Source: Candidatus Woesearchaeota archaeon (GTDB lineage: Archaea > Nanobdellota > Nanobdellia > Woesearchaeales > WAPJ01). From it: 64,000 nucleotides of DNA. The translations under genes were made by a program, and so were the position numbers. The notes beneath the pieces were generated by a model. It did not search any database. It saw only the letters and a list, made by a program, of their open reading frames with translations, and had not been told where the DNA came from. Below, one piece after another: positions 1 through 64,000 of this stretch. Location of the stretch: the NCBI GenBank assembly GCA_047602885.1, contig JBLKOQ010000001.1, positions 10,016 through 74,015 of the forward strand. Direction: 5' to 3'. Numbering within the stretch: the stretch's first letter is position 1; each line of letters starts with the position of its first letter.

Positions 1-1677
1 TTGACAGAAGACTATCATAGCGAGAACAACCATGATACAAGAATACTCACAGTATCAGAAAGACCAAATGTATTGTTGATAAGCTCTAAAAGTCCAAGTC
101 CGTTATCCTTTACGTTGCAGCAGCTATACAATCTTACTACAAGACAAAGCCTTATGGGCATAGACGATGAGAGCCTCGCAGAGCACTATGCGATAATACT
201 GGACGACCAGCCGTTTGCAAGAATAAGAGCATACCAGAATATGATAAGCGATTATGTAATAGATGGCAATGGTCTTGTGGTCGTCGGCGGCAAAGAAAGC
301 TATGAGTTCGGAAGATACAAGGACAGTGTTCTAGAAAAGATACTGCCTGTAAGAGTTGGGGACGCTGAGCCTACAGAACCCACAACTACCAATGTAGCAT
401 TAGTAATAGACATATCAGGAAGCACAGGACTCGCATTCTCTGACGATACAGAGATGACAGTGGTTGAAATGATAAAAAACCTTGCTGTAGGAGTACTAAG
501 AACATTAAGGCCCAATGATTATGTCACTGTAATAGCATTTAACAGGCAATACTTCATGATAGCAGACCTAGCTCAAGTATCTGCGCAGCAAGGACTTGAA
601 GGAAGAATACTGAGACTTCAATTCCACGGAGGCACATCCTTAGCAGTAGGAATGAACAGGGCGATAGACGAGATATCAAGAGCTTCAGGAGACAAGTACG
701 TAATACTGTTTTCTGACGGCATAAGCCAGTCTGAAAGGGCTGACGAGCTCTCAGCATACAGCATGAGAAACGGCGGAATAACACTATACACGGTAGGAGT
801 AGGCGATGGCACCGACGTAGCTCATATGAGAAGACTGGCACAGATTACAGGAGGAACATTCTTCCAGCCCGGAGAAGAGGACAAATTCAAGATACTGTTC
901 AGCCCTCAAGAAGACACTCCTACAGACCCTCAGGCGCCACAAGAGCCCGAAAGATACATGCTATCAGCATGGGACGAGCACCACTTCATATCAAGAGAGC
1001 TTAGGATGCAGAGCTTTGTAGCAGGATACAATAGAGTAGTACCAAAAACAGGAGCTAGAACATTAGTAGTTACAGAACAGAACAATCCCATAGTAACAGC
1101 AGGATTCTTTGGCTTGGGTAGAATAGTTGCCATGAGCACAGACAACGGACAGGAATGGGCAGGAAACATATACGAGAGGAACCCAGAACTAATAGCAAGA
1201 GCAGTAAACTATGCCATAGGAGACCCCGGGGAAAGACAGGAATTATACGTTAAGGCAGAGAATGCGAGGGAAGGGAGGCCTTTTGACATTATGATATTCA
1301 GCAAAGCCCAGATACCATTAAATATCACTATCAGCAATCAGACAGTACAGTTCAGGGAAGAAAGATACGGATTGTACAGGGGAACAGCAATGCTCGAGGC
1401 AGGAGTCCACACCGTATTAGGAAGGAAAATAGCAGTATCATACGATCCGGAATACCAATACAATCCACGAGGAATAAGGAGTGCTGCCATTGCTACGGGA
1501 GGAACAGTATTCGAGATTACAGAGTCAGAAGAAATAATCGAAAAGATAAGACAGGATACGATAAGGACAGAGCAGACTTCAGAATCAGCAGCACACTTCT
1601 TCTTGCTCATAGCAGGAATAATATTCCTGATAGACGTGTGCTGGAGAAGGCTTTCAGAGAACAGGGGGGGAATATGA
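1..1677 (+). CDS. von Willebrand factor A (VWA) domain membrane protein, 5'-partial (BatA-like); MIDAS motif DISGST, C-terminal TM helix
   Basis: ORF runs in from the window edge; VWA fold motifs (DxSxS ... T ... D) around aa 125-300; C-terminal hydrophobic segment; sits with MoxR + DUF58 downstream. Confidence 0.7.
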   Translation: MTEDYHSENNHDTRILTVSERPNVLLISSKSPSPLSFTLQQLYNLTTRQSLMGIDDESLAEHYAIILDDQPFARIRAYQNMISDYVIDGNGLVVVGGKESYEFGRYKDSVLEKILPVRVGDAEPTEPTTTNVALVIDISGSTGLAFSDDTEMTVVEMIKNLAVGVLRTLRPNDYVTVIAFNRQYFMIADLAQVSAQQGLEGRILRLQFHGGTSLAVGMNRAIDEISRASGDKYVILFSDGISQSERADELSAYSMRNGGITLYTVGVGDGTDVAHMRRLAQITGGTFFQPGEEDKFKILFSPQEDTPTDPQAPQEPERYMLSAWDEHHFISRELRMQSFVAGYNRVVPKTGARTLVVTEQNNPIVTAGFFGLGRIVAMSTDNGQEWAGNIYERNPELIARAVNYAIGDPGERQELYVKAENAREGRPFDIMIFSKAQIPLNITISNQTVQFREERYGLYRGTAMLEAGVHTVLGRKIAVSYDPEYQYNPRGIRSAAIATGGTVFEITESEEIIEKIRQDTIRTEQTSESAAHFFLLIAGIIFLIDVCWRRLSENRGGI

Positions 1678-2144
1678 TGCGGTACATAAGGAACAATGTA
1701 AACATACTATTATTGCTCATAATAATCGTAATGGCTGTTACCATGATAGGATACAACAACTACCAGGACAATCTTACAAGGGACATAATGGAAGAGAACA
1801 AGGAGATGAGAAGAGAGCTCACAGAACTAAAAGATGACCTTGGCATGAAAGAAGACAGGCTAAGAGAAACATTCTCGGAACTACAAAGACAGCTCCAGGA
1901 CAGCATACGATTCGAGTCATTATACACTGACATCGCATCAGAGAGAGAGTCTTTGAACAGCAGCCTGTCAGAAATGACAGCAAGATGGCAGGACGAGCAG
2001 AGCAGGAGGCGGGAACTGGAGGTTAGGGCCACATCATTAGAAAACCAGCTTAACAGCAGAACTATAGAACTGCAGGTCGCAGAAGGAGCCCTCGGAGGAT
2101 GCATGGCCTCCCTCACAGCATGCAGAGCCCAGCTCGACAACTAG
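1638..2144 (+). CDS. small membrane-anchored coiled-coil protein (start probably at the internal Met near 1674)
   Basis: N-terminal TM helix then heptad-rich E/R/L sequence; overlaps VWA gene end; native codon usage. Confidence 0.4.
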   Translation: MLEKAFREQGGNMMRYIRNNVNILLLLIIIVMAVTMIGYNNYQDNLTRDIMEENKEMRRELTELKDDLGMKEDRLRETFSELQRQLQDSIRFESLYTDIASERESLNSSLSEMTARWQDEQSRRRELEVRATSLENQLNSRTIELQVAEGALGGCMASLTACRAQLDN

Positions 2145-2171
2145 TGTTAATATTATTAGGATGATGCAATA

Positions 2172-3017
2172 ATGAAAAAGAAGAACAGGCGCGAGGAGAC
2201 AAGAGAACTCCTGATGAGGAATAAGACCAAGAGGAAGGCATTAAGACTTTATGATGAGCTTACTACAGCAAAGAACATGATGATGCTGTTTAGAATAATG
2301 CTTAGTACGTCAGCATGGACTCTTGCAATAATGATAATAGCAAGATTCTTCATGATAAATGCTTGGTATCTCTCGCCCATACCCTTATTATTCATGACTT
2401 TGGGAATAATAAGAATGGCAAGGGTTGACGCTCTAAGAAAGGCCGAAGAAAAGCACAAGGAGTTTAATGAACAACTGACTACGGCAAAAGACAATTTTTT
2501 CAAGGAGAACGAGATGATAGAACAGCTCGAAGAGGACATAGTGATGAGGTCAAGACTATTGACTACAAGCATGTACTTTGAGAGAAAACAAGTATTATTC
2601 TCAATAATAGTCATATGCATAATGCTCTTTGGAACAAGTTACATAGCAGAATATGATGTTAGAGATATACCAAGATTATTCGAGCCAGTAATAGACGCTG
2701 CAGAACAATATTTTCCAAGAACACTAACATGGGCTCAGAGAGTAAGCGTTACGGGAATGGAGGATGCAGGAGACCTTGAAAGTTCAGACGACATATACGG
2801 GGACAGGTCGGAATACATTGAGCGGACAAGAGAAATACCAATAGAACTCCAGACTGCAAGGGACGCACTAGACCTTAGCAGCATCAGGGAAATAGAAGAG
2901 AGGGATTTTGACAATTATGCTCCGAGCGACTTGAGGATAGCAGCAGCAGAGACTTATGAGAATACTATACCATTAGAAAAATACAGCGTGGTAAGAAACT
3001 ATTTTATGATTGACTGA
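2172..3017 (+). CDS. hypothetical membrane protein (2-3 TM helices, acidic C-terminal half)
   Basis: Long ORF with native codon usage, TM segments, between VWA and MoxR genes. Confidence 0.4.
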   Translation: MKKKNRREETRELLMRNKTKRKALRLYDELTTAKNMMMLFRIMLSTSAWTLAIMIIARFFMINAWYLSPIPLLFMTLGIIRMARVDALRKAEEKHKEFNEQLTTAKDNFFKENEMIEQLEEDIVMRSRLLTTSMYFERKQVLFSIIVICIMLFGTSYIAEYDVRDIPRLFEPVIDAAEQYFPRTLTWAQRVSVTGMEDAGDLESSDDIYGDRSEYIERTREIPIELQTARDALDLSSIREIEERDFDNYAPSDLRIAAAETYENTIPLEKYSVVRNYFMID

Positions 3018-3960
3018 GGTGCAAAACAATATGGAAGGATATGACAAGCAATTCGAACCGATATTCAAGGAGATAAGAAAAGTAGTGGTAGGACAGGACG
3101 AAATGATAGAAGGCCTCCTGATAGGGCTTCTAAGCGACGGTAACGTATTATTGGAAGGATACCCTGGACTCGCAAAGACACTAGCGGTGAAGAGTTTTAG
3201 CGAAGCAATGGACTTGGTTTTTAGCAGGATACAGAATACTCCTGACCTAATGCCAACAGACATTACAGGAACACATATAATACAAGAGTCGGGAGGAAAA
3301 AGACAATTTAAGTTTCAGCCAGGCCCAATATTTGCGAACATATTACTGGCGGACGAAATTAACAGGGCGACGCCAAAGACACAGTCAGCACTGCTAGAAG
3401 CGATGCAGGAAAAACAAGTGACAGTAGCAGGAGAGACATTTGCACTGGACCTTCCCTTCTTCGTACTTGCCACACAAAACCCTATAGAACAGGAAGGCAC
3501 TTATCCTTTGCCCGAAGCCCAGGCAGACAGGTTCCTCCTAAAAATAGTATTAGGATATCCGAGCCCTAAAGAAGAGCTAGAGATAGTATCACGGTTTGCT
3601 GAGGAGAGCAAACTGCCAAAGATAAGAAAAGTGGTGAGCAAGAGCGAAATACAAAAAATGCAGGGACAAGCCGAGAAGTTGCCAGTGTCAGAAGAAATCA
3701 AGAAGAAAGCAGTAAAGCTAGCCGCACTAACAAGGATGAGCCAGCACCTCGCATACGGAGCAAGCCCAAGGGCAAGCATAGCACTAGTCAAGACCAGCAA
3801 GGCAAGAGCTCTTATCAGGGGAAGAAAATATGTGAGTACTGAGGATATTGCCGCTATGGCAAAACCAGTATTAAGACATAGAATAATACTCAACTTCGAG
3901 GCTGAAAGACAAGGGCTAACACCCGACACCATAATAGAAGAGATATTAAAGAGCGTTTAA
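3010..3960 (+). CDS. MoxR-family AAA+ ATPase
   Basis: Walker A GYPGLAKT, Walker B LLADEINR, sensor motifs; 316 aa typical MoxR size; followed by DUF58 gene. Confidence 0.85.
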   Translation: MTEVQNNMEGYDKQFEPIFKEIRKVVVGQDEMIEGLLIGLLSDGNVLLEGYPGLAKTLAVKSFSEAMDLVFSRIQNTPDLMPTDITGTHIIQESGGKRQFKFQPGPIFANILLADEINRATPKTQSALLEAMQEKQVTVAGETFALDLPFFVLATQNPIEQEGTYPLPEAQADRFLLKIVLGYPSPKEELEIVSRFAEESKLPKIRKVVSKSEIQKMQGQAEKLPVSEEIKKKAVKLAALTRMSQHLAYGASPRASIALVKTSKARALIRGRKYVSTEDIAAMAKPVLRHRIILNFEAERQGLTPDTIIEEILKSV

Positions 3961-3961
3961 T

Positions 3962-4813
3962 ATGATAAGCACAGAATTCCTAAAGGACCTCGAAAAATTC
4001 TCTCTAATAGTGAGAAAGAAGATATCCTCAAAATACCAGGGTCAGAGGACGAGCAGAGAGCCAGGAAGGGGTATAACATTAAGAGAGCACAGACAATATA
4101 CTTCCCAGGACGATATTAGGACTATAGACTGGAAGGTATATGCGAGGACAGACGACCTCTTCGTAAGAGTGTATGAGGAGGATAAAGACTTATCGGTACA
4201 CTTGATACTAGATGCAACCAAGAGCATGGACTACGGAAATATGATAAGCAAATATGAGTATGCGAGCATGATAGGAGCAGGATTCTTATACCTTGCCATG
4301 AGGAGCAATGAAAGATACAAATACACAATATTGGGTGATGACATGGAAGTTCATCCAATGAAGAGAGGAAGGCATCATTTCGGAGGATACGTGAATACTA
4401 TCAACAAGAGAAAACCCCAAGGTACAATGCAGCTCTCTGATGCCATAGAAGCATACAGGAAGATACTAAAATCTAAGAGCCTAGTCATAATAATAAGCGA
4501 TTTTTTGGAGGACAATGAAAGGATAGATATGATGCTAAGAAGTCTTAGGAAGCATGATGTCAGGATAATACAAGTATTGGACAACGACGAGATAGTGCTG
4601 CCTTTCGAAGGAGACTACAAGTTCGAAGACCCCGAGTCAGGAACGAGGATGAGAACATTCATAGGACAGGGCCCGAGAGCAGAATACATAAGAAAGCTGG
4701 AAAGCCATAATAATAGCATAATGCAGTCATGCGACACCCTAGGATTCGAATACTACCTTGCTAATACGAGCGATCCCATATTCGAGTCTTTCTTTAACAT
4801 AATAAACTATTAA
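3962..4813 (+). CDS. DUF58 domain protein (MoxR/VWA operon partner)
   Basis: DxRxIDWKVYARTDDLFVR signature of DUF58; 2-nt spacing after MoxR gene. Confidence 0.75.
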   Translation: MISTEFLKDLEKFSLIVRKKISSKYQGQRTSREPGRGITLREHRQYTSQDDIRTIDWKVYARTDDLFVRVYEEDKDLSVHLILDATKSMDYGNMISKYEYASMIGAGFLYLAMRSNERYKYTILGDDMEVHPMKRGRHHFGGYVNTINKRKPQGTMQLSDAIEAYRKILKSKSLVIIISDFLEDNERIDMMLRSLRKHDVRIIQVLDNDEIVLPFEGDYKFEDPESGTRMRTFIGQGPRAEYIRKLESHNNSIMQSCDTLGFEYYLANTSDPIFESFFNIINY

Positions 4814-5723
4814 CATAATCATTCACTATGAGAACTGCTTCTTTCTCATTCTCAGCAGTTGTTATTATATGAGAATCATCAGTAACAATAATATTATTGT
4901 GCTTATAGTACTTCTTAGTGTTAATAGAATCATTAATGTAGTTTATTGATAATATTTTATTATAGTGGCTCTTGTCTATTGGTATTCTGTAAGTGTTTCC
5001 TCCGCAATAACGCTCAGGCTTTCCAGACGCAATAATATTGTTGCATTTGCATGAAATTCCAATATTAATACTGTTTATGGTCATGTTTTCTATATTGGTC
5101 CTGTAGAGAGGATTATTGTTATTGCTTTTATCCTTAAGATGCTTCAATAGAAGGTTGCACTGCATCATAGACACTATTCCTGCAATCATAGGATTAATTC
5201 CATTAACAGAACACGATAATGCAGAATGCTTATTATTATGGATGCACTTATAACAGTCATTATCCATGAATAGCTTAGCCTCGCCATAAGAGGATACTGC
5301 AGAGCCGTGAATCCAAGGAACCCTATTCTTTAGAGTGTCATTAACAAAGATTCTTGCGCTAATACTGTCAAGACACTCCATTACAATATCTGAATCTAAT
5401 AATAATATTGGAGTATCATATATATCACTAATATGGTATTGTAGATTAATGCTACTGTTTATCTTTAGAGTTCTATTATAAGCTGCGTGGGCTTTAGGCA
5501 GTCCAATATCAGATTCCAAGTACAATGAGCACCTATGAAGATTAGACTCTTCTACTATGTCACGATCTATAATTACAATGTTATTGCATCCTAGCCTAAC
5601 CAATTGTTCCAATACTCTAGAGCCGAGAGCTCCCAGACCCAGTATTGTTATTCTGGATTCTGACAACAGTCTTTGAACATCCCCGCCTATAACAGGCTCT
5701 TGCCTAATATAACGATTATCCAT
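4794..5723 (-). CDS. ThiF/MoeB/HesA-family E1-like activating enzyme with C-terminal Cys-rich (CxxC...CxC) extension
   Basis: Rossmann motif ILGLGALGS, IIDRDIVEESNLHR; convergent 20-nt overlap with DUF58 gene. Confidence 0.7.
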   Translation of the reverse strand: MDNRYIRQEPVIGGDVQRLLSESRITILGLGALGSRVLEQLVRLGCNNIVIIDRDIVEESNLHRCSLYLESDIGLPKAHAAYNRTLKINSSINLQYHISDIYDTPILLLDSDIVMECLDSISARIFVNDTLKNRVPWIHGSAVSSYGEAKLFMDNDCYKCIHNNKHSALSCSVNGINPMIAGIVSMMQCNLLLKHLKDKSNNNNPLYRTNIENMTINSINIGISCKCNNIIASGKPERYCGGNTYRIPIDKSHYNKILSINYINDSINTKKYYKHNNIIVTDDSHIITTAENEKEAVLIVNDYVNSLLC

Positions 5724-5780
5724 AATTATTTACCCTAATAGGGATATGGGGGTTAGTAAGTCATTATAATAATTAGCCCT

Positions 5781-5921
5781 GGCTCTGTCCTAAATCTCCT
5801 ACTTCGCTTACCAAAACCCTATACTAAAGCATAGGAGCTTGGTAAGCTACGCCGTGCCAGTGCCATTATTGCTGCGCAAAATGACACCAACAATGGCAAC
5901 GACGGAGTCTTAGGACAGAGC
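5781..5921. mobile_element. MITE-like element, copy 4 (same GGCTCTGT termini as the other three copies, different internal sequence), flanked by perfect 10-bp direct repeat AATTAGCCCT
   Basis: 5' end GGCTCTGTCCTAAATCTCC and 3' end reverse-complementary GGAGTCTTAGGACAGAGC; direct repeats at 5771-5780 and 5922-5931; GC-rich and internally hairpinned relative to surroundings. Confidence 0.45.
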
Positions 5922-5970
5922 AATTAGCCCTAAAACGCTTATAAACAATATGGTGTGGTATAGCATCACA

Positions 5971-5977
5971 TTTATAA
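5971..5977 (+). promoter_or_regulatory. archaeal TATA box (TTTATAA) about 27 nt upstream of the crtI start
   Basis: A/T box at canonical archaeal distance from ATG 6001 (leaderless-type spacing). Confidence 0.3.
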
Positions 5978-6000
5978 TATGATTATAGTATTCTCATTCT

Positions 6001-7476
6001 ATGGCAATAAAAGCAATAATAATAGGGGCTGGCTATGGAGGGCTTAGCTGCGCAGCACTCCTGGCTAAGGAAGGATATGACGTTCATGTAATAGACAAGA
6101 TAGAACAAGCAGGAGGAAAAGGAAGCCTGCTCCAAGAGGAAGGATTCTCATTCGATATGGGACCTAGCTGGTACCTAATGCCCGACGTATTCGAAAAGTT
6201 CTTCAGCGAATTTGGGAAGAAGCCTGAAGACTATTATACTATAAAGAGGCTTGACCCGTCATACAGGATATACTTTGGGAAGGATGACAAGATAGACATA
6301 AGCCCGAGAATAGAGGACAATGCAGAACTGTTTGATAAACTGGAAGAGAATGGCAGAAAGAAATTCCTGGATTATTTGGCACAGTCAGAATACCAGTATA
6401 ATGTGGCTATGAAGGACTTCGTATACAAGAGGTACACTAAGATAACCGATTTTTTTAACAAAAGGATGGCTACGGAGGGTATGAAGCTAAAAGTGCTAAA
6501 GAATTTTGATAAGCACGTAAGCACATACTTCAAGAGCGACAAGGCAAAAAAGATACTCGAATACAATATAGTATTTCTTGGAGGAACGCCATACAATACC
6601 CCTGCATTGTACAGCATAATGACTCACGTAGACTTCAACCTTGGAGTATGGTATCCTATAGGAGGACTAAACGCAGTAGCAAAAGGAATAGAAAAACTTG
6701 CTTTAGAGCATAATGCAAAATTCACATATAATCATACTGCAGAAAAGATAATAGTAGAAAACGGCAGAGCAGTAGGAGTGATGACCAACAAGGGGAGGAT
6801 AGATGCTGACATAGTCGTCGTTAATGCTGACATGCCACACGCCGAAATCAGCTTATTGGACAAGAAATACCAGTCTTATAACGAAAAGTATTGGGAGAAG
6901 AAGACTATAGCGCCCTCAGGGTTCATAATGTATCTTGGTGTAAAAAGGAAAGTGAAAGGATTAGAACATCATAATCTATTCCTGGACAATGACTGGATGA
7001 AACACTTCGACCAGATATTCAAGAAGCCCGGATGGCCTGACAATCCATCATACTATGTGTGCGCTCCTACAATAACAGAGCCAGAAACAGCTCCTAACGG
7101 AATGGAAAACCTATTCATACTGGTTCCTGTAGCAGCCGACCTGGAGGACAATAACGACATAAGAGAAGAGTATGCCTCCGACATAATAAGGCATTTGGGA
7201 AGCATAATAGGTGATGATTTCAGCAAAGACATAGTATACAAGAAGATATTCGCCCATAATGATTTCATACAAAGATATAATGCGTATAAAGGTACAGCAC
7301 TAGGATTATCACACACCCTCATGCAGTCAGCACTATTCAGGCCTGACGTTAAGAGCAAGAAAGTAAAATCATTGTATTATACTGGACAATACGTGCATCC
7401 CGGCATAGGAGTGCCCATGGTAATAATAGCATCAGACATACTGCGCGGTGTAATACTAAATGAGCATCCGCTTTGA
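6001..7476 (+). CDS. crtI: phytoene desaturase-family FAD-dependent carotenoid desaturase (CrtI/CrtD)
   Basis: N-terminal dinucleotide-binding motif IIGAGYGGLSCAALLAKEGYDVHVIDK...GG; 491 aa; operon with crtB. Confidence 0.85.
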   Translation: MAIKAIIIGAGYGGLSCAALLAKEGYDVHVIDKIEQAGGKGSLLQEEGFSFDMGPSWYLMPDVFEKFFSEFGKKPEDYYTIKRLDPSYRIYFGKDDKIDISPRIEDNAELFDKLEENGRKKFLDYLAQSEYQYNVAMKDFVYKRYTKITDFFNKRMATEGMKLKVLKNFDKHVSTYFKSDKAKKILEYNIVFLGGTPYNTPALYSIMTHVDFNLGVWYPIGGLNAVAKGIEKLALEHNAKFTYNHTAEKIIVENGRAVGVMTNKGRIDADIVVVNADMPHAEISLLDKKYQSYNEKYWEKKTIAPSGFIMYLGVKRKVKGLEHHNLFLDNDWMKHFDQIFKKPGWPDNPSYYVCAPTITEPETAPNGMENLFILVPVAADLEDNNDIREEYASDIIRHLGSIIGDDFSKDIVYKKIFAHNDFIQRYNAYKGTALGLSHTLMQSALFRPDVKSKKVKSLYYTGQYVHPGIGVPMVIIASDILRGVILNEHPL

Positions 7477-8287
7477 AAAAATATTCAAGAGAGCAAGTAC
7501 AACCTACTATTATAGTAGCATATTCTTTCCTAAAAGAACAAAAATAGATATTTTTGCATTGTATGCTTATGTCAGGACGGCAGACGACTATGTCGATTCC
7601 ACACCGCAAGACAGCAAGGGATTCTTGCAATACAAGAAAGAAACATTCGACATGCTAGACGGAAAAAGAGACTCGGATAATATGATAATAGCCGAGTTTG
7701 TAAGGCTTTCCAAGAGAAAAGGATTTGAGAGGGAATGGATAGTTTCATTCCTTAACGCTATGGAATCAGACCTTACAAAAAAGACTTACGATAATAGTAA
7801 GGAATTGGACTTATACATATACGGCTCTGCCGAAGTAATAGGGCTTATGATATGCAAGATTATAGGAATAAAAAAAGAGTATTATCAAGGCGCAAAAAAA
7901 ATGGGTTATAGCATGCAACTAATCAACTTCATAAGAGACATAGAAGAAGACAATAACCTTGGAAGAACATACATTCCTGAAGAAGAATACAAGAAGCACG
8001 GTTTGAATAGCCTTACAAGAAAGGAAGCTGTAAGAAATGGAGAAGCTTTTGAAAATATCATAAGAGAACAGATAAAAAAGTATAAGAGCATAAAAAAAGA
8101 AGCGCATAAATCATTAAGAGGAATACCTTACAGGCAGAGAATACCTATAAAGACAGCGTCCGACCTTTACAATTGGACTGCAGACCAGATCGATAATAAT
8201 CCCATGATAGTATACAGTAAAAAGGTTAAACCCAAAAAGTCACGAGTAATATTATACATTATAAGAAACGCAATATTTCCATGGTAG
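7460..8287 (+). CDS. crtB: phytoene synthase (squalene/phytoene synthase family)
   Basis: Two Asp-rich motifs YAYVRTADDYVDS and FIRDIEEDNNLGRTYIP; overlaps crtI by 17 nt. Confidence 0.8.
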   Translation: MSIRFEKIFKRASTTYYYSSIFFPKRTKIDIFALYAYVRTADDYVDSTPQDSKGFLQYKKETFDMLDGKRDSDNMIIAEFVRLSKRKGFEREWIVSFLNAMESDLTKKTYDNSKELDLYIYGSAEVIGLMICKIIGIKKEYYQGAKKMGYSMQLINFIRDIEEDNNLGRTYIPEEEYKKHGLNSLTRKEAVRNGEAFENIIREQIKKYKSIKKEAHKSLRGIPYRQRIPIKTASDLYNWTADQIDNNPMIVYSKKVKPKKSRVILYIIRNAIFPW

Positions 8288-8288
8288 A

Positions 8289-9143
8289 TTGATCATAATG
8301 GACATCAAAAGAATAATAAAAATGTCAAGGCCGAGATTCTGGCTATATCTGGCAGGAACATTCATGGTAGGATACGCTTACGGAATAAATGATGTTTCAT
8401 CACTGTTACAACCATCATTCATTATACCATTCCTAATATTCCTGATACCAGCAAACATATTCGTATACGGTATTAATGATATTGCAGACAGGGAGATGGA
8501 CAAGAACAATCCAAAAAAGGATGACAATAAAGAGAGTGCTGTAAGGAAAGGAGAGGAGAAGACTATTGCGATAACAGTATGGGCAAGCCTCATAATAATG
8601 ATAACAGGACTCATGTTTTATACTGACATTACAGGAATGATATTATTGGCTGTATTTATCATATTAGGGGCAGGATATAGCCTAAAACCATTACGTCTTA
8701 AAGAAAAACCTTTCCTGGACTTTCTGTCAAACTCATTCTATATAATCCCAGGAATAATAGGATATTATATAGCATCAAACAGCGTGCCTCCCATGATAAT
8801 ATGGCTTATGGGAATAAGCTGGACGGGAGCAATGCACCTCTACAGTGCAATACCAGACATCATCCCAGACAAGAAGTCAGGAATAATGACCGCTGCAACA
8901 GTACTCGGACACAAGAACAGCCTATTATATTGTTCATTATTATGGAGTCTTTTTGTATTGTCACTCATAATACTTGAGGTACACATAATACTATTATTGG
9001 CAAGCCTTACTTATGTAATAATACCACTAATACTAATGTTCATGCCACAAGAAAGCGTTACGAGAGCATACTGGAAATATCCTTACATCAACGCTTTTAT
9101 AGGGATGCTGTTCTTTCTTAACGCAGTACTAATGATAATATGA
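8289..9143 (+). CDS. UbiA-family prenyltransferase, likely lycopene elongase-type given its carotenoid context
   Basis: NDIADREMD motif (UbiA NDxxDxxxD), about 8 TM helices; immediately after crtB. Confidence 0.6.
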   Translation: MIIMDIKRIIKMSRPRFWLYLAGTFMVGYAYGINDVSSLLQPSFIIPFLIFLIPANIFVYGINDIADREMDKNNPKKDDNKESAVRKGEEKTIAITVWASLIIMITGLMFYTDITGMILLAVFIILGAGYSLKPLRLKEKPFLDFLSNSFYIIPGIIGYYIASNSVPPMIIWLMGISWTGAMHLYSAIPDIIPDKKSGIMTAATVLGHKNSLLYCSLLWSLFVLSLIILEVHIILLLASLTYVIIPLILMFMPQESVTRAYWKYPYINAFIGMLFFLNAVLMII

Positions 9144-9152
9144 GATGATACT

Positions 9153-9932
9153 ATGAACAGGGAAAAGAATGTCATACCAATAATACCCTCATTATTCATA
9201 TTTACCATAATACTAATAGCATTTTCAGGACTTATGACAGGACTAGGATACGAGCTTAGAGGGCATGGCATAATAGCAATGACACTAACATTCCTCATAG
9301 GACTCCCTACCATAATAGCAGTAGGCAAGTATAAGGAAGGAATAAGACTATTGTTAATACTTGGAATATACACTTATATCATAGAATCCATCGGAGTAAT
9401 AACAGGGTATCCTTACGGGAGATTCTATTATGGGGAGATGATGGGATACAACCTATTTGGCATAGTTCCTATAGTACTGCCACTAGCATACATGCCACTA
9501 GCTATAGGCGCATATTATATTGCAGACAAACTATCTCCCAATAAGGCCATGATAATAACACTTAAGATAATGATGCTATTGTTGTTCGATTTAGTTTTGG
9601 ATCCTGGGGCTGCGGCTCTCGGATACTGGATATGGGAAAATTCTGGAGCATACTATGGGATACCACTAACCAATTATATAGGATGGATTATAAGCAGCCT
9701 TATTACAGCACTGATATGCTCATATCATTATAAGAGCATTAGAAAAGCCAATCCTAAACTAATACTTGCAAGCCCATTATTGTTCATGGTATACTGGACA
9801 TTCACAGTAATAGGCCTTGGGATGATAATACCAAGCATTATAGGAATAATAACTATTATAGTATTAGGAGGGTTTATAGTAAGTCCCAAAGCAAGAAGAT
9901 ACCATCATGGCAATACCTTTAAAAGCAAATAA
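9153..9932 (+). CDS. carotenoid-biosynthesis-associated integral membrane protein (CruF-like hydratase candidate)
   Basis: Polytopic membrane protein with TGYPYGRFYYG motif, sited after the UbiA gene as lyeJ-cruF is in haloarchaeal C50 carotenoid clusters; assignment by context. Confidence 0.4.
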   Translation: MNREKNVIPIIPSLFIFTIILIAFSGLMTGLGYELRGHGIIAMTLTFLIGLPTIIAVGKYKEGIRLLLILGIYTYIIESIGVITGYPYGRFYYGEMMGYNLFGIVPIVLPLAYMPLAIGAYYIADKLSPNKAMIITLKIMMLLLFDLVLDPGAAALGYWIWENSGAYYGIPLTNYIGWIISSLITALICSYHYKSIRKANPKLILASPLLFMVYWTFTVIGLGMIIPSIIGIITIIVLGGFIVSPKARRYHHGNTFKSK

Positions 9933-9946
9933 CATATGTTACTATT

Positions 9947-11095
9947 ATGGCATTCAAAGTGACTCCTTGGGAGGTTAAAGGGAACATAAAGTATGACAGG
10001 CTAATAGAACAGTTCGGGCTCTCAAGAATTACAGACAATCATATAGAACGGATAGAGAGAATAGCAGGAGAATCGCATTACATGCTAAGAAGAGGAGTGT
10101 TCATAGCCCACAGAGATTTGGACTGGATACTCGACAATTATGAGAAGGGAAAACCATTCTACTTGTATACTGGGAGGGGACCTTCAGGAGACATTCATAT
10201 AGGGCATGCAATGCCATGGATATTTGTTAAATGGTTACAGGACAAGTTCAATGCAATACTATACTTTCAGTTTACTGATGACGAAAAGTTCCTGTTCAAA
10301 GAAGGATTAGATTTGGCGAAAGTAGAAGAAGCATTATACGAGAACATGCTGGACGTTGCTGCATTCGGCTTTAACCCCGAAAGAACAGTGTTCGTATCAG
10401 ATATTAGGGACATAGAATTATTGTATCCTCACGCGCTAAAAGTATCAAAGAAAATCAATTATAGCACTGCAAAAGCAGTCTTCGGATTCAAGGACGATAC
10501 AAATATTGGACAGTTATTCTTTACGAGCATACAGAGCGTTCCTAGTTTTCTGCACTCGGAGATTACAGGCACTAAAATGCCATGCCTAATACCACACGCT
10601 GTAGACCAGGACCCTCATTTTAGGGTATCACGTGATGTGTTGCCTAAACTCGGGCATTACAAGCCAGCTTCAATACAATGCGTATTCCTCCCGGGACTCG
10701 AAGGGGAAGGGAAGCTGAGCAGCAGCGAAGGCAACATCATAGGATTGCATGATGACGAGAAGACTATAAGAAAAAAAATTAATAAATACGCATATTCGGG
10801 TGGTAGAGACACTGTAGAAGAGCATAGGGCTAAGGGCGGGAGGTCTGAAATGGACATATCATACCAGTATATGAGGATGATGTTCGAGCCAGACGATAAA
10901 GTCTTATCGAGAATAGAGGATGATTATCGCACAGGAAAACTATTGTCTGGAGAGATAAAAAATATGCTGATAGACCGCATAACAAAATACAATAATGCTC
11001 ATAAGGAATCAAGAAAGAAGGCTGAGAAGAACATCAAAGACTATCTTATTACGGAAGAAAAGATAATGCATTTGAAAAGTATAACAAAAAAATAA
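9947..11095 (+). CDS. trpS: tryptophan--tRNA ligase (archaeal/eukaryotic type class I aaRS)
   Basis: HIGH-type motif GDIHIGHAM and KMSKS-type motif KLSSSEG; 382 aa. Confidence 0.75.
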   Translation: MAFKVTPWEVKGNIKYDRLIEQFGLSRITDNHIERIERIAGESHYMLRRGVFIAHRDLDWILDNYEKGKPFYLYTGRGPSGDIHIGHAMPWIFVKWLQDKFNAILYFQFTDDEKFLFKEGLDLAKVEEALYENMLDVAAFGFNPERTVFVSDIRDIELLYPHALKVSKKINYSTAKAVFGFKDDTNIGQLFFTSIQSVPSFLHSEITGTKMPCLIPHAVDQDPHFRVSRDVLPKLGHYKPASIQCVFLPGLEGEGKLSSSEGNIIGLHDDEKTIRKKINKYAYSGGRDTVEEHRAKGGRSEMDISYQYMRMMFEPDDKVLSRIEDDYRTGKLLSGEIKNMLIDRITKYNNAHKESRKKAEKNIKDYLITEEKIMHLKSITKK

Positions 11096-11120
11096 AAGGT
11101 TTTTATCGTACCATACTATA

Positions 11121-13202
11121 TTAGTAGATAGGAATTCCTGCTACAGTTACCTGGTCTAGACTAATCCTATTAACAGTCTCCAAGTCTGATATCCTGTTAA
11201 TCCTCAATAGGTTAGGGCTCTTAGTATACAACAATTCTTCTATATACAAGCTCCTCTCAACACCCATACTCCCACTAGCAGTACCATGGTCTATTAATCC
11301 CCTTAGTCTTATATCGTCACGGCTAATATGGAATACGAGAGCGCCATTATATGACTCTCCTCCAGCCCTATGATCCCAGCTTCTTGCAGGAATAACCAAT
11401 AGGTTCTTGTCTTTAGAGAACAGGAATGCCTTGTGCTCCCACTCTGCAACGCTACTGCTATATCTTCCTTCAAGAGCATAAGTTACTGTTTCTCTAGGAT
11501 TATAAGGATCGGTAACATCGAACAATGATACTTTTAGTCCTAGTATCCTGCCGTCATCAGTACCATCCCTTCCTATTCCTATAATAGTATTCTCGTCATA
11601 AGGATGCAAATATCTGGAGAATCCTGGTATCTTAAGCTCTCCTAACACATTTATGTCATTAGGGTTTGACAGGTCTATAGCAAAGAAAGGGTCAACATCC
11701 CTAAAAGTAACCAGGTATAGCATATCTCCCATGAACCTGCTCGAGAATATTCTTTCCCCGAATGCTATTCCTCTCTCATGGTCCAATATGTCCATATTAT
11801 CGCTGATAGTAAGGACGTGATTCTCTGTATTTATCTGGTCTTGCCATACAATCCTTCTTTCTTCAGGAGTCAGATGAGCAGTCATCATATTAGACGTAGT
11901 AGCTACTCGGAGTATTCCATTATGCTCGTCCATGGCAAACTGGTTGTTAAGCCTTCCAGGAACAGTAACAGTATCTCCAAGGGTTATCCTATTCCTGTCT
12001 ACAGCTACCTTGTGTATTAATGTATAGTCCCTAAACTCATATTTTGAAAGCTCTTCTTTTACAGCGGATTCTATCTTGTCTAGTAGAGCGTCTTGCTCAT
12101 TAGCAGGCAATCCATACAAGTGTCTCATCATTACTTCTCTTCTCTTATGCTCTTTTTCCCATGACGACAGTATTCTGGAATCAACATCGTCTATTAATGA
12201 CAATAGGTTTCTCTCATCTGATGAGAGTCTTGGCATAATCATTTCTACAGTCTTGTCAGTCCTAATATCCCATTCGTTAATATACTGGGTGGTTGCTATA
12301 TAGAGGTTGTCATGAGACATGTATATGGTTTCGCCTCCCTCTACTACTATGGACTTGGAATCTAAATTATGAGAGTCCATGTTAACCATGTGGACAGTAG
12401 CATACTGTGGATTGCGATAAGGCATCCTATAATAGTATATTGAAGAAGGCTCAATCCTAGACTCTATATCGCCAACCCTAATAAAAGGAGTGGGCGTAGG
12501 AAGACTAATATCAGCATGAGACCTTACTATGAGATAAGCATAGTCTCCTATCATCCTCCCTTCAGTATAGTATCCTTCAACCTCATAAGACTCTATAAGA
12601 GCGGGATTACTCCTATCGCTAATATCATATAATTCTATGAAAGTGCTGGTATCATGATAATAACCCCGCCATATGCCAGGACCTCTATCACTATGATGCC
12701 TAAACAATAATAAGGTATCTCCATTAATAAACATTCCTTGGGCACTACTATTCAGTCCTGTTCTTGATATTACTCTAGCATCCTCGCCAGGATAAGCGTC
12801 TATAATGAACAATGTATTCTGAGTTACAGTGTATATATAGTTCCCGTCAGTCTTTATTATGTCCGCTTCATCAACGCCTTCCACCTGTACGTTAGTTTCA
12901 GAAAAATCCCTGGAATCTGAAGCTACAGGAGCCGAGCTTTCCATAACCATGTCCGCTGCTTCACTCCGTAACATAGTGTCAACCCCTGCAATAGAGCCAT
13001 CATCATGCATATATGATGATAAGAATGCAGTGATTTCATCCGAATTCTTAAAAGAGTGTGCCTGAACATTCATTTCAGGCCTAAAAGTCTGTTCATAATC
13101 CACTACTATCCCTGTAGGGGGTTGGCAGGCTGTCGATACGAACAGGAATGCCAGGGCTATAGGAAACAGCCATGTTGTTATACTCTTATTCATAATAATC
13201 AC
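11121..13202 (-). CDS. secreted lipoprotein-like beta-propeller protein
   Basis: N-terminal signal with lipobox-like STAC|Q; long beta-rich sequence with repeated sheet-like segments; 693 aa. Confidence 0.5.
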   Translation of the reverse strand: MIIMNKSITTWLFPIALAFLFVSTACQPPTGIVVDYEQTFRPEMNVQAHSFKNSDEITAFLSSYMHDDGSIAGVDTMLRSEAADMVMESSAPVASDSRDFSETNVQVEGVDEADIIKTDGNYIYTVTQNTLFIIDAYPGEDARVISRTGLNSSAQGMFINGDTLLLFRHHSDRGPGIWRGYYHDTSTFIELYDISDRSNPALIESYEVEGYYTEGRMIGDYAYLIVRSHADISLPTPTPFIRVGDIESRIEPSSIYYYRMPYRNPQYATVHMVNMDSHNLDSKSIVVEGGETIYMSHDNLYIATTQYINEWDIRTDKTVEMIMPRLSSDERNLLSLIDDVDSRILSSWEKEHKRREVMMRHLYGLPANEQDALLDKIESAVKEELSKYEFRDYTLIHKVAVDRNRITLGDTVTVPGRLNNQFAMDEHNGILRVATTSNMMTAHLTPEERRIVWQDQINTENHVLTISDNMDILDHERGIAFGERIFSSRFMGDMLYLVTFRDVDPFFAIDLSNPNDINVLGELKIPGFSRYLHPYDENTIIGIGRDGTDDGRILGLKVSLFDVTDPYNPRETVTYALEGRYSSSVAEWEHKAFLFSKDKNLLVIPARSWDHRAGGESYNGALVFHISRDDIRLRGLIDHGTASGSMGVERSLYIEELLYTKSPNLLRINRISDLETVNRISLDQVTVAGIPIY

Positions 13203-13207
13203 CTTTA

Positions 13208-13903
13208 TTATTCAAAATCCTGAGTATAGACTATAGCCTCATCAATGAATATGTTGACTGAGTCTACTACTGTAGGGATGCTTCCTTCAACCCTCTTTTG
13301 TTCTATGACCTGTATGCATATCATATCATCCTTGGGAGGAATGATTGTTATCATTAGGTCGAGAGTATTACCTGATACTATTTCGTCAACCTCGTAAGAA
13401 TAGCATGGGTTAGGAAGGTTTAGAGTAAAACCATAATCCAGTCCTGAATCATGCCTTGACATCGTAACAGATTCTATTCTCCAGTCATCATTTATTACAG
13501 GGTCCATAATAGCACTATAAGCCTCAGTGTCTTTTAATAGTATCGTAAAGGATGCGGGCTTACTGGAAAGCGGTATGCTTCCTGAAACTTCTACAGAAGT
13601 TACGACTTGAGCGCATACTCCTCCAGTATCCCTCATGACCACATTAACAGCCACTTGCTCGGGGTCTGATTCTAGTATTAATTCTTCTGTCTCAACAGCA
13701 TAACAAGGGGTAGGCGTCTCTACCATGAAAGAATAATGGAAATAGCCATCATCATAATAGTACTCTATGTCCTGGGTCTCGTCAAAATGAGGCGCCAAAA
13801 AATCGTTGCCGTTAGGCTCATCATTTACACAGCTCGCAATAATCAAACTGACCATTACGAGTACGGTTGGCAGCAATATCCTACCTATGTTCATTATCAT
13901 CAT
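13208..13903 (-). CDS. secreted lipoprotein-like hypothetical protein
   Basis: Signal peptide with IIASC|V lipobox-like cysteine; 231 aa; tandem with the upstream secreted protein gene. Confidence 0.45.
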   Translation of the reverse strand: MMIMNIGRILLPTVLVMVSLIIASCVNDEPNGNDFLAPHFDETQDIEYYYDDGYFHYSFMVETPTPCYAVETEELILESDPEQVAVNVVMRDTGGVCAQVVTSVEVSGSIPLSSKPASFTILLKDTEAYSAIMDPVINDDWRIESVTMSRHDSGLDYGFTLNLPNPCYSYEVDEIVSGNTLDLMITIIPPKDDMICIQVIEQKRVEGSIPTVVDSVNIFIDEAIVYTQDFE

Positions 13904-14031
13904 CTCCTTTGTTTTTTGGCATTATGCCATTATAGCTTATGGTATGGTCATATATAAATGGATTTTTTTGTTAAGGCTATAGCCGACATTGGAGCAAATC
14001 ATTTATATAGTAGAGATAGTTTATTACTACT

Positions 14032-14349
14032 GTGAAAACTACAATTTTGATACTATTGGGAGTATTCAGCATATCGATAATATTCTTAATTATTTTAGTA
14101 ATGATGAATCCTGGAATATTCGACTTGGATGATAGATGGGACGCTGGATTGGAAGAAGCCTGCGAGAAGCATGGAGGAGAATGGTCATCATTATATAAAG
14201 AATGTTCAACTTATGATTCTGGAGCAGACATAGAAGGTTTTTGCTTATTATATGGCGGAATGTATAATGGTTGCGCGTCTGCATGCAGGCACGCATTATT
14301 ATCAGTTGGATGCATAGATGTATGCGTACAGGTATGCGAATTGTCATGA
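14032..14349 (+). CDS. small cysteine-rich secreted/membrane-anchored protein (10 Cys in about 75 mature residues)
   Basis: N-terminal hydrophobic signal anchor then Cys-rich domain; no homolog recognised. Confidence 0.3.
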   Translation: MKTTILILLGVFSISIIFLIILVMMNPGIFDLDDRWDAGLEEACEKHGGEWSSLYKECSTYDSGADIEGFCLLYGGMYNGCASACRHALLSVGCIDVCVQVCELS

Positions 14350-14361
14350 TACCTAAACAGA

Positions 14362-14814
14362 TTATTGATTCTTAATCCATTCGATAACATTCTGGGAATG
14401 GGTTTTAGGACTAACATTCTCCCAAACCATCAATATCTTTCCATTGTCAACTGCAAAAGTAGTCCTGGAGACGCCTTTAAACAGCTTTCCATAAAGGCTT
14501 TTTTCCCGAATAACACCAAAAGAATTAGCAGCCAACCTATCAGTATCAGATAATAGCTTATAGGGCAATGAAAGTTTGGAAGCAAAACTATTATGGCTCT
14601 TCCCGCTGTCAGGACTAATGCCCATAATATCCCATCCTAAAGATACTATCTCGGCATAATAGTCGCGCGCATTGCACGCCTGCTGAGTGCATCCAGGAGT
14701 ATTATCCTTAGGATAAAAGAATATAATAGTCTTATTCAATGATGCAAGACTATGATTATTCCCTTCATAGTCCACTATTTTTATGTCAGGAACCTTATCG
14801 TTCTTATTAAGCAC
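14362..14814 (-). CDS. bcp: peroxiredoxin, Bcp/AhpC-TSA family
   Basis: FFYPKDNTPGCTQQAC peroxidatic Cys motif; 150 aa. Confidence 0.8.
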   Translation of the reverse strand: MLNKNDKVPDIKIVDYEGNNHSLASLNKTIIFFYPKDNTPGCTQQACNARDYYAEIVSLGWDIMGISPDSGKSHNSFASKLSLPYKLLSDTDRLAANSFGVIREKSLYGKLFKGVSRTTFAVDNGKILMVWENVSPKTHSQNVIEWIKNQ

Positions 14815-14870
14815 TATATAACACCCCTCGGATAATACACTTCCTAATCATAGAGTTGGGTGTCTCCTTA

Positions 14871-15560
14871 TTAAACTTTATTAGTATTCCCCTTTCGCCT
14901 CTCCATAAAACTCCTGACAACACTGATAATCTGGTCTTCAGAAACTTGCGAAAAACGCTCATAGAACTGTCCTACTGCCATGAACTCTTGAGGAACAAAA
15001 GGGCAATAGACATTAATGTCTCTTTCAGCAAACATTTCTAAAGATTCTTTGGATGATACTGGAGTTGCTATAGAAACCTGCATGGGACCATGACTCCTGC
15101 ATTCAGAAAGAGCGCACAGCATACTAGTGCCGGTAGCAATACCATCATCTACCAATAACACTTTTTTCATGTTCATAACACTATAGTCGAATAGACTGTT
15201 AGCATTATCTCCAATATGGGATATTATATATTCTTTCATCCTATTAATCTTCTTGCGCTCATCCAATACTTTGCTGCCTAAAGTCTCTACTATCACAGAG
15301 TCTTTGGCAGTGATTAGTACATTAGGATTATTCTCTATAATATTCTCTGTAAGGCATGCAATAGCAAACTCCTCATTCTCTACAGGGCCTATCTTTCTTA
15401 CAGGCAATAACAACAGCTTCGCGTTCATACGCTCGGCTATTATGACAGATATTGGCACAGCACCCCTCATTAGGCTTACGACTATGTCAATATCCGCTTT
15501 TTCTCTTTCAAGCATTCCTGCCATGACCTGGCCCGCATGCATTCTGTCAGAGTACATCAT
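14871..15560 (-). CDS. type I phosphoribosyltransferase domain protein
   Basis: PRPP-binding motif VLLVDDGIATGTSM; 229 aa. Confidence 0.7.
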   Translation of the reverse strand: MMYSDRMHAGQVMAGMLEREKADIDIVVSLMRGAVPISVIIAERMNAKLLLLPVRKIGPVENEEFAIACLTENIIENNPNVLITAKDSVIVETLGSKVLDERKKINRMKEYIISHIGDNANSLFDYSVMNMKKVLLVDDGIATGTSMLCALSECRSHGPMQVSIATPVSSKESLEMFAERDINVYCPFVPQEFMAVGQFYERFSQVSEDQIISVVRSFMERRKGNTNKV

Positions 15561-15685
15561 AATATGATGTATGACATACTATTTCATAAATGCTATGCAA
15601 TAATTATTGTTATTTTTATTGTTCCCGAAATATATGCGGTATTATATAGTAAAGGCAGATTAAGAGTGGTTTCATTAATAGTATT

Positions 15686-16324
15686 ATGCAAACCAATATA
15701 AATGATACTATTATAGTATCAATTGATACTAAAATGGAAACGAAATTAAGGATTATAAACAGGATAGACAGGAAAAGCGGCGGAGTGCACATAAGGCAAC
15801 TGGCAAGAGAGGCTAATACAAGCTATAATAATGCAGTAAGAAACATCAGGATACTCGAAAAAGAGAATATTGTAAGAAGAATAAAAGATGCCAACCTCAT
15901 AAAAATATCCCTAAAAGACAATCCTATGACAATAGCATACCTCAAAAAAGTTCATACAGAAAAATACTATAATCTTCCACGAAGAGCAATATTAGCTGTG
16001 AATGAACTAATAAAAGAAATCATCCCAAAACCCCTAATATGCCTAATATTCGGATCATACGCCCGGGGAGATTACCACAAGGATTCGGACATCGACCTGC
16101 TGCTTGTATTCCAGAATGTACAGTCATCAATAAATATAGAAAGACTGGCAAAGGCTATAGGTATGAGAAACAATATAGTTATCAGTCCAATTTACATGAA
16201 CTACAAGGAATATTCTACCAACTTTCTAAACGTAGAACACGATTTCTCTAAAGAAATAAGAAATGACACGATAATAGTTTTAGGACTAGAACACTATTAT
16301 GAGCTATACTGGAGAATATTATAA
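15686..16324 (+). CDS. winged-HTH + minimal nucleotidyltransferase (MNT) domain protein, paralog 1 of 4
   Basis: GSYARGDYHKDSDIDLLLVF polymerase-beta-type NTase motif (GS...DxD) after N-terminal wHTH. Confidence 0.65.
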   Translation: MQTNINDTIIVSIDTKMETKLRIINRIDRKSGGVHIRQLAREANTSYNNAVRNIRILEKENIVRRIKDANLIKISLKDNPMTIAYLKKVHTEKYYNLPRRAILAVNELIKEIIPKPLICLIFGSYARGDYHKDSDIDLLLVFQNVQSSINIERLAKAIGMRNNIVISPIYMNYKEYSTNFLNVEHDFSKEIRNDTIIVLGLEHYYELYWRIL

Positions 16325-16332
16325 TACATTTA

Positions 16333-17187
16333 TTATTTTATCTTAGAATACAGTTTCTTTATCATCACAGCATCGCCCTCAATATTAGGGCTTTCTGATA
16401 TGAAGACGCCTGAAATATTATACTCTTTTAAGACTCCAACCCAGTCCTTATACGCGAAGTCACTCTCTTCCAGCACAAGATGATTCTTCTCTCCTTTAGC
16501 AGTATATTCTATGCCGGAATAATGTACGTGCATATTCTCTAAACCCCTCTTGCCAAGAGACTCTTCTACCATTCCAAAAACCTTCCTGAACTCTTCTATA
16601 GTATTATACGCTCCATTGCTCCTGGCATGAAGATGGGCAAAATCAATACAAGGCATAATCTTCTCTAAACCCTGACTGATATCTAATAATTCTTTTAGAG
16701 TGCCGAACTGTGACTGTTTCCCTGTAGTTTCAGGTCTGATCCAAACATCTAAAGATTCGTCATTAGCAATCCTCTCCATATCAACAATGCTTTTTCTTAT
16801 CTTATCATAAACCCTTGTATGGTCATCCTTAAAATAGTATCCTGGATGATACACTACAGAATATCCTCTAGCATGATTTAGCATCCTGGCAGACTGGAGT
16901 ATCCTATGCTTTGAGGCTTCTATCTTTTCTTGCTCTACAGCATTAAGATTAACATAGTATGGGGCGTGGGCAGTAAGAACAATATCATTATTATCAGCTA
17001 CTAGTCCTGCTTCCATAGCACTACTTTCTTTCAAGAATACGCTATGCACGAATTCCAGTTCCATAGCATCAAGGCCCAATTCTTTTACTTGTATGATTCC
17101 ATTAATCGTATTGGGCTTAACAGTCGATAATGGTATTCCTGCAGTGCCAAACAACAATCCATTAATCTTTTTCATAATCATCCCCAT
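16333..17187 (-). CDS. nfo: endonuclease IV-family AP endonuclease (xylose isomerase-like TIM barrel)
   Basis: TIM-barrel AP-endonuclease 2 family motifs (HAPYYVNL, HxHxS-like metal ligands), 284 aa. Confidence 0.65.
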   Translation of the reverse strand: MGMIMKKINGLLFGTAGIPLSTVKPNTINGIIQVKELGLDAMELEFVHSVFLKESSAMEAGLVADNNDIVLTAHAPYYVNLNAVEQEKIEASKHRILQSARMLNHARGYSVVYHPGYYFKDDHTRVYDKIRKSIVDMERIANDESLDVWIRPETTGKQSQFGTLKELLDISQGLEKIMPCIDFAHLHARSNGAYNTIEEFRKVFGMVEESLGKRGLENMHVHYSGIEYTAKGEKNHLVLEESDFAYKDWVGVLKEYNISGVFISESPNIEGDAVMIKKLYSKIK

Positions 17188-17903
17188 GACTCTGTCTTAA
17201 TCTTATCCATAGGAACGCCCATACCCACCAGTATTTGGACAGACAATGATATGAGTCCTTTAGGCCCGCATATAAAATAGATTTTTTCAGCAGGATTACT
17301 AAACATTCTCATAAAATATTTCTCGTTAATTATGCCCTTAACAATAAAGTCATTAATATCAATATCCTGATTAGTAATAAAATGAGTAACCATCAGATTA
17401 TCCTTATGAGCGCAGTATTCCATAAGCTGTTCTCTATAACAAATATCTCCCATAGTCTTATTGCTAAGTAGCAGGAACATTCTATTATTCTTATTATTGT
17501 CAATATAATATTTTATTAGCGACCTATAAGGCACTACTCCCGAGCCTCCTGCTATCATGACAATATCAGAGTCTATAGACTCATCCCTAATATAGGGGAG
17601 TCCCAACGGTCCTAACACTTCTATCTCATCGCCTACATTAAGCTTGAAGAGGGCATGAGTAAAAGAGCCTACTAGCTTGACACTAATCATAATATTGTCC
17701 TCTGTAGGACTAGTGGCAATGCTATAAGACCTCTTCCCAATATCTTCCTGGCCTTTAATAGTACAATTAATAAAATGCCCCGGCCTATAATCGAATAATG
17801 GAGCGCCATCACTAGGAGAGAGTATGAAACTCTTCATATTATGGGTTTCGTCAACAATACTATTAATAGTATAATATTTTTTGGATACAGGATAGCGTTT
17901 CAC
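17178..17903 (-). CDS. FNR-like FAD/NAD(P)-binding oxidoreductase
   Basis: FAD motif RSYSIATSP and NAD(P) motif MIAGGSGVVP; 241 aa. Confidence 0.65.
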   Translation of the reverse strand: MKRYPVSKKYYTINSIVDETHNMKSFILSPSDGAPLFDYRPGHFINCTIKGQEDIGKRSYSIATSPTEDNIMISVKLVGSFTHALFKLNVGDEIEVLGPLGLPYIRDESIDSDIVMIAGGSGVVPYRSLIKYYIDNNKNNRMFLLLSNKTMGDICYREQLMEYCAHKDNLMVTHFITNQDIDINDFIVKGIINEKYFMRMFSNPAEKIYFICGPKGLISLSVQILVGMGVPMDKIKTESWG

Positions 17904-19744
17904 TAGTCACTCCCTCGCCTAAAAAGGTTCCTGAACCATTCTGCAATCCTGTCAATAAGAGCCCTGGGCCTTTCCCTCTCACGAATGCTTACATCTTTGG
18001 GATCTATTCCTTTGTCATTGACTGCACCATTCCCATTCTCCTCTATGATCTCTATAGGGTCTTCCTCTGCTTCTATTACAGGAGGCGCGGGGGCAACGTA
18101 CTCTACTCCTAATGGAGCAGTCCTTGCTCCAAACCTTACTGTTCCATCTGTTGCAATACTCATGTTTTCCGAGGTCCTAACAGCAGTATAAGAATATAAT
18201 GGTTCATATTGCAGAGCGAATTTGGCAGGCCCAGAAGTAGAGCCTGAAACCCTCTCAGCACCATTAAGCACGTCAGTAATAAGTTCTATGTCTATTCTCG
18301 AATCGACAAGCTTACGACCCCTAACAGTAACAGTGAACTGCTCTCCTATAGCAGGATTCTCAGGATTGATAGTACGGTCAATATCATAAGAGAGCCCTAA
18401 AGGATAAACAGTAACTTTGATATCTCTCTCGTCCCTCTTCGACTCTCTATAGGCTGTCTCATAGTCTATAACAAGTTTAGCAGTAATCTCTGTCTTCTCA
18501 TAGAATGTAGGATAGAATATGCTCTGGGAGAACACGCTGTTGCTCTGGCCTGGAGTAAGAGATTCTATGCTGCTTGTATGAGTATGGAATCCTGACACAT
18601 TAACACGAATGTTTCTGTATGCAAGATCCTTGGTGTTTCTAAGTTCAAGATTAATAAAATCAGTATCTCCTCCAACAACATTCTTCTTGCCTGTCGAGAA
18701 TGACATGTCAATATCAGCAGCGGTAACATCAAGCCTTAAATTCAGAGTCTCATTATACTCTTGATCATTTCTCCTAAAAAAGAACGTCAGGCTGGACTCA
18801 TGGTTGCCTGTATGGTCAGATCTAAGAGTAATAGTGTATTTCTCTTCCTTTCCTGGGGCTAGAGTTAAAGTATTCCCGTCGTTAATAAGCTCATTCATTA
18901 TAGTGCCGCCGTAAGAGACAAGATTATTTCTATCTAACACAGCAGTAATGCTTAGAGGATGAGAACCTACATTTCTTAGTGTAATCTCGCTGTTGACAGT
19001 CTGTCCTACAGAAGCAGGTCTCCTATGATTCAGCCTGATATCATAAGGCTTAATCAGCCTTATTACAGGTCCTGTATATGAAGATGATCCTTCTTGAGAC
19101 CTGTAATGGTAAGTAGAAGACACATTAGTAATAATATCATCTGATGATGCAGCCCTAATCCTAACACTAATTTCTCTTTCCTCATCAACGTTTAGGCTGG
19201 ATAATGTCCATACAAGTCCTGAAGGAACAATCCTGCAGTCAGAACAATACTCTACTATAGTGCCAGGCGTTAACTGAGCAGTAATTCTCACATTCTCGGC
19301 CTGTCTATTGCCGGTATTCTCAACTTTTAGTGTTCCAGTAATTCTGTCATTAATATCCACTCTTGTCGTGTTATAAGCAGTCCTAAAAGTTAACTGTGGG
19401 CCTGTTACATCCATTTCTATACGCATGCCATAGAAAGGATTTCCCATAGTATCAAAACGTATTCTTTTGAAATCCTCCATTTCAACTTCTTTTAAGCATG
19501 TTTGTATGAAATTGTGCTCATGGCATTGTCCAAGGCTGATCAACTGCCTGTAATCGTCAGACTGTACTAATACCCCGTTATTCTGGGTGTTAAGAAAAAA
19601 GAAATAATCGACTTCCTGAAAGTTTACAGAGTCCCCTGAATAAACCCAAGTGTCAATACTGCTTTTGGCCTCAACGGCAACAGTAAGTGCTAATAGTACG
19701 AGCAATCCAAATATTATGATGCGATATCCCATAAGGCTCACCAA
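17903..19744 (-). CDS. large secreted cell-surface protein (repeated beta-sandwich-like domains)
   Basis: Signal peptide MVSLMGYRIIIFGLLVLLALTVAVEA; 613 aa, Thr/Ser/Asn-rich beta-rich sequence. Confidence 0.5.
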   Translation of the reverse strand: MVSLMGYRIIIFGLLVLLALTVAVEAKSSIDTWVYSGDSVNFQEVDYFFFLNTQNNGVLVQSDDYRQLISLGQCHEHNFIQTCLKEVEMEDFKRIRFDTMGNPFYGMRIEMDVTGPQLTFRTAYNTTRVDINDRITGTLKVENTGNRQAENVRITAQLTPGTIVEYCSDCRIVPSGLVWTLSSLNVDEEREISVRIRAASSDDIITNVSSTYHYRSQEGSSSYTGPVIRLIKPYDIRLNHRRPASVGQTVNSEITLRNVGSHPLSITAVLDRNNLVSYGGTIMNELINDGNTLTLAPGKEEKYTITLRSDHTGNHESSLTFFFRRNDQEYNETLNLRLDVTAADIDMSFSTGKKNVVGGDTDFINLELRNTKDLAYRNIRVNVSGFHTHTSSIESLTPGQSNSVFSQSIFYPTFYEKTEITAKLVIDYETAYRESKRDERDIKVTVYPLGLSYDIDRTINPENPAIGEQFTVTVRGRKLVDSRIDIELITDVLNGAERVSGSTSGPAKFALQYEPLYSYTAVRTSENMSIATDGTVRFGARTAPLGVEYVAPAPPVIEAEEDPIEIIEENGNGAVNDKGIDPKDVSIRERERPRALIDRIAEWFRNLFRRGSD

Positions 19745-19787
19745 TACAAAAATATCATAATAGACTTATAAATACTTCTATCAGAAG

Positions 19788-19922
19788 GGCTCTGTTGCAA
19801 ATCTCAGAAAAAGTGTGCTATGCGCCACCCCGCAGGGGGCATCCCCCGGCACATCAGCGTCAAGCGTGAACGTTCGTTCCCGCTCCAGCTGACGGCTGCC
19901 GCACACTATTTGCAACAGAGCC
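19788..19922. mobile_element. MITE-like element copy 1 (GC-rich core, 15-bp inverted termini GGCTCTGTTGCAAAT, TSD TATCAGAAG)
   Basis: Terminal inverted repeats; direct repeats at 19779-19787 and 19923-19931; about 60% GC island in AT-rich DNA; homologous to the copies at 26981 and 52831. Confidence 0.55.
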
Positions 19923-19940
19923 TATCAGAAGATTCAATCC

Positions 19941-22277
19941 ATGCAGAAAAGGTTTATATACCCTAATAATGTTGATTCTGATATGCCTTCAAAAAAGACT
20001 GTACAGGAACAACTAGATTTTCTAAGGCGGGAGGCAGGTAAGAACAACAGATTATTGGAAAAGGTGCTGTCTCAACAAAAAGAGCAGCATAAGAGAATAG
20101 CTGTATTGGAGAAGAAGGTTGGGAGTCCTAATAAGGATACTGTAATAGATGATTCGCCTACAACATTGAATCAGTATGACAATCAGGAAATACCACAATC
20201 AAGCTCTAGCAGCGTTCCTGTCAGCGCAATACTCCTAATAATATTCGGAGCACTATTGACATTAACAGGAATAGGAGCCCTTATAGGAATACCATTAGTA
20301 GTATGGGGCATTATAATAGTATCCAGAAACCAGGAGCAGGAAGGAAGAGCAGAATCTGTTGAAGAAAAGCCAATAAAAGATGATAATCTTAAGATAACTC
20401 CCAAGCCAGTAGAAGAAAAGCCCAAGACTTCATTAGAAGAAGATGTAGGGATAAAATGGTTTGCCAGAATAGGAATAATAGCATTAGTTATAGGAATAGG
20501 ATTCTTCATAAAATATGCTATAGACATGGAATGGATAGGACACTTGACAAGGATACTGCTAGGAGCATTACTGGGCATAGGAATGATTATGGTAGGAAAG
20601 ATATCAAGCATGAAAGAAAGGTATGAGTTATGGGGCAAGACACTCATGGGAGGAGGCATAGCAGTATTATACTTTGCAGTATACGCATCATACCATTTTG
20701 AGGAGTACAGACAAGCGATAGGAATAGGACAATACACCAACATAGTATTGTTAAGCATCATAGTATTAGTGGCAATATGGCTTTCCATAAGAGACAACAG
20801 CCAGATAATAGCGTCAGAATCATTCTTCTTGGGGTTCCTCACAGCACTACTAAGCACAGAATACACTATAATGACTATGATGTATTGCATACTGCTTGCA
20901 TTAGGAATAGTAATAGTTACAGCATACAAGGGATGGATAGGCATAGGAATAGGAGGAGCGATAGCATCATACATATCATATATTGTATGGGCGTATCCAA
21001 GACAAGAATTCATACTCGGAATAATATTCCTGTCAATACTTTACACTGCATTTACGATACAATCAATAATACTGTCCAAGAAAAAAGAGCTGTCCACTTA
21101 TGGGATGATAATATACATTGCAAACAGCATCACCTTCTTCTTCCTGGGGTATTTGAGGGTAGAAGGGTCGTATCCTGAGCATACAGCATTATTACCATTA
21201 GCACTATTCATAATACACTGGATAATAGCATTATACTACAAGATAAAAGACAATAGGCTGATGAGAGATGCCAGCCTATACTTATCAGTATCATACATTG
21301 TAATGACAGTGTTATTGCACTTCAACAATGATTATATTACATTATTATGGGCTATGATAGCAGTAATAACAGCATATGCGTACAAGAGTTCTAAGATACA
21401 TAGTTTAAGATATTCTGCTTACGCATTATCATTATTAGTATTATTAAAGATACTATTATATGACATAATAAACCTGCAGGCCTATACTCCTACAGATATT
21501 ATTGGCAGCATGAGACTGTGGTCTATGCTAGGAGGAATAGGGGCATTATACATTATTAGGAGTATACTGGCGAGCGATAAAAGCATTAGGGAAGGAAAAG
21601 AAAAAAGTATTATAGAAGTGTATTCGTGGACTGCATTATCATTACTTGTAATAATGATACTGCTAGAGTTTTCAAGCCAATACACATTATTCGTTACAAT
21701 AGCGCTAGGAGCACTGTCATTAGCATTGTTGTTCAACAGCAGAGCCAATAATATGATGCTATACCAGGCTACAGCAGTATCAAGTGTTATGATACTAAAA
21801 ATATTATCATACGATACTCTAACGCTAAAAACATATTCTGAACATGTTCTGCTTGCTGAAACTACGCTGTTGGCATATCTTACAGGAATAACAGTATTAT
21901 ACATTCAGAGCAGAATGCTATTAGGCAAGGAGGGCGATGATGCCATAAGGAAATCATTAGGAATAGGATATTCTTACGCTGCAACACTTCTTGGAGTAGT
22001 AATGATAATGATAGAAATGCAGGGTTACTGGATATCTATAGGATGGAGCATATACGCGCTAATACTAATGGCTGTAGGAATAAGCACTGGCGACAAACAA
22101 TTAAGATTCCAAGGAATAATAGTATTTGGCCTTACAATAATCAAAGTGTTCCTATTCGATACGAGGAACTTAGAGACAATATACAGGACCATAAGCTATA
22201 CCGTGCTAGGCGCACTGCTCCTTGCAGTATCATTCCTCTATGCAAGATACAAGGAGAAGCTAAAAGAAATATTGTAG
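19941..22277 (+). CDS. large polytopic membrane protein with N-terminal cytoplasmic coiled-coil (DUF2339-like architecture); start may be 19983
   Basis: About 20 predicted TM helices after a charged N-terminal segment; 778 aa. Confidence 0.5.
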   Translation: MQKRFIYPNNVDSDMPSKKTVQEQLDFLRREAGKNNRLLEKVLSQQKEQHKRIAVLEKKVGSPNKDTVIDDSPTTLNQYDNQEIPQSSSSSVPVSAILLIIFGALLTLTGIGALIGIPLVVWGIIIVSRNQEQEGRAESVEEKPIKDDNLKITPKPVEEKPKTSLEEDVGIKWFARIGIIALVIGIGFFIKYAIDMEWIGHLTRILLGALLGIGMIMVGKISSMKERYELWGKTLMGGGIAVLYFAVYASYHFEEYRQAIGIGQYTNIVLLSIIVLVAIWLSIRDNSQIIASESFFLGFLTALLSTEYTIMTMMYCILLALGIVIVTAYKGWIGIGIGGAIASYISYIVWAYPRQEFILGIIFLSILYTAFTIQSIILSKKKELSTYGMIIYIANSITFFFLGYLRVEGSYPEHTALLPLALFIIHWIIALYYKIKDNRLMRDASLYLSVSYIVMTVLLHFNNDYITLLWAMIAVITAYAYKSSKIHSLRYSAYALSLLVLLKILLYDIINLQAYTPTDIIGSMRLWSMLGGIGALYIIRSILASDKSIREGKEKSIIEVYSWTALSLLVIMILLEFSSQYTLFVTIALGALSLALLFNSRANNMMLYQATAVSSVMILKILSYDTLTLKTYSEHVLLAETTLLAYLTGITVLYIQSRMLLGKEGDDAIRKSLGIGYSYAATLLGVVMIMIEMQGYWISIGWSIYALILMAVGISTGDKQLRFQGIIVFGLTIIKVFLFDTRNLETIYRTISYTVLGALLLAVSFLYARYKEKLKEIL
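19953..19960 (+). promoter_or_regulatory. TATA box (TTTATATA), suggesting the downstream membrane protein gene starts at the Met at 19983
   Basis: Canonical A/T box 23-30 nt upstream of the ATG at 19983. Confidence 0.3.
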
Positions 22278-22363
22278 TAATAATAGCAATATCATCATTT
22301 GTTCTTATAACCGAACTTATTGTTGTAATTTTTGTGGTTGAGTATGTCTAGTATTATTGTTAT

Positions 22364-22654
22364 TTATACTTCCATTCCTTTAGAGATGGCTATTGCAAGC
22401 TTATCGCTGGGATTGTGTATCCATAATATCCCCTTTCTCCCGTCAATAATCTTGCCGCTACTCTCAAGGTATTCGAGTATTAGGTTAAGTGTCTGATGCA
22501 TTATTTTCCGTGGAATCTTCGATTTTAGCTGTTCCCTGGATAAAGGCTTGATAGATTTTTTTAGAACATCTTCTACCATTAATATAGTCTTAAGATTTGG
22601 ATAGTGTATTATATTCTTGTGCTCCATAACAATCAATATTCTATATGTATTCAT
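22364..22654 (-). CDS. small hypothetical protein (possible DNA-binding)
   Basis: 96-aa ORF with basic helix-rich sequence; no overlap conflicts. Confidence 0.3.
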   Translation of the reverse strand: MNTYRILIVMEHKNIIHYPNLKTILMVEDVLKKSIKPLSREQLKSKIPRKIMHQTLNLILEYLESSGKIIDGRKGILWIHNPSDKLAIAISKGMEV

Positions 22655-22743
22655 ATAAGTAATAATATGGATATATATAAATCTTTCTGGGCATTATTGA
22701 TAGGTATTAAAAAATGACTGAGAAAAGCATCTATTATAATAGT

Positions 22744-23562
22744 TCATGGAAATACATATTTCCATGTTAGGCAGTCAAAGAATGGGAGTATCGTCAGCAA
22801 TAGTCCAATAATAAAAAGAGCTATGATCAGATTAATAACTAATGTTCTTTCACTATACTTCTTTTTGCTATGATTGCTTGGCTTAAATTTATCAATGCGA
22901 TTCATAAGCAATGGAACAAAAAACACTTGGATAGCATAGAAAGTACACCATATTGAAGGCGCATCAGTACAGACATTAACACCAAAATAGAAATGACCTA
23001 ATACAACATATATCGTACTTAATATAAAAGAAATGTCAGCGAGCACCAAGAGATATACAAGAATGGTTCTTTTGGAATAATCTTTCAACTCTAAATATAT
23101 CCTGAAGCTCCAAACATGCCAATACACGAATAGGAACATCCATGAAAGAGCCCAAAAGAAAGCTGATTCATGCGACAAGTAGAATGGGCCTTCAGAAAAA
23201 ACCATATTAGAAAACAGTATATGCGCTGATACAATAACTATAATAATTAATGCAATCCAACTATAGACATTCTTTTTAGACAATGATTCTAAAGACCTCA
23301 AAAGAAAATATACAGAGCATATCGATATTATGAGTCCGGTCTTGTAAACCCACTGATTATAAGTTAGCAGTGAGAGGAATTCAAAGAACTGGTGCAGTCC
23401 AATAAAAAAGAATACCATCATACAATAAGCCAAGAACTGGCTCTTCCAAACCTCTTTATCCCTAAACTTATTCTTATAATAGTAGTAGTATGATACTGCA
23501 GAAGCTATAATAATCAGAGAGGTTAGTAACTGGACTTCCAGGCTATAGCACATAAGAGTCAA
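22744..23562 (-). CDS. hypothetical integral membrane protein (7-8 TM)
   Basis: 272-aa ORF rich in aromatic TM segments. Confidence 0.4.
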   Translation of the reverse strand: MTLMCYSLEVQLLTSLIIIASAVSYYYYYKNKFRDKEVWKSQFLAYCMMVFFFIGLHQFFEFLSLLTYNQWVYKTGLIISICSVYFLLRSLESLSKKNVYSWIALIIIVIVSAHILFSNMVFSEGPFYLSHESAFFWALSWMFLFVYWHVWSFRIYLELKDYSKRTILVYLLVLADISFILSTIYVVLGHFYFGVNVCTDAPSIWCTFYAIQVFFVPLLMNRIDKFKPSNHSKKKYSERTLVINLIIALFIIGLLLTILPFFDCLTWKYVFP

Positions 23563-23598
23563 ATGGATGCGCCAATCATAAATCTTTTTCTTTTATAG

Positions 23599-23940
23599 TT
23601 GTTATTCGAAAGGATGTTTAATATGCATGGTCTCAGATGCATTTACCAAAAAATTAATATAGTAGTAAGATTATCTTACTTTATGAATATAACTAAACTT
23701 AGTACCAAAGGACAGGTTGTTATACCTGAAAAGCTGAGAAAAGACTATAATGTCGGAGAATCATTTACAGTATACAAAGTAAAAGAGATGATTGTATTAA
23801 AACCAATAAAAGACCTTACTAAAGAGGAAGAGAAAGAATTGAAAGAGTTAGAGAAGATATGGGCAGAGATAGATCAGGGAAAGGCAAAAAAGTACTCTGA
23901 AAAAGAATTCTTTAAAGCGATGAGCAAATGGCACAAATAA
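23599..23940 (+). CDS. AbrB/SpoVT/MazE-type swapped-hairpin antitoxin
   Basis: LSTKGQVVIPEKLRKDYNVGESF swapped-hairpin motif; overlaps the start of a RelE-like reading frame. Confidence 0.55.
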   Translation: MLFERMFNMHGLRCIYQKINIVVRLSYFMNITKLSTKGQVVIPEKLRKDYNVGESFTVYKVKEMIVLKPIKDLTKEEEKELKELEKIWAEIDQGKAKKYSEKEFFKAMSKWHK

Positions 23941-24175
23941 TTGCTTCAAACTCTTTTATTAAATCCACAAAACGACTAACTAAATCAGAAAATGAGAGGA
24001 TGCAGGCTATATAAAGAGAATAATAGATGACCCTGAATTAGGAAAGCCTCTAAAATACCTGATGGGTGAAAGGGTTGTTAGGATTAAACCGTATAGACTA
24101 GTATACTATTATTCCAAAGATAAAGATATCCTGTACCTTCTCAGATTTGAACACAGAAAAAAAGTTTATGACTAA
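23928..24175 (+). pseudogene. RelE/ParE-family toxin gene interrupted by a frameshift near 24010-24016
   Basis: Frame 1 gives MAQIIASNSFIKSTKRLTKSENERMQAI*. The +2 frame continues KRIIDDPELGKPLKYLMGERVVRIKPYRLVYYYSKDKDILYLLRFEHRKKVYD*, the classic RelE C-terminus. Confidence 0.6.
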
Positions 24176-25078
24176 CTAAATATTTCTTAATCTTCTAATC
24201 CTCTCTTCTATAGGAGGATGGGTTGAGAAAAGGCTGTGGAAGAAGTTCTTTTTTACAGGGTCTTTTATGAACATCTCGCTATTCATGCTCGAAGCGCCTC
24301 TAAGATCAGTCTTGTCATTAGCAATCTTTTCCAGAGCGCTAGCCAATCCTTCAGGATACCTTGTAAGCTGCACCGCAGTGGTGTCAGCCAGATATTCTCT
24401 TTGCCTTGATAATGCGAAACGTGCTATCTGAGCGAATACAGGGGCGAGTATCGCAAATATTATTCCTATGCCAAGCATAGCTAATTTGGCCTGACCACTC
24501 CCACGGCCTCCGCCACCACCAAATATTGCTCCCCTGATTAGAATCTCGGCAAGCATAATAATAACGCCTATCAGTATGGCGGTAATAAGCAATAGCCTAA
24601 TATCATAATTTTTTATATGGGCTACCTCATGAGCCACTACTGCTTTGGTTTCTTCCCTGTTAAGCTTGTCCAAGAGTCCTTGAGTCATGGCTACATGGCC
24701 GTTCTTAGGGTCACGACCAGTAGCAAAAGCATTCATAGCCTGGCTTGGAATAATCCATACTTTAGGCATTGGAATGCCTGCAGATATAACAACTTCTTCT
24801 ACAGTATTATAATATTGTTTTAGCTTTAAGTCCTGAGTATTGGCAGTAACTTCTTTAGCACCTACAGAGCCTAATACCATGCTATGCCCGGCATAATATC
24901 CTATAAAAAAATAGATTATGGATATGAATACAGCGAGGAATATTCCGAAAGAAGGACTGCCAAAAAAGAATCCCAGGACATAACCCATAACAGCTATTAG
25001 CACTACAAAGAAGAACACTATTAAGCCTGAATTCCTCTTGTTCTTCCCTATCTCCGAATGGATATTAAGCCTTGCCAT
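24176..25078 (-). CDS. htpX: HtpX-like M48 zinc metalloprotease
   Basis: HEVAHIKNYD HExxH motif plus downstream EYLADT glutamate; 4 TM helices. Confidence 0.85.
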   Translation of the reverse strand: MARLNIHSEIGKNKRNSGLIVFFFVVLIAVMGYVLGFFFGSPSFGIFLAVFISIIYFFIGYYAGHSMVLGSVGAKEVTANTQDLKLKQYYNTVEEVVISAGIPMPKVWIIPSQAMNAFATGRDPKNGHVAMTQGLLDKLNREETKAVVAHEVAHIKNYDIRLLLITAILIGVIIMLAEILIRGAIFGGGGGRGSGQAKLAMLGIGIIFAILAPVFAQIARFALSRQREYLADTTAVQLTRYPEGLASALEKIANDKTDLRGASSMNSEMFIKDPVKKNFFHSLFSTHPPIEERIRRLRNI

Positions 25079-25101
25079 ACTCTAAACACCTAAAAATGGT
25101 T

Positions 25102-25665
25102 TTAGAATTTTACCTTGACATTCTTCCTCTCTTCAGCAGGGGTCTCTAAAGGCTCCATCCTCCTGGCATTAAACATGCCTGCAAAGACATTATTAGGGAA
25201 TACCTGTATTAGAGTATTGAATTCCATTACCCTATCGTTATAATACTGCCTGGAATGGGCAATCTTATTCTCAGTAGTAGAGAGCTCTTCTTGCAATGAC
25301 AGGAAATTCTGGTTTGCCTTAAGGTCAGGATAATTCTCTGCTACAGCAAAAAGACTCTTTAAGGTTTCCTGCAGTTGATTCCCCGCTCTAGTCTTCTCCT
25401 CTACAGTCTTAGCCGACAAGAACTGCGTCCTAGCCTTAGTCACACTCTCAAGAGTTTCTCTTTCATGCTTAACATATCCTTTGACAGTCTCTATAAGGTT
25501 AGGGATAAGGTCAGCCCTCCTCTTAAGCTGGACATCAATTTGTGCAAAACTATTCTCAACCTGATTCCTAAGTCCTACTATGCGATTGAATATTACTATA
25601 ATCCACAATACCAATACTACAGCAATACCAATACCAATCCACATCCATACCATGATAATCACCAA
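25102..25665 (-). CDS. lemA: LemA family protein
   Basis: N-terminal TM plus conserved LemA helix (NRIVGLRNQVENSFAQIDVQLKRR); commonly paired with HtpX. Confidence 0.8.
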   Translation of the reverse strand: MVIIMVWMWIGIGIAVVLVLWIIVIFNRIVGLRNQVENSFAQIDVQLKRRADLIPNLIETVKGYVKHERETLESVTKARTQFLSAKTVEEKTRAGNQLQETLKSLFAVAENYPDLKANQNFLSLQEELSTTENKIAHSRQYYNDRVMEFNTLIQVFPNNVFAGMFNARRMEPLETPAEERKNVKVKF

Positions 25666-25877
25666 TACAAACGGAGAATAAACCTGTTTTTAAGCCTTTT
25701 GGAAGATAATTATATTTCATATACTGGCCGTAATCCTCTGCATAATAGTCATCCTGCAACAGGATATGATGGAAACTGGGCATATAGTATTTTTCAGTAC
25801 TGATTAGTCAGTAATAATCATTGTAAGCATATCATATTCTAGGAAAACAATATAATACTATCATTAGTCCTAATGCC

Positions 25878-26141
25878 ATGATCAAACTATTAGGGATAAT
25901 GGACTTGTTCGTAGCAGGAGTAATCATAGGAGAGCTGTTCTTGGATATTCCTTGGAGAATAGCATTTGCTGCTGCGATATACTTGTTGATAAAGACATGG
26001 CTGTTCTGGCCTGACATTGCAAGCATACTAGACGGAATAGTAGCAGTAATAATAATCATAGGAATATTCTATACGTGGGATGCCATATCATGGGGAAGCG
26101 CATTCTATATAGGACAAAAAGCTATAGCAGCATTCCTATAA
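25878..26141 (+). CDS. small hypothetical membrane protein (3 TM)
   Basis: 87-aa hydrophobic ORF; weak. Confidence 0.3.
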   Translation: MIKLLGIMDLFVAGVIIGELFLDIPWRIAFAAAIYLLIKTWLFWPDIASILDGIVAVIIIIGIFYTWDAISWGSAFYIGQKAIAAFL

Positions 26142-26164
26142 GAAAAAAATGTTTTTTTTATGAA

Positions 26165-26932
26165 TTATTGCATCTGATACTGCTTTATCAGGTCTTCATA
26201 ATCCATATCCTCATAAGCAGTAGGACTGCTCGGAAGGTCAAAGACTCCTGAAGGAATACTCCTGGAGATGCTTGTAGCTATCATCTCAGACTCTGTAGTC
26301 ATCCCCTCAAACTCCTGCATACTCTTAACATATACGGGAATGCCTTCAGGAGTATAACAATAATCCATAGTACCCATGCCAATAACAGCCCTATAACAAT
26401 TGCTAGTAACCCCTGCTACTGTCTTTGGAGGAAGCCTTGATACTACTCCTTGTTCTATTATGGCTATGCTCTCTTCGTCTACCTGCTCAACACTATCCCC
26501 TACAGGAATACTAGAGTAGTCCATGCAATTCCAAGCGCCCATAATAAGAGTACAAGTATAATAATTATCTCCTAATACGTAAGACCTGGATTCTATGCCC
26601 TGCATAAGAGTATCCACTCTTATCCTGCCATCACTGCTCACATAATAAGTTGCTTTCATATCCTGCTGCACAGGACCAGAGGATATTTTCATATCATATT
26701 CTATATGATAGTTCATAGTCATCTGCCTCCTCATAAGTCCTGCAAGCTCTTGGTTAAGAGCATTGTCTCCACTACTCTCTACCACATTTTGTTCTGGAGT
26801 TTTAGGAACACTATCGTCAATTACTAATTCATTGTCGTCTATAACAATAGGTGCAGGCTGAGTATCATCGTTGCAACCGGCAATAGCCAGTGCAATAACA
26901 GCTAACAATATTATAGCTTTCATAAGATCCAC
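26165..26932 (-). CDS. secreted lipoprotein-like hypothetical protein
   Basis: Signal peptide with IAGC|NDD lipobox-like cysteine; 255 aa. Confidence 0.45.
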   Translation of the reverse strand: MDLMKAIILLAVIALAIAGCNDDTQPAPIVIDDNELVIDDSVPKTPEQNVVESSGDNALNQELAGLMRRQMTMNYHIEYDMKISSGPVQQDMKATYYVSSDGRIRVDTLMQGIESRSYVLGDNYYTCTLIMGAWNCMDYSSIPVGDSVEQVDEESIAIIEQGVVSRLPPKTVAGVTSNCYRAVIGMGTMDYCYTPEGIPVYVKSMQEFEGMTTESEMIATSISRSIPSGVFDLPSSPTAYEDMDYEDLIKQYQMQ

Positions 26933-26980
26933 CCTATACTACAGGCAATAACCATGTTATATATAACTTGTGAATTAAAT

Positions 26981-27115
26981 GGCTCTGTAGAAAATGTCCG
27001 AAAAAATGTGCTATGCGCCACCCCGAAGGGGTCATCCCCCAGCGCATCAGCGTCAAGCAAGAACATATGTTCTTGCTCCAGCTGACGGCTGCCGCACACT
27101 TTTTACTGCAGAATC
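26981..27115. mobile_element. MITE-like element copy 2 (same GC-rich core; TSD GAATTAAAT / GAATCAAAT)
   Basis: GGCTCTGTAGAAAAT ... TTTTACTGCAGAATC inverted termini; imperfect 9-bp direct repeats at 26972-26980 and 27116-27124; core about 85% identical to copies 1 and 3. Confidence 0.55.
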
Positions 27116-27118
27116 GAA

Positions 27119-27871
27119 TCAAATATCTATAATCTTCTCTACTTGGGTAGCAAACACTATCCACAATAACAATCCAGCACTAATCATCAGTCCAATAGCA
27201 TATCCTATAGGAGCATACAGCATGAATATTCCAAACAATCCTACAGCAGCCAGTAATGCCCAGTACATAGGATTATGGTATATAGTATAGAATCCTCCCC
27301 CATTAGGGATTGGAATAACATTAGCAAGACTGGTCCATACCATAGCTACTATAATGGCATTGGTTACAGGATTGCTAAAACCGAATATTATTATGAACAG
27401 CATGGCGATAAAGAGGTTAGAGAGCATACCTGCAAAACCCATCTTGGCATAGTCTGAAAGATTAATGCCGTGCCTGAACTTTCCTGTCCTCTGATACCTC
27501 AATATCTTAGCTTCCATGTCAGGAACGAATATTAACGGTGCAAGGCCTGCAGAGAATATGCCCACAAACAGTCCTGCGGCTATCTTCCAAGGAGAATACA
27601 ATACTTTTACATCAAAACCCTTATGCAAAGCCCAAGCCTTCTGTACCAATACATTAAGATATATTGCTATTCCGGCAGCGATAATTGCAAGCAGCATTGC
27701 CATGGACTGCCTTGCAGGATCAACAGGAAGGAATTCCCTAAAAATATTATAGTCCTCAAAGCCCAATACGAAGCCGCCTACAGCAATAAAAGCTATAATA
27801 ATCTTATTCTCATCCCATCGTGGAATGCAATACTTCTGGTAGTCGTGCCACCATCCTGAAAGGCTGAACAT
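27119..27871 (-). CDS. hypothetical integral membrane protein (6 TM)
   Basis: 250-aa ORF; MITE copy 2 abuts its stop codon. Confidence 0.4.
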   Translation of the reverse strand: MFSLSGWWHDYQKYCIPRWDENKIIIAFIAVGGFVLGFEDYNIFREFLPVDPARQSMAMLLAIIAAGIAIYLNVLVQKAWALHKGFDVKVLYSPWKIAAGLFVGIFSAGLAPLIFVPDMEAKILRYQRTGKFRHGINLSDYAKMGFAGMLSNLFIAMLFIIIFGFSNPVTNAIIVAMVWTSLANVIPIPNGGGFYTIYHNPMYWALLAAVGLFGIFMLYAPIGYAIGLMISAGLLLWIVFATQVEKIIDI

Positions 27872-27954
27872 GAAGATATTATGGTGGTATTGGTTTATAT
27901 GCGTTTTTGTTAATAGCTTAATAATGAATGATTGCTAATGGATAATAAATACAT

Positions 27955-28020
27955 CTGTCTACAGACTGAGAGCAGTTTCGACCATTAACTCCAATAACAC
28001 GTCCTTTAATGCGGTGTTGT
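27955..28020. repeat. short (about 60 bp) repeat, family 2, copy A (AGCAGTTTCGACCATTAACTCCAATAACACGTCCTTTAATGCGGTGTTG)
   Basis: About 80% identical to 53166-53225; preceded by CTACAGAC, which resembles the MITE terminus. Confidence 0.3.
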
Positions 28021-28024
28021 GAAT

Positions 28025-28525
28025 TTACAATAATAATATCTCTTGGGTTTTGTTCATAAATCCTATGACTTTGCTCTCATATTCTAATATCTTATCATTC
28101 CTAAAACCTATATTAGTGTTATAACTCGCTTTATGCCTGTCATATTTTAAGTCATAATACAATTGTGCGTCCTCCCTATTGATAGACAATTCGTATAATA
28201 AGTCCGCTTCATCTCTTGTCACAAGATACTCTTTTATGAGTATGAGCATAGTCGCATAGTGGTTTTTGGAATAATATCTTCTGTTGGTAATTAAGCTCAG
28301 TGCGCAATGGTAGAATGCATAATACAATATTACTATGAGCCAGTCTGCAAAATTGGTATGGATTTTGTTTATACTATAAAACCTCATATTGTGCTTGGCC
28401 TTATTAGCATGCGAAAAAGCAAGTTCCTTATTCTCCTTAATAATCCTAATCTGTTTTTGCGATTGCAGTATGCTTATCTCGGTCTCCAGATAATGTTTGT
28501 CTGCAAATAGTCGTTCGATATTCAT
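28025..28525 (-). CDS. HEPN-like helical protein, putative toxin partner of the upstream MNT gene
   Basis: 166 aa, 4-nt overlap with the NTase gene; Rx4-6H-like RRYYSKNH; homologous to 61571..62074 (YYAxY...S.NH..T.L). Confidence 0.4.
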   Translation of the reverse strand: MNIERLFADKHYLETEISILQSQKQIRIIKENKELAFSHANKAKHNMRFYSINKIHTNFADWLIVILYYAFYHCALSLITNRRYYSKNHYATMLILIKEYLVTRDEADLLYELSINREDAQLYYDLKYDRHKASYNTNIGFRNDKILEYESKVIGFMNKTQEILLL

Positions 28526-29088
28526 TCTATAATCGCCTCATAAAAATTCTGTTCCTTGTGTATTGGAAAACCTGTCTTTTTTGCCTGTATTATTATATCG
28601 TCATTACTTCGAATAAACTGCTCTGCAGAACAATAGAAGAGCGAGAGAGGATATTTTGAGGTTATCTCAGCCTCTTTCCTGCGCTTATCAAGGTCAGTTT
28701 TTTTATAGTACACTATGAGGAGGTCTATATCGCTGTTTTGATTCTGATCTCCGGTCGATGCAGAACCGAACAGAACTATAGTGTATATGCTTATGGGCAA
28801 GTCTTTGAGGAATGTCCTGAGAGGGCTCTTAACACCAATATTTAATGAATTGAATTTGCGTATTGCTATCTCTGAGAACTTGATTGCAATAATCTTTTTA
28901 TCACTAATAGAATAGTATACGTTTTGCCTGGTCTTTTCAGTTTTTAGTATGCCTTGCCTACTCATTCTGGCAAGAGTGTTCTGCAAAGAACTATGTGATA
29001 GCATAGTAGTTTCCTTAATCTGGTTATAGTACATCTTTTCTCCCTTCTGCACAAAGTATGCGTTGTATATTCTGTCTTCCGGTTTCAT
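28522..29088 (-). CDS. winged-HTH + minimal nucleotidyltransferase (MNT) protein, paralog 2
   Basis: LFGSASTGDQNQNSDIDLLIVY NTase motif, N-terminal wHTH. Confidence 0.65.
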   Translation of the reverse strand: MKPEDRIYNAYFVQKGEKMYYNQIKETTMLSHSSLQNTLARMSRQGILKTEKTRQNVYYSISDKKIIAIKFSEIAIRKFNSLNIGVKSPLRTFLKDLPISIYTIVLFGSASTGDQNQNSDIDLLIVYYKKTDLDKRRKEAEITSKYPLSLFYCSAEQFIRSNDDIIIQAKKTGFPIHKEQNFYEAIIE

Positions 29089-29184
29089 GAAAACGGTGTT
29101 GTTATATTGCCTTAAATAGTTTACCTTTTTTTGGTAATATTTTACCTATTTTTGGTATATTGTGATTGTTTTGTTAATAATCTT

Positions 29185-31230
29185 TTAATGTACCATTCCC
29201 ATGGCCCTGTCAAAAGCATCCTTGGCCAGAGAATATCCTCCCTGAGGATGGTTAAAAGAGCCCCATGACAAGGAATAGACATTGTTGGGAGTGGAAAGTA
29301 TTCTCGCATGACTGGTACATTGATCCCTACATCCCTTGTCAATAATATCAAGTGTTATCCTATTCGCATTATTATCATAATATAATAATGCATCATAATT
29401 GTCTAATTCCAACAATAATTCAATATCACTATTATTATTTCCAAGGTATCCTAACAGTCTTAATGCGCTATTATCATAAGTATCATTGTTGTTAATGCTG
29501 ACATTGTTTTCATACCCCCTAATTATTCCTTCAAGCCTTGCAATCTCATTTTCATTATCCCTAATTATGGACTCGTAAGAGCTAATCAAATTATCTTGGT
29601 CTTCTAAAGCACTGGTAAGATTGTTTAATCCTGAAAGCTGGACTTCTAAAGACGTTATAGTGGATTGCTGGTCTCTTATGATAGTACGGTATTCTGATAA
29701 TTGGCCTGCATTATCATTATTTTGAGTCCTCTCATGATTAAGCGCCTGTTCCAGCTCTTCTATAGTATTGTCTTTCTCGCTTATCGTGGATTCGTAAGAA
29801 GCAATCATTTTTTCCTGTTCTTCAACAATCACAATAATCTCGCCCATAGTAGAAAACAGTCCTTCGTAATATGCTATGCTGGCAGCCTGGTCATTAATAA
29901 TAACAGAATACTCTGAAAGTCGCCTAGCACTATCATTATTATGGGCTTTCTCATTATTGAGGGCTTGTTCGAGTCCTTCTATAGTATTATTTCTCTGTGA
30001 TATTATCCTTTCATATTCCGAGATAGTATCATCACCAATACTGCTTGTTAGTATATTGTCAATATCATCTTCAAGCCTACTAATAATATCATCCTTCTCT
30101 CTTATCATAGACTCATAGGAAATAATGAGGCTATTTTTCTCTTCTAAGACATCAGTCATGCCCGATAATGACGATAGCTGTATTTCAAGAGATGATATTG
30201 TAGACTGCTGATCAGTTATTATAGCGTTATATTCTGACATTTGAACAGAATAGTCATGATTATTTCTTCTCTTACTTTCAAGAGCCTGCTCGAGACTTAG
30301 AATAGTACTATCATAATCGCCTAGTTGGCTCCTAAGATTATGAACAGAAGCCTCTAATGAAACTATCCTAGTGTTCTTTGATGCTATTATACCCTCATAA
30401 TGAGACACAATATTAGTAGTGTCAGAATCCTCTAATAATGATGCAATATCGTTTTCTAGCCTGCTAATAGTATTATCCCTATCCCATACCATGGAATTGT
30501 ACTGATCTAGCAAAGACTCATTATCACTGATTATTGCATTAAGATTGTGCACAGTATTCTCAAGCGATGATATAGTAATATTATGCTCATTAATAATCCT
30601 CTCATAATCAGTGGTTGAAGATGACATCCTTACAATCATATCATTATGCTCTGCAATAACACTTTCATAGTCAGCTATAGTAGCTTTTAAGGAATCATTC
30701 TCTGCTGTCAAAGCATCTATTCTTGACAATGATTCGGAATGGCTGGAGCGCAGCGATATTAGTTCGTTACTCCTCCTAGTATCAATCTGCTGGGCATTAA
30801 TAATCCTAGCATTAAGAGATTCGTTTTCAATAGACAAAACATTAATCCTATCAAGAGCATTCTCATAATCAGACAATGCAGTCTTTACAACATGGGACTC
30901 TCCAGCCCTTTCCATACCAATCCTATAATGATGAATGCCCTCAAGAGCCATAGTCAAAGCCCCTATGCCTACAGCCAATGTTATAGAGCCTCCTAATAAT
31001 GTTTTTTTATGCCTCGCATAAGCCTTAGACAATCTCCTACCAAATCCCATGCCCTTATTATCATTAGGAGACATCTCTTTAATCCTGCGCTCATAATCCG
31101 TATCAAATATATTGTCATCCATAAAGAACAGAATATCATCAGTATTAATAAGAAAAACGTGGAATAATCCGAAAATATCACGATGGAGTACTAGAAGATT
31201 TCTTGAATATTTCTTTAAGACCGGGAGCAT
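29185..31230 (-). CDS. membrane-anchored long coiled-coil protein with about 115-aa tandem repeats and a Cys-containing C-terminal globular domain
   Basis: TM helix near aa 85-105; about 450 aa of repeated ...LSEYxxIIxDQQSTIxSLExQLSxL...YESxIxEKDxxIxxLE... units. Confidence 0.55.
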   Translation of the reverse strand: MLPVLKKYSRNLLVLHRDIFGLFHVFLINTDDILFFMDDNIFDTDYERRIKEMSPNDNKGMGFGRRLSKAYARHKKTLLGGSITLAVGIGALTMALEGIHHYRIGMERAGESHVVKTALSDYENALDRINVLSIENESLNARIINAQQIDTRRSNELISLRSSHSESLSRIDALTAENDSLKATIADYESVIAEHNDMIVRMSSSTTDYERIINEHNITISSLENTVHNLNAIISDNESLLDQYNSMVWDRDNTISRLENDIASLLEDSDTTNIVSHYEGIIASKNTRIVSLEASVHNLRSQLGDYDSTILSLEQALESKRRNNHDYSVQMSEYNAIITDQQSTISSLEIQLSSLSGMTDVLEEKNSLIISYESMIREKDDIISRLEDDIDNILTSSIGDDTISEYERIISQRNNTIEGLEQALNNEKAHNNDSARRLSEYSVIINDQAASIAYYEGLFSTMGEIIVIVEEQEKMIASYESTISEKDNTIEELEQALNHERTQNNDNAGQLSEYRTIIRDQQSTITSLEVQLSGLNNLTSALEDQDNLISSYESIIRDNENEIARLEGIIRGYENNVSINNNDTYDNSALRLLGYLGNNNSDIELLLELDNYDALLYYDNNANRITLDIIDKGCRDQCTSHARILSTPNNVYSLSWGSFNHPQGGYSLAKDAFDRAMGMVH

Positions 31231-31897
31231 GCCCTTTTCCTACTACTACGAGTATCCTGTCATAATGCTTAGAGAGCCTTTTGACATTGGATGCCATTAC
31301 ATGATTCCTCTCATCTACTAATATGCTATAGAATGCAGGATACCTATCCTTCATAATGCCAAGCACCATATCAACCAGTTCATCAGCAGGAACTTTTCTT
31401 AAGTCAATCTTTTTCATCTTCTTGTCAGCCATTCTCCCAGTAATAATATCAAAAAAGAACCTCCACTTTTCCCTCGTAGGAATCCTCTTGAGCCTTGCAA
31501 GAGTAATCCTGATATCACGATCTATTAGGGCGATAGGAATATTATTGGACTTGGCAATATTCATAGCATGAATCATGTCAGAGCCAGGCTTTATTCCAAG
31601 ACTGTCCCCTATCCTTTCCTGCAATATCCTGCCAATACTATAGAAGAGTCCTGCAAACAGTCCTGCATGCCTTGCAACCTCCCAAAAAGAAGCTTTTTTG
31701 CTGGAGTTAAGAGAGTCTACACGCCCCTTGTCAAGCTCTATAGCAATAACGTCAGGATTAAACTTGTTTACGGCTTCACTGACCATCATTAAAGACTCTT
31801 CAGCAACATGACTGGTTCCTACGAGCATTACAGCACTAGGACTCTTCCTTACATGAGAATTGCCTGTTTTGACATCAATATTGTCAGCCATAACCAT
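31178..31897 (-). CDS. TraB/PrgY family protein
   Basis: VMLVGTSHVAEESL ... IAIELD motifs typical of TraB/GumN; overlaps the start of the coiled-coil gene. Confidence 0.6.
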   Translation of the reverse strand: MVMADNIDVKTGNSHVRKSPSAVMLVGTSHVAEESLMMVSEAVNKFNPDVIAIELDKGRVDSLNSSKKASFWEVARHAGLFAGLFYSIGRILQERIGDSLGIKPGSDMIHAMNIAKSNNIPIALIDRDIRITLARLKRIPTREKWRFFFDIITGRMADKKMKKIDLRKVPADELVDMVLGIMKDRYPAFYSILVDERNHVMASNVKRLSKHYDRILVVVGKGHAPGLKEIFKKSSSTPS

Positions 31898-31963
31898 TGG
31901 TGCAAAGAAAACTTTAAATAGTTAATCAGACTTTACATGGTGTAATCATGGAGGGGTTACGAA

Positions 31964-32227
31964 ATGCTTAGGATGAAGAAGATAACAGAAACATATAGTA
32001 TGAAGGTATACACTGACGAAGGAGATTTCTTTGGAGAAGTAGAAGAATCGGTTATGAGCTCCACAAAAGTATTCTCTTGGAAGATAAAAGCTTCTAGAGG
32101 AAGCTATCTTGGCAAGGTATTGGGAGGGGCAAAAGGAGTGATAGTGCCTCATGGACTCGTAAAGAGCATAGGAGACGTTATGATAATATCAAGGAATGCC
32201 GCTCCGGCACTCCCTGACGATGAATAA
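31964..32227 (+). CDS. PRC-barrel domain protein
   Basis: 87-aa archaeal PRC-barrel-like pattern (VYTDEGDFFGEVEE ... GKV ... IISRNA). Confidence 0.5.
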   Translation: MLRMKKITETYSMKVYTDEGDFFGEVEESVMSSTKVFSWKIKASRGSYLGKVLGGAKGVIVPHGLVKSIGDVMIISRNAAPALPDDE

Positions 32228-32321
32228 CTGATAAGCTCATTAGTGTCTTGTCCTGTACAGTTTCTATTATTATAGAAGCGTCTATCGCCATATATTACGA
32301 TGAATGATATTCTTTAATAGG

Positions 32322-32903
32322 CTATCTTATCATCTCATAGAAATATTCCGTTCCGTGCAATATAATATTATTATTAATCGCTTCTGAGCCCACAGTAAAT
32401 TCTTTAGACATACTCATAGACTTGAATTCTGTTTCATTAAAAACGTTGATATGTAGAGGCAGTGGTATAGTGGATGATATGCTCATTATTTCTTTATTCA
32501 TAATTTCTTCTAGACCATCGGGTATGATGAACAATAGATCAATATCAGAATGTCTTGTTGGGTTTCTTTTAGCATAACTTCCAAAAAGCAACAATACGAA
32601 GAATACAGTACTCATATTATTATAATAGCTTAAAACTGCTCTTATCGTCTTATTTCTTAGGATATCTTCTCTTCTATTATGCTCTGCTTCAAATATGTAG
32701 GGGTGCGGTTTTTTTACTAGTGTGACTTTGTGGGCATTTCCAAAAGGCTCTAATACTACTATGTTATTGTTTGCTAATCTCATAATTATATTATGCATGT
32801 TCTTATAATCCTTTTTTAGTATCTTGGCCAGTCCTCTAATGCTCAATCTCAGGTTATTGTAGTCCAATAATGCCTGGATAACTTTTACATCTGCTTTTTG
32901 CAT
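32322..32903 (-). CDS. winged-HTH + minimal nucleotidyltransferase (MNT) protein, paralog 3 (no HEPN partner)
   Basis: LFGSYAKRNPTRHSDIDLLFII NTase motif. Confidence 0.6.
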   Translation of the reverse strand: MQKADVKVIQALLDYNNLRLSIRGLAKILKKDYKNMHNIIMRLANNNIVVLEPFGNAHKVTLVKKPHPYIFEAEHNRREDILRNKTIRAVLSYYNNMSTVFFVLLLFGSYAKRNPTRHSDIDLLFIIPDGLEEIMNKEIMSISSTIPLPLHINVFNETEFKSMSMSKEFTVGSEAINNNIILHGTEYFYEMIR

Positions 32904-33149
32904 GTAAATATCACCATAATTTTATGTATATAATTACATATTTATATTTTTTTTTGTATGCTTAAGCGCACAATACCAGATTGTTAGTGTTTTATGGTAT
33001 GATACATTAGCAAAATAATGATTAATAGGAGTGCACAGAAACCTATACAAGATAACGGTCTATAGGCTATACATAGATAATAATCTCTTTATATATGTCA
33101 TTATAAACCATTATAAATCCGTAGCGTATTCATAGGTTAGTGATACTAT

Positions 33150-34559
33150 ATGCACATAAGCGTTGTTTCCAGAAAGACTCATGAAAAGAAAGATACATTG
33201 TTCATACCATATACTCATAACATGACACAACTACTCGAGAGATTCAACGACAAGGACGCTAAGTATATAGAAGAATATGCCAAGGATACCGGCTTTGGAA
33301 TGGAAGACTGCGAGTTAATAAAACTGCCTGAGATGGGCAATACAGTGTTATTATGCGGCATTAAAGAAATGATGCACAGCATAGCATCAGGAATAAGAAA
33401 ATATCATCATAGGATTACTACTATAGTATATGACATGGAAATACTCAAGGCAATGAATATCGACGATGAGATGCTCGCAAGAATAATAACCAATGCTACT
33501 GTACTAGGATCATATGATGCTCAAGAGACTGAAGGATACGAAGAATCAAGCGGACTCACAAAGATGATAATAAACGTGGCTGACGACAAGATAGAATGGT
33601 ACAGGAAACTATATGACATAGCGTACGAGAACGCCAAGTCAACACTCGATGCAAGGATATTAAGTAATAGTAGCATAGTCTTAGAAGGAACCGATAAGAT
33701 AATGGAAGCTGTAAGAAAGGCTTTAGGAAGAAAGTTCAAAACCAAAATATACAGGGCCAAAGACTTTAAGTTATACAAGTACAGGGGGATAGCAGAGCTT
33801 TCAGAATATTCTAAAGAAGAGCCTGTCATGATAATAGCAGAGCACAAGGCAGAAAGAGGCAAGACCATAGCATTATGCGCCTCGTTACTATTGCATCCTT
33901 TTCAGACGACAAGCTCATTAAAAAAACAGATGCTGCCATTAGGAATAGCAACCGCTATAGCCAATATTCATACGAATACAGAAAAAGACACTAGCCTATT
34001 AATAGTAATATCAATAGCCAACCTTAAAGAGACATCATCACTAATACAAAAGCCTATAAGACTTGGATGCGGGAGCTCTTACGAGCTAGAAAGCAGGGAT
34101 ACTATCAGTTTAATACCATTATCAGACACAATATACGCTGCCTCGAAATACAAGCCGAGACAGATAATAAGCCTTAACAGCGATACCATAGGATTTAGCA
34201 GTTTTCTTGGTACAGGAAGAGCAGCATACCTCTCAAACAGTGATGTAAGCACACAATTATTGGATGATGCTGGAAAGAACGCCTTAGAAAAAGTGTATAG
34301 GCTGCCATTAGAATATTCTGAAGAAGTGCATACAGGCATTAGAAAGAACTATAGGCTTATAGGAAGCGATAATATGGAAAGCTGGATACACAATGCGAGG
34401 ATGCTAGAAGTTAACAGTTCAGGATACCCGTGGATGCATATAGATTTATCTGCATGCAATCATACCACAAGTTCTTACGGGATAATGAGCAGGGGCAGTA
34501 CAGGATACGGCGCAGCACTAATAAATGAGTACTTAAAGATACTGGAAAATAAGGGATGA
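33150..34559 (+). CDS. M17 leucyl-aminopeptidase-like protein with divergent active-site motifs
   Basis: C-terminal half aligns to M17 landmarks: HTNTEKDT (cf. NTDAEGRL), YRLPLEY (cf. WRLPL), WMHIDLSA (cf. WAHLDIAG). Confidence 0.4.
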   Translation: MHISVVSRKTHEKKDTLFIPYTHNMTQLLERFNDKDAKYIEEYAKDTGFGMEDCELIKLPEMGNTVLLCGIKEMMHSIASGIRKYHHRITTIVYDMEILKAMNIDDEMLARIITNATVLGSYDAQETEGYEESSGLTKMIINVADDKIEWYRKLYDIAYENAKSTLDARILSNSSIVLEGTDKIMEAVRKALGRKFKTKIYRAKDFKLYKYRGIAELSEYSKEEPVMIIAEHKAERGKTIALCASLLLHPFQTTSSLKKQMLPLGIATAIANIHTNTEKDTSLLIVISIANLKETSSLIQKPIRLGCGSSYELESRDTISLIPLSDTIYAASKYKPRQIISLNSDTIGFSSFLGTGRAAYLSNSDVSTQLLDDAGKNALEKVYRLPLEYSEEVHTGIRKNYRLIGSDNMESWIHNARMLEVNSSGYPWMHIDLSACNHTTSSYGIMSRGSTGYGAALINEYLKILENKG

Positions 34560-34563
34560 TACG

Positions 34564-35142
34564 CTATTTAGCTTTTTTACGCACTACAAATATCTTATAA
34601 GCAATATAGAATGGGAGGAGTATAATGATTCCTAATCCAAATAGTCCATATCTTATATTAGGATGAACTTCAGAGACATTAAATATCCCTGTAACACCTG
34701 ATACTATAAAGAATAAACCAAGATAGAGACATGAAATACCAACTATACCTATTCTAGGAATCATTCTTGGCAATATAAGACCTTGAACAATGTCGCCTTT
34801 AGCGGTTTTGTCAAAATCGAAAACATATGCTGTCATCATCCATCCAAAGAAGTTATTATTAATCTCGGGTACTATCCTTTCTGAGCTCATTATCATCCTA
34901 TCATTAGGACGAAACGAGCCAAGGATAAATGATGCGATAAGGCTTATGAATATCAGAGGGAGTGATACCATTAATACTGGTAATAGCAGCAAAGCAATAG
35001 AGATAATAATAAGACCTTCTCCAAACAATAAGAAAGCAATACCAAGCAATATTGTAGATGAGAGATATGTGATACTGGCATAAAGTAATATCCGGGTTGC
35101 TATAACAAAATATTTGTATTGCTTATCATCCATAGACAACAA
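34564..35142 (-). CDS. hypothetical integral membrane protein (5-6 TM)
   Basis: 192-aa hydrophobic ORF divergent from the giant gene. Confidence 0.4.
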   Translation of the reverse strand: MLSMDDKQYKYFVIATRILLYASITYLSSTILLGIAFLLFGEGLIIISIALLLLPVLMVSLPLIFISLIASFILGSFRPNDRMIMSSERIVPEINNNFFGWMMTAYVFDFDKTAKGDIVQGLILPRMIPRIGIVGISCLYLGLFFIVSGVTGIFNVSEVHPNIRYGLFGLGIIILLPFYIAYKIFVVRKKAK

Positions 35143-35421
35143 TTAAAGTCTATGATTTATAATCTTTTTCTAATATTATTGGCAGTGGATCATGTTATTT
35201 ATTGAATATATTAGTTGTTAAGATGATAAACATTGTTTTATGATGGGAATATCGGCTAACTCATAAGAGACAATTTTACAGGGCTTATAATACATAAAGT
35301 CATAGTGACTAGAAAAAGGAGCTGTATAATCCTTTCGATAATAGTGCTAAGCATAGTCTTTATAGTCGTTACATTTATAAAGGACTCTTGTTTAAAAATT
35401 ATGATATAAACATATCGGGGT

Positions 35422-38400
35422 TTGGGCTTGAAACAAGTTGTAGTGCAAGTAACGATAGTAGTAGTTATAATAGCTGCGCTTATATTCACATTCTTTAGTA
35501 TTGGAGAGCCTACAATTACAGGTTATGCTGTATTTGAGAGCAGTGTTAGTAATGTCAGTTATGACGTGGAAAGGGTAGTGTTGCCACAAGAAACTTATAC
35601 TATTCAGTTGGAAGATAATGTTGTTGTAAGAGGAATAGTAATTAATGGTTATTATATTGCAAGCAAAGATTCTAGTATTATTGCAAGGCTTGATGAAGGG
35701 ACTATTAGTCATGAATTGAGGTTGAGAAGCAATGTTATTACTGGCATGGCTATCGGTGCTGGAGAAGTTGAGAGTGGTATGATAGAAGAAGACTTGGCTA
35801 ATAGGACTTTGTTGAGGTATGGTGATGGTCCTTATGATATCGATAATGATGGAATGGTAGGGAGACAAGGAGCAGTAGACTATTATGTTGAAACTAATGC
35901 TTCTTGTGTATTATGGAGTATTGTAGGGGATGATGTTGACCTATTCTGTCAGGGAACAATAGAATGCTGTGACAGTTATCTATTGGAGAGCATGGATGAC
36001 AATCCCAATTATTTAGTGTTGGATAGGCAAAGAGCAGGTGCTGACAGAGGAGAAGTATTGGCCAAAGCTGACGGTTATGATTTTAGTAGAATGTTGCCTT
36101 ATGATTTTACTGGTGCTGAGGAGAGACTGGTAAGATTGGATGATGTTTGTTTGGGAAGTTGTAATGTTAGGATGCAGAGCAGTAGTATAAGGATAGAGAG
36201 CAGTGCTTATTTGCATATAGACAGGATTATAGTATATTATGATGATTTGCCAGACGATGAGATATTTGATACAGAGGATGGCAACATAATAGAAGAAGTA
36301 TTACCAGAAAAAAGAGTCATAAGAGAAGAGATGATAGAATATATAGTGTATGAGTCAGAAGGAGGTATTATTGGAAGAACCGTCTCAGAACTAAAAAGTC
36401 ATTATGGTCTTAGCAGGGCATCTGAACGTTCAGCAAAGATATTTTCAATGGATTATGAGCATATCAGTGAAGAGGAAGAAACAGAGTATACCGAAGGGAT
36501 TAATGCTCATATAATTAGAGTATCATCAGAGCTTCTAAATCTAGTAACAGAAGAAAGCGTAAGAATCATAATATTAAATGAATCAGGAATATACTCAGAA
36601 TACGCCAATAATTTATCAGAGCTAAACGAAATACTACACTCTAAAGAAGTTATAACAGCTAGTATCGACAGACAAATAGAATTGTTAACACAAGATACTC
36701 TTAATGCATCAGGGTTTATATCAGTATATAATGAGTATGAGGTTTCTGGTTCTGGTGTTCGTGTATGTATTGTAGATACGGGTGTATCGGGTCATGTGGT
36801 TGAGAATATATCATATACTGGTGTCAATGTTCTTGATGGTACCGATGACATAATGGATTACCATGGCCATGGTACTCTTGTTTCGTACCCTTTGATTCGT
36901 GCATTACCTGATGCCCATTATGTGATTGTAAAGGCTTTGGATGATACTGGGATAGGATATGAGTCTGATGTTATTTCTGGATTGGATGCGTGTGCTGAAC
37001 ATGATGTTGATGTTGTTTCTCTTTCTATAGGAGCTGGATTGTATGATGGGTACTGTGATACTAACCTTGTATCAGAGCGTGTGAATGAACTTGTGTCTGA
37101 AGGAGTCTTGGTAGTTTCTGCTGCAGGTAATGAGGCTGGTCCTTATTTGAAGGCTCCTTCATGCGCTTCCTCTGCTCTTGCAGTTATTGCTTACACTGAT
37201 GATTCGTTATGGTATCAGTCTTCATACTTGGAAGGTCATGCAGTATTTGCCGCTCCTGGTGTTGTTGAGACTATTGGTCCTGATGGTTCTGTGGTTTTAT
37301 CTTCTGGTACGTCTATGAGTGTTCCTTTTGTTAGTGCAGCTGCTGGTTTATTGGTTGAGTATACTAATGACACGGGACTAGTGTTACGTAACAGACTGGT
37401 TGGCACAGGTGATCTGCTTGGTGATGAGTTCTTGTTTTCTCGTCTGAATGTTTCGAGGGCTTTTTCGGGTGAGATTACGAATGAGTTGTTGTATAATATT
37501 AGCGAGGGCGTTGAGGTAGAGGGGACTGTATATTATCGTGGTACGAGTTTTATTGCAGGAACTATCACCACAGGAAATGGGCATTCGTGTGGTATTCGTG
37601 CTGTTGATGGTCGTGTTTTGTGCTGGGGTAGGAATAACGTGGGTCAAATTGGCGATGGTACAACTGCAGGTCCTCGTACGAATCCTACTTTAACTACTGA
37701 TACTTCTGCATATACTTTTATTTCATCAGGCGAACAACATTCGTGTGGTATTCGTGCTAATGATTCTCGTGTTTTGTGCTGGGGTAGTAACGGGAATGGT
37801 GTGCTTGGTGATGGTACTACTGTTCAGCGTGAAAATCCTACTTTGATTAATGATTCTTCAGCGTATCTTACACTTGGGTTAGGTCAAGGTCATTCGTGTG
37901 GTATTCGTGCTAATGATTCTCGTGTTTTGTGCTGGGGTTGGAATGGGAATGGTCGACTTGGTGACGGTACGGATGAAGCTCGTTGGAATCCTACATTGAC
38001 TTCTGATACTTCTGCATACAGCGGAATAACTGCAGGTGCCCACTACTCGTGTGGTATTCGTGCTAATGATTCTCGTGTTTTGTGCTGGGGCACTAATAAT
38101 TATGGTCAGCTTGGTGATGGTACAGATGTTGTTCGTTGGAATCCTACATTGACTTCTGATACTTCCGCTTACCTACATGTTTCTGGAGGAGGTTGGCATT
38201 CGTGTGGTATTCGTGCTAGTGATTCTCGTGTTTTGTGCTGGGGTAGGAATAACGTGGGTCAGATTGGCGATGGTACTACCACCACTCCTCGATTGAATCC
38301 CACTTTAACTACTAACACGTCTGCGCATGGTACTGTTTCTGCTGGAAACGATTATTCGTGTGGTATTCGTGTCAATGATTCTCGTGTTTTGTGCTGGGGT

Positions 38401-41400
38401 GCTAATGATTATGGTCGGCTTGGTGATGGTACTACTACAGGTCCTCGTACAAATCCCACTTTGACTGCAGACTCTTCTGCATATGTAGCCGTTTCAGCGG
38501 GGGATTGGCACACTTGTGGTATAAGATCTTACGATGGTCGTGTGTTGTGTTGGGGGTATAACGAGTTCGGTCAGATTGGCGATGGTACCACTACGACTCC
38601 ACGTCAAAATCCAACGCTTACAAGCAACATGGCTCCATTCGCCGAAATTCCTTGGGTCTTTACAACATGCGAAGCAACTGGTCGCACTGGTCCTACTCAA
38701 GGTATGTGTGACGATGCATACGAATACTCTTATCTGAACAATAGTGTAACTGTATCTTCAGGCATACAATCATGGACTGTTCCTGAGACGGGATGGTATA
38801 ATGTTACTGCAGTTGGAGCTCAAGGAGGATACGGTGGGAGAACGGGTGTTGGGGGATACGGCGCTCTCATTTCAGGTGCTTTCTACTTCGAAGAGGGAGA
38901 GACAATCAATGTTCTCGTTGGTCAGAAAGGTGGAGATAACTCGTTTCGACCGGCAGGTGGTGGTGGAAGTGCAGTGTGGAAGGATACTGGAACCGAACTC
39001 CTCATCGTCGCTGGAGGTGGAGGAGCGTATGCAGTTGGAACAACGACCACCTACCAGGACCGAGCACACGCGAGCAACACAACAAGTGGGAAGGATGGAT
39101 TTGGTGCCACGGCTCAGAGCGTGGGTGGAACCGGAGGTCTTGGAGGTGCCGGAACAGGTAACCGAGCCTCTGGTGGTGGAGGATGGTTTACTGATGGTGG
39201 ACAGGGCACGACGGCTGACAGTCGTGGCCGATCCCTCTCAGGAGGGGGTCTTGGAGGTGGTGGTGCTGTAGCTGACGGTGGATTTGGTGGTGGCGGAGCG
39301 ACCGATAGCACGACGACATGGGGTGCTGCTTCTGGTGGTGGTGGGTACTCTGGTGGTGGGGGTGGGTATTCTAACACAAACGATGCTGAAGGAGCTGGGG
39401 GCGGTGGAGGATCATACAATTCTGGGTTGTTCCAGTATAACGTCGGAGGAGAGAACGCTGATCATGGCTTGGTCATTATCGAGCCATACGGTGATGTCTC
39501 ATTACTCACCGTGGGAGTTACTCCTTCTCCCGAAGCGAACGCTACCGATGATCTTCTTGGATATTGTACGAGTGATGTCATCGATGGATTCGACCGGATC
39601 GACTATGAGTGGAGACGTGACGGCATAGTCGAGTACATGGGAACGTACTTTAGAGCAGATACGATCACAGCGCATGAAGCTCACACTTGTGGTATTCGTG
39701 CTAATGATTCTCGTGTGTTATGTTGGGGACGCGCGGGTAGTGGTGAGATTGGGAATGGAAGCAAGCTACCACAAGTGCTTAATCCAACACTCACCTCTGA
39801 TACTGATCCTTACCTTCAAGTGAGCGTCGGATTCACTCATTCGTGTGGTATCCGCTATGACGGAAGAGTGCTCTGCTGGGGAAACAACGCTGAAGGGCAG
39901 TTGGGAACAAACGATACGACTGAACGACTCGTTCCTACTTTGATTGCGGATGATGCTGCCTACCATTCCCTCAGCGCAGGATACCGGATGAATTGTGCGA
40001 TACGTGCTAATGATTCTCGTGTGTTATGTTGGGGTGACAATGTATTCTCTCAACTCGGCAGTGGAGGTGGATCGGTGAGCGTTCCGAGGCTCATCAATGA
40101 TACCGCTTCCTACCTGATGGTTTCCACTTACAAGTACCACGCGTGTGGTATTCGTGCTAATGATTCTCGTGTGTTGTGCTGGGGGATGAACTGGTACGGT
40201 CAGGGTGGTAATGGAACAACTGACGAGTTCGTGTCATCCGAGACTCCGACCCTCACGACCGATAGTTCACCATATGTAATGGTAACAACAGGTGCCTCTC
40301 ATACGTGTGGTATTCGTGCTAGTGATTCTCGCGTGTTGTGCTGGGGTCGTAATAATAATGGGCAGCTTGGAATCGGTTCGAGCGGTACAAATGTCGGTAA
40401 CCCCACAACGACTTCAGATTCATCTGCATATCACTACATAGATGCTGGTTGGCAGTTCTCATGTGGCATCAGATCGTCTGATAATAGAGGTCTTTGTTGG
40501 GGGGATAATGGTGAGGATAAACTTGGTATCGGAACGACCGGTAATCGTGAAAACCCTACACTTATATCTGCTTCGTTTGCGATATCGTTGATTACTGCTG
40601 GTGAACGCCATGGGTGTGTGGTTCGCTCTTCGAATGGGCGTGTGTACTGCTGGGGACAAACTGCTGAAGGACGTACAGGAGATGGGGTAGGTATTGGTAC
40701 TGAGCACACACCGACGCTCACAACAGACACTTCCTCGTATGCGTACTTACCTGCTATTGCCTCTGGCGTGCAGTATAACCTCTCAACACTTGACTCAACG
40801 ATAACGAATGGTGGAGACTCATGGACGTTCTCATGCCGGATTACAGACGGTCGAACGACCTATCCATACGAGGAGAGTGCTACGATAACGATTGCAAACA
40901 TTATTCCGATTTATTCAAAGTTTGATGGTTCAACAACGAACTTTTCTGATGCTAGTGTTGTTCCTGACCTTTCAAGCGTGAGCAATCCGATTCTTGAGAT
41001 ATCCACGTTCGGACGCATCACATGGAAAGGTATGGTAAACGTTCCTAGTTCAGATTATGATTCTCATGTGCATATTGGTTATCGGTACATTTTTGTTAAT
41101 AGTAGCGCGTTGCATTCATCTCATGATTCGGGTTCGAATTTGAGCTTTTATGATACGGGCTTCGTGCATGCTCCTGTCATCCTCAAAGATAGTTCTGTGT
41201 GTGAACAACCCTTGTGTAACATGACTGGATTTGTTGATGGTTACGTGAATTACTCAGTGGCTGGTTTCTCAAACTACACGCTTGATTCTAATAGTCGATT
41301 GGAGATCTGGGATGGTACTGATCCTCAAGGAGGAAATAATTCGTATGAGGTTGGTGAATCGGTGCCTTTCTATGCAAATTATTCGAATCTGACTTCTGGT

Positions 41401-44400
41401 GAACCGATTTCGGGTTCGGGGAACGATTGTGAGATCCAATTTGATACTGGGAGCGGGTATGGGAGTTTTATAGAGATGGAATTTAACGCAACAAGTAACT
41501 TGTACGAGTACAACACCACATTTGGATCTGCAGGGACGTTCAGTTATAACGTGAGTTGCACTAGCACCCAAGGATATGAGAACCTGAGCGTGACTAATGA
41601 GTTCACATACAATCCTGCAAACTGTTTTGACAATTCGACGAGTCCTATACCAATTTGTACATGTACTGATCTTAGCAGGATGTGGGAGAACCTTACAGCA
41701 AACTATGAATTGCAGAATAATATAGACTGTAGTGATACTATTAATTGGAATGATGATGAGGGATGGCTGCCTGTAGGGACAACAGGTACGGGTTTTAGTG
41801 GTACGCTGGATGGGCAGGGATATAATATTACTGACTTGTTCATTGCTCGAAATAATGTTGGTTATCAAGGTTTGTTTGGTCAGTTAACTACAGGAGGAAG
41901 CATTACTGATTTAGGTTTGGTGAATGCGAATATCACCATAAAAGACACACTCAGTATAGTGACTCCATATATTGGGATTCTTGTAGGATATATCGATGGA
42001 GGCAGTGTCTCTGGATCTTATGTCACAAATAGTATTCTCTATAGTGATTTTCCCTCTACTGGTGGTCTTATAGGAGAAATGAGTGGTGGTAGTGTTGTCT
42101 CATCTTCTTTTGTTAGTGGTTCTAGTGTTTCTTCTTCTACTAGTAATGTTGGTGGTCTTATAGGAAGAATGAGTGGTGGTAGTGTGTCATCTTCTTATAC
42201 GGTGGATTCTAGTGTTTCTTCTACTGGTAGTAGTGTTGGTGGTCTTGTAGGATATATGCTGAGTGGTAGTGTTGTTTCATCGTCTTATACTATTGGTTCT
42301 AATGTTTCTTCTACTAGTACTCGGGTTGGTGGTCTCGTAGGAAGAATGTGGAGTGGTTCTAGTATTGTTGATTCTTACAGTACTAGTAATGTTTATGCTC
42401 TTGCAGGAGAAAACTTACAATATCATGGTGGACTAGTAGGACAAAACTATAGGGGAGTGATAAACAATTCTTATAGTACAGGAATAGTTAATAGTACACA
42501 TGATGATAGTGGTGGTTTTGTAGGAAGCGTAGATACAGGAGCTGCGACTTATGGTATGTATGGTAACTTCTGGGATAACCAGACAAGCGGTCGTAGTACT
42601 AGTGCTGGTGATAATGTAACAGGACTTACTACAGCGCAGATGTATAATATCAGTCAGTTCTTAGCGGCAGATTGGAATATTAGTGAGATTAGCGGTTATA
42701 ATAATGAGACTTGGTTTATTGATGATGGTAATGATTATCCTAGATTATGGTTTGAGTTTGATCTTGCTTTATTGGATATTGAGTCTGTAGGCATTATTCC
42801 AAGTCCTTTTGCTTTGGATGATGAGAATCTCGTAGGGTATTGTAGTGCTACTGGTAGTGAGAATTTTACGAGGTTGGATTATTTGTGGTATAAGGATGAT
42901 GTAGTGGAGTATGGGGGTGCTTATTTCAAGGAAGGAAGTATTAGTGCTGGTGGGGAGTTTTCTTGTGGTGTTCGTGCTAATGATTCTCGTTTGTTGTGTT
43001 GGGGTGCTAATTTTGTTGGTAAGTTGGGTATTGGTAATACTACTCATATGTATAGTCCTGTTTTGGTTGATTCTTCTGATGCTTTTTTGAGTGTTTCTGT
43101 GGGTGTTTCTCATTCTTGTGGTGTTCGTGCTAATGATTCTCGTGTTTTGTGTTGGGGGCTAAATAGTGAGGGGCAGTTGGGTATTGGTAATACTACTGAT
43201 ATGTTTAGTCCTGTTTTGGTTGATTCTTCTGATGCTTTTTTGAGTGTTTCTTTAGGTAGTTTTCATTCTTGTGGTGTTCGTGCTAATGATTCTCGTGTTT
43301 TGTGCTGGGGTGGTAATATTTATGGTCAGTTGGGTGTTGGTAATACTACTGATATGTTTAGTCCTGTTTTGGTTGATTCTTCTGATGCTTTTTTGAGTGT
43401 TTCTTTAGGTAGTTTTCATTCTTGTGGTGTTCGTGCTAATGATTCTCGTGTTTTGTGTTGGGGTGGTAATTGGGTTGGTCAGTTGGGTGTTGGTAGCGCT
43501 GTTTATGATTCGTGTTTTGATGGTTATGAATATTACGATTGTAGTTTGAATCCTGTTTTGGTTGATTCTTCTGATGCTTTTTTGAGTGTTATGGTGGGTG
43601 TTTCTCATTCTTGTGGTGTTAGGGCGAGTGATTCTCGTTTGTTGTGTTGGGGTGCTAATGCTAATGGTCAGTTGGGTGTTGGTAATACTACTGATATGTT
43701 TAGTCCTGTTTTGGTTGATTCTTCTGATGCTTTTTTGAGTGTTGGTCTTGGTTTTGGACATTCTTGTGGTGTTAGGGCGAGTGATTCTCGTGTTTTGTGT
43801 TGGGGACGTAATTTTGGAGGTCAGTTGGGTGTTGGTAATACTACTAGTCCTATTATGGTTCCTGTTTTGGTTGATTCTTCTGATGCTTTTTTGAGTGTTG
43901 ATGGTGGTTTTGGTGGTGGTTTTGGTGAGCAGCATACGTGTGGTGTTCGTGCTGTTGATGGTCGTGTTTTGTGTTGGGGTGATGGTTCTTTTGGTGCTTT
44001 GGGAACAGGCAATACTAGTTCTCAGTTGAGTCCGACTCTTACTATTGATTCGAGCAGTTATCTTAGGGGGCTTTCTCCGCAGACGACTTATAATGTTTCT
44101 TTGATAGGGAGTGGGTTGACTAGTTTGGGGGAGGAGTGGAAGCTTAGTTGTCGCGCTGTAAATGTTACTAGTGCGGGGGATTTTGTTAATTCTACTGTTA
44201 CTACGATTGATGAGGGTGAAGAGGGTTTGGATTGTGGTGTTATCGATGAGCCTGGAGAGTATATTATGAATGGCGACCTTGCGGCTACCGGAACTTGTAT
44301 TACTATTAATGTTAGTGATGTTTCATTAGATTGTCAGGGTCATACGATCAACTACTCTACAAACGATGACGAGGGCTACGGTATCCTGATATGGAGCCAG

Positions 44401-47400
44401 AGCGGGACGGTCGAAAACGTGAGTATCGCGAACTGTAACATCATCAAAGAGAGTCCTGGAGGGAGCTCAGGGAGTAGGCGCCCAGCTATCCTCGGATACG
44501 GCTACTCAGGTACTCCTTCAGGAGGTTTCACAAAATCAGGTGATGAGCATACTGTTGAGCAAGTAAATATATCGAACGTTACTATCACGACCGAGGGAGA
44601 TTATGCTCGAGGCATATTTGTCTTAAGTGGTCATACTTGGAGTGTCGAAGATGTCTCTATCACAACGTATGGAGATGATGCCCGAGGAATCTACAGCGAG
44701 AACTCTGATCATTGGAGTCTCAGGAGAGTTGATATCACGACCTTTGGAACTGTAGGGATAGGACTGTATACGATCGATGCAAACCACTACTATCTCAAGG
44801 ACATCGATATCACTGCTGCGAGCGCAGGCATGTGGATCCGCACGGGAAGTTCGAACTGGCGGGCAGAGAACATTTCGATAAATGCTACGCTTCAAGGTAT
44901 CGCGACATCGGACGGAGGTATGGCTCACATGAGTTTTTACAACTCTACGATCCACTCATCAGGAAGCCGGGGATTAGATACCAATCAAGGTACAGATAAC
45001 ATCAGCTTCTACGATTCTATTATCACCGCTCCATCAAGTGACGATGTATACATGCGTCTTGGTGATGCGAGTCGGCGTGTTACGTTCGTCAACGTGACTT
45101 TCAACCCTTCCAGTGTCACGTTCCATGACTCGACCTCAGGATTCCTCGACGTTGGATGGTACGTCGACTTTCTCGTAAACGATACTCTAAGTTATCGAGT
45201 TGAGAATGCTAATATTAGTTGGCAGGATTCTGGTGTTATGAGCAGTTTGAACCCTAACAGTACTGGTTGGAAATTAACTGATAGTGGTGGATTGTCTCTA
45301 AGAAATATATTGTATGAGTACTCGCAGAACCAAACTGCTAGGTACTATCATACTAACTATAGCTTCGACATAAGTAGCCCATCATACGCTTCCCTTGTTG
45401 GAGCGTCTAGGAACTTCACTACAAATACACAATTGGATTTTACTATAGAGCCATTGTCGTTGGAGTGTGGTGTTATTAGCGAGCCTGGCTCTTATGTTAT
45501 GACTACTAATCTTACTGCTACAGGCACGTGTTTCACTATTAATGTTAGTGATGTAATACTGGATTGTCAGGATTATACTATTAATTATTCGACTGCTGAT
45601 GAGGGTTATGGTATTTTGATTTGGAGTCAGTCTTCTAATGTGGATAATGTTACGATACAGAACTGTGTTGTTGTGCAGGGTTCTGGTGAGGGTGATGTGA
45701 ATAGTGCGCGTCCTGGTATTTTGGGTTGGGGTGTTAATAATGGTCCGAGTGGTGGTTTGTCGAGTGTTAGTGGTATTTTTTATGAGGTTACTAATGTTTT
45801 GGTTGTGGATTCTAGTATAGTAACATTGGGTGATCGTTCGGATGCTATTAGGGGTGCGGTTTCGTATGACTGGGATGTTGTGGGTGTGAATGTTTCTACT
45901 GCTGGTCAGCTTGCTTCGGGTGTTTTTGGTACTTTTACGGGGGGTTGGTTGTTGTCTGGTGTTGATTCTTTTACTACCGGTGATAATTCTAGGGGTTTTG
46001 CTAGTTGGGATTCTGTTGATTGGGAGATTGTGGATTCTCGTTCTGAGGTTACTACTTTTTATTCTTATCCTATTCGTGCTGAGGAGGGTTCTCATGGATG
46101 GGTTCTGTCCAATGTTTCTCTTATCTCTGATGGTTTTGAGTCTGATGGGCTTCATGTGATTGATTCGGATAATTGGATGGTTGAGGGTCTTTTTGTTTCA
46201 TCATCGGGCACTCAGGCTGATGCTTTTTATTTAGAGGATTCTGATGGTTGGATGGTTTATGATTCTGATTTGTCTAGTGGGTCTGCGTTTGATGTTGTTC
46301 TTAATCTTAGTGATTCTTCGTATCGTGTTGGTTTTGTGAATACGAGTTTTGATCATTCTAGCGTGTCTCTTCTTACTCCGGGCTGGCTTGATAGGGGTTG
46401 GTGGGTGGATGCGTATGTGAATGATAGTCTTGGCAGTCCTGTAGAGGATGCTAATGTCTCTTGGAATGATGCTGGTATTATTAGTGGGAATCCTAGTAGT
46501 AGTGGTTGGAATGTTACTGATGATAGTGGACTTAGTGTTAGGAATGTCTTGTTTGAATATTCTGAGAATCAAACTGCGAGATATTATAATACTAATTATA
46601 CTATTAATGTTAGTCATGAGGATTATGATGATCTTATAGGAGAGTCAAGGAATTTTACGGGTAATACGCAGTTGAACTTTACTTTTTTGGGTGAGTCTTT
46701 AGAGTGCGGTGTTATTAGTGAGCCTGGCGAGTATGTTATGACTTCTGACTTGTCTGCTGCTGGTACTTGTTTTACTATTAATGTTTCTGATGTTAGTTTG
46801 GATTGTGGGGGTCATACGATTAACTATAGTACTGGTGAGGAGGGTTATGGTATTTTGATTTGGAGCCAGGGTGGGTTGGTTGAGAATGTGAATGTTAGTA
46901 ATTGTAATATTGTTAAGGATAGTGAGGAAGGTAATAGTTCGAGTCTTAGGCCTGCCTTACTTGTTTATGGTCGTAGTGCTGTTCCTAGTGGTTCTATTAG
47001 TGGTATTGCGGGTACTGCTCATTATGTAGATAATGTGTCTATTAATAATGTTAATGCTAGTAGTAAGGGAAATTATAGTAGTGGGATTTTTATAGTGCGA
47101 GGATGGTATTCTTCTATTAGTAATGTTATGGTTGATACTGATGGTAATTGGAGTTTTGGGATATGGGGCGATTACTCTTCTTATTGGAATATTTATAATA
47201 CTAGTATTTTTTCGTTAGGGCTGTTTAATGTTGGTCTGTATGGGGTGGATTCTAATTTTTGGGTTTTAGATAGTTTAAATGTAGATGTTGAGTTCAATGA
47301 TGGTCATGGTATTATTGGTTTTCGGTCAAATTCTTGGATTCTTTATAATGTTACTGTTATTGCTGACGGTTCTACAGTTAGGGGAATATCTCTATGGGAT

Positions 47401-48882
47401 CTTAATAACTGGACTGTTATAGACTCTTTTATTGATAGTACTTTTTATGATATTAATATGGAGTTAGATCATAGTACTCGTCAAGCTTTTTTTATTAATA
47501 CAAGCTTTAATAAGAGTAGTGTGTATTTTACTAATGCTAATGCTGGTTGGCTTAATCGTGGTTGGTGGGTTGATTCGTATGTTAATGATACTATAGGGAA
47601 TCCAATTAGTGGTGCTAATGTGAGTTGGGTGGATAATGGTAGTCTTGCAAGCAATCCTTCTGCTAGTGGTTATAGTTTGACTTTGGTTGATGGGACGGTG
47701 AGGAATGCCATATTCGAATATTCTCAGAACCAGACTCATACGTTTGAGCATAATAATTATACTTTTAATGCGAGCAAGGAAGGATTCTTACATAGTGATA
47801 TTGTTCAAAATATAACTGATAATGCCTTCATTTACTTTACATTAGAAACCGATGACATTGATCCTCCGACATGGTCTGATCCTTGGGATAACAGTACTGA
47901 TACTAGCCCTAGGATTAATGAGAATATAAGGATGAACTTAACACTAAACGATGATGTTGACTTGTTCAGCTATACTTTTAGTTGGAATGGTACTGGTTCA
48001 TGGACTAATGATAGTATACAGTTAATATCAGGCACAGAGCATATTTTAAGCGTTATTAAGCAAGTAGGATTGCCTAGAGACAATACTATAGGATGGAGAG
48101 TATACTTTAATGACAGTGCAGAAAAGACAAACATCTCTGATATATTCACATTCACTGTAAAGAACACTCCTCCTGATGTTCCTATACTAAATTATCCTCT
48201 AAACGACAGTGATATTTACAATAGAACGCCATTATTCAACTGGACGGGATTCGATGCAGACTCTGATGAATTAACATACAACCTCACGATATACTGCATA
48301 GGAGGATGCAGTGCTGACAACAGGCATTATCAAGGAATAACAACTAACGAATTCCAGCTTGAAGAAGAACTCCAGTTCCTATACGATGACGGATACTCAT
48401 ACTTGTGGAGCGTTAATGCATGCGACCAATATGAATGCTCAGAATACTCCCAAAACAACACGTTCACTCTCTCAAGCCTCTTATCAGTCAGATTCACACA
48501 AAACGATTCGGACTTCGGCATGATGCAGCTCGGACAAACCAATAGTACTGAGGATAACAGCCCAAACCCTCTTGTACTGGTAAACGAAGGAAACGTAAAA
48601 GTAAATATTAGCTTCTACGCCCAAACCCCGTTATTTGAAAGAGCTGCACTGCCAAGCCCATTCTTTGAGGCAAGAATAAGGCCATTAATAGGAAATTATG
48701 GCATAGACACTAATACGAGCTGGTTTGACCTGGACGATTCAGAAAACCCTGCTCACATGCTAAGAAAACTAAATTATACAACAGACAATAATGCCACTAT
48801 AGACTTAAGAGTAACAGTTCCTATAGACGAGCCTCCAGCAGAGAGGAGCAGTACTATTACAGCAATGGTGGTGATGTCATGA
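35422..48882 (+). CDS. giant secreted multidomain surface protein (4486 aa): signal anchor, S8 subtilase, RCC1 block 1, ALK-like glycine-rich domain, RCC1 block 2, GLUG repeats, RCC1 block 3, three tandem beta-helix modules, fn3-like C-terminus
   Basis: Uninterrupted 13.46-kb ORF; apparent TTG start (in-frame stop just upstream). Catalytic triad motifs IVDTG / HGHGT / GTSMSVPFVSAAAG. More than 20 copies of an HSCG(I/V)RANDSRVLCWG...G.LG.G motif. Three about 410-aa modules each starting L(D/E)CGVI(D/S)EPG.Y(I/V)M. Confidence 0.85.
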   Translation: MGLKQVVVQVTIVVVIIAALIFTFFSIGEPTITGYAVFESSVSNVSYDVERVVLPQETYTIQLEDNVVVRGIVINGYYIASKDSSIIARLDEGTISHELRLRSNVITGMAIGAGEVESGMIEEDLANRTLLRYGDGPYDIDNDGMVGRQGAVDYYVETNASCVLWSIVGDDVDLFCQGTIECCDSYLLESMDDNPNYLVLDRQRAGADRGEVLAKADGYDFSRMLPYDFTGAEERLVRLDDVCLGSCNVRMQSSSIRIESSAYLHIDRIIVYYDDLPDDEIFDTEDGNIIEEVLPEKRVIREEMIEYIVYESEGGIIGRTVSELKSHYGLSRASERSAKIFSMDYEHISEEEETEYTEGINAHIIRVSSELLNLVTEESVRIIILNESGIYSEYANNLSELNEILHSKEVITASIDRQIELLTQDTLNASGFISVYNEYEVSGSGVRVCIVDTGVSGHVVENISYTGVNVLDGTDDIMDYHGHGTLVSYPLIRALPDAHYVIVKALDDTGIGYESDVISGLDACAEHDVDVVSLSIGAGLYDGYCDTNLVSERVNELVSEGVLVVSAAGNEAGPYLKAPSCASSALAVIAYTDDSLWYQSSYLEGHAVFAAPGVVETIGPDGSVVLSSGTSMSVPFVSAAAGLLVEYTNDTGLVLRNRLVGTGDLLGDEFLFSRLNVSRAFSGEITNELLYNISEGVEVEGTVYYRGTSFIAGTITTGNGHSCGIRAVDGRVLCWGRNNVGQIGDGTTAGPRTNPTLTTDTSAYTFISSGEQHSCGIRANDSRVLCWGSNGNGVLGDGTTVQRENPTLINDSSAYLTLGLGQGHSCGIRANDSRVLCWGWNGNGRLGDGTDEARWNPTLTSDTSAYSGITAGAHYSCGIRANDSRVLCWGTNNYGQLGDGTDVVRWNPTLTSDTSAYLHVSGGGWHSCGIRASDSRVLCWGRNNVGQIGDGTTTTPRLNPTLTTNTSAHGTVSAGNDYSCGIRVNDSRVLCWGANDYGRLGDGTTTGPRTNPTLTADSSAYVAVSAGDWHTCGIRSYDGRVLCWGYNEFGQIGDGTTTTPRQNPTLTSNMAPFAEIPWVFTTCEATGRTGPTQGMCDDAYEYSYLNNSVTVSSGIQSWTVPETGWYNVTAVGAQGGYGGRTGVGGYGALISGAFYFEEGETINVLVGQKGGDNSFRPAGGGGSAVWKDTGTELLIVAGGGGAYAVGTTTTYQDRAHASNTTSGKDGFGATAQSVGGTGGLGGAGTGNRASGGGGWFTDGGQGTTADSRGRSLSGGGLGGGGAVADGGFGGGGATDSTTTWGAASGGGGYSGGGGGYSNTNDAEGAGGGGGSYNSGLFQYNVGGENADHGLVIIEPYGDVSLLTVGVTPSPEANATDDLLGYCTSDVIDGFDRIDYEWRRDGIVEYMGTYFRADTITAHEAHTCGIRANDSRVLCWGRAGSGEIGNGSKLPQVLNPTLTSDTDPYLQVSVGFTHSCGIRYDGRVLCWGNNAEGQLGTNDTTERLVPTLIADDAAYHSLSAGYRMNCAIRANDSRVLCWGDNVFSQLGSGGGSVSVPRLINDTASYLMVSTYKYHACGIRANDSRVLCWGMNWYGQGGNGTTDEFVSSETPTLTTDSSPYVMVTTGASHTCGIRASDSRVLCWGRNNNGQLGIGSSGTNVGNPTTTSDSSAYHYIDAGWQFSCGIRSSDNRGLCWGDNGEDKLGIGTTGNRENPTLISASFAISLITAGERHGCVVRSSNGRVYCWGQTAEGRTGDGVGIGTEHTPTLTTDTSSYAYLPAIASGVQYNLSTLDSTITNGGDSWTFSCRITDGRTTYPYEESATITIANIIPIYSKFDGSTTNFSDASVVPDLSSVSNPILEISTFGRITWKGMVNVPSSDYDSHVHIGYRYIFVNSSALHSSHDSGSNLSFYDTGFVHAPVILKDSSVCEQPLCNMTGFVDGYVNYSVAGFSNYTLDSNSRLEIWDGTDPQGGNNSYEVGESVPFYANYSNLTSGEPISGSGNDCEIQFDTGSGYGSFIEMEFNATSNLYEYNTTFGSAGTFSYNVSCTSTQGYENLSVTNEFTYNPANCFDNSTSPIPICTCTDLSRMWENLTANYELQNNIDCSDTINWNDDEGWLPVGTTGTGFSGTLDGQGYNITDLFIARNNVGYQGLFGQLTTGGSITDLGLVNANITIKDTLSIVTPYIGILVGYIDGGSVSGSYVTNSILYSDFPSTGGLIGEMSGGSVVSSSFVSGSSVSSSTSNVGGLIGRMSGGSVSSSYTVDSSVSSTGSSVGGLVGYMLSGSVVSSSYTIGSNVSSTSTRVGGLVGRMWSGSSIVDSYSTSNVYALAGENLQYHGGLVGQNYRGVINNSYSTGIVNSTHDDSGGFVGSVDTGAATYGMYGNFWDNQTSGRSTSAGDNVTGLTTAQMYNISQFLAADWNISEISGYNNETWFIDDGNDYPRLWFEFDLALLDIESVGIIPSPFALDDENLVGYCSATGSENFTRLDYLWYKDDVVEYGGAYFKEGSISAGGEFSCGVRANDSRLLCWGANFVGKLGIGNTTHMYSPVLVDSSDAFLSVSVGVSHSCGVRANDSRVLCWGLNSEGQLGIGNTTDMFSPVLVDSSDAFLSVSLGSFHSCGVRANDSRVLCWGGNIYGQLGVGNTTDMFSPVLVDSSDAFLSVSLGSFHSCGVRANDSRVLCWGGNWVGQLGVGSAVYDSCFDGYEYYDCSLNPVLVDSSDAFLSVMVGVSHSCGVRASDSRLLCWGANANGQLGVGNTTDMFSPVLVDSSDAFLSVGLGFGHSCGVRASDSRVLCWGRNFGGQLGVGNTTSPIMVPVLVDSSDAFLSVDGGFGGGFGEQHTCGVRAVDGRVLCWGDGSFGALGTGNTSSQLSPTLTIDSSSYLRGLSPQTTYNVSLIGSGLTSLGEEWKLSCRAVNVTSAGDFVNSTVTTIDEGEEGLDCGVIDEPGEYIMNGDLAATGTCITINVSDVSLDCQGHTINYSTNDDEGYGILIWSQSGTVENVSIANCNIIKESPGGSSGSRRPAILGYGYSGTPSGGFTKSGDEHTVEQVNISNVTITTEGDYARGIFVLSGHTWSVEDVSITTYGDDARGIYSENSDHWSLRRVDITTFGTVGIGLYTIDANHYYLKDIDITAASAGMWIRTGSSNWRAENISINATLQGIATSDGGMAHMSFYNSTIHSSGSRGLDTNQGTDNISFYDSIITAPSSDDVYMRLGDASRRVTFVNVTFNPSSVTFHDSTSGFLDVGWYVDFLVNDTLSYRVENANISWQDSGVMSSLNPNSTGWKLTDSGGLSLRNILYEYSQNQTARYYHTNYSFDISSPSYASLVGASRNFTTNTQLDFTIEPLSLECGVISEPGSYVMTTNLTATGTCFTINVSDVILDCQDYTINYSTADEGYGILIWSQSSNVDNVTIQNCVVVQGSGEGDVNSARPGILGWGVNNGPSGGLSSVSGIFYEVTNVLVVDSSIVTLGDRSDAIRGAVSYDWDVVGVNVSTAGQLASGVFGTFTGGWLLSGVDSFTTGDNSRGFASWDSVDWEIVDSRSEVTTFYSYPIRAEEGSHGWVLSNVSLISDGFESDGLHVIDSDNWMVEGLFVSSSGTQADAFYLEDSDGWMVYDSDLSSGSAFDVVLNLSDSSYRVGFVNTSFDHSSVSLLTPGWLDRGWWVDAYVNDSLGSPVEDANVSWNDAGIISGNPSSSGWNVTDDSGLSVRNVLFEYSENQTARYYNTNYTINVSHEDYDDLIGESRNFTGNTQLNFTFLGESLECGVISEPGEYVMTSDLSAAGTCFTINVSDVSLDCGGHTINYSTGEEGYGILIWSQGGLVENVNVSNCNIVKDSEEGNSSSLRPALLVYGRSAVPSGSISGIAGTAHYVDNVSINNVNASSKGNYSSGIFIVRGWYSSISNVMVDTDGNWSFGIWGDYSSYWNIYNTSIFSLGLFNVGLYGVDSNFWVLDSLNVDVEFNDGHGIIGFRSNSWILYNVTVIADGSTVRGISLWDLNNWTVIDSFIDSTFYDINMELDHSTRQAFFINTSFNKSSVYFTNANAGWLNRGWWVDSYVNDTIGNPISGANVSWVDNGSLASNPSASGYSLTLVDGTVRNAIFEYSQNQTHTFEHNNYTFNASKEGFLHSDIVQNITDNAFIYFTLETDDIDPPTWSDPWDNSTDTSPRINENIRMNLTLNDDVDLFSYTFSWNGTGSWTNDSIQLISGTEHILSVIKQVGLPRDNTIGWRVYFNDSAEKTNISDIFTFTVKNTPPDVPILNYPLNDSDIYNRTPLFNWTGFDADSDELTYNLTIYCIGGCSADNRHYQGITTNEFQLEEELQFLYDDGYSYLWSVNACDQYECSEYSQNNTFTLSSLLSVRFTQNDSDFGMMQLGQTNSTEDNSPNPLVLVNEGNVKVNISFYAQTPLFERAALPSPFFEARIRPLIGNYGIDTNTSWFDLDDSENPAHMLRKLNYTTDNNATIDLRVTVPIDEPPAERSSTITAMVVMS
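36700..37450 (+). other. subtilisin-like S8 peptidase domain within the giant protein
   Basis: Asp near 36775 (CIVDTG), His at 36868-36870 (HGHGT), Ser at 37312-37314 (GTSMS). Confidence 0.7.
37560..38620 (+). repeat. RCC1 block 1: seven tandem about 150-156-bp repeats (CATTCGTGTGGTATTCGTGCTAATGATTCTCGTGTTTTGTGCTGGGGT core), CGT/GGT/GTT codon regime
   Basis: Core recurs at 37582, 37738, 37891, 38041, 38206, 38352, 38509. Confidence 0.75.
38740..39500 (+). other. glycine-rich domain resembling the ALK/LTK-type glycine-rich domain (Pfam Gly_rich-like): VLVGQKGG ... LLIVAGGGGAY plus poly-Gly tracts
   Basis: Motifs INVLVGQKGGD, GGGGSAVW, LLIVAGGGGAYA, multiple GGGG(Y/S); GC-richer codon regime. 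Confidence 0.45.
39530..40740 (+). other. RCC1 block 2 (about 8 repeats) preceded by a linker homologous to the one before block 3; GC-richer codon regime
   Basis: Repeats HTCGIRANDSRVLCWG ...; linker VTPSPEANATDDLLGYCTSD ... parallels IIPSPFALDDENLVGYCSAT ... at 42790. Confidence 0.6.
41790..42750 (+). other. GLUG-motif repeat region (GGL(I/V)G(R/E/Y)M(S/L/W)GGSV ... x6)
   Basis: Repeated VGGLIGRMSGGSVSSS-type units about 25 aa long; opening GTLDGQGYNITDLF is typical of GLUG domains. Confidence 0.5.
42950..44010 (+). repeat. RCC1 block 3: seven tandem about 153-180-bp repeats; units at 43216-43371 and 43372-43527 are nearly identical
   Basis: CATTCTTGTGGTGTTCGTGC core at 42958, 43111, 43264, 43426, 43606, 43759, 43934; GATTCTTCTGATGCTTTTTTGAGTGTT recurs 6 times. 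Confidence 0.75.
44200..47830 (+). other. three tandem about 1.2-kb homologous modules (A 44200-45430, B 45430-46690, C 46690-47830) with right-handed beta-helix (pectate-lyase-like) character
   Basis: Each begins L(D/E)CGVI(D/S)EPG(E/S)Y(I/V)M ... TINVSDV(S/I)LDC(Q/G)(G/D)(H/Y)TINYST ... EGYGILIWSQ and ends ... ARYY(H/N)TNY. Module A is in the GC-richer regime, B and C in the GT-rich regime. Confidence 0.55.
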
Positions 48883-50057
48883 AAAAAGCACTGCTATTGC
48901 TGATAATACTATTAACTGCAATCATGATAATAGAAGAATCAGTAGCATTCGGAGTGAGTCCAGGCAGAAAACAGTATGACTACCAGCCACAACTAGACGG
49001 TTACATAAACATCATAAACAGCCATAAGGAATCAGGAGAACTCATAATAGTCGCTAGAGGAGAATTATCAGAATACGTAATATTCAGCGAAAGGACAATA
49101 AAACTGGATCCCAACGTCCACGAAAATAGGGTTCATTATACTGTAAGAGTGCCCCAAGACAAGTTAGAGCCAGGCTCCAACGAAATAGATGTTTATATAA
49201 TGCCGATGACATTCGATACAGACCAGTCCACAGTATCAGCGCAGGCAGGAATAATCTTTAGAATAATAGTAAACCTTCCTTACGACGGGGCTCATGCTAC
49301 AGGAAGAATAGACTATAACAGCAGAACTAACACCATAATAATACCCGTAACAAATGTAGGAACACAAAGAATAGAAGATGCAAGAGCATCAGTAAGCATT
49401 ATAGGGCCTACAGGAGATATCATATCATCAAAATCGTCATCATCCAAAACCATAGGAATAAGAGAAACCATAGAATACAACATACCTTTAGATGGCATTA
49501 GCAACGGGCATTATCTTGCAAGAGCAACCATAGAATATGACAATAAAATACTAGTAATAGAAAGGAATATAGCGGTGGGAACAGCATTAATAGCAGTGCA
49601 ATCGATAGAAATGCCTGAATTCAGGTATGGTCATATAAATAGGATAGACATTAACGTAAAGAGCGAGTGGAACCAAGTAATAGAGGACGCTTATGCCATG
49701 ATAGAAATAATAGGACCTGCAGGAACACTAATAGAAAGGATAAAAACACCAGGAGAAAGAATAGAGCCTTACAGGACAAGCATACTAAGAGGATACTGGG
49801 ACACTGCAGGAATAACTCCAGGAGACCACCAGATAATAGCCACAGCAGTAGGAGAAGGAGGAAATGATACCAAAAGAACCATGGTTACCATAACCCCTAC
49901 AGGAATAGTAATGCAACAGCCTACAGGAAGAGTCGCAGGAGAAGGGGGGATGGGAATACTAGGAGTAGCACTCGCATTCCTGATAATAGCAAACATTATA
50001 CTGTTTGCGATAATACTATCAGGAAGAAACAAAAACAAAAAGAATAAAAAGCAGTAA
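48879..50057 (+). CDS. secreted protein with C-terminal TM anchor and basic tail, translationally coupled to the giant gene
   Basis: ATGA overlap with the giant ORF stop; N-terminal signal; C-terminal GMGILGVALAFLIIANIILFAIILSGRNKNKKNKKQ. Confidence 0.55.
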   Translation: MKKALLLLIILLTAIMIIEESVAFGVSPGRKQYDYQPQLDGYINIINSHKESGELIIVARGELSEYVIFSERTIKLDPNVHENRVHYTVRVPQDKLEPGSNEIDVYIMPMTFDTDQSTVSAQAGIIFRIIVNLPYDGAHATGRIDYNSRTNTIIIPVTNVGTQRIEDARASVSIIGPTGDIISSKSSSSKTIGIRETIEYNIPLDGISNGHYLARATIEYDNKILVIERNIAVGTALIAVQSIEMPEFRYGHINRIDINVKSEWNQVIEDAYAMIEIIGPAGTLIERIKTPGERIEPYRTSILRGYWDTAGITPGDHQIIATAVGEGGNDTKRTMVTITPTGIVMQQPTGRVAGEGGMGILGVALAFLIIANIILFAIILSGRNKNKKNKKQ

Positions 50058-50073
50058 CCAAAAAGGCATTATA

Positions 50074-50346
50074 ATGGTAGCAAATAAGACTACTAAAGCA
50101 AAAAAAACAACCAAAAAGAAGGTAGTGCATCCTAAGCCATATTCCGACCTCACGTTCTACCAGAAGAAGATGAGAGAAGAAATAAGAAAACTGCATGACG
50201 CTACAGAAACATTCGTAAGAATAGCAGTAAACAAGACGGCAAAAGAAAACAAGATACACGAGATAGAAGAACACATACTAGAGATAGGAAGAAATATTGA
50301 CGAACTAGAAGACCTACTGCATGATATTAGCAAGGGGAAAGTATGA
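50074..50346 (+). CDS. small lysine-rich helical protein (paralog A)
   Basis: 90 aa, KKTTKKK N-terminus, shares an (I/L)RKLH(D/K) core with the next ORF. Confidence 0.4.
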   Translation: MVANKTTKAKKTTKKKVVHPKPYSDLTFYQKKMREEIRKLHDATETFVRIAVNKTAKENKIHEIEEHILEIGRNIDELEDLLHDISKGKV

Positions 50347-50606
50347 TGACAACAAGAAAGAAAAGCAGGACAATAAGCAAGACTAAGAGCAGAAAAAGAA
50401 CTGTTGCTAATAAGAAGGATCAGGACATTACTATAGCATTAAGAAAGCTCCATAAGGACATGGAAGACAGTCTAAAAAGGATGGAGTCACTAATAGGAAA
50501 GATAGAGGATGACAAAGCCAAGCCAAAAATAAAGAAAGCCATAACAAGGTTTCATAAGAAACAAAAAGAACAATTAACAAAAGTAGTGAAAACAACAAAA
50601 AAATGA
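50343..50606 (+). CDS. small lysine-rich helical protein (paralog B)
   Basis: 87 aa, 4-nt overlap with paralog A, LRKLHKDMEDSL core, K-rich both ends. Confidence 0.4.
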   Translation: MMTTRKKSRTISKTKSRKRTVANKKDQDITIALRKLHKDMEDSLKRMESLIGKIEDDKAKPKIKKAITRFHKKQKEQLTKVVKTTKK

Positions 50607-50987
50607 TTATTCATTCCGAAGTATACCATCCATAACAGTTCTTAAGTCCTCGCCATTATAGATAAATGCTCCTTCTCTCAAGCCCATATTAGCATCTCTT
50701 GCGAGCTTCTTAGCTGTTATCATATCGCCAGTATTGTAATGGCTAATAGCCTTTAATCCCATAATGCACGAGCGATGGTCCTCCAAAGAGCGTATCTTCT
50801 CTACGAGAGCATTACCAACCCTTGGGGGAAGATCGATATCACTAGCAGCATCCCTTAAAGTCTCTATAGCCCTATAATAATCGTCAGGCGTTCTTCTCAT
50901 CTCGAAACCAATAGATTGGCTGTACCTGTCCCCAAAATCAACATCCTTAACGGCATACGTCCTTAATATGTTCTCATATTCTTTCAT
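50607..50987 (-). CDS. hypothetical protein
   Basis: 126-aa ORF with native composition; no motif recognised. Confidence 0.35.
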   Translation of the reverse strand: MKEYENILRTYAVKDVDFGDRYSQSIGFEMRRTPDDYYRAIETLRDAASDIDLPPRVGNALVEKIRSLEDHRSCIMGLKAISHYNTGDMITAKKLARDANMGLREGAFIYNGEDLRTVMDGILRNE

Positions 50988-51073
50988 AATACCACCTTAT
51001 AATAGCAATGAGATACTAGTATAAATTAGTAACGCTTATAAAACCGTTCTGCCGAATAATAGTAGATGATAAT

Positions 51074-51568
51074 ATGACCAAAATAATAGTAATGCTAGCA
51101 ATAATATTATTGGCTGTAGGGGCATGCCAGTCAGAAGAGCCCCCAACACAGGACACTACAGTGCCAGTAGACACTACTAATGATAATGACCTGCAAGAAG
51201 AACATGATGATAGTGATGAATATTATGACTGGGATGATTATGAAGACTGGGAAGAATACGACAATTACTGGGATGACGATTGGGATGACGAATACGAATA
51301 CTATGACTACGATGAATATGATTATGAGGATTACATCACAATAGAAGAGCTCTCAACACATAATACCCTTGATGATTGCTGGATAGCATACGAAGGAGAA
51401 GTCTATGACATAACACTATACTTATCAAGACATCCTGGAGGGGCAGGGGCAATAATCCCATACTGCGGGACAGCAGGAGAGTTTGAAGAAGCCTTTGACG
51501 GCCAGCATGGTCCAACTCAGTACCAAACACTATTAAGAGAAGCAGTATTTGTAGGAATGCTAGTATGA
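51074..51568 (+). CDS. secreted cytochrome b5-like heme-binding domain protein with an extreme Asp/Glu/Tyr/Trp-rich tract
   Basis: Signal peptide; acidic-aromatic tract DDSDEYYDWDDYEDWEEYDNYWDDDWDDEYEYYDYDEYDYEDY; cyt-b5 motif AYEGEVYDITLYLSRHPGG. Confidence 0.55.
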   Translation: MTKIIVMLAIILLAVGACQSEEPPTQDTTVPVDTTNDNDLQEEHDDSDEYYDWDDYEDWEEYDNYWDDDWDDEYEYYDYDEYDYEDYITIEELSTHNTLDDCWIAYEGEVYDITLYLSRHPGGAGAIIPYCGTAGEFEEAFDGQHGPTQYQTLLREAVFVGMLV

Positions 51569-51999
51569 TAATACTAAGAACATTAGGCGAAAAACTGGAA
51601 TACTATTCCAAAGCAGTATTAAGGATAGGAATATCAATAGTATTCTTATGGTTGGGAGTATTGCAGTTAACTGACAGCCAATTATGGAAAGAATATGTTC
51701 CTGACATAATAATAGGAATAATCGCCAATCCAGAATTACTAGTGGTCATTAACGGAACAGTCCACATAGTACTAGGCACACTATTATTGGCAGGAGGATT
51801 CACTAGAATAACAGCGTGGGCATTATCAGCAAACCTAATAATAATATTATTAGGGATAGGATATGACATTATAGGAATACTAACACTCGGAATGCTCGCA
51901 GGAACAATAAGCATAGCAATGACAAGTAACGATCCTCTAAGAATAGACAATAGGATAAGACTATTCAGAAAAAAGAAAGATCCTATAAGCTTCGACTAG
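51565..51999 (+). CDS. DoxX-like small membrane protein (4 TM)
   Basis: 144 aa, 4 TM topology; 4-nt overlap with the cyt b5-like gene. Confidence 0.4.
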   Translation: MIILRTLGEKLEYYSKAVLRIGISIVFLWLGVLQLTDSQLWKEYVPDIIIGIIANPELLVVINGTVHIVLGTLLLAGGFTRITAWALSANLIIILLGIGYDIIGILTLGMLAGTISIAMTSNDPLRIDNRIRLFRKKKDPISFD

Positions 52000-52784
52000 T
52001 ATGATATATCAAAGAGTATAGGATAATGGTCTGACGCCCAGTTGGTATGCTTGTCTTTAGGAACAATCCCAGATAATACTTTAATATCCTTGGATACAAA
52101 CAAGTGGTCTATCCTAATCCCAGACTTCTTATTAATACTAGCATAATCTGTAGGAATAGTATAAGTCCTATTCATCCTGGGCATGGCATCCCTAAGACCA
52201 TAACGCCTAAGCATAGGAATAAGCTTAGGACTTAACAGCTCTTCAGCCTTCCTCTCAGGCTCATGATTGGCAAGAGAATAAAAAGCATCTATAATAGCAT
52301 TAATATCGTACTTGTCATGGTCTGAAACGGCATTAAAATCTCCCGTAATAATATAAGGATGTTTCTTAGCCTTCATAAGAGGTCTTACACTCTCGGCTCT
52401 CACAGACTCACTGATATTAGGAGAGGCATGATATACGTCAACATACAACTTCTTCCTCCCAGTCCTAACCATCCCAGTAATAGCAGTCCTGTCAACAAGC
52501 TTGATTACACGAGCATCTATAGGATAACGAGACAATAAGCAAGAGCCCCACTCATGGTCCCCCCAAAAGCCAAAAAAACCATGTTCGTAACCAAATATCC
52601 TCTGATAGTCCACATATATTCCAGTATGATTATAACCTCCATAACAAGCCTCGCATAATACCAGTATGTCAGGATTATGTATTCTTACAGCTTTTTTGGC
52701 ATGGTTAAGCCTAGCCCTGTCAAGAATATGCTCATTAGAATGAAACCCGTGCAGTATATTATAAGTCATTATCCTAATCTTCAT
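51996..52784 (-). CDS. endonuclease/exonuclease/phosphatase (EEP) family protein
   Basis: N-terminal IMTYNILHGF, C-terminal SDHYPILFDI motifs. Confidence 0.7.
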   Translation of the reverse strand: MKIRIMTYNILHGFHSNEHILDRARLNHAKKAVRIHNPDILVLCEACYGGYNHTGIYVDYQRIFGYEHGFFGFWGDHEWGSCLLSRYPIDARVIKLVDRTAITGMVRTGRKKLYVDVYHASPNISESVRAESVRPLMKAKKHPYIITGDFNAVSDHDKYDINAIIDAFYSLANHEPERKAEELLSPKLIPMLRRYGLRDAMPRMNRTYTIPTDYASINKKSGIRIDHLFVSKDIKVLSGIVPKDKHTNWASDHYPILFDISY

Positions 52785-52830
52785 AAACAGCCATGATAGA
52801 ATGATATTATTTAATACTATCCCTTAGATT

Positions 52831-52966
52831 GGCTCTCTAGTAAATGTCTGTAAAAGTGTGCTATGCGCCACCCCGTAGGGGCCATCCCCCGGCGGCATCA
52901 GCGTCAAGCAAGAACAGGTGTTCTTGCTCCAGCTGACGGCTGTCGCACACTTTTACTACAATGCCT
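52831..52966. mobile_element. MITE-like element copy 3 (same GC-rich core) 47 bp upstream of the EEP gene start
   Basis: GGCTCTCTAGTAAAT ... TTTTACTACAATGCC termini; imperfect direct repeats CTTAGATT / TTCAGATT at the flanks. Confidence 0.5.
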
Positions 52967-53111
52967 TCAGATTACATAATAGTCATCGTGGTATAATGAG
53001 GATAGAGATCCAATTCTGAGCTTGTCTATAATCCTAGTAGGGTCTTTAGGCCTAAGAATATTGTCATACATCAGCATCTCGATAATACTCGATAATGGTG
53101 TGCTAGGATAG

Positions 53112-53225
53112 ACAGGCTCTATGCCACTATTATGATTGTTAATGGGTCGGGTACATACCTCGGTCTTTAGGTCGATAGCAGTTTAACCATTAACTCCAAC
53201 ATACCGCGCCCTTTAGGGCGGGGTT
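53112..53225. repeat. family-2 short repeat copy B, preceded by a GGCTCTATGCC MITE-terminus-like sequence
   Basis: AGCAGTTTAACCATTAACTCCAACATACCGCGCCCTTTAGGGCGGGGTTG is about 80% identical to 27964-28017. Confidence 0.25.
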
Positions 53226-53463
53226 GTTGATTATGATAATAGAAATAGTATGCGTAGGGCGCATTATCATCATCACAATCCTTGATAAAAAAGAATGTAG
53301 GAAAATCCCCAATATTACTGCATACTTCATGATACTTGTATCCTGCCTCGCTAATCAGCCTGACATTGCCAAGAGCATCATAATACATTCTATTGAGGAT
53401 GCGTTTCTCATCCAATCCAATGCGATTAGAGTAGTCTACGGGTTGCATGATAATGATTGACAA
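53167..53463 (-). CDS. hypothetical protein
   Basis: 98-aa ORF; its 3' end overlaps the family-2 repeat; weak. Confidence 0.3.
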   Translation of the reverse strand: MSIIIMQPVDYSNRIGLDEKRILNRMYYDALGNVRLISEAGYKYHEVCSNIGDFPTFFFIKDCDDDNAPYAYYFYYHNQQPRPKGRGMLELMVKLLST

Positions 53464-53874
53464 TCATATAGGATATGGTCCCCTGTGAAGCCTTTCATAA
53501 GGCAAAGCGCCCCTAACCCTCTCTTCAAGGAAGGACGGCATATCATCTAAAGGCTTATGCTTAAGATCACTTTCCTTAATCATATTATAAATGCTCTCTG
53601 CCTCAGGACTATAAGCTGGTATGGGGTGCAATCCTCCCTGTTTGCCGTCAAAAGCAATGTATACTGCTACAGGATGGCCGTTAGGACTCATAAGAAAATC
53701 GTGATTCACCAAGTAGAATGATGGTTCATCCCCTTTAGGATTAATCTTGTCATAAAGATTATAGCCATTATCCCTTAACAGTGCAATCTGCTCAAGGACA
53801 GATACAACCCTGCTCTCTACAATCTTATCGTCTTTAGGGTTCTTTTTTCCGTTATTCTGTTTCTTTGATGCCAT
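53464..53874 (-). CDS. hypothetical protein
   Basis: 136-aa ORF with native codon usage, adjacent to 53167..53463. Confidence 0.4.
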   Translation of the reverse strand: MASKKQNNGKKNPKDDKIVESRVVSVLEQIALLRDNGYNLYDKINPKGDEPSFYLVNHDFLMSPNGHPVAVYIAFDGKQGGLHPIPAYSPEAESIYNMIKESDLKHKPLDDMPSFLEERVRGALPYERLHRGPYPI

Positions 53875-53987
53875 ACCAATCCCTCATAAATACACATTGT
53901 TATCACTATGGAGTGATATTAGTGTATTTAAACTTATCTAAGTAGATTTCTTTTACACGATGACATTTATAAAGGTAATGTTTAGAA

Positions 53988-54737
53988 TCAGTTATCCTGA
54001 GGATTATTAATCTCATTAGCATAACGCTGATGAGCGGCAATAGCCATCCTTTCATACTTGTCACGCTCGTCACTAGTCTCAGCATTCTGCATCCTATAAT
54101 TATAATAGTCAATCTGCATCCTAAAAACATCCTCTTCAGAATCAATATAAGCTGAATGTGCTTTCTCATGGTCGTATACGAACTCCACTGCTTCATCATC
54201 ATAAAGCCCATGAGCACGGGCAAAATATGGGATTATAGCATCATAATTCTCGTTAGCAATAATAATGCCTTCACGCTCATTCCTCCTAATAGCAGCCACT
54301 ACTTTAGGACCGAGAGTAGCGGATGATACGCCCTTAATCTCCACAGTATCCAATCCTTTACTGTCAAGATATTCTTCAAAAATCCTGCCAGGACCACTCA
54401 TATAATCATTATAAGAGGTTGATACTGCTTCTACTTCATTGTCTCTCTCAACAATATCATCAACACTTACAGTACCACTACTATAATACTCTTTGGTACC
54501 ATCATTATACTTTATTGCTTCAGCATAAGGAATAGTACTGTTAGTAAAATAATGATTTATTGTATCATCATTATTAGGAACAACATAAACAGAATATCTT
54601 CCCAAAACATTATCAATATTCTCTTTGGTACTCATAATATATGATTCCATACTTGAAATCACACTGATAATCCGCTCTAACATGAAACATGTCGATACAA
54701 TGTTATTAAAAAACTTTACGATATTAGGATTAGTCAC
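53988..54737 (-). CDS. hypothetical protein with a C-terminal HExxH (HEKAH) motif, a possible minimal zincin-like hydrolase; true start probably an internal Met
   Basis: 249-aa ORF; FVYDHEKAHSAYIDSEED near the C-terminus; 4-nt overlap with the P-type ATPase gene. Confidence 0.3.
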   Translation of the reverse strand: MTNPNIVKFFNNIVSTCFMLERIISVISSMESYIMSTKENIDNVLGRYSVYVVPNNDDTINHYFTNSTIPYAEAIKYNDGTKEYYSSGTVSVDDIVERDNEVEAVSTSYNDYMSGPGRIFEEYLDSKGLDTVEIKGVSSATLGPKVVAAIRRNEREGIIIANENYDAIIPYFARAHGLYDDEAVEFVYDHEKAHSAYIDSEEDVFRMQIDYYNYRMQNAETSDERDKYERMAIAAHQRYANEINNPQDN

Positions 54738-57361
54738 TCATCAAAGTCTAAATAGCGATACTTGTTATTGAGATACTTTATGATATCAAATATGAGTATC
54801 ATCATCATAGCAAGACCTATAGGAACAAGCCAGTATAATATTGGTACTGGCAGCGTTTCAAAAACGGGGTTAAGAGCAGGAATATATACTATTGATATGA
54901 GCAACAACAATGACAGAGTACTAGTGCCTACAAGGTAAGGGTTTACGAAAGGACTCCTGTTAAGCACTCCCTTCCTAAAACTCCTAAAGATAAATGCTTT
55001 TCCAAGGCCCATTATTACTATGGTCATAAGAGCCATTGTTCTTGCAAACTCTAAAGAGGCTCCACGCTCATTAATAAGATAGTTGAACACTAATAGAGGG
55101 CCTACAGTCATAATAATACCCGCAACTAATATCAGTATAATAAGATCCTTATTTAATATAAAACTCTTCTTTCTCGGCTTTACCTTCATAATATCATCAG
55201 ACGACTTGTTAAAACCAAGAGTAATAGCATTAACCTCATCAGACAATAAGTTCATGAACAGTATCTGGAGTGCAATAAGAGGCAAAGGAAGATTAAGCAT
55301 TACAGAAACAAATATTAATGATAGCTGTGCAATATTGGTTGATATCTGGAAAGAAGTAAACTTACGAATATTATTAAATATTGTCCGTCCTTCCTCTACA
55401 CTGCATACTATAGTAGCAAAATTATCATCCTTAAGAGTAATATCCGCTACTTCTCTAGTAACATCAGTGCCATTCTTTCCCATAGCAATACCAATATGGG
55501 ACTCTTTTAGTGCAGGAGCATCATTAACACCATCACCAGTCATAGCCACTATCTCACCAGTACTCTTAAGATTCTTAACAATCCTAAGCTTATGCTCTGG
55601 TTTGACACGTGCAAAAACGCCTGCCTTAACTAATACTTTAGACAATTCCTCTTCAGTCATGTCATCAATCTCAAAGCCCTCAAGCACATTGCCCTTAATC
55701 CCAATCTCCCTTGCTATTGCCTTAGCAGTCTCCTTATTATCACCTGTAAGCATTATTACTCTGATGCCCGCAGTATCGCACTGCTTAATACTATTCTTAA
55801 CCTCTGGCCTGGGAGGGTCTTCAAGACCCAATATTCCTATTAATACTAGTTTTTCTTCAAAAGAAGCCTTCGTTTTGGACACTGATTTTTTATATGCTAC
55901 TGCAATAGTCCTATAGCCCTGAGTAGTAAGGGATTCATTGGCTTTCATAATAGCCTTCCTCTCAGCCTGAGATAATTTATCAATCCTGCTACCCTTATAA
56001 TGATGAGTACAATGAGGAAGTACAAATTCCAATGCTCCTTTAGTATAAACATAATAATCGGACTTTTCTTTAGTCAATACTGACATCATCTTCCTATGGC
56101 TGTTGAAAGGAATTTCTTCTTTGCGAACAGCATTAATATCCTCCAAATATATGTTGGCTTTAGCTCCCAGTATCATCAATGCTCCTTCAGTAGGAGAGCC
56201 TATAACATGATATTCGTCAATATCTTCACTGCGCTCTATTTTGGAATCATTGCATAATACTGATGCTTTGATAAGAAGATGAAGGTGACTGGTAGGCTTA
56301 ATATCAACATTCTTCCTGTTATGCAAGAATCTTCCTTCAGAAGAAAACCCTGCTCCTTCCACATCATAAAACTTATAGTCGCTCCAAATCTTCTTGACAG
56401 TCATCTCACCCCTGGTAAGAGTGCCTGTCTTATCAGTGCATATAACTGTAGCTTCTCCTAAAGCCTCTATTACAGACATCCTATTAACTATGGCATTCTT
56501 TACAGCCATCCTACGAGCGCCAGCAGCAAGAGTCGTAATAAGCACCACAGGAAGGCCTTCAGGAATGCTCGCTACGCTAATAGCAATAACCACTATTAAT
56601 ATTTCTATAAGTTCGGGTGCAATCCACTCTACCCTGGTAAGCATAGTTATACCTGTAAGAAATGATACTGATAGCGCTATAATAGCAAGATATTTAGTTA
56701 ATAAGTTGACCTTCTTTTGCAACGGAAGCTCTTTCTCGGCAGTTCCTATAAGATCAGCTATTTTTCCGAACTCTGTATCCATACCAGTCTTTAGAACTCT
56801 GGCTGTAGCCCTACCATTAACAATATAAGTGCCCATAAAAATATGGTTTTCTGGCTTTTCCTTCTTCTTATAAGCAGTCTTCCTAATCTCCTTAGACTCC
56901 CCTGTAAGAACAGCCTCATTAAGCCTCAATTCCTTCTCATCCAATACTACGCAGTCGGCAGGAACCCTCTCGCCGGTCCTCAACATTACAATATCACCAG
57001 GAACTAATAGTCTGGATTCTACCTCTTTTTGCTTACCATCCCTAAGCACTACAGTCTTGGGCATAATCATGCTCTTTAACGCTTTAATAGACTGCTCAGC
57101 CCTATACTCCTGAAAGAATCCCACACCAATAACTATTAGTATCACAACGACCAAAGCCCATCCTGTAAGCTGCTTTTCAGGAACAAGAAAAGATATTATC
57201 ATAGCAAAAGTAAGAAGGTAGACCATGCTGTTCTTCTTAACCTGCCTAAATAGTATTTTTAGGGGGCTTACCTTCAATACTTCCTGCAACTCATTAGGAC
57301 CATGCTCTTCTAAGAGCTTATCAGCCTCTCTACTAGTAAGACCCCGTAACACCATTAACAA
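54734..57361 (-). CDS. P-type cation-transporting ATPase, P2 (SERCA/PMCA-like, Ca2+/Mg2+-type)
   Basis: DKTGTLT phosphorylation site, PEGLP, TGDNKETAKAIA, GDGVNDAPAL, 10 TM; 875 aa. Confidence 0.9.
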   Translation of the reverse strand: MLMVLRGLTSREADKLLEEHGPNELQEVLKVSPLKILFRQVKKNSMVYLLTFAMIISFLVPEKQLTGWALVVVILIVIGVGFFQEYRAEQSIKALKSMIMPKTVVLRDGKQKEVESRLLVPGDIVMLRTGERVPADCVVLDEKELRLNEAVLTGESKEIRKTAYKKKEKPENHIFMGTYIVNGRATARVLKTGMDTEFGKIADLIGTAEKELPLQKKVNLLTKYLAIIALSVSFLTGITMLTRVEWIAPELIEILIVVIAISVASIPEGLPVVLITTLAAGARRMAVKNAIVNRMSVIEALGEATVICTDKTGTLTRGEMTVKKIWSDYKFYDVEGAGFSSEGRFLHNRKNVDIKPTSHLHLLIKASVLCNDSKIERSEDIDEYHVIGSPTEGALMILGAKANIYLEDINAVRKEEIPFNSHRKMMSVLTKEKSDYYVYTKGALEFVLPHCTHHYKGSRIDKLSQAERKAIMKANESLTTQGYRTIAVAYKKSVSKTKASFEEKLVLIGILGLEDPPRPEVKNSIKQCDTAGIRVIMLTGDNKETAKAIAREIGIKGNVLEGFEIDDMTEEELSKVLVKAGVFARVKPEHKLRIVKNLKSTGEIVAMTGDGVNDAPALKESHIGIAMGKNGTDVTREVADITLKDDNFATIVCSVEEGRTIFNNIRKFTSFQISTNIAQLSLIFVSVMLNLPLPLIALQILFMNLLSDEVNAITLGFNKSSDDIMKVKPRKKSFILNKDLIILILVAGIIMTVGPLLVFNYLINERGASLEFARTMALMTIVIMGLGKAFIFRSFRKGVLNRSPFVNPYLVGTSTLSLLLLISIVYIPALNPVFETLPVPILYWLVPIGLAMMMILIFDIIKYLNNKYRYLDFDE

Positions 57362-57400
57362 ATCTTAAGGCAATGCATTTTTAAATATTACGCTAAACTA

Positions 57401-57757
57401 ATGAGTATTATGAGAGAAGAACAAGAACTAGCAGAGCTTATAGAAGAACTGATGGAATATTCTGCTGATTATCCTATAATAGTAGAAGGGCCCAAAGACG
57501 TTAAAGCATTGGATAGAGCAGGAATAAAAAGCATTCCATACGAAGGATCGATAATAGAATACTCTGAAAAGATAAAAGAAAAGCATCCTAACACTAATAG
57601 AGTGCTGATACTAACAGATTATGATAAGGCAGGAGAAGAACTCAGAATAATGCTAAAGAACGCATTATCAAGACTAGGAATAGAAGAGGATATCAAACTG
57701 AGACTAAAATTCAAGAGAATCACAAGGCTCAGCCACATAGAAGGGTTTAGGATATGA
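57401..57757 (+). CDS. small Toprim-domain protein
   Basis: E...DxD pattern: PIIVEGPKD ... VLILTDYDKAGEEL, typical of standalone archaeal Toprim proteins. Confidence 0.5.
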   Translation: MSIMREEQELAELIEELMEYSADYPIIVEGPKDVKALDRAGIKSIPYEGSIIEYSEKIKEKHPNTNRVLILTDYDKAGEELRIMLKNALSRLGIEEDIKLRLKFKRITRLSHIEGFRI

Positions 57758-57759
57758 GA

Positions 57760-58041
57760 CTAGTCCATACTATCGATATTAGATTGTGTCTTGGATATAT
57801 TATTCATCTCTTCATTTGACAACTCATGTTTTCTAACCCAATAGACTCCCTTATAAGAGTCTTTGTATAAATAATTAAAGTTTACAAGCTCTCTTCTGAT
57901 AAGAACATAATCATCCACATCAAAACTTATGATTATATCATTAACCTCTGACTCTTGGTATATCCTTCCTACATTAAACTTTCTGGATATCATAGAGAGT
58001 ATTTTCTGCTTATCCAGGTCATCACGAGGCAATTTTATCAT
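57760..58041 (-). CDS. hypothetical protein
   Basis: 93-aa ORF overlapping the kinase gene start by 4 nt. Confidence 0.3.
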   Translation of the reverse strand: MIKLPRDDLDKQKILSMISRKFNVGRIYQESEVNDIIISFDVDDYVLIRRELVNFNYLYKDSYKGVYWVRKHELSNEEMNNISKTQSNIDSMD

Positions 58042-59009
58042 AATAGACCCTCAAATAAAGATACTTTTTTGTTAGAAACTAAGCCTAGTTTCCTGCATTC
58101 ATTCAGGCAATGATAAGCATAGTCAGTATGATGCTTTATGGGCTCTTTGTCTTGAATATCTTTAGAAACAATCCCTTTCTTAATCTCATATACATGCATA
58201 ACACTCCAACAAAAAGTCTCAAACATTTTCAATGGAATGAATGCCTCAACCCTTTTTTTTAGAGTGGTATCGCTCCTGTGCTTTAGGTATTCATCATAAA
58301 AGATTTCCTGATGATTCTTATACAATCTCTTTCCAAAACCAGTAAAAACATCAGCAATATCGTAGGCAGGATCAGATACTCCACAACTCTCAAAATCGAT
58401 AAACTTTAACTCATTATTAGTATCATAAATCATGTTTTGCTCACAAATATCACCATGCGTAATAGAAACTACATTATCCGGTCCACTTATTATTAGTCTT
58501 GGTAGGCATTCTAATAAGAACACACTGTCTTTTGCTCCACCATATTTCTTGGCAAGCCTAATATATCTTACTATGCTTTTTTTGACATCAGAATAAGTCA
58601 TCCTAAAAAAAGGGATATTCTTGCCTATAGGAATAGAATGCAGTGTAGCGGTTACTCTGGCAATATCCCTTATCATACTGCTTGATAATCTCATCCTTTT
58701 AAGGTCCTGTCCAGGAATGTATTCTATAATCAGATAGTCTTGTGGAATAATTCTCTTAGTAGTGTCCTTAGTGTAAGGAGTGGGGCTAATGTTATATGGC
58801 TGCAGGTATTTCAACACTCTGTATTCTTTACTGATCTTGTGTTTTTCTTTGAGATCAGCGTTTACCCTAACAATGTATTTATCATCTACCAAAAAGTTAG
58901 TATTGCTCTCACCTGAACCTAACTTCTTAATTATAGGTCTAGTCAAGTGCAAATGAGTCTTTACTGCCTTTCTGACATCAGACACCTTGATATTCATAGT
59001 ATAAACCAC
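58038..59009 (-). CDS. aminoglycoside/choline-kinase-like phosphotransferase (APH fold)
   Basis: Brenner motif HGDICEQNMIYD and DFE metal-binding motif. Confidence 0.6.
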   Translation of the reverse strand: MVYTMNIKVSDVRKAVKTHLHLTRPIIKKLGSGESNTNFLVDDKYIVRVNADLKEKHKISKEYRVLKYLQPYNISPTPYTKDTTKRIIPQDYLIIEYIPGQDLKRMRLSSSMIRDIARVTATLHSIPIGKNIPFFRMTYSDVKKSIVRYIRLAKKYGGAKDSVFLLECLPRLIISGPDNVVSITHGDICEQNMIYDTNNELKFIDFESCGVSDPAYDIADVFTGFGKRLYKNHQEIFYDEYLKHRSDTTLKKRVEAFIPLKMFETFCWSVMHVYEIKKGIVSKDIQDKEPIKHHTDYAYHCLNECRKLGLVSNKKVSLFEGLL

Positions 59010-59091
59010 TAACTTAAACGTGTTTATAAATAGTATGCATATTATTTTGTCAGTAACTAATAAACATTAGAAGAACTATCTATTACACGCA

Positions 59092-59220
59092 TTATAAAAG
59101 ATTTATGAATTCCTCTCTCGTAAGCCCTGCCTGTCTTATTATTGCTCTTAGAGTTCCTATTCCTATTAATTTATGATTCTCATAATCTTCATTAGTTTTT
59201 TCCCAGAAATAATAGGAAGT
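59092..59220 (-). pseudogene. HicA-family toxin remnant (C-terminal about 35 codons only), immediately 3' of hicB
   Basis: Reverse-strand translation ...EKTNEDYENHKLIGIGTLRAIIRQAGLTREEFINLL* matches the HicA C-terminal GTL..I.KQAGL motif; no start codon or N-terminal half. Confidence 0.35.
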
Positions 59221-59433
59221 TTAGGCATTAATCTCCACCACTTCCTCATCAATAGAAGGGGGTATAGGCTCATTATGCTTATCTAAGCTTGCGATATATC
59301 CTTTAATAGCATCCTTAATATTAGTGATAGCTTCACTTCTGCTCTTTCCTTGGGAAATGCAGCCAGGAAGTGCAGGACATTCTGCTATAAATGCTCCGCT
59401 CTCGTCAACCTCTATAACAATACGGTATTTCAT
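59221..59433 (-). CDS. hicB: HicB-family (UPF0150) antitoxin
   Basis: MKYRIVIEVDESGAFIAECPALPGCISQGKSRSEAITNIKDAI, the characteristic HicB N-terminal fold. Confidence 0.6.
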   Translation of the reverse strand: MKYRIVIEVDESGAFIAECPALPGCISQGKSRSEAITNIKDAIKGYIASLDKHNEPIPPSIDEEVVEINA

Positions 59434-59507
59434 AATTATCCCAACATAAAGATAATAACCATTGTATATAAATTAAATTTAATAAGAGCCGATCTTTTAA
59501 TAGAGTC

Positions 59508-59786
59508 CTAAGACACAACAATACTATTAGTATCATCATCATTTTCATTCCATTCGAACTCTAATTCAAGCTCATGCTTGCCCTTATCATTAACCTCATA
59601 CTTTATCTCTAATGATATACTGCCTTTGGGTGTTACACGCACATCATTATTATTATTGGTTACGAGATTAAAATATCCTTGTGACTTGAGCTTATTGCCT
59701 AACTCCAATAATAGATCGCCTACTTCTCCTACAGTCTTAATGTCATTGCCTTTATACAATATTTTGTCCATAATATCATCCCCCAT
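59508..59786 (-). CDS. small acidic protein resembling amphi-Trp domain proteins
   Basis: ...SISLEIKYEVNDKGKHELELEFEWNEND; recalled family pattern, not verified. Confidence 0.3.
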   Translation of the reverse strand: MGDDIMDKILYKGNDIKTVGEVGDLLLELGNKLKSQGYFNLVTNNNNDVRVTPKGSISLEIKYEVNDKGKHELELEFEWNENDDDTNSIVVS

Positions 59787-59841
59787 GAATGATAGGGATT
59801 AGAATTTCATTAATAAATGGTTATGAATCATTATTGTATTA

Positions 59842-60918
59842 TCATACCCATTCGCGCCTCCTAAAATAGTATAGCATTCCGATCATAATCATAGCCATAA
59901 TCCCGAGTATCATAAAATAGCCGTACTGCCATTCGAGTTCAGGCATATTAACAAAATTCATTCCGTAAACACCTGCAATAAAAGTTAAAGGGATAAAAAT
60001 GGTTGCTATAACAGTTAGCACTTTCATAACCTCTCCCATCCTATTACTTATAGTAGTAAGGTATATGTCATGAAGGCTTGATAATATGTCCCTATAAGAT
60101 TCTATAGCATCAATAACCTGTACGCAATGATCATAAGCATCCCTAATATAAACTCTGGTATCATCACTGATAATACTGCCTTCTAACTTAGACAACCTGC
60201 TAATAACCTCTCTTGCAGGCCATACACTCCTCCTAATCATAATAATCTCTCTTTTAAGAGAATGCATATCAGACAACGCTTTCTTAGTAGGATTGTCAGA
60301 TATCATTTCCTCCAATAATTCGAGCCTATCACCATAATCCTCTAATACCACGAAATATTCGTCTATAATAATGTCTATCATCCTATAAGCAAGATAGTCT
60401 GCCTTCCTCCTCCTAAGCCTACTGTCAGGCTTTTGCAGACCATTGCTAAGCACACTAAAAATATCATAGTCCTCTTCCTGAAATGACAATACGAATCCAT
60501 TGCCCATAATAATGCTTACCTGCATAGGATTATGATTATTGGATATGCCTCTCAATACAATATAAGAGTATCCTTCATACTCTTCTATTTTGGGCCTCTG
60601 AGAAGTATTCATAATATCCTCCAATACTAGAGGATGGATATTAAACAGGGATCCTATCCTCGATAATACATCCTTATCATGAACGCCTCTAACATCAAGC
60701 CAATACTGTTTCTTCTTGCGAGGTTTATACTCTAATTTTGTTATGTCATCAACATGCAAAGTATCAATATTCTTATCAGAATATTCTGTTACAATAATGC
60801 TGACAGGCTTATTAGTCTTAGTTCCGGTATGAACCAGTGAGCCTGGAGGCAGCCCTTTCTTAGAACCCGTAACAATCCTATACTTAGGCTTCCTGACAAT
60901 ACTCCTGATACTAACCAT
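59842..60918 (-). CDS. corA: CorA-family Mg2+/Co2+ transporter
   Basis: C-terminal two TM helices with YGMNF (GMN) signature; 358 aa. Confidence 0.85.
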   Translation of the reverse strand: MVSIRSIVRKPKYRIVTGSKKGLPPGSLVHTGTKTNKPVSIIVTEYSDKNIDTLHVDDITKLEYKPRKKKQYWLDVRGVHDKDVLSRIGSLFNIHPLVLEDIMNTSQRPKIEEYEGYSYIVLRGISNNHNPMQVSIIMGNGFVLSFQEEDYDIFSVLSNGLQKPDSRLRRRKADYLAYRMIDIIIDEYFVVLEDYGDRLELLEEMISDNPTKKALSDMHSLKREIIMIRRSVWPAREVISRLSKLEGSIISDDTRVYIRDAYDHCVQVIDAIESYRDILSSLHDIYLTTISNRMGEVMKVLTVIATIFIPLTFIAGVYGMNFVNMPELEWQYGYFMILGIMAMIMIGMLYYFRRREWV

Positions 60919-61041
60919 AAAATGGTAGTATTAACAGTAATTATAAACTATTACTCAAACTCTGCAAACCAAGGCTGGTTCTTATAAGAGTTCCTTACAA
61001 GTATAGAAAGACATATAAACATTGTTTTATTTTCAGAACAT

Positions 61042-61662
61042 ATGTTGCAAAAATCGAACAATATTGCGCTTGATATCATAGAATTATTGGTTGTAAAAGA
61101 CTTACACCTAAGAGCAATATCAAGAACACTATCATATAATCCAAGCACAGTACTAAGCAAACTGAATAGCCTGATGGAAGACAACATATTAGACTATAGG
61201 AGAGAAGGCAAAAACAAGATATTCTTCCTCAAAAAGAACCAATGGACAAAAAACTATCTTGTCCAAATGGAATGCCACAAAGCACTCAAATTTTTCCGAA
61301 AAAAACAGGAATTCAGCGTAATTTTTGAGGAAATACTAATGAAAACTGATGCGCAATTAGTATTATTGTTCGGAAGCTATGCGAAAGGCACAGAAAAAGG
61401 CAACAGTGACATAGACATATACGCAAATACCAAAAACATCCGAGATGTCAAGGAGATAAGAAGCATCCATGCCAGAATAAGGGCTACTATAGGAGAACTA
61501 CAAAAGGATACGGAACTATTCAATGAGATCATGAACAACCATATTGTCATAAGAGGAGCTGAAAAACTGTATGAGGAATACTGGTTTCCTGAAAAAACTG
61601 GCAAGAGAACACAAAATAAGCATCTTAGAACCCTCAAAAAACCTAACAAGAGCATACCTTAA
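61042..61662 (+). CDS. winged-HTH + minimal nucleotidyltransferase (MNT) protein, paralog 4
   Basis: LLFGSYAKGTEKGNSDIDIY NTase motif. Confidence 0.65.
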   Translation: MLQKSNNIALDIIELLVVKDLHLRAISRTLSYNPSTVLSKLNSLMEDNILDYRREGKNKIFFLKKNQWTKNYLVQMECHKALKFFRKKQEFSVIFEEILMKTDAQLVLLFGSYAKGTEKGNSDIDIYANTKNIRDVKEIRSIHARIRATIGELQKDTELFNEIMNNHIVIRGAEKLYEEYWFPEKTGKRTQNKHLRTLKKPNKSIP

Positions 61663-62074
61663 CAAGGCGCAAGACTGCTATGAGAGCGCAGCACTGCTAA
61701 GAACGAATCGTCACTATCAAAACTCAATAATAATGTCATACTATGCAATGTACAACAGCATAACCTCAATATTATATATGAACGGAATAAAATCGTCAAA
61801 CCATTCCGGCACCATAATGTTATTTGACCTATTATATGAGGAGAAAGAGATATGCGATATTATAATAGGAGCAAAAAAGAGCAGGGTAGAAAACCAGTAC
61901 AGTCCAAATAAACATAATGAGGAAGTAATGAGCGAGCTCTCAGAAGAATTAATAATGGCTTCGGGTATGATAATAAGACGGATAAAAACACTAATACAGG
62001 CAAACAAGCAGGATGATACAGAACAAAGAAGAAAAACCCTCTTAAAAGTCCTAAATGTGAGCAATGACAAATGA
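61571..62074 (+). CDS. HEPN-like helical protein, homolog of 28025..28525, partner of the MNT gene
   Basis: Shares YYAMY...SSNHSGTIML with the other HEPN-like ORF; overlaps the NTase gene (the start codon may be non-ATG). Confidence 0.4.
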   Translation: MRNTGFLKKLAREHKISILEPSKNLTRAYLNKAQDCYESAALLRTNRHYQNSIIMSYYAMYNSITSILYMNGIKSSNHSGTIMLFDLLYEEKEICDIIIGAKKSRVENQYSPNKHNEEVMSELSEELIMASGMIIRRIKTLIQANKQDDTEQRRKTLLKVLNVSNDK

Positions 62075-62100
62075 TGCCTCTGCCCATACTGCCTAAACCA

Positions 62101-62107
62101 ATATAAA
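62101..62107 (+). promoter_or_regulatory. TATA box (ATATAAA) about 26 nt upstream of the primase start
   Basis: Canonical spacing to ATG 62130. Confidence 0.3.
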
Positions 62108-62129
62108 CAAGACAATAATACACTGTAGC

Positions 62130-63734
62130 ATGCACCCAATATTACTAAAGAGCATAGCTGTAAAGCATTATTTTAGGAGTATAATCAGCGATGCGATTGC
62201 AGAAGAATGTATGAATAGAGAAGTAGCAGTAAAATATTCTTATGGGTTCGGCAAGAGGCCTGAAATGATAGAGACAGGCGCAGAAATAAGGCAATTGGCA
62301 CTCCAAGGATCTACAAGCTATCATATAAGCGAAGAACTATGGGAAAACCCGTTAGACATTAAGACTGGGATGACAGAAAAAGAATACAACAATATAAGGA
62401 TAGGATGGGACCTCATAATAGACATAGACGCTCCCGACTGGAGGTTCTGCAAGGTAGTATGCGCTACTATGATAAGAGTACTAAAAGACCTGGGAATAAA
62501 AACTATAAGAGTGAAGTTTTCGGGCAACAAAGGATTCCACATAGGAGTGCCATGGGAATCATTTCCTAAAGAAGCATCATACAACAATAATACTGCAGAA
62601 CTATCATCATTATTCCCTCAACTTCCTAGAGAGATAGCAAGAATCATGATAGCAGAAGCTGACAAAAACCATATAAGAATAGACGACCAAGGAAAAATAA
62701 TATTTTTGGAAGAACACTATTTTGAAAGAGAAGAAATAAAAGAGATACTCGGAATAGAAGACAACGAACTCCTAGTAAAAAAGTGCGAGTCATGCAACAA
62801 TATCTATGAAGAGGACAAGACTAGAGTATACGAGTGCCCGAACTGCATGGCAAGAAGAGTATCAGAAGAAGAATACCTAAAATGCACAAACTGCAATATA
62901 GACATGAACATAATAACAAAAGTTCCGAGATGCGAATGCGGCAACACCACTTTTTATACAGCACTAAATGTAGAGAGAATACTCCATTTAGACACGCTCC
63001 TAATAAGTCCCAGGCACTTATATAGAAGTCCGTACAGCATCCACGAGAAATCAGGACTATGCAGCATACCTATAGACAAGGATACAGTACTGGGATTTGA
63101 GAAGCATTATGCAAGACCAGAATACATAGCAAAAATAATACCTTTCATTAATAGTGAGATAAGAGAGGGTGCTAACAGCAAAGAAGGAGTAAGACTCATA
63201 AGAATGGCACTGGACAATATACAAGAGCCTCTAAAAGAAACATCCTACGAAGAAATAGATGTTCCTAAAGAAGCCCTAGGAGAAGAACATTATCCTCCGT
63301 GCATAAAGAATGCATTGCAGGGAATAAAAGACGGCAAGAAGAGAACAGTACTGATAATGTCAAGCTATCTTAGGAGCATAGGATGGGATAAGAGCAGCGC
63401 AGAAAAGATAATATACTCGTGGAACAATAAGAACGAAGAGCCTCTAAGAGAAGTGTACATTAAAGGACAATTAAGACATGCATTCCAAGGAAAACCTATG
63501 CTGCCGCCGAACTGCGACCACAAGGACTATATGAAAGACATAGGACTATGCACTCCCGACGAGTTCTGCATGACCATAAGAAATCCCGCCCAATACTCAA
63601 AGAAGAAGCACGAGATGAAAAAGACTATAAGAAAGGGAAGGAAAAAGAAGGATGCCAACAAAGAAAAAAAGAAAGAAAAGAAAGAGGAAAAGACTCATAA
63701 TAAAGAGGAAAACAATAATGAGAATAACACCTGA
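62130..63734 (+). CDS. archaeo-eukaryotic DNA primase with fused domains: PriS catalytic domain with Zn-ribbon insert plus C-terminal 4-Cys PriL-CTD-like domain
   Basis: AEP motif I LIIDIDAPD, motif II FSGNKGFHIGVPW, motif III DTLLISPRHLYRSPYSIHEKSG; CxxC...CxxC ... CxC zinc ribbon; C-terminal Cys in PPCIKNAL, PNCDHKDY, LCTPDEFC; K/E-rich tail. Confidence 0.65.
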   Translation: MHPILLKSIAVKHYFRSIISDAIAEECMNREVAVKYSYGFGKRPEMIETGAEIRQLALQGSTSYHISEELWENPLDIKTGMTEKEYNNIRIGWDLIIDIDAPDWRFCKVVCATMIRVLKDLGIKTIRVKFSGNKGFHIGVPWESFPKEASYNNNTAELSSLFPQLPREIARIMIAEADKNHIRIDDQGKIIFLEEHYFEREEIKEILGIEDNELLVKKCESCNNIYEEDKTRVYECPNCMARRVSEEEYLKCTNCNIDMNIITKVPRCECGNTTFYTALNVERILHLDTLLISPRHLYRSPYSIHEKSGLCSIPIDKDTVLGFEKHYARPEYIAKIIPFINSEIREGANSKEGVRLIRMALDNIQEPLKETSYEEIDVPKEALGEEHYPPCIKNALQGIKDGKKRTVLIMSSYLRSIGWDKSSAEKIIYSWNNKNEEPLREVYIKGQLRHAFQGKPMLPPNCDHKDYMKDIGLCTPDEFCMTIRNPAQYSKKKHEMKKTIRKGRKKKDANKEKKKEKKEEKTHNKEENNNENNT

Positions 63735-64000
63735 AGAATTATCACAATTCTTTCAAGATAAAGACCTGTTAGTGCTAATGGAATCCTTATTGGAAGGAGA
63801 GGATATTGGAAATGATAATGAGCAACACATAGTCGATGCTCTAAGAGATGGTGTCAGAGAATCTGTTAAGGAAGGAGAAAAGCCATTATTCACAACCAAA
63901 GAGACGTACAGGTATAGCACGAGAGAATCATACATTAAAGAACTAATAGGACTATTAAGAGAAAAAATAGAAGGAAGCATAATAACAGACGCTACATGTG
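63718..64000 (+). CDS. hypothetical protein, 3'-partial (runs off the window), translationally coupled to the primase gene
   Basis: ATG at 63718 inside the primase stop region (ATGA-type overlap); open frame to the window end with native codon usage. Confidence 0.35.
   Translation, partial: MRITPEELSQFFQDKDLLVLMESLLEGEDIGNDNEQHIVDALRDGVRESVKEGEKPLFTTKETYRYSTRESYIKELIGLLREKIEGSIITDATC

Follow-up and report, generated by a model that had tools for sequence, protein, structure and literature searches.

At the time of its structure determination in 2021, the ligand-binding domain of human ALK and LTK was regarded as having an exotic fold. In the human proteins (PDB 7LRZ, 7NX1, and 7N00), which bind the ALKAL cytokine, the glycine-rich domain (GRD) is followed by an EGF-like module, a C-terminal transmembrane helix, and a kinase. 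Human ALK contains 14 polyglycine-II (pGII) helices in segments 740–956 (PMC13243192). Related structures have been solved for two phage proteins, the tail fibre gp24 of cyanophage Pam3 (7YPX), a trimer with 12 Gly-rich motifs, and the tail wing brush gp33 of mycobacteriophage Bxb1 (9D93). In both of these small proteins, the domain is located at the C-terminal tip. Phage fibres and TNF ligands form trimers. Recognition of a host receptor was proposed for the TNF-like and Gly-rich domains of Pam3 (PMC9608196). Giant surface proteins of DPANN archaea were also proposed to be host-interaction devices, and the SPEARE-type giants of nanohaloarchaea combine an N-terminally targeted ectodomain with a C-terminal membrane-embedded VirB4/TraG-like ATPase (PMC10266531). 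The literature that we searched contained no paper on homologs of the ALK GRD in prokaryotes, archaea included, nor any experiment that assigns a ligand to one of the prokaryotic family members.

We analyzed a window of 64,000 nucleotides from a Candidatus Woesearchaeota archaeon, for which a preliminary description had placed an ALK/LTK-like GRD between two RCC1 propellers of an archaeal surface giant. The domain was located in a single long ORF with the following features, listed together with its downstream neighbor and an archaeal marker gene of the window.

35422..48882, + strand: giant ORF of 4,486 aa, identical to NCBI MFT4308908.1, annotated as 'hypothetical protein ACMXYL_00265' of a Candidatus Woesearchaeota archaeon MAG
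35437..35505, + strand: putative N-terminal signal anchor or signal peptide, VVVQVTIVVVIIAALIFTF... (aa ~6–28), the only strongly hydrophobic segment
36748..37377, + strand: subtilisin-like S8 peptidase domain (aa 443–652; Pfam PF00082, E = 2.3e-21; mycosin-like in NCBIfam)
37564..38643, + strand: RCC1-like beta-propeller 1, 7 blades (aa 715–1074; Pfam PF25390/PF00415/PF13540 and blade map), directly abutting the GRD
38650..39495, + strand: ALK/LTK-type TG domain, predicted as a TNF-like beta-sandwich with a 14-helix pGII lattice (aa 1077–1358)
38650..38937, + strand: most conserved, N-terminal part of this domain, WVFTTCEATGRTGPTQGMCDDAY ... VLVGQKGGD (aa 1077–1172)
39496..39660, + strand: ~55-aa module (aa 1359–1413), repeated ahead of propeller 3 (internal repeat, 1358–1436 to 2447–2528)
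39664..40743, + strand: RCC1-like beta-propeller 2, 7 blades (aa 1415–1774; Pfam and blade map)
41680..42477, + strand: GLUG-motif repeat region (aa ~2087–2352; Pfam PF07581, E = 3.5e-12; ZmpA-like stretch in NCBIfam, 2087–2352)
42940..44064, + strand: RCC1-like beta-propeller 3 (aa 2507–2881; Pfam and blade map)
44221..47883, + strand: three tandem ~410-aa repeats (aa 2934–3346, 3347–3757, and 3758–4154; chunked self-comparison)
48879..50057, + strand: 392-aa ORF, NCBI MFT4308909.1, hypothetical protein, with an ATG overlapping the stop codon of the giant gene
62130-63731: PriL-like archaeal primase gene

All five motifs quoted in the preliminary description (INVLVGQKGGD, GGGGSAVW, LLIVAGGGGAYA, GGGGWFTDGG, and SGGGGYSGGGGGY) were found in frame 1 of this ORF, within the range of 38740–39500 that had been assigned to the domain. 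The boundaries themselves needed correction, as the pLDDT profile and the profile alignment placed the start of the folded domain at 38650 (PWVFTTCEATGRTGPTQ..., the best-conserved part), 90 nt upstream of the earlier start, and its end at ~39495 (...HGLVIIEPYGD). The window contains one GRD copy. Shorter ORFs that overlap the domain in other frames (38801–39271 +, 39114–39419 −, and 39278–39628 +) are by-products of the GGN-rich sequence.

A phmmer search against PDB sequences matched the segment to human ALK (E = 2.7e-17), LTK (E = 7.4e-15), and Caenorhabditis elegans SCD-2 (E = 2.3e-5). The significant stretch of the ALK match was the non-Gly N-terminal part, which excludes chance Gly-richness as its cause, and in a second phmmer stretch the Gly-rich part was penalized by HMMER for composition bias. 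Over the first ~95 aa, identity to human ALK was 48%. The motif FTxCGxxGxxGPxQxxC was present with its Cys pair (WVFTTCEATGRTGPTQGMC, aligned with WLFTTCGASGPHGPTQAQC of ALK), and Cys1083 and Cys1096 aligned with the first two Cys of ALK. When ALK was compared with a profile built from 46 family sequences, the match extended over the full domain (E = 2.8e-40; profile positions 35–318, chain residues 35–338). The profile-guided alignment gave about 39–41% identity to ALK and showed counterparts to all 14 ALK pGII helices as delimited in PMC13243192. The archaeal segment is a true homolog of the metazoan ALK/LTK ligand-binding domain, and it almost certainly represents one complete ALK/LTK-type TG domain. 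Its Gly content was 29%, compared to 21% in ALK.

The structure predicted by AlphaFold2 without templates was confident (pLDDT 91.7, pTM 0.88), and the best 21 Foldseek matches were exclusively ALK, LTK, and SCD-2. The Gly-rich core was also modelled confidently, and DSSP assigned neither helix nor strand to it, as expected for pGII helices. The model thereby agrees with a TNF-like beta-sandwich into which a pGII helix lattice is inserted. By sequence and by predicted fold, the GRD proposed in the preliminary description was therefore confirmed, although the Pfam search that it had suggested came out differently. No match of the 304-aa segment to PF12810 (ALK_LTK_GRD) was obtained by hmmscan even at E ≤ 10, and an NCBIfam scan of the segment found no match either. 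Since phmmer and the family profile detected the homology and 22 of 46 close relatives matched PF12810 (best E = 1.6e-11), we consider the Pfam miss a problem of sensitivity rather than a negative result, which was probably caused by composition-bias filtering.

Compared to human ALK/LTK, the archaeal protein lacks the modules that follow the GRD. Scanning the entire protein and segments of it with Pfam and NCBIfam revealed no kinase or EGF family, and the only hydrophobic segment is N-terminal; the predicted architecture is therefore that of a domain homolog and not of a receptor kinase. No ALKAL-like ligand is known for the archaeal protein. In ALK, a Cys-containing insert of ~33 residues follows VGQxG, but this insert is absent from the archaeal copy, which is embedded between RCC1 propellers in a 4,486-aa protein. 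The position between two propellers agrees with the preliminary description, with propeller 1 abutting the domain and propeller 2 following after the ~55-aa module.

The three RCC1 propellers comprise 21 blades of ~51 aa each in three groups of seven (PF25390, 6e-160; PF00415, 1.5e-121). By eye, the ~55-aa module apparently represents the N-terminal half of an Ig-like domain that is interrupted by propeller 2. The S8 domain matched Savinase (1c9j, E = 3e-20) with aligned DTG, HGT, GTSM, and GN motifs, and its Asp/His/Ser triad and oxyanion Asn are conserved, suggesting a probably active subtilisin-type protease. The ~410-aa repeats, the N-terminal 400 aa, aa 1775–2086, and the C-terminal 330 aa had no match in Pfam, NCBIfam, or PDB sequences, nor did the downstream 392-aa ORF, which is probably co-transcribed with the giant gene given the overlap of its ATG with the stop codon. 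There were no phage genes near the giant gene in the window, and an Rfam scan of the window gave no match.

The giant protein is acidic (515 D+E vs. 206 K+R), contains 84 Cys, and has 136 N-x-S/T sequons where 59.5 were expected (~2.3-fold enrichment). Its hydrophobicity reached a maximum of 2.92 at aa 6 (Kyte-Doolittle, 19-aa window), while every other window was ≤ 1.6. The single N-terminal hydrophobic segment, the excess of sequons, and the proposal that DPANN giants are host-interaction devices (PMC10266531) favor a surface location, and the protein would thus be displayed extracellularly. Like the SPEARE-type protein SVXNc_0300, it is a very large, N-terminally targeted, and presumably extracellular protein, with beta-propellers and Ig-like modules and a proposed role in interaction with a host (PMC10266531). 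However, the two show no sequence orthology, the catalytic triad of the S8 protease is intact in the archaeal giant in contrast to SPEARE-type giants, and neither a VirB4/TraG-like ATPase domain nor a C-terminal membrane segment was detected by family scans and hydrophobicity analysis. Lacking the VirB4/TraG-type ATPase, the archaeal giant is not a SPEARE-type device.

At a cutoff of E ≤ 1e-3, the domain had matches in no fewer than 15,545 protein clusters, many of which represent giants with several copies. The family spans T9SS cargo of Bacteroidota and pilin-like proteins as well as several DPANN lineages, tail proteins of phages, and giant viruses, and its co-domains include Por_Secre_tail, PEP-CTERM, N_methyl pilin, and Ig or PKD domains. 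It is very large, prokaryotic and viral, and mostly unannotated. Because the domain is common in surface proteins of bacteria, archaea, and viruses, we regard it as genuine but rather ordinary. Like the window protein, members of the PF12810 family are secreted or surface multidomain proteins, and their identity to the window domain was 40–54%. In that family flanking RCC1 propellers are rare, whereas the archaeal copy has them and is too weak a match to be detected with the Pfam model itself. The combination of GRD and RCC1 flanks in an archaeal protein had been called unusual, which holds for the pairing (3 of 353 retrieved relatives) but not for the widespread domain itself. Among 5.8 billion proteins there was no ortholog that covered a propeller blade together with the GRD and the blade following it; the best coverage was ~60% and included the GRD only.

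Two close relatives, P0003 and P0001, are encoded in phage tail modules and have the layout of receptor-binding proteins, being small virion proteins with an N-terminal attachment/trimerisation module and the GRD at the C-terminal tip. The window GRD also matched phrog_22713 (E = 3.3e-25). A tblastn search against 50,697 GenBank phage genomes yielded no match at E ≤ 1e-5. While phage receptor-binding proteins are small virion proteins of a tail module, the window gene is a cellular gene encoding 4,486 aa, with the GRD in an internal position. The archaeal copy resembles ALK much more closely than it resembles either of the solved phage structures, and the Foldseek match to Pam3 was marginal (E = 0.04). 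The link to phages is by context and fold only.

We considered that the Gly-rich segment might be a low-complexity disordered linker resembling ALK merely in composition, in line with its high Gly content, the missing Pfam match, and the composition-bias penalty in HMMER. The sequence and structure tests already refute this explanation, which has next to no probability left, and we rejected a disordered linker on the basis of the confident AlphaFold2 model and the ALK homology. It is also very improbable that the contig or gene is non-archaeal and derives from bacteria or a virus through mis-binning, or that the GRD was recently acquired horizontally, even though the nearest relatives include bacterial and phage-context proteins with 50–54% identity, compared to 33–46% for other DPANN copies, and the GC3 of non-Gly codons reached 0.44 in the GRD against 0.325 elsewhere in the gene. 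Seven of ten tested proteins, spread across the window, exactly matched NCBI records of one 85-kb Woesearchaeota MAG contig, and together with the PriL-like primase gene these matches support the archaeal assignment made earlier. The best composition-corrected full-length match, P0161, is archaeal and lies within an archaellum/pilus-type operon, and DPANN copies, including those of other Woesearchaeota MAGs with similar giants, sit in giant ORFs, often in multiple copies. A foreign origin inferred from the GC peak of the GRD was rejected as unsupported, because the peak arises mainly from the first two positions of GGN codons, and the GC3 shift is modest.

Taken as a whole, the best explanation, which we regard as likely, is that the TG domain serves as a rigid adhesin head on a protease-bearing surface giant. 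The TG domain is one module among several in this putatively extracellular Woesearchaeota (DPANN) protein. About 14 pGII helices would emerge from the TNF-like sandwich and pack into a rigid lattice, which together with the sandwich may form a rigid binding head for a molecule on another cell or surface. The GRD and its neighboring propellers would then mediate adhesion in a glycosylated surface protein that is anchored at its N terminus and also carries a protease, and for an episymbiotic DPANN archaeon the target could plausibly be the host envelope. For the domain itself, an adhesin or receptor-binding role is somewhat favored, since its ALK counterpart is the ligand-binding region (PDB entry titles), relatives occur in phage tail modules, recognition was proposed for Pam3 (PMC9608196), and there were 78 viral structural matches. 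It is unlikely, though less so than the explanations above, that the glycine lattice is purely structural, a rigid and protease-resistant spacer or scaffold of an envelope or matrix protein with no specific ligand. Spacer modules are frequent in giant surface proteins, many family members have 2–8 tandem copies interleaved with Ig-like modules like structural repeats, and none of our results identified a ligand. However, every studied case is a recognition device, either the ligand-binding region of ALK/LTK or a distal-tail appendage of phages, small phage proteins place the domain at their C-terminal tip, and the window protein has a single copy between two propellers instead of a repeat array. 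We see little chance that, as in the snow-flea antifreeze protein, a flat pGII surface binds ice, mineral, or another crystalline surface and not a biological receptor. The snow-flea protein is among pGII bundles (cited in PMC13243192) and family members abound in aquatic and marine metagenomes, but no search revealed sequence or fold similarity to antifreeze proteins, and the fold is a TNF-like/GRD combination and not a free pGII bundle.

No novel type of system emerges from the archaeal GRD giant. For annotation, PF12810 overlooks about half of the family, and phage members are automatically named 'receptor protein-tyrosine kinase' in UniProt. Our results show that the surface giant of a DPANN archaeon harbors a complete and strikingly similar copy of the ALK domain, with counterparts to each of the 14 polyglycine helices, and that the family occurs repeatedly on cell-contacting devices, including phage tails, pilus-type loci, T9SS cargo, and DPANN giants. 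The domain thus provides a concrete candidate recognition module for an otherwise opaque protein of 4,486 aa.

The glycine-rich segment at 38740–39500 lies inside one 4,486-aa open reading frame (ORF; 35422–48882, + strand), whose product carries the annotation hypothetical protein at NCBI (MFT4308908.1; locus tags ACMXYL_). Translation in frame 1 recovered all the motifs that the preliminary description had quoted from this segment. Since the highly significant homology sits in the long frame, the three smaller ORFs overlapping the segment in other frames are by-products of its GGN-rich composition. The local GC peak (50.7% at 38–40 kb versus 33–44% across most of the window) arises from codon positions 1 and 2, i.e. 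from the Gly codons. Over all codons, GC3 was 0.369 in the glycine-rich domain (GRD) and 0.311 elsewhere in the gene; for non-Gly codons only, it was 0.44 (200 codons) and 0.325 in the remaining gene, a modest difference.

The GRD is almost certainly a complete ALK/LTK-type TG domain (aa 1077–1358, nt 38650–39495), given its profile match, its fold, 14 aligned polyglycine-II (pGII) segments and a Cys pair. Among PDB sequences, phmmer matched the segment to human ALK ectodomain fragments (E = 2.7e-17), LTK (7e-15) and C. elegans SCD-2 (2e-5). The score to ALK was carried by the non-Gly N-terminal 95 residues (WVFTTCEATGRTGPTQGMCDDAY...VLVGQKGGD), and the Gly-rich remainder was collinear with ALK but composition-penalised. 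A family profile from a 46-sequence alignment of GRD relatives (A1) matched ALK at E = 2.8e-40, spanning the first to the last domain element. The Pfam check proposed in the preliminary description was negative: the 304-aa segment matched no Pfam family, even at E ≤ 10, and no NCBIfam model. When the A1 members were scanned singly, PF12810 (ALK_LTK_GRD) matched 22 of the 46, the window copy not being among them, and the model therefore overlooks about half of this family. Over 3,000 GRD relatives were among the matches listed from a search of 5.8 billion proteins, and about one third of the best 120 had a precomputed PF12810 match.

The fold was predicted by AlphaFold2 with A1 as the alignment and no templates. 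The model had a pLDDT of 91.7 and a pTM of 0.88, with segment residues 1–282 well ordered. The model does not derive from the solved ALK GRD structures, since these were released in late 2021, later than the AlphaFold2 training cut-off. The Gly-rich core was confidently predicted, yet DSSP assigned it neither helix nor strand, which in such a model is the appearance expected of pGII helices. The top 21 Foldseek matches in the PDB were all ALK, LTK or SCD-2 (human ALK/LTK, E ~1e-16, TM 0.62–0.73; SCD-2, E ~2e-8, TM 0.45–0.51), followed at noise level by the Pam3 cyanophage fibre and TNF-alpha. A disordered low-complexity segment, the alternative raised initially, is thus not what was predicted. 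Human ALK has 14 experimentally defined pGII segments (PMC13243192), and in a profile-guided alignment (39% identity over 250 columns) all 14 had aligned counterparts in the window GRD. The archaeal domain has two Cys, which match the first two Cys of ALK in the alignment. It lacks the ~33-residue Cys-containing insert of ALK. The original ALK/LTK assignment was borne out by phmmer, the A1 profile, Foldseek and the pGII segments; among the membership tests, only a direct Pfam match was lacking.

Domains of the giant protein (amino acid positions, all + strand)
443–652, subtilisin-type S8 domain, triad and oxyanion Asn aligning to Savinase
715–1074, RCC1 propeller 1, seven blades
1077–1358 (nt 38650–39495), GRD, from phmmer, A1 profile and AlphaFold2 model
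1359–1413, 55-aa module, repeated ahead of propeller 3
1415–1774, RCC1 propeller 2
~2087–2352, GLUG repeats
2507–2881, RCC1 propeller 3
2934–4154 (nt 44221–47883), three ~410-aa repeats

The GRD is the only copy in the window. The giant has one strongly hydrophobic segment (aa ~6–28), and its N-terminal (aa 40–440) and C-terminal (aa ~4155–4486) regions had no family match. The protein is acidic, contains only 0.8% Lys but 84 Cys, and has 136 N-x-S/T sequons where its composition would predict 59.5; the low Lys, the Cys and the sequon excess fit an extracellular protein with heavy N-glycosylation and disulfides. By eye, propellers 2 and 3 each seem to interrupt, and so to split, an Ig-like module of ~90 aa (approximately 39496–39660 plus 40744–40900, and 42760–42939 plus 44065–44220), with N-half pattern V.I.PSP...DDL.GYC....D..R.DY.W..D and C-half pattern YN.S......GD.W..SCR...; self-comparison of the giant supported recurrence of the N-half. 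The tandem ~410-aa repeats are 50–78% identical at their starts, begin LECGVISEPGEYVMT..L.A.GTCFTINVSDV.LDC.GHTINYS, and had no matches in Pfam, NCBIfam or PDB sequences. To the eye they resemble right-handed beta-helix units, and a similar motif occurs in Woesearchaeota locus L011.

Neighbouring genes in the window
1–1677, VWA-domain protein, cut at the window start, probable envelope protein
6001–9932 (+), carotenoid cluster: CrtI/CrtD-type desaturase, phytoene synthase, UbiA prenyltransferase, Caroten_synth (CruF-like)
11121–13202 (-), PF09826 Beta_propel protein, 692 aa, probable envelope protein
17903–19744 (-), DUF11-repeat protein, probable envelope protein
19941–22277 (+), DUF2339 membrane protein, probable envelope protein

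A 392-aa ORF (48879–50057, +) without a Pfam or NCBIfam match overlaps the giant gene's stop with its start codon (ATGA), and is therefore probably co-translated or co-transcribed with it. A PriL-like primase gene fits an archaeon. The four-gene carotenoid cluster, whose desaturase scored 677 bits against the NCBIfam CrtID cutoff of 640, is similar to the C50 bacterioruberin gene set of haloarchaea and would not be expected in the reduced genome of a DPANN archaeon (Woesearchaeota).

The GRD family is large. When 1.84 billion cluster representatives were searched with the profile, 15,545 proteins reached E ≤ 1e-3 and 4,324 reached E ≤ 1e-30. Giants as long as 6,308 aa topped the list, a single protein holding up to nine matched stretches. 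Multi-copy giants were common among the retrieved proteins, with a maximum of eight copies counted. Genomes of GTDB species held at least 51 GRD loci, those listed being mostly from Bacteroidota, Myxococcota, Marinimicrobia, Verrucomicrobiota, Bdellovibrio-like bacteria and Micavibrio. At least seven were from DPANN archaea (Woesearchaeota, two; unclassified archaeon, one; Nanohalarchaeota, three; Iainarchaeum, one), where the GRDs lie within very large ORFs, as in the window. Two of these ORFs exceed the retrieved loci: one in Woesearchaeota (L004, at least 2,087 aa) with at least three interspersed GRDs, and one in an uncultured archaeon (L006, at least 2,120 aa) with at least four. The latter ends, by eye, in a C-terminal transmembrane segment. 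The GRD was accompanied by beta-helix-like repeats, judged by eye, in L011 and by GLUG-like repeats in L042. Co-domains in the family (Por_Secre_tail, PEP-CTERM, N-methyl pilin motif, Ig, PKD or Fn3) are typical of exported proteins; the pilin motif, PF07963, was present in several bacterial relatives.

After correction for composition, the best match over the full length was P0161 (49% identity), a 1,270-aa archaeal protein with LamG and GRD. Its gene (locus L102, 5001–8813) has an archaellin-type gene with FlaC/D/E upstream on one side and FlaH-, FlaI- and FlaJ-like genes on the other, which places it within an archaellum or type-IV-pilus-like operon and suggests a filament-associated adhesin. 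Another near relative, P0128, comes from Bacteroidota and is a T9SS cargo protein. Because of the DPANN loci, P0161 and the huge family, a GRD in an archaeon is nothing exceptional. The preliminary description had called the domain unusual in an archaeal protein and between RCC1 propellers; the GRD itself is recurrent in archaea, but the pairing is indeed rare, RCC1 blades occurring in three of 353 retrieved family proteins (the window protein, P0241 and P0284) and in none of 99 GRD loci examined. No protein of the 5.8-billion set covered the blade–GRD–blade junction. P0284 (669 aa, JGI metagenome) joins RCC1 and GRD in another way: its lipoprotein-type propeller holds a GRD without the Cys-containing N-terminal motif between blades 6 and 7.

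Two of the closest relatives, P0003 (52% identity, 356 aa) and P0001 (53%, 366 aa), lie within phage tail modules. The gene for P0003 comes after those for a tail assembly protein and a tail protein of J-like type, and P0001 is near a tail-fibre-like gene. P0003 shares an N-terminal 'virion structural' module with an adjoining paralog, the layout usual for interchangeable receptor-binding proteins. The window GRD matched phrog_22713 (E = 3e-25; annotated unknown function), at least 45 GRD loci were found in IMG/VR, giant-virus MAGs among them, and BFVD gave 78 structural matches (best TM 0.75, 35% identity), including cyanophage virion and giant-virus proteins. GenBank phage genomes, searched by tblastn, gave no match at 1e-5. 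Several proteins of phages and giant viruses bear the automatic UniProt name 'receptor protein-tyrosine kinase', apparently just because they hold a GRD.

The giant, in which neither a kinase, EGF or ATPase domain nor another membrane segment was detected, differs from the ALK/LTK receptor kinases (kinase and EGF) and from the SPEARE-type DPANN giants (ATPase), and falls outside the phage receptor-binding proteins. PF12810 matches and UniProt names indicate that the family in prokaryotes and viruses is already known to databases; the window GRD is a further member, set in a rare domain arrangement of a protein that lacks annotation. The TNF-like and Gly-rich domains of Pam3 were proposed to recognise the host receptor, with a likeness to nematode ALK remarked (PMC9608196), and giant surface proteins of DPANN archaea were proposed as host-interaction devices (PMC10266531). 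PDB entry titles identify the GRD-type domain of ALK and LTK as their ligand-binding region. Together with the phage tail context, these points tip the balance slightly towards the window GRD being a rigid recognition head, which would sit on an adhesin-plus-protease surface protein. The domain is strikingly conserved between the archaeon and human ALK, and recurs on devices contacting other cells.

Follow-up and report, generated by a model that had tools for sequence, protein, structure and literature searches.

A giant gene of a tiny Candidatus Woesearchaeota (DPANN) archaeon is probably a recombinational mosaic, in which one of three related beta-helix modules (module A) owes its deviant codon dialect to exchange with a further giant gene of its family. 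The gene lies in the 64,000-nucleotide stretch of DNA analyzed here (the window). Its mosaic of dialects, together with a patch shared with a second giant protein, points to a gene rebuilt by cassette-like recombination.

One giant open reading frame with eight codon tracts

The whole region is held by a single 4486-codon open reading frame (ORF), open throughout its 13.5 kb. The predicted product, P0130, corresponds to the Candidatus Woesearchaeota MAG protein MFT4308908.1 at NCBI and is organized, from N to C terminus, as a hydrophobic anchor, an S8 protease (domain start at aa 443 by Pfam), RCC1 propeller 1, a Gly-rich region, RCC1 propeller 2, GLUG repeats, RCC1 propeller 3, three beta-helix modules (A, B and C) and a C-terminal domain. 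Pfam matches were obtained for RCC1/WD40_RLD, Peptidase_S8 and Glug. The fusion of a beta-helix module with the C-terminal domain is also present in a relative, L053 (53% identity), and the C-terminal domain is a separate gene in the relatives L001/L040/L043; in L049, its match likewise stands as a gene of its own, with a partial giant ORF upstream of it. A tRNA scan and an Rfam scan of the window gave no match.

Penalized-likelihood segmentation of the giant ORF resulted in eight tracts with sharp borders. An earlier note on this DNA had described two regimes, one GC-richer and one GT-rich; the contrasting dialects are real, but the number was too low, as there are more than two regimes among the eight tracts. 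Tracts 5 and 7 carry an extreme dialect with T and G at third positions, hereafter K3. The identical procedure returned a single segment in four other giant genes of the family (L040, L049, L027 and L023), and the GC-rich relatives are homogeneous in dialect.

The note had also attributed one regime to each module. At the 3' side of module A this is accurate, with a switch at nt 45436-45454, at the A/B border, but at the 5' side the first 15-40 codons of the module are still in the GT regime and the switch to the GC regime falls at nt 44272-44347, within the conserved TINVSDVSLDCQGHT/INYST motif. The 5' change point was located at aa 2976, with 2-lnL support spanning aa 2939-2977. The block ACTATTAATGTTAGTGATGT is found at this junction; no other exact repeat of ≥18 nt links A to a further module. 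The codon regimes are a property of DNA tracts, not of modules.

TABLE 1 Features of the giant gene (nucleotide positions in the window)
Feature	Position (nt)	Strand	Description	Basis
Giant secreted surface protein (predicted)	35422..48882	+	4486 aa	ORF list and translation
Tract 1	35422..36723	+	N-terminal, host-like dialect; Arg CGN:AGR 1:24, Ile mostly ATA	
Tract 2	36724..38442	+	T3 62%, Arg CGN:AGR 27:5; S8 domain and most of propeller 1	
Tract 3	38443..42027	+	Nearly unbiased, A20 C20 G17 T42, ENC 54; Gly-rich region and linker+RCC1 module	
Tract 4	42028..42810	+	T3 67%, A3 19%; GLUG-type repeats	
Tract 5	42811..44271	+	Extreme K3, A4 C2 G19 T76, ENC 26; propeller 3, linker and first codons of module A	
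Tract 6	44272..45435	+	"GC-richer," A19 C29 G15 T37, ENC 54, Ile mostly ATC	
Tract 7	45436..47769	+	Second extreme K3, A6 C4 G18 T71, ENC 33	
Tract 8	47770..48879	+	C-terminal domain, host dialect; Arg CGN:AGR 0:13	
RCC1 propeller 1	37489..38646	+	Seven blades	Repeat family, blade alignment
Linker+RCC1 module, "GC regime" of the earlier note	39484..40791	+	aa 1355-1790	Alignment
GLUG-type repeats	within tract 4, 42028..42810	+	87-90 nt each	Repeat search, Pfam
Beta-helix module A	44227..45459	+	aa 2936-3346	Motif starts, alignment
Beta-helix module B	45460..46698	+	aa 3347-3759, K3 dialect	Motif starts, alignment
Beta-helix module C	46699..47871	+	aa 3760-4150, K3 dialect	Motif starts, alignment
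20-nt block ACTATTAATGTTAGTGATGT	44302..44321	+	Repeated at 45535-45554 in module B	Exact-repeat search
Exchange patch	44332..45141	+	270 residues, window aa 2971-3240	Protein alignment to P0131

The two ends of the ORF are written in the dialect of the host, and its 11-kb interior is not. Host genes (42 ORFs) use AGR for 85-95% of Arg codons (CGN, 5-15%) and ATA for Ile; the Arg CGN:AGR ratio is 1:24 and 0:13 at the ends of the ORF and 96:36 in the interior. The relative synonymous codon usage (RSCU) of tract 8 correlates with that of host plus-strand genes (r = 0.87), that of the K3 tracts does not (about 0), and tract 1 is closer to host minus-strand genes (0.74) than to plus-strand genes (0.50). 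Both the K3 tracts (ENC, 26-33) and tracts 3 and 6 (54) fall outside the host range of 38-50. The interior has the atypical codon usage expected of horizontally acquired DNA. Cytosine occupies 29-32% of third positions in A, 2-4% in the GT/K3 tracts and about 15-20% in host genes; module A is not intermediate, since its C3 exceeds both, and A as a K3 module undergoing amelioration was rejected on these values. Also rejected was the origin of K3 as the host minus-strand dialect after an inversion, as the two disagree in their choice of Arg and Ile codons and A3 in K3 falls well short.

Paralogous modules in different dialects

Judged by their sequences, the beta-helix modules form one set of three true paralogues within the gene, and the RCC1 propellers form another. 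Pairwise protein identities of 46.6% (A-B), 46.3% (A-C) and 42.9% (B-C) agree with the paralogy of A, B and C proposed before. All three modules had been said to share their starts and to end in ARYYxTNY; this motif closes A and B, whereas C ends in HTFEHNNY instead. The third positions were A18 C27 G18 T36 in module A, A5 C4 G24 T68 in B and A9 C6 G18 T67 in C. The possibility that the modules would be indistinguishable at third positions once aligned was checked, and they differ, A from B and C: in columns with the same residue in all three, the third-position chi2 was 57.9 (p = 1.2e-10), with pairwise values of p = 5e-9 for A versus B, p = 6e-7 for A versus C and p = 0.66 for B versus C. 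At identical residues, module A has mixed or C-ending codons and B and C have almost only T- or G-ending ones, placing A in a GC-richer regime and B and C in a GT-rich one, as the earlier note had claimed.

Of the further comparisons proposed there, dN/dS yielded a dN of about 0.57-0.62 for A versus B/C, with dS saturated, and the phylogeny gave the sister pairs (A,B) and (C,P0001), while dialect groups B with C instead. The sisterhood of A and B is seen in the C-terminal half of the modules, and module C corresponds, as orthologue by position, to the final module of relatives (P0001/L043). Duplication in situ followed by common drift is excluded, because the dialects ignore the phylogeny, the borders are sharp and A is not intermediate, in line with the earlier view that this is not simple in situ duplication.

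An AlphaFold2 model of module A (pLDDT of 71, above 70 for residues 1-270) was nearly all beta, and the best Foldseek matches were AlgE4, phage tailspikes and NosD (probability 1.0, TM up to 0.51). These matches predict, with moderate confidence, a right-handed parallel beta-helix; confidence is moderate because the model was built from only three sequences. A Pfam search of modules A, B and C gave no match at E ≤ 0.01, so they are not assigned to Beta_helix or NosD by sequence; a distant homologue in L038 does match Pfam NosD and Beta_helix.

As for the propellers, the protein matched PF25390 with 533 bits (cut-off, 150) and PF00415 with 397 bits in 17 stretches, and its 21 CWG blade motifs form three groups of seven, as expected for RCC1 propellers. 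Two linker+RCC1 modules, aa 1355-1790 and aa 2440-2900, had been described as homologous and in different regimes, and both statements are confirmed: they share 46% identity over 431 aligned residues, linker included, and their third positions at identical residues are A34 C40 G35 T80 and A5 C6 G35 T143, respectively (p = 6.4e-14). Blades of propeller 3 reach 91% DNA identity. Moreover, a 42-nt blade core, TGT GGT ATT CGT GCT AAT GAT TCT CGT GTN TTG TGY TGG GG, is nearly invariant as DNA in 17/21 blades, from all three propellers, and is kept at synonymous sites even in the "GC-regime" propeller (core versus non-core, Fisher p = 1e-3 to 1e-4). We count this synonymous-site conservation across propellers as evidence for a putative active intragenic conversion. 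A word-indexed protein search with RCC1-3 retrieved only generic RCC1 proteins (≤48% identity), and no high-identity partner was found for the RCC1-2 tract, the other RCC1 modules or any other tract.

A patch shared with a second giant protein

Over its 270 residues, the exchange patch within module A matches aa 170-439 of another giant protein, P0131 (NCBI MFT4309545.1, also a Candidatus Woesearchaeota MAG protein), at 94% identity and without gaps (253/270). Identity to P0131 beside the patch is 44-63% upstream and 13-53% downstream, and third positions within it are A19 C32 G19 T30. As seen, the rise in identity at aa 2971 coincides with the dialect switch at nt 44332-44347, so that similarity far above that of the flanks goes together with a compositional change point at the similarity break, as in mosaic genes. 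A second patch, residues 4146-4257 (nt 47857-48192), is 89% identical to P0131 aa 1334-1445. At the protein level, we take the 94% patch as direct evidence of cassette or gene-conversion exchange between giant genes, and cassette exchange, which the earlier note had offered as an alternative to import, gains direct support from a patch that starts at the dialect switch and stands against flanks of 13-63%. P0131 is very probably in the same MAG as the window protein, because its accession number lies only 637 away. The single patch does not cover all of tract 6, since the identity ends at aa about 3240 and the non-K3 dialect runs to aa about 3338-3345.

Could the mosaic be a product of assembly, with reads of two paralogues or of co-occurring strains or species joined at shared k-mers? 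Contigs assembled from the short reads of single samples of this organism end at nt 35588 and 48072 and thus lend the interior of the ORF no independent confirmation, RCC1-3 contains exact repeats of >55 nt, a 20-mer common to A and B sits at the junction, and a related organism with the same gene family occurs in the same run series. However, at 94% identity to P0131 instead of 100%, the patch is a separate copy and not the product of reads used twice; the frame is open for 13.5 kb across seven junctions; a 138-kb contig from a different metagenome (L055) has a like mosaic, with no internal stops; and the K3 dialect is present at read level regardless. A chimeric assembly is, given these observations, very improbable.

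Relatives and candidate donors

The earlier note had also considered repeated import of the same module type from different sources. In its broader form, this reading has the interior tracts transferred horizontally from organisms or mobile elements whose codon usage differs; the candidates would be GC-richer co-habiting Woesearchaeota in the case of the C3-rich tracts and, in the case of K3, a T-rich element such as L038. On the side of import, relatives with a GC content of 54-61% (L001/L043, L040 and L053) use CGN for Arg, as does the interior, and ATC for Ile, as does module A, and a GC-55% relative was found in the sequencing-run series of the window organism (SRR324568xx). Furthermore, the codon usage of K3 correlates with that of the plus-strand genes of L038 (r = 0.92-0.93), a 9.5-kb contig with a NosD/beta-helix surface protein bearing the same N-terminal motif. 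Nevertheless, the RSCU of module A correlates with that of the GC-rich relatives at only 0.4-0.54, and L038 contains no mobile-element or viral marker gene in searches against Pfam and PHROGs.

The searches for donors also weigh against import. An exhaustive HMMER search over 1.84 billion proteins gave no outside match above 43%, and a word-indexed protein search with module B gave one partial match only (P0001). A species-genome collection scanned with the module alignment contained no relative, and viral-contig collections scanned with the modules and with an L038 protein contained no match. No closer relative in another lineage, as horizontal transfer would call for, was found; of all homologues found, modules A, B and C are nearest each other, closer than to any module of L040, L049, L043 or L055, and the sole high-identity partner is apparently in the same MAG. 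Import from other genomes, as proposed, is not borne out by these results, and import in general, from other genomes or replicons, appears unlikely.

The syntenic locus L055, from a related archaeon with the same host dialect in an independent JGI metagenome, is a mosaic of the same kind, with K3 tracts, host-like ends and a different module order. Because the extreme GT dialect is found there too, different sources alone fail to explain the existence of K3. The RCC1-3 arrays of L055 and the window are 73-77% identical at the nucleotide level, and the flanking genes are 68-71% identical; this similar divergence of array and flanks suggests that K3 may have been maintained long-term rather than arrived recently.

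The extreme T/G dialect

The bias of K3 is uniform across the codon boxes, with 92-100% T in each NNY box and 74-93% G in each NNR box. It extends to codon positions 1 and 2, where changes towards G/T between RCC1-3 and RCC1-2 are 94:43 and 82:32 (p about 1e-5 to 1e-6), and between B and A are 92:45 at codon position 1. It also affects the protein, with A/P/T/H/Q/R residues at 16-19% in K3 versus 26-33%. GC skew goes up in K3 while AT skew goes down, which is the expectation for C>T changes (PMC3269012), and in silico conversion of C3 to T3 in the GC-rich relatives moved their RSCU correlation with K3 from -0.2 to +0.85. Together with the recurrence of K3 in L055 at a divergence like that of the flanks, these features would fit a tract-specific force acting in place, that is, duplication in situ followed by a local mutational bias (sense-strand deamination-type C>T and A>G changes, plus G>T) or by nucleotide-level selection for U-rich, A/C-poor wobble positions, with no need for exchange.

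Several observations argue against this explanation. It gives no account of the 94% P0131 patch beginning at the dialect switch. Although a single ORF contains all the tracts, those at its two ends are host-like, and the C-terminal fusion is old enough to be shared with L053. K3 opposes the local strand bias, plus-strand genes being A3-rich, and its four-fold sites are T 76% and G 15%, with T beyond the 45% (and 41% G) predicted by C>T alone. Polarized recent changes among the near-identical RCC1-3 blades offered too few singletons for a test with adequate power. We regard a purely in-place origin as improbable. A transcription-associated asymmetry, with sense C>T changes across the whole transcription unit, does not match the T-fraction of NNY codons, which varies from 0.37 to 0.96 along the ORF: from 5' to 3', 0.77 (N-terminal), 0.79 (S8 and RCC1-1), 0.59 (mid), 0.86 (GLUG), 0.96 (RCC1-3), 0.54 (module A), 0.95 (module B), 0.90 (module C) and 0.37 (C-terminal), with 0.42 in host plus-strand genes. 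In K3 tracts, which contain 17 runs of T5 or longer, no deviation from synonymous-codon shuffles was seen for oligo-T (archaeal terminator-like) runs or off-frame stops. A diversity-generating retroelement was rejected, with no RT domain in the window ORFs scanned and no Rfam match.

Translational selection, in which T- and G-ending codons would match tRNAs or tune translation speed in beta-rich domains, might be invoked for so strong a bias (ENC, 26-33) in a probably abundant surface protein. However, G34 anticodons favor NNC over NNT in archaeal decoding, and K3 has the opposite preference, with NNT over NNC at 92-100%. In addition, the same domain types occur in all dialects (propellers 1, 2 and 3; A versus B/C), and the bias alters amino acids too, which leaves this explanation with hardly any credibility.

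DISCUSSION

We propose that homologous recombination or gene conversion exchanged most of module A (nt about 44332-45141, probably to 45435) with a further giant gene of the family, and that the dialect of A differs from that of B and C because most of A is this exchanged segment. Both junctions would lie in conserved sequence, the 5' one in the TINVSDV block and the 3' one where the following module begins. The other tracts may have arisen likewise, if module cassettes were shuffled among giant genes that are paralogous, and perhaps also among related ones, and that differ in their compositional history. Recombination would explain the juxtaposition of dialects, not the existence of K3. The latter would be a separate layer, resembling a directional process that strips the sense strand of C and A and reaches the amino acids, and is possibly of mutational origin.

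Segmental gene conversion in surface-protein gene families is known from Neisseria pilE/pilS, Borrelia vlsE and Treponema tprK. The giant gene resembles these systems in that a stretch appears to be replaced from a paralogue, with junctions in conserved blocks and a mosaic of high and low identity. In contrast, both partners are here giant, apparently intact ORFs rather than an expression site and silent cassettes; they come from an archaeon, and the segment that would have been exchanged has a different dialect. Mosaics produced by recombination between diverged alleles or species are also known from the pbp genes of Streptococcus and Neisseria. As in those mosaics, and in the compositional detection of foreign DNA, composition and similarity shift sharply within the gene and codon usage is not that of the host; in this case, however, the searches brought up no outside donor, a single ORF contains at least three non-host dialects, and one of these is biased far beyond any whole-genome usage seen in the relatives. 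DPANN archaea have other giant multidomain surface proteins, such as the SPEARE proteins of Nanohaloarchaeota, which are likewise very large and secreted, combine a protease with adhesion-type repeats and belong to a small-celled, probably host-dependent archaeon; the present protein has a different domain set, with its S8 protease, RCC1 propellers, GLUG repeats and tandem beta-helix modules.

Deamination of single-stranded DNA produces strand asymmetry on the bacterial leading strand and the vertebrate mitochondrial H strand (PMC3269012, PMC2031905). K3 is similar in that one strand is enriched in T and G and depleted of C and A, in the opposite movements of GC and AT skew and in its effect on amino acids. 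It differs in being confined to kilobase tracts inside one gene, absent elsewhere in the ORF and directed against the local strand bias, and in being much stronger, with T at 70-82% of third positions and A+C below 8%. We found no description of such a codon-dialect mosaic in the literature.

A more speculative possibility, which we rate well below even chances, is that K3 is an actively maintained property of exchangeable adhesin cassettes and not a foreign relic. Its cause could be a strand-specific, deamination-like mutation coupled to cassette recombination or expression, or selection for A/C-free wobble positions, for example by the removal of TATA-like motifs on both strands or in favor of U-rich mRNA. 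If true, this would tie the shuffling of cassettes in DPANN archaea to a nucleotide regime of their own, a connection not described before.

DPANN archaea are regarded as dependent on touching host cells, and their giant surface proteins are the likely organs of that contact. The locus described here would be a case of module-scale exchange between giant genes in an archaeon, in which the dialects serve as natural labels of the exchanged tracts. The A/C-poor wobble regime, reproducible in two related genomes, could reveal a strand-specific mutation process or a new constraint on very long genes of archaea.

Domain organization of the giant ORF

The giant surface-protein gene (35422..48882, plus strand, 4486 codons) encodes the Candidatus Woesearchaeota MAG protein deposited at NCBI as MFT4308908.1. 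By Pfam, the protein carries an S8 protease domain at residues 443 to 651 and a GLUG motif; its 21 RCC1 blades form three groups of seven. Within the last (3') third of the ORF lie modules A, B and C, each of ~410 residues and without a Pfam match. AlphaFold predicts an almost entirely beta structure for module A; structurally, it comes closest to right-handed beta-helices, namely those of AlgE4, phage tailspikes and NosD. Ordinary chromosomal genes flank the ORF, among them a fused primase of a kind reported for DPANN archaea, which fits the NCBI label.

Features of the giant ORF and its surroundings (nt, window numbering; aa, giant protein; A/C/G/T values, third-position bases)
Feature	Position	Strand	Description
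Tract 1	aa 1-434	+	host-like
Tract 2	aa 435-1007	+	T3 62%
Tract 3	aa 1008-2202	+	A20 C20 G17 T42
Tract 4	aa 2203-2463	+	T3 67%
Tract 5	aa 2464-2950	+	A4 C2 G19 T76
Tract 6	aa 2951-3338	+	A19 C29 G15 T37
Tract 7	aa 3339-4116	+	A6 C4 G18 T71
Tract 8	aa 4117-4486	+	host-like
RCC1 blade stretches with 42-nt core	nt 37580-38579, 39680-40370, 42956-44003		
Module A	nt 44227-45459	+	beta-helix; A18 C27 G18 T36
Module B	nt 45460-46698	+	beta-helix; A5 C4 G24 T68
Module C	nt 46699-47871	+	beta-helix; A9 C6 G18 T67
Antisense ORFs	nt 42769-43113, 43405-43935, 45382-46155, 46231-46617	-	114-257 aa, within tracts of extreme dialect
Primase fusion	nt 62130-63734		one 534-aa ORF with both small and large subunit domains

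Paralogous modules in different codon regimes

As the earlier note had proposed, A, B and C are paralogs written in different codon regimes: their proteins align over the full length with 43 to 47% identity, they are one another's closest relatives, and at columns with a residue common to all three, the third positions differ (chi2 57.9, p = 1.2e-10). Module A thus remained distinguishable from B and C in a codon-aware comparison, and no difference was found between B and C at the common-residue columns (p = 0.66). Synonymous divergence (dS) of A from B and C is saturated, with dN of ~0.57 to 0.62. The same held for the linker+RCC1 modules (aa 1355-1790 and aa 2440-2900), which are homologous, linkers included (46% identity), and show a contrast of the same kind (p = 6.4e-14). 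The ending ARYYxTNY, thought common to all three beta-helix modules, is replaced in module C by HTFEHNNY.

Penalized-likelihood segmentation of third positions split the giant ORF into eight tracts; among other giant genes of the family, it returned one segment in four and three mild segments in a fifth. The 5' switch into the GC regime of tract 6 lies 15 to 40 codons into module A, inside the conserved motif TINVSDVSLDCQGHT followed by INYST. In the codon alignment, module A uses NNT codons as far as this switch and then reads ATC AAC TAC ... GGC TAC GGT ATC CTG ATA, where B and C have ATT AAT TAT ... GGT TAT GGT ATT TTG ATT; the switch back coincides with the A/B border. The dialects are therefore a property of tracts, not of modules. 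Over the C-terminal half of the modules, A is sister to B, and C pairs with the final module of the related protein P0001, so dialect does not track phylogeny.

Host-like ends and a divergent interior

In the 42 remaining ORFs of the window, used as the host set, Arg is encoded by AGR (85 to 95%) and Ile by ATA. The ends of the giant ORF share this usage (CGN:AGR 1:24 and 0:13), in contrast to its interior (96:36), and the C-terminal tract correlates with host plus-strand genes (r = 0.87). The extreme tracts have an ENC of 26 to 33, whereas tracts 3 and 6 reach 54; all these values fall outside the host range of 38 to 50. Since host plus-strand genes have A3 of ~43% and T3 of ~18%, and minus-strand genes T3 of ~40% and A3 of ~25%, the plus strand is A-rich whatever the gene direction; the T-rich tracts of the giant gene oppose this bias. 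Module A is not an intermediate between host and extreme dialect, because its C3 (29 to 32%) exceeds both.

The extreme T/G dialect

In the extreme dialect (K3, tracts 5 and 7), third positions are T where permitted and otherwise G (NNY 90 to 96% T, NNR 74 to 93% G, four-fold sites 70 to 85% T), uniformly across all codon boxes. The bias extends to codon positions 1 and 2 in the third RCC1 propeller and module B, and the A/P/T/H/Q/R content of K3 is 16 to 19%, down from 26 to 33%. The GC skew is +0.5 and the AT skew -0.55; raised GC skew with lowered AT skew is the expectation for C loss from one strand (PMC3269012). When C3 of GC-rich relatives was replaced by T3 in silico, their codon-usage correlation with K3 rose from -0.2 to +0.85, but T at four-fold sites was under-predicted. 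A gene-wide transcription-linked bias does not fit, since K3 runs against the local strand bias and is missing at the ORF's own ends.

K3 closely resembles the plus-strand genes of the 9.5-kb contig L038 (Ga0164313_10007524; RSCU r = 0.92 to 0.93). The three large plus-strand genes at 2564-9498 of this contig, all in K3 dialect (T3 56 to 69%), encode two membrane proteins and a surface protein of the NosD/beta-helix type, and the plus strand between its genes is likewise rich in T (39% T against 26% A). A search of the contig for viral or plasmid markers was negative.

The antisense ORFs within the K3 tracts most likely arise because sense third positions nearly lack A, which removes antisense stop codons. 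Across 42811-44271 and 45436-47769, there are 17 sense-strand runs of at least five T, ten of them of at least six, with no sign of avoidance relative to synonymous shuffles. Such runs resemble archaeal intrinsic terminators, and premature termination may occur within the ORF.

Probable homogenization of the RCC1 blades

A 42-nt blade core (TGT GGT ATT CGT GCT AAT GAT TCT CGT GTN TTG TGY TGG GG) is nearly invariant as DNA in 17 of the 21 blades and occurs in all three propellers, including four blades of the differently coded propeller 2. Synonymous conservation is far higher inside the core than outside it (Fisher p = 1e-3 to 1e-4), which indicates intragenic homogenization and suggests either gene conversion confined to the core or a nucleotide-level constraint.

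Giant genes of relatives

Homologous giant genes in GC-rich Woesearchaeota (L040 and L049, GC 61%; L053, GC 54%) have many tandem modules of homogeneous, host-like composition. In L053, the last module is also fused to the C-terminal domain and followed by the same downstream gene, so the fusion is old. This domain (window 47773-48879; L053:1-1158) has a gene to itself in L001/L043 (L001:683-2170) and L040 (10001-11614), lying downstream with an overlap and specifying its own signal peptide. An in-frame stop lies 12 codons from the start of the L053 contig.

The contig L055 (138 kb, GC 40%), assembled from an independent JGI metagenome, has AGR/ATA as its host usage and is syntenic with the window (TraB, M17 peptidase). 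Its three consecutive family ORFs (7135-34040; 949, 4679 and 3361 codons, 8989 in total) contain at least 17 beta-helix module matches, and the second and third share several near-exact repeats of at least 40 residues. These ORFs are mosaic as well: they have host-like ends and combine tracts of T3 71 to 83% and A3 0 to 7% with others that are intermediate or C3-rich, and their module order differs from that of the window. DNA identity to the window is 68 to 71% in flanking genes, 73 to 77% in the third RCC1 propeller and 74% in the C-terminal domain.

Probable exchange with a second giant protein

Used as the query in an exhaustive HMMER search, module A hit a second giant protein, P0131 (2964 aa, N terminus cut by the contig end), which is the Woesearchaeota MAG protein MFT4309545.1. 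Its accession lies 637 from that of the window protein, so both very probably belong to one MAG. Over window residues 2971-3240 (nt 44332-45141), 253 of 270 residues (94%) are identical without gaps. Identity is 44 to 63% over the 120 residues upstream, ~50% over the next 60 downstream and 13 to 30% further on, and its rise coincides with the dialect switch. Modules A and B share just one exact DNA repeat of at least 18 nt, a 20-mer at this 5' junction. P0131 also matches aa 4146-4257 in a second patch, at 89% identity.

An assembly chimera would be an unlikely alternative source of the mosaic. Short-read contigs of the same organism (L050, L051 and L052; Logan assemblies of SRR32456880 and SRR32456869) match the window at 100% identity but break off at nt 35588 and resume only at nt 48072, so the ORF interior is supported by a single assembly. 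However, the first patch is 94% and not 100% identical to P0131, the reading frame is open across the seven junctions, and the L055 mosaic comes from an independent assembly. The contig start at nt 48072 falls inside a patch common to the window protein and the second giant gene. The same run series contains a GC-55% relative with this gene family (L043-L048).

Import of modules from different sources, which the earlier note also considered, is not demonstrated by these data. At the protein level, the 94% patch is direct evidence for exchange. For module A, an exchange of cassettes is supported over simple in situ duplication, and it may plausibly extend to the other tracts.

What the first reader, a model, noticed from the sequence alone, without database searches (positions are those of the whole stretch)
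43075..43540. Near-identical tandem DNA repeats inside RCC1 block 3, plus a 30-nt core repeated more than 20 times across 6.5 kb
Units 43216-43371 and 43372-43527 are almost base-for-base identical for about 120 bp. GATTCTTCTGATGCTTTTTTGAGTGTT recurs six times. The core GTGCTAATGATTCTCGTGT(T/G)TT(G/A)TG(C/T)TGGGG occurs in all three RCC1 blocks (37560-38620, 39675-40700, 42950-44010). These give substrates for slipped-strand or recombinational expansion and contraction, and hence repeat-number variation of the propeller. They are also an assembly hazard.
Basis: seen in the sequence. Interest (0 to 1): 0.55.

Follow-up and report, generated by a model that had tools for sequence, protein, structure and literature searches.

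The report
Near-identical RCC1 propeller blades, archaeal giant gene
The repeated DNA encodes the blades of three seven-bladed RCC1-type propellers in a 4,486-residue surface protein of a Woesearchaeota archaeon; the blades are alike because they exchange sequence and because this stretch uses almost only G/T-ending codons, and no change in blade number was seen.

Summary
The repeats are real. The 27-mer occurs exactly 6 times. The longest exact duplicate is 121 nt (43184-43304 = 43337-43457). The period is 153 nt, not 156. The 31-nt core matches 9 times exactly and 14 times with up to 3 mismatches, not more than 20.

They encode 21 blades, as three seven-bladed RCC1-like propellers, in one 4,486-aa ORF (35422-48882). 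The ORF also carries an S8 protease domain, a GLUG motif and three ~410-aa tandem repeats. The source is a Candidatus Woesearchaeota MAG.

Two things explain the DNA identity:
- Blades are homogenised within each propeller. Each block has its own synonymous codons, and identity tracts are mosaic (permutation P<0.0002).
- Codon use is extremely restricted. Third positions in block 3 are 96% G/T. This recurs in the RCC1 blades of two other genomes, one of them a syntenic relative whose neighbouring genes are saturated at synonymous sites.

All six complete, contig-assembled propellers of this family have seven blades. Recombination is therefore supported, but copy-number variation is not. The assembly hazard is plausible.

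This is a new member of a known kind, the highly repetitive beta-propellers. The segmental G/T-only codon use is unexplained and is the most interesting part.

The parts
35422..48882 (+). Giant ORF of 4,486 aa with a TTG start and an N-terminal hydrophobic anchor. It equals NCBI MFT4308908.1 (locus tag ACMXYL_00265), Candidatus Woesearchaeota MAG.
36748..37374 (+). Peptidase_S8 (subtilase) domain
   Evidence: PF00082, E 1.3e-20, aa 443-651
37582..38661 (+). RCC1-like propeller B1, seven blades. Third positions are 77% G/T. Block-specific codons: Ser TCG, Cys TGC, Leu CTT.
39682..40761 (+). RCC1-like propeller B2, seven blades. This is the most diverged block (mean blade identity 47% aa, third positions 62% G/T). 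Block-specific codon: Val GTG.
42958..44085 (+). RCC1-like propeller B3, seven blades. Blades 1-6 are 80-93% identical in DNA and blade 7 is about 56% identical to them. Third positions are 96% G/T.
43184..43304 (+). First copy of the 121-nt exact duplicate (end of blade 2 plus start of blade 3)
43337..43457 (+). Second copy of the 121-nt exact duplicate (end of blade 3 plus start of blade 4)
43322..43401 (+). 80-nt exact tract shared with 43664-43743 (blade 3 with blade 5). It shows that the identity is mosaic.
43495..43551 (+). Loop replacement in blade 4: SAVYDSCFDGYEYYDCSLN in place of NTTDMFS (net +12 aa, two extra Cys). The model confidence is lower here.
42800..44240 (+). Segment of extreme codon restriction (third positions 93-99% G/T). 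It covers the B3 cassette and its flanking modules.
45500..47600 (+). Second segment of extreme codon restriction (third positions 86-96% G/T). It covers the ~410-aa tandem repeats R2 and R3, which are only 43% identical in protein.
42060..42377 (+). 90-nt tandem repeats in the region upstream of the GLUG-motif match (Pfam match at 42427-42492)
44227..47937 (+). Three tandem repeats of about 1.24 kb (R1-R3), 43-47% identical in protein. Pfam finds no family in them here. They align with the L002 protein P0243, which carries Pfam Beta_helix.

Best explanation
The repeated DNA is the coding sequence of beta-propeller blades. One 4,486-aa, membrane-anchored surface protein of a Woesearchaeota (DPANN) archaeon holds three RCC1-like propellers of exactly seven 51-residue blades each.

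Two layers produce the DNA near-identity.

1. Homogenisation within each propeller. Blades are kept alike by intragenic recombination, either short-tract gene conversion between blades or re-amplification from one blade. The closing blade is much less affected. This layer is shown.

2. Codon restriction. Block 3 lies in a segment where third codon positions are almost only T or G. Each amino acid therefore has in effect one codon, and protein identity becomes DNA identity. This regime is maintained independently in related genomes. The pattern is shown; its cause is unknown.

The differences between blades fall mainly in the loop after CWG (x-N-x-x-G) and the S-x-G-x-x turn. By beta-meander topology these lie on one face of the propeller. 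That face is inferred to be a binding surface whose loops are reshuffled by conversion, while the fold fixes the number of blades at seven. The host-adhesion role of the whole protein is also an inference, drawn from its domain content.
For: - Pfam finds RCC1, RCC1_2 and WD40_RLD far above their cut-offs.
- There are 21 CWG anchors in three groups of seven, spaced 50-54 residues apart except where two block-3 blades carry loop insertions (58 and 63).
- The AlphaFold model of B3 has pLDDT 90.2 and pTM 0.88, with seven four-stranded blades.
- Foldseek's best matches are UVR8, RCC1 and HERC2 RLD, TM 0.79-0.87 for UVR8.
- Codon states differ by block: B1 has Ser TCG x6, Cys TGC x6 and Leu CTT x4; B2 has Val GTG x6; B3 has TCT, TGT, TTG and GTT.
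- Identity is mosaic: exact tracts of 121, 80 and 65 nt. The run of 27 concordant polymorphic sites between units 2 and 3 gives P<0.0002.
- Codon restriction in B3: third positions T 0.77, A 0.02, C 0.01; four-fold sites 90% T.
- In B3, two codons for the same amino acid are identical 74% of the time at non-homologous columns and 93% at homologous columns. In B2 the figures are 33% and 40%.
- Against the syntenic locus L002, pS is 0.205 for B3 but 0.73-0.77 for the neighbours M17 and TraB. Overall DNA identity is ordinary, 73% against 68-74%.
- The same third-position bias occurs in L002 (0.95-0.98) and L003 (0.94-0.95).
- The variable columns coincide in B1, B3, L002 and L003.
- All six complete propellers on contigs have seven blades.
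- Highly repetitive propellers, including an RCC1/BLIP-II group, are described in PMC9218822.
Against: - No reads or second strain were available, so neither conversion events nor constancy of copy number in the population were observed directly.
- Gene conversion and independent re-amplification from one blade cannot be fully separated. PMC9218822 reads block-specific nucleotides as re-amplification.
- With synonymous sites constrained, dN/dS (about 1 or higher) cannot be read as positive selection.
- The placement of the variable loops on one face comes from strand topology, not from model coordinates.
- The function is unverified.
- Codon restriction is absent from two other relatives with the same protein motif: L004 and L005 have 57-66% G/T at third positions. 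It is therefore not a property of the family as a whole.
Confidence: 0.7

Rival explanations
1. Contingency locus. Recombination or slippage between near-identical 153-nt units often adds or removes blades. This would give size or phase variants of the propeller in the population.
For: - An exact 121-nt duplicate and six identical 27-mers are adequate homology for deletion or duplication, and the unit is in frame.
- Fungal WD40 repeats with high internal conservation do show length polymorphism (PMC11761791).
- Protein-level assemblies from run SRR3989339 show 3-6 blades per block.
Against: - All six complete propellers on nucleotide contigs have exactly seven blades.
- B3 models as a closed seven-bladed fold.
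- The variable-count proteins carry the source label 'SRC' and come from a single run. I take 'SRC' to be a protein-level read assembly (my own knowledge, not shown by a tool). Such assemblies are chimera-prone in repeats.
- Slipped-strand mispairing acts on short units, not on units of 153 nt.
Confidence: 0.1
2. Codon bias alone.
For: - The same-codon baseline at non-homologous columns is already 0.74 in B3 and 0.70 in L002.
- B3 against L002 has pS 0.205 although the neighbouring genes are saturated.
Against: - Same-codon identity at homologous columns (0.93) exceeds the baseline (0.74).
- The 121-nt exact tract includes non-preferred codons (TTA) and hypervariable residues (S-L-G-S-F) shared only by those two units. 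At 0.74 per codon, about 40 identical codons have a chance of roughly 1e-5.
- B1 and B2 carry block-wide codons that break the T-ending rule (TCG, TGC, GTG).
- L005 has blades up to 99% identical in DNA with ordinary codon use.
Confidence: 0.1
3. Assembly artefact. The near-identity or the blade order in block 3 comes from collapse or chimeric joining of short reads.
For: - The 121-nt exact repeat exceeds common assembly k-mer sizes.
- A related contig breaks inside its array.
Against: - The reading frame stays open for 13.5 kb.
- B3 has seven blades like B1, B2 and its relatives, and folds with high confidence.
- Units 2 and 3 differ by 10 clustered substitutions, so they are not collapsed copies.
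Confidence: 0.05
4. Targeted hypermutation, by a diversity-generating retroelement or similar, creates the variable loops.
For: The sequence is poor in A with localised variable positions. DGRs are common in DPANN archaea (my own knowledge).
Against: - No reverse transcriptase is found in the 64-kb window, by motif scan or by Pfam on the 51 ORFs scanned, which include 49 of the 50 ORFs of at least 150 aa.
- The repeats are all in frame inside the gene, with no non-coding template copy.
- Known DGR targets have other folds (my own knowledge).
Confidence: 0.02

Closest known systems
Highly repetitive beta-propellers amplified from single blades (Pereira & Lupas 2022, PMC9218822; the WRAP domain of Nostoc Npun_R6612 is the extreme case)
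   Same: - The fold is closed and blades have high mutual identity.
- Some nucleotide positions are shared by all blades of one propeller but differ in sister propellers.
- The strand that closes the ring is excluded from the homogenised region.
- RCC1/BLIP-II is their third largest group.
   Different: [quoted passage not shown] This case is archaeal (DPANN) and sits three times in one giant protein.
- The blades here are not freshly amplified: synonymous differences exist (pS 0.05-0.2).
- Much of the DNA identity comes from codon restriction, which I did not find discussed in the passages of that paper that I read.
WD40 repeats with high internal conservation in fungal NLRs (Podospora het-d, het-e; PMC11761791)
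   Same: - Propeller repeats are 80-100% identical and kept so by concerted evolution.
- A few hypervariable positions lie in otherwise identical repeats.
- Short-read assemblies are unreliable.
   Different: - In the fungal genes the repeat number is polymorphic and decides function. Here the count is seven in every complete case.
- This gene has no NACHT/STAND architecture.
- The fold family differs (RCC1, not WD40).
- This protein is extracellular, not an intracellular receptor.
RCC1 / UVR8 / HERC2-RLD seven-bladed propellers
   Same: Pfam repeats are present, and the predicted fold matches (TM 0.79-0.87 to UVR8).
   Different: - Eukaryotic RCC1 blades are far more diverged from one another (my own knowledge; not measured here).
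- Nothing here indicates Ran-GEF or photoreceptor function.
- The blades carry an invariant C-G-[IV]-R-x-N-D-S-R-V-L-C-W-G signature with two Cys.
SPEARE and other giant DPANN surface proteins (Hamm et al. 2019, PMC6642349)
   Same: A DPANN protein several thousand residues long, membrane-anchored and largely extracellular, with a serine-protease domain plus adhesion-type modules. A role in host contact is proposed.
   Different: - Pfam detected no restriction-endonuclease domain and no laminin-G domain.
- The anchor is N-terminal.
- RCC1 propellers are not listed among the SPEARE domains in the passages I read.

Membership tests
RCC1-like repeat propeller (Pfam PF00415, PF13540, PF25390) | RCC1 repeat profile matches above the curated cut-off | tested here: met
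   RCC1 397 bits (cut-off 21.7, 17 stretches); WD40_RLD 533 bits (cut-off 150)
RCC1-like repeat propeller (Pfam PF00415, PF13540, PF25390) | Closed seven-bladed propeller fold | tested here: met
   pLDDT 90.2, seven four-stranded blades, best match UVR8 4dnw at TM 0.79/0.87. This is a prediction, not a solved structure.
RCC1-like repeat propeller (Pfam PF00415, PF13540, PF25390) | Guanine-nucleotide exchange activity on Ran-type GTPases | not testable with these tools
   Biochemical property. It is unlikely for an extracellular archaeal protein (inference).
Highly repetitive beta-propellers (Pereira & Lupas 2022) | High identity between the blades of one propeller | tested here: met
   B3 blades 1-6 average 77% aa and 80-93% nt. 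B1 averages 67% and B2 47%. The paper's exact threshold was not checked.
Highly repetitive beta-propellers (Pereira & Lupas 2022) | Nucleotide states shared by the blades of one propeller and different in sister propellers | tested here: met
   TCG, TGC and CTT in B1; GTG in B2; TCT, TGT and TTG in B3
Highly repetitive beta-propellers (Pereira & Lupas 2022) | No synonymous differences between blades (very recent amplification, as in WRAP) | tested here: not met
   pS is 0.05-0.21 among B3 blades 1-6. Only the 121-nt tract is free of differences.
Propeller repeats with high internal conservation, fungal NLR type | Repeats at least 80% identical, with a few hypervariable positions | tested here: met
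   variable columns are the x positions in CWG-x-N-x-x-G, the end of the long loop, and S-x-G-x-x
Propeller repeats with high internal conservation, fungal NLR type | Repeat-number polymorphism between alleles | tested here: inconclusive
   No alleles of this gene were found. Across lineages the count is always seven.
Propeller repeats with high internal conservation, fungal NLR type | NLR architecture (NACHT/STAND NTPase upstream of the repeats) | tested here: not met
   only S8, RCC1 and GLUG were detected
Slipped-strand contingency locus | Short repeat unit whose copy number shifts the reading frame or promoter spacing | tested here: not met
   The unit is 153 nt, in frame and coding
Diversity-generating retroelement target | Nearby reverse transcriptase, plus a template repeat that differs from the variable repeat at adenines | tested here: not met
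   No RT in the window. The rest of the genome was not available.
SPEARE proteins | Serine protease plus adhesion domains plus a type III restriction-enzyme-like cytoplasmic domain | tested here: not met
   An S8 protease is present, but Pfam finds no restriction-enzyme or laminin-G domain

The most novel reading that the evidence does not exclude
The G/T-only third-position coding of the RCC1 cassettes may be an actively maintained, segment-specific regime.

What the data show:
- It has sharp borders inside one ORF.
- It also raises G/T at first and second codon positions.
- It runs against the local strand bias.
- It persists in three lineages, at least two of which are separated by saturated synonymous divergence in neighbouring genes.

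Two readings remain open:
- A localised strand-asymmetric mutation process on the non-template strand, for example exposure as R-loops or single-stranded DNA.
- Selection that keeps blades identical in DNA, so that short-tract gene conversion can keep reshuffling the binding loops. That would be an enzyme-free diversification system for a symbiont's host-contact protein.
Probability: 0.12. Interest if true: 0.75.

Novelty: new member of a known kind. Interest (0 to 1): 0.4.

Why it matters
DPANN archaea depend on host cells, and giant surface proteins are their main candidates for host contact.

This gene shows how such a protein can vary its presumed binding loops. Sequence is exchanged between blades while the seven-blade fold is kept.

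There is also a practical caution. In segments with one codon per amino acid, DNA identity and low dS do not mean recent duplication or transfer, and dN/dS is inflated.

The segmental G/T-only codon use is conserved across lineages and opposite to the local strand bias. It is a clean, testable anomaly in archaeal genome evolution.

Tried and rejected
- The whole-protein homologue search timed out. Shorter queries seemed to return only proteins up to about 1.75 times the query length. A 2,706-aa query was needed to find the source protein and the relative P0242.
- Exact look-ups of the window protein failed. In one search the translated TTG start reads as L, which may be why; P0241 itself is also not on record.
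- Exact DNA scans found little: the 27-mer in genome contigs gave 0, the core in metagenome contigs gave 0, a shorter core gave one contig, L003, and viral contigs gave 0.
- A protein-guided scan of genome contigs gave only a distant Saccharibacteria hit at 32% identity. No strain-level comparison of copy number was therefore possible.
- Recent horizontal transfer of the cassette between the window and L002 is rejected. DNA identity is 73%, like the neighbours, and pN exceeds pS.
- Recent duplication as the cause of the codon restriction is rejected. Repeats R2 and R3 share it at only 43% aa identity.
- Accuracy selection on conserved residues is rejected. The most conserved segment (C-terminus, 66% aa) has the lowest G/T at third positions.
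- Unstructured mRNA is rejected. Folding energy per 100 nt in B3 (-19 to -24) is in the range of neighbouring genes.
- Real antisense genes are rejected. The long minus-strand ORFs have no family match and follow from the composition.
- A DGR is rejected within this window.
- Literature searches for Woesearchaeota plus RCC1, and for segmental T-ending codon use, found nothing relevant.
Full report
**Observation**

The repeats exist and are far beyond chance.
- The 27-mer GATTCTTCTGATGCTTTTTTGAGTGTT occurs exactly six times, at 43069, 43222, 43375, 43564, 43717 and 43873. Dinucleotide-preserving shuffles give none.
- Tandem Repeats Finder reports a 153-nt period at 42960-43495 (3.5 copies, 91% matches) and at 43551-43907.
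- The longest exact direct repeat in the region is 121 nt, 43184-43304 = 43337-43457.
- The degenerate 31-nt core matches 9 times exactly and 14 times with up to three mismatches. The single most common form of the core matches 17 times within six mismatches. 'More than 20' holds only at protein level, where there are 21 blades.

**What it is**

The region lies in one open reading frame, 35422-48882 on the plus strand, of 4,486 codons.
- It is identical to NCBI protein MFT4308908.1 from a Candidatus Woesearchaeota MAG, on an 85-kb contig.
- A fused PriS-PriL primase at 62130-63734 fits a DPANN archaeon (the link is my own knowledge).
- Pfam finds RCC1, RCC1_2 and WD40_RLD far above threshold. 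On sub-segments it also finds an S8 subtilase and a GLUG motif.
- The CWG motif occurs 21 times, in three groups of seven. Spacing is 50-54 residues, except for 58 and 63 where two block-3 blades carry loop insertions. The groups are B1 37582-38661, B2 39682-40761 and B3 42958-44085.
- AlphaFold2 on B3, with a 52-sequence alignment, gives pLDDT 90.2 and pTM 0.88, with seven four-stranded blades.
- Foldseek's best PDB matches are UVR8 (TM 0.79/0.87), RCC1 and HERC2 RLDs.
This may explain why blade 7 is less homogenised (about 56% nt identity, against 80-93% among blades 1-6).

**Why the DNA is so alike, layer 1: homogenisation within each propeller**

- At conserved residues, each propeller has its own synonymous codon, shared by nearly all of its blades. 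B1 uses Ser TCG (6 blades), Cys TGC (6) and Leu CTT (4). B2 uses Val GTG (6). B3 uses TCT, TGT, TTG and GTT.
- These states include codons that break the T-ending preference. Neither protein selection nor codon bias explains them.
- Within B3, identity is mosaic. Units 2 and 3 share 121 nt exactly, and all ten of their differences sit in 27 nt of the loop after CWG. Unit 3 shares 80 nt exactly with unit 5.
- A GENECONV-style test permuted the order of polymorphic sites. Runs of 27, 16 and 11 concordant sites each gave P<0.0002, and the global P was <0.0002.
- This pattern is expected from short-tract gene conversion between blades. Re-amplification from single blades, as proposed by Pereira and Lupas (PMC9218822), cannot be fully excluded.

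**Why the DNA is so alike, layer 2: codon restriction**

- In B3, third codon positions are T 0.77, G 0.19, A 0.02 and C 0.01.
- Four-fold sites are 90% T. NNY codons end in T 97% of the time, and NNR codons end in G 94% of the time.
- Two codons for the same amino acid at non-homologous blade positions are therefore already identical 74% of the time in B3. The figures are 48% in B1 and 33% in B2. At homologous positions B3 reaches 93%.
- Most of the DNA identity therefore follows from protein identity. The excess over 74% is the signal of descent.

**Comparison with other genomes**

- A syntenic locus, L002, carries TraB and M17 peptidase, then an S8 plus Gly-rich protein, a 4,679-aa RCC1 protein, and a beta-helix protein.
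- L002 has one RCC1 propeller, again of seven blades. It has the same 26-nt core in every blade and third positions 95-96% G/T.
- Its neighbours are saturated at synonymous sites against the window: pS 0.73 for M17 and 0.77 for TraB. B3 against the L002 propeller has pS 0.205, below its pN of 0.283.
- Overall DNA identity is ordinary, 73% against 68-74% for the neighbours.
- The restriction is therefore not a trace of recent transfer. It is maintained separately in both lineages.
- A third genome, contig L003, shows 95% G/T in the RCC1 part and 68% in the rest of the same gene.
- Two further relatives with the same N-D-S-R-V-L-C-W-G protein motif use ordinary codons: L004 has 66% and L005 has 57%. 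The restriction is thus not intrinsic to the family.
- L005 has seven blades up to 99% identical in DNA with ordinary codons (same codon 0.87 at homologous columns, 0.51 at non-homologous ones). Homogenisation therefore recurs independently of the codon effect.

**Nature of the codon restriction (unexplained)**

- Along the gene, the proportion of G/T at third positions forms a mosaic with sharp borders:
  - 93-99% over 42800-44240;
  - 86-96% over 45500-47600;
  - about 50-60% over 38660-41900 and 44242-45400;
  - 30-43% in the last kilobase.
- L002 shows a similar mosaic.
- Ordinary plus-strand genes in the window have 29-45% and minus-strand genes 46-72%. The giant gene therefore runs against the local strand bias.
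- The second high-G/T segment covers repeats R2 and R3, which are only 43% identical in protein. The effect is therefore not a by-product of recent duplication.
- The segment best conserved between genomes (66% aa) has the lowest value.
- First and second codon positions are also shifted toward G/T, and V, F, G, L, C and W are enriched: 0.47 in B3 against 0.34-0.35 in B1 and B2. This suggests a pressure acting on all positions rather than on codon choice alone.
- Predicted mRNA folding energy is unremarkable.
- I favour a local strand-asymmetric mutational regime, but this is untested.

**Where blades differ**

- The variable columns are the same in B1, B3, L002 and L003. They are the x positions of CWG-x-N-x-x-G, the end of the long loop, and the S-x-G-x-x turn before HSCG.
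- In the model these are the strand 2-3 loop and the strand 4-1' turn. In a beta-meander, alternate loops lie on the same face (inference).
- The opposite loops (A-N-D-S-R and D-S-S-D-A-F) are invariant in B3.
- dN/dS among B3 blades is about 1 or higher. It is inflated by the constrained synonymous sites, so I make no claim of positive selection.

- Recombination between blades is supported.
- Expansion and contraction are not. Every complete propeller on a nucleotide contig has seven blades: B1, B2, B3, L002, L004 and L005.
- Proteins with 3-6 blades per block all come from one run, SRR3989339, under the source label 'SRC'. I take 'SRC' to be a protein-level read assembly (my own knowledge, not shown by a tool). 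Such assemblies are prone to chimeras in repeats.
- Those proteins, and the L003 contig that ends inside its array, illustrate the assembly hazard.
- For this window, three things argue against collapse: the 13.5-kb open frame, the seven-blade count, and the ten clustered differences between the two most similar units.
- No strain-level or read-level data could be obtained.

**Comparison with what is known**

- The closest described kind is the highly repetitive beta-propeller (PMC9218822). RCC1/BLIP-II forms about 10% of those cases and is reported as mostly bacterial. This is an archaeal example, present three times in one giant protein.
- Fungal NLR WD40 repeats with high internal conservation (PMC11761791) work similarly, through concerted evolution plus hypervariable sites. 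They differ in showing repeat-number polymorphism and in their architecture.
- The protein as a whole resembles giant DPANN surface proteins such as SPEARE (PMC6642349). It lacks SPEARE's defining restriction-enzyme domain.
- A DGR is excluded within the window.

**Verdict**

It is a new member of a known kind, and the copy-number hypothesis is unsupported. The conserved, segmental G/T-only codon use is the part that deserves follow-up.

Noticed in passing
window 42800-44240 and 45500-47600; L002 8935-11800, 24019-24700, 29059-30800; L003 RCC1 part: Some segments inside the giant genes have third codon positions that are 86-99% G/T, with sharp borders. The pattern is conserved across three genomes and is opposite to neighbouring same-strand genes. 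First and second positions and the amino-acid composition are shifted in the same direction. The cause is unknown.
   Followed up: partly
whole window: There is a clean strand asymmetry at third codon positions. Plus-strand genes have 29-45% G/T and minus-strand genes 46-72%. This is presumably replication-related, and the giant gene is the exception.
   Followed up: partly
window 42769-43113 (-), 43405-43935 (-), 45382-46155 (-), 46231-46617 (-): Long antisense ORFs overlap the high-G/T segments. They have no Pfam match and follow from the composition, because the antisense frame lacks T-starting codons.
   Followed up: yes
window aa 1354-1830 and 2451-3007 of the giant protein; L002 P0242 aa 160-731: Each propeller B2 and B3 sits between a conserved 'pre' module (…LVGYC…DY.W…) and a 'post' module (…W.[FL]SCR…). 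This forms a cassette of about 500 aa. The cassette lies after the GLUG region here but before it in L002, which indicates domain shuffling.
   Followed up: partly
window 43495-43551: Blade 4 of B3 carries a 19-aa loop with two extra cysteines in place of the usual 7 residues. Model confidence is lower there.
   Followed up: no
L005 3068-4999 (JGI 3300077566): A small 643-aa protein in another genome, probably archaeal. After a Cys-rich region it has seven RCC1 blades up to 99% identical in DNA, with ordinary codon use and an evident mosaic of loop variants.
   Followed up: partly
proteins P0001, P0008, P0019, P0048, P0049, P0053, P0057 (all from SRR3989339): Many conflicting versions of one RCC1 protein, with 3-6 blades per block and shuffled blade order, all from a single run. 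These are probably chimeras from protein-level assembly.
   Followed up: partly
window 6001-9932: A carotenoid-type cluster: amine-oxidase/phytoene-desaturase-like, phytoene/squalene synthase, UbiA prenyltransferase and carotenoid synthesis protein. This is unexpected in a reduced DPANN genome.
   Followed up: no
window 1-4813: A MoxR AAA ATPase, DUF58 and VWA gene set.
   Followed up: no
window 62130-63734: A single gene with both small-subunit and large-subunit primase domains (fused PriS-PriL).
   Followed up: no
window 61042-62074; also 15686-16324, 28522-29088, 32322-32903: There are several minimal nucleotidyltransferase genes. One is paired and overlapping with a HEPN gene, which looks like a toxin-antitoxin module.
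   Followed up: no
window 48879-50057: A 392-aa ORF whose start overlaps the stop of the giant gene by 4 nt. It has no Pfam match and is very A-rich at third positions (0.52).
   Followed up: no
window 11121-13202 and 17903-19744: Further putative surface proteins: a Beta_propel PF09826 protein and a DUF11/Ig-like protein.
   Followed up: no
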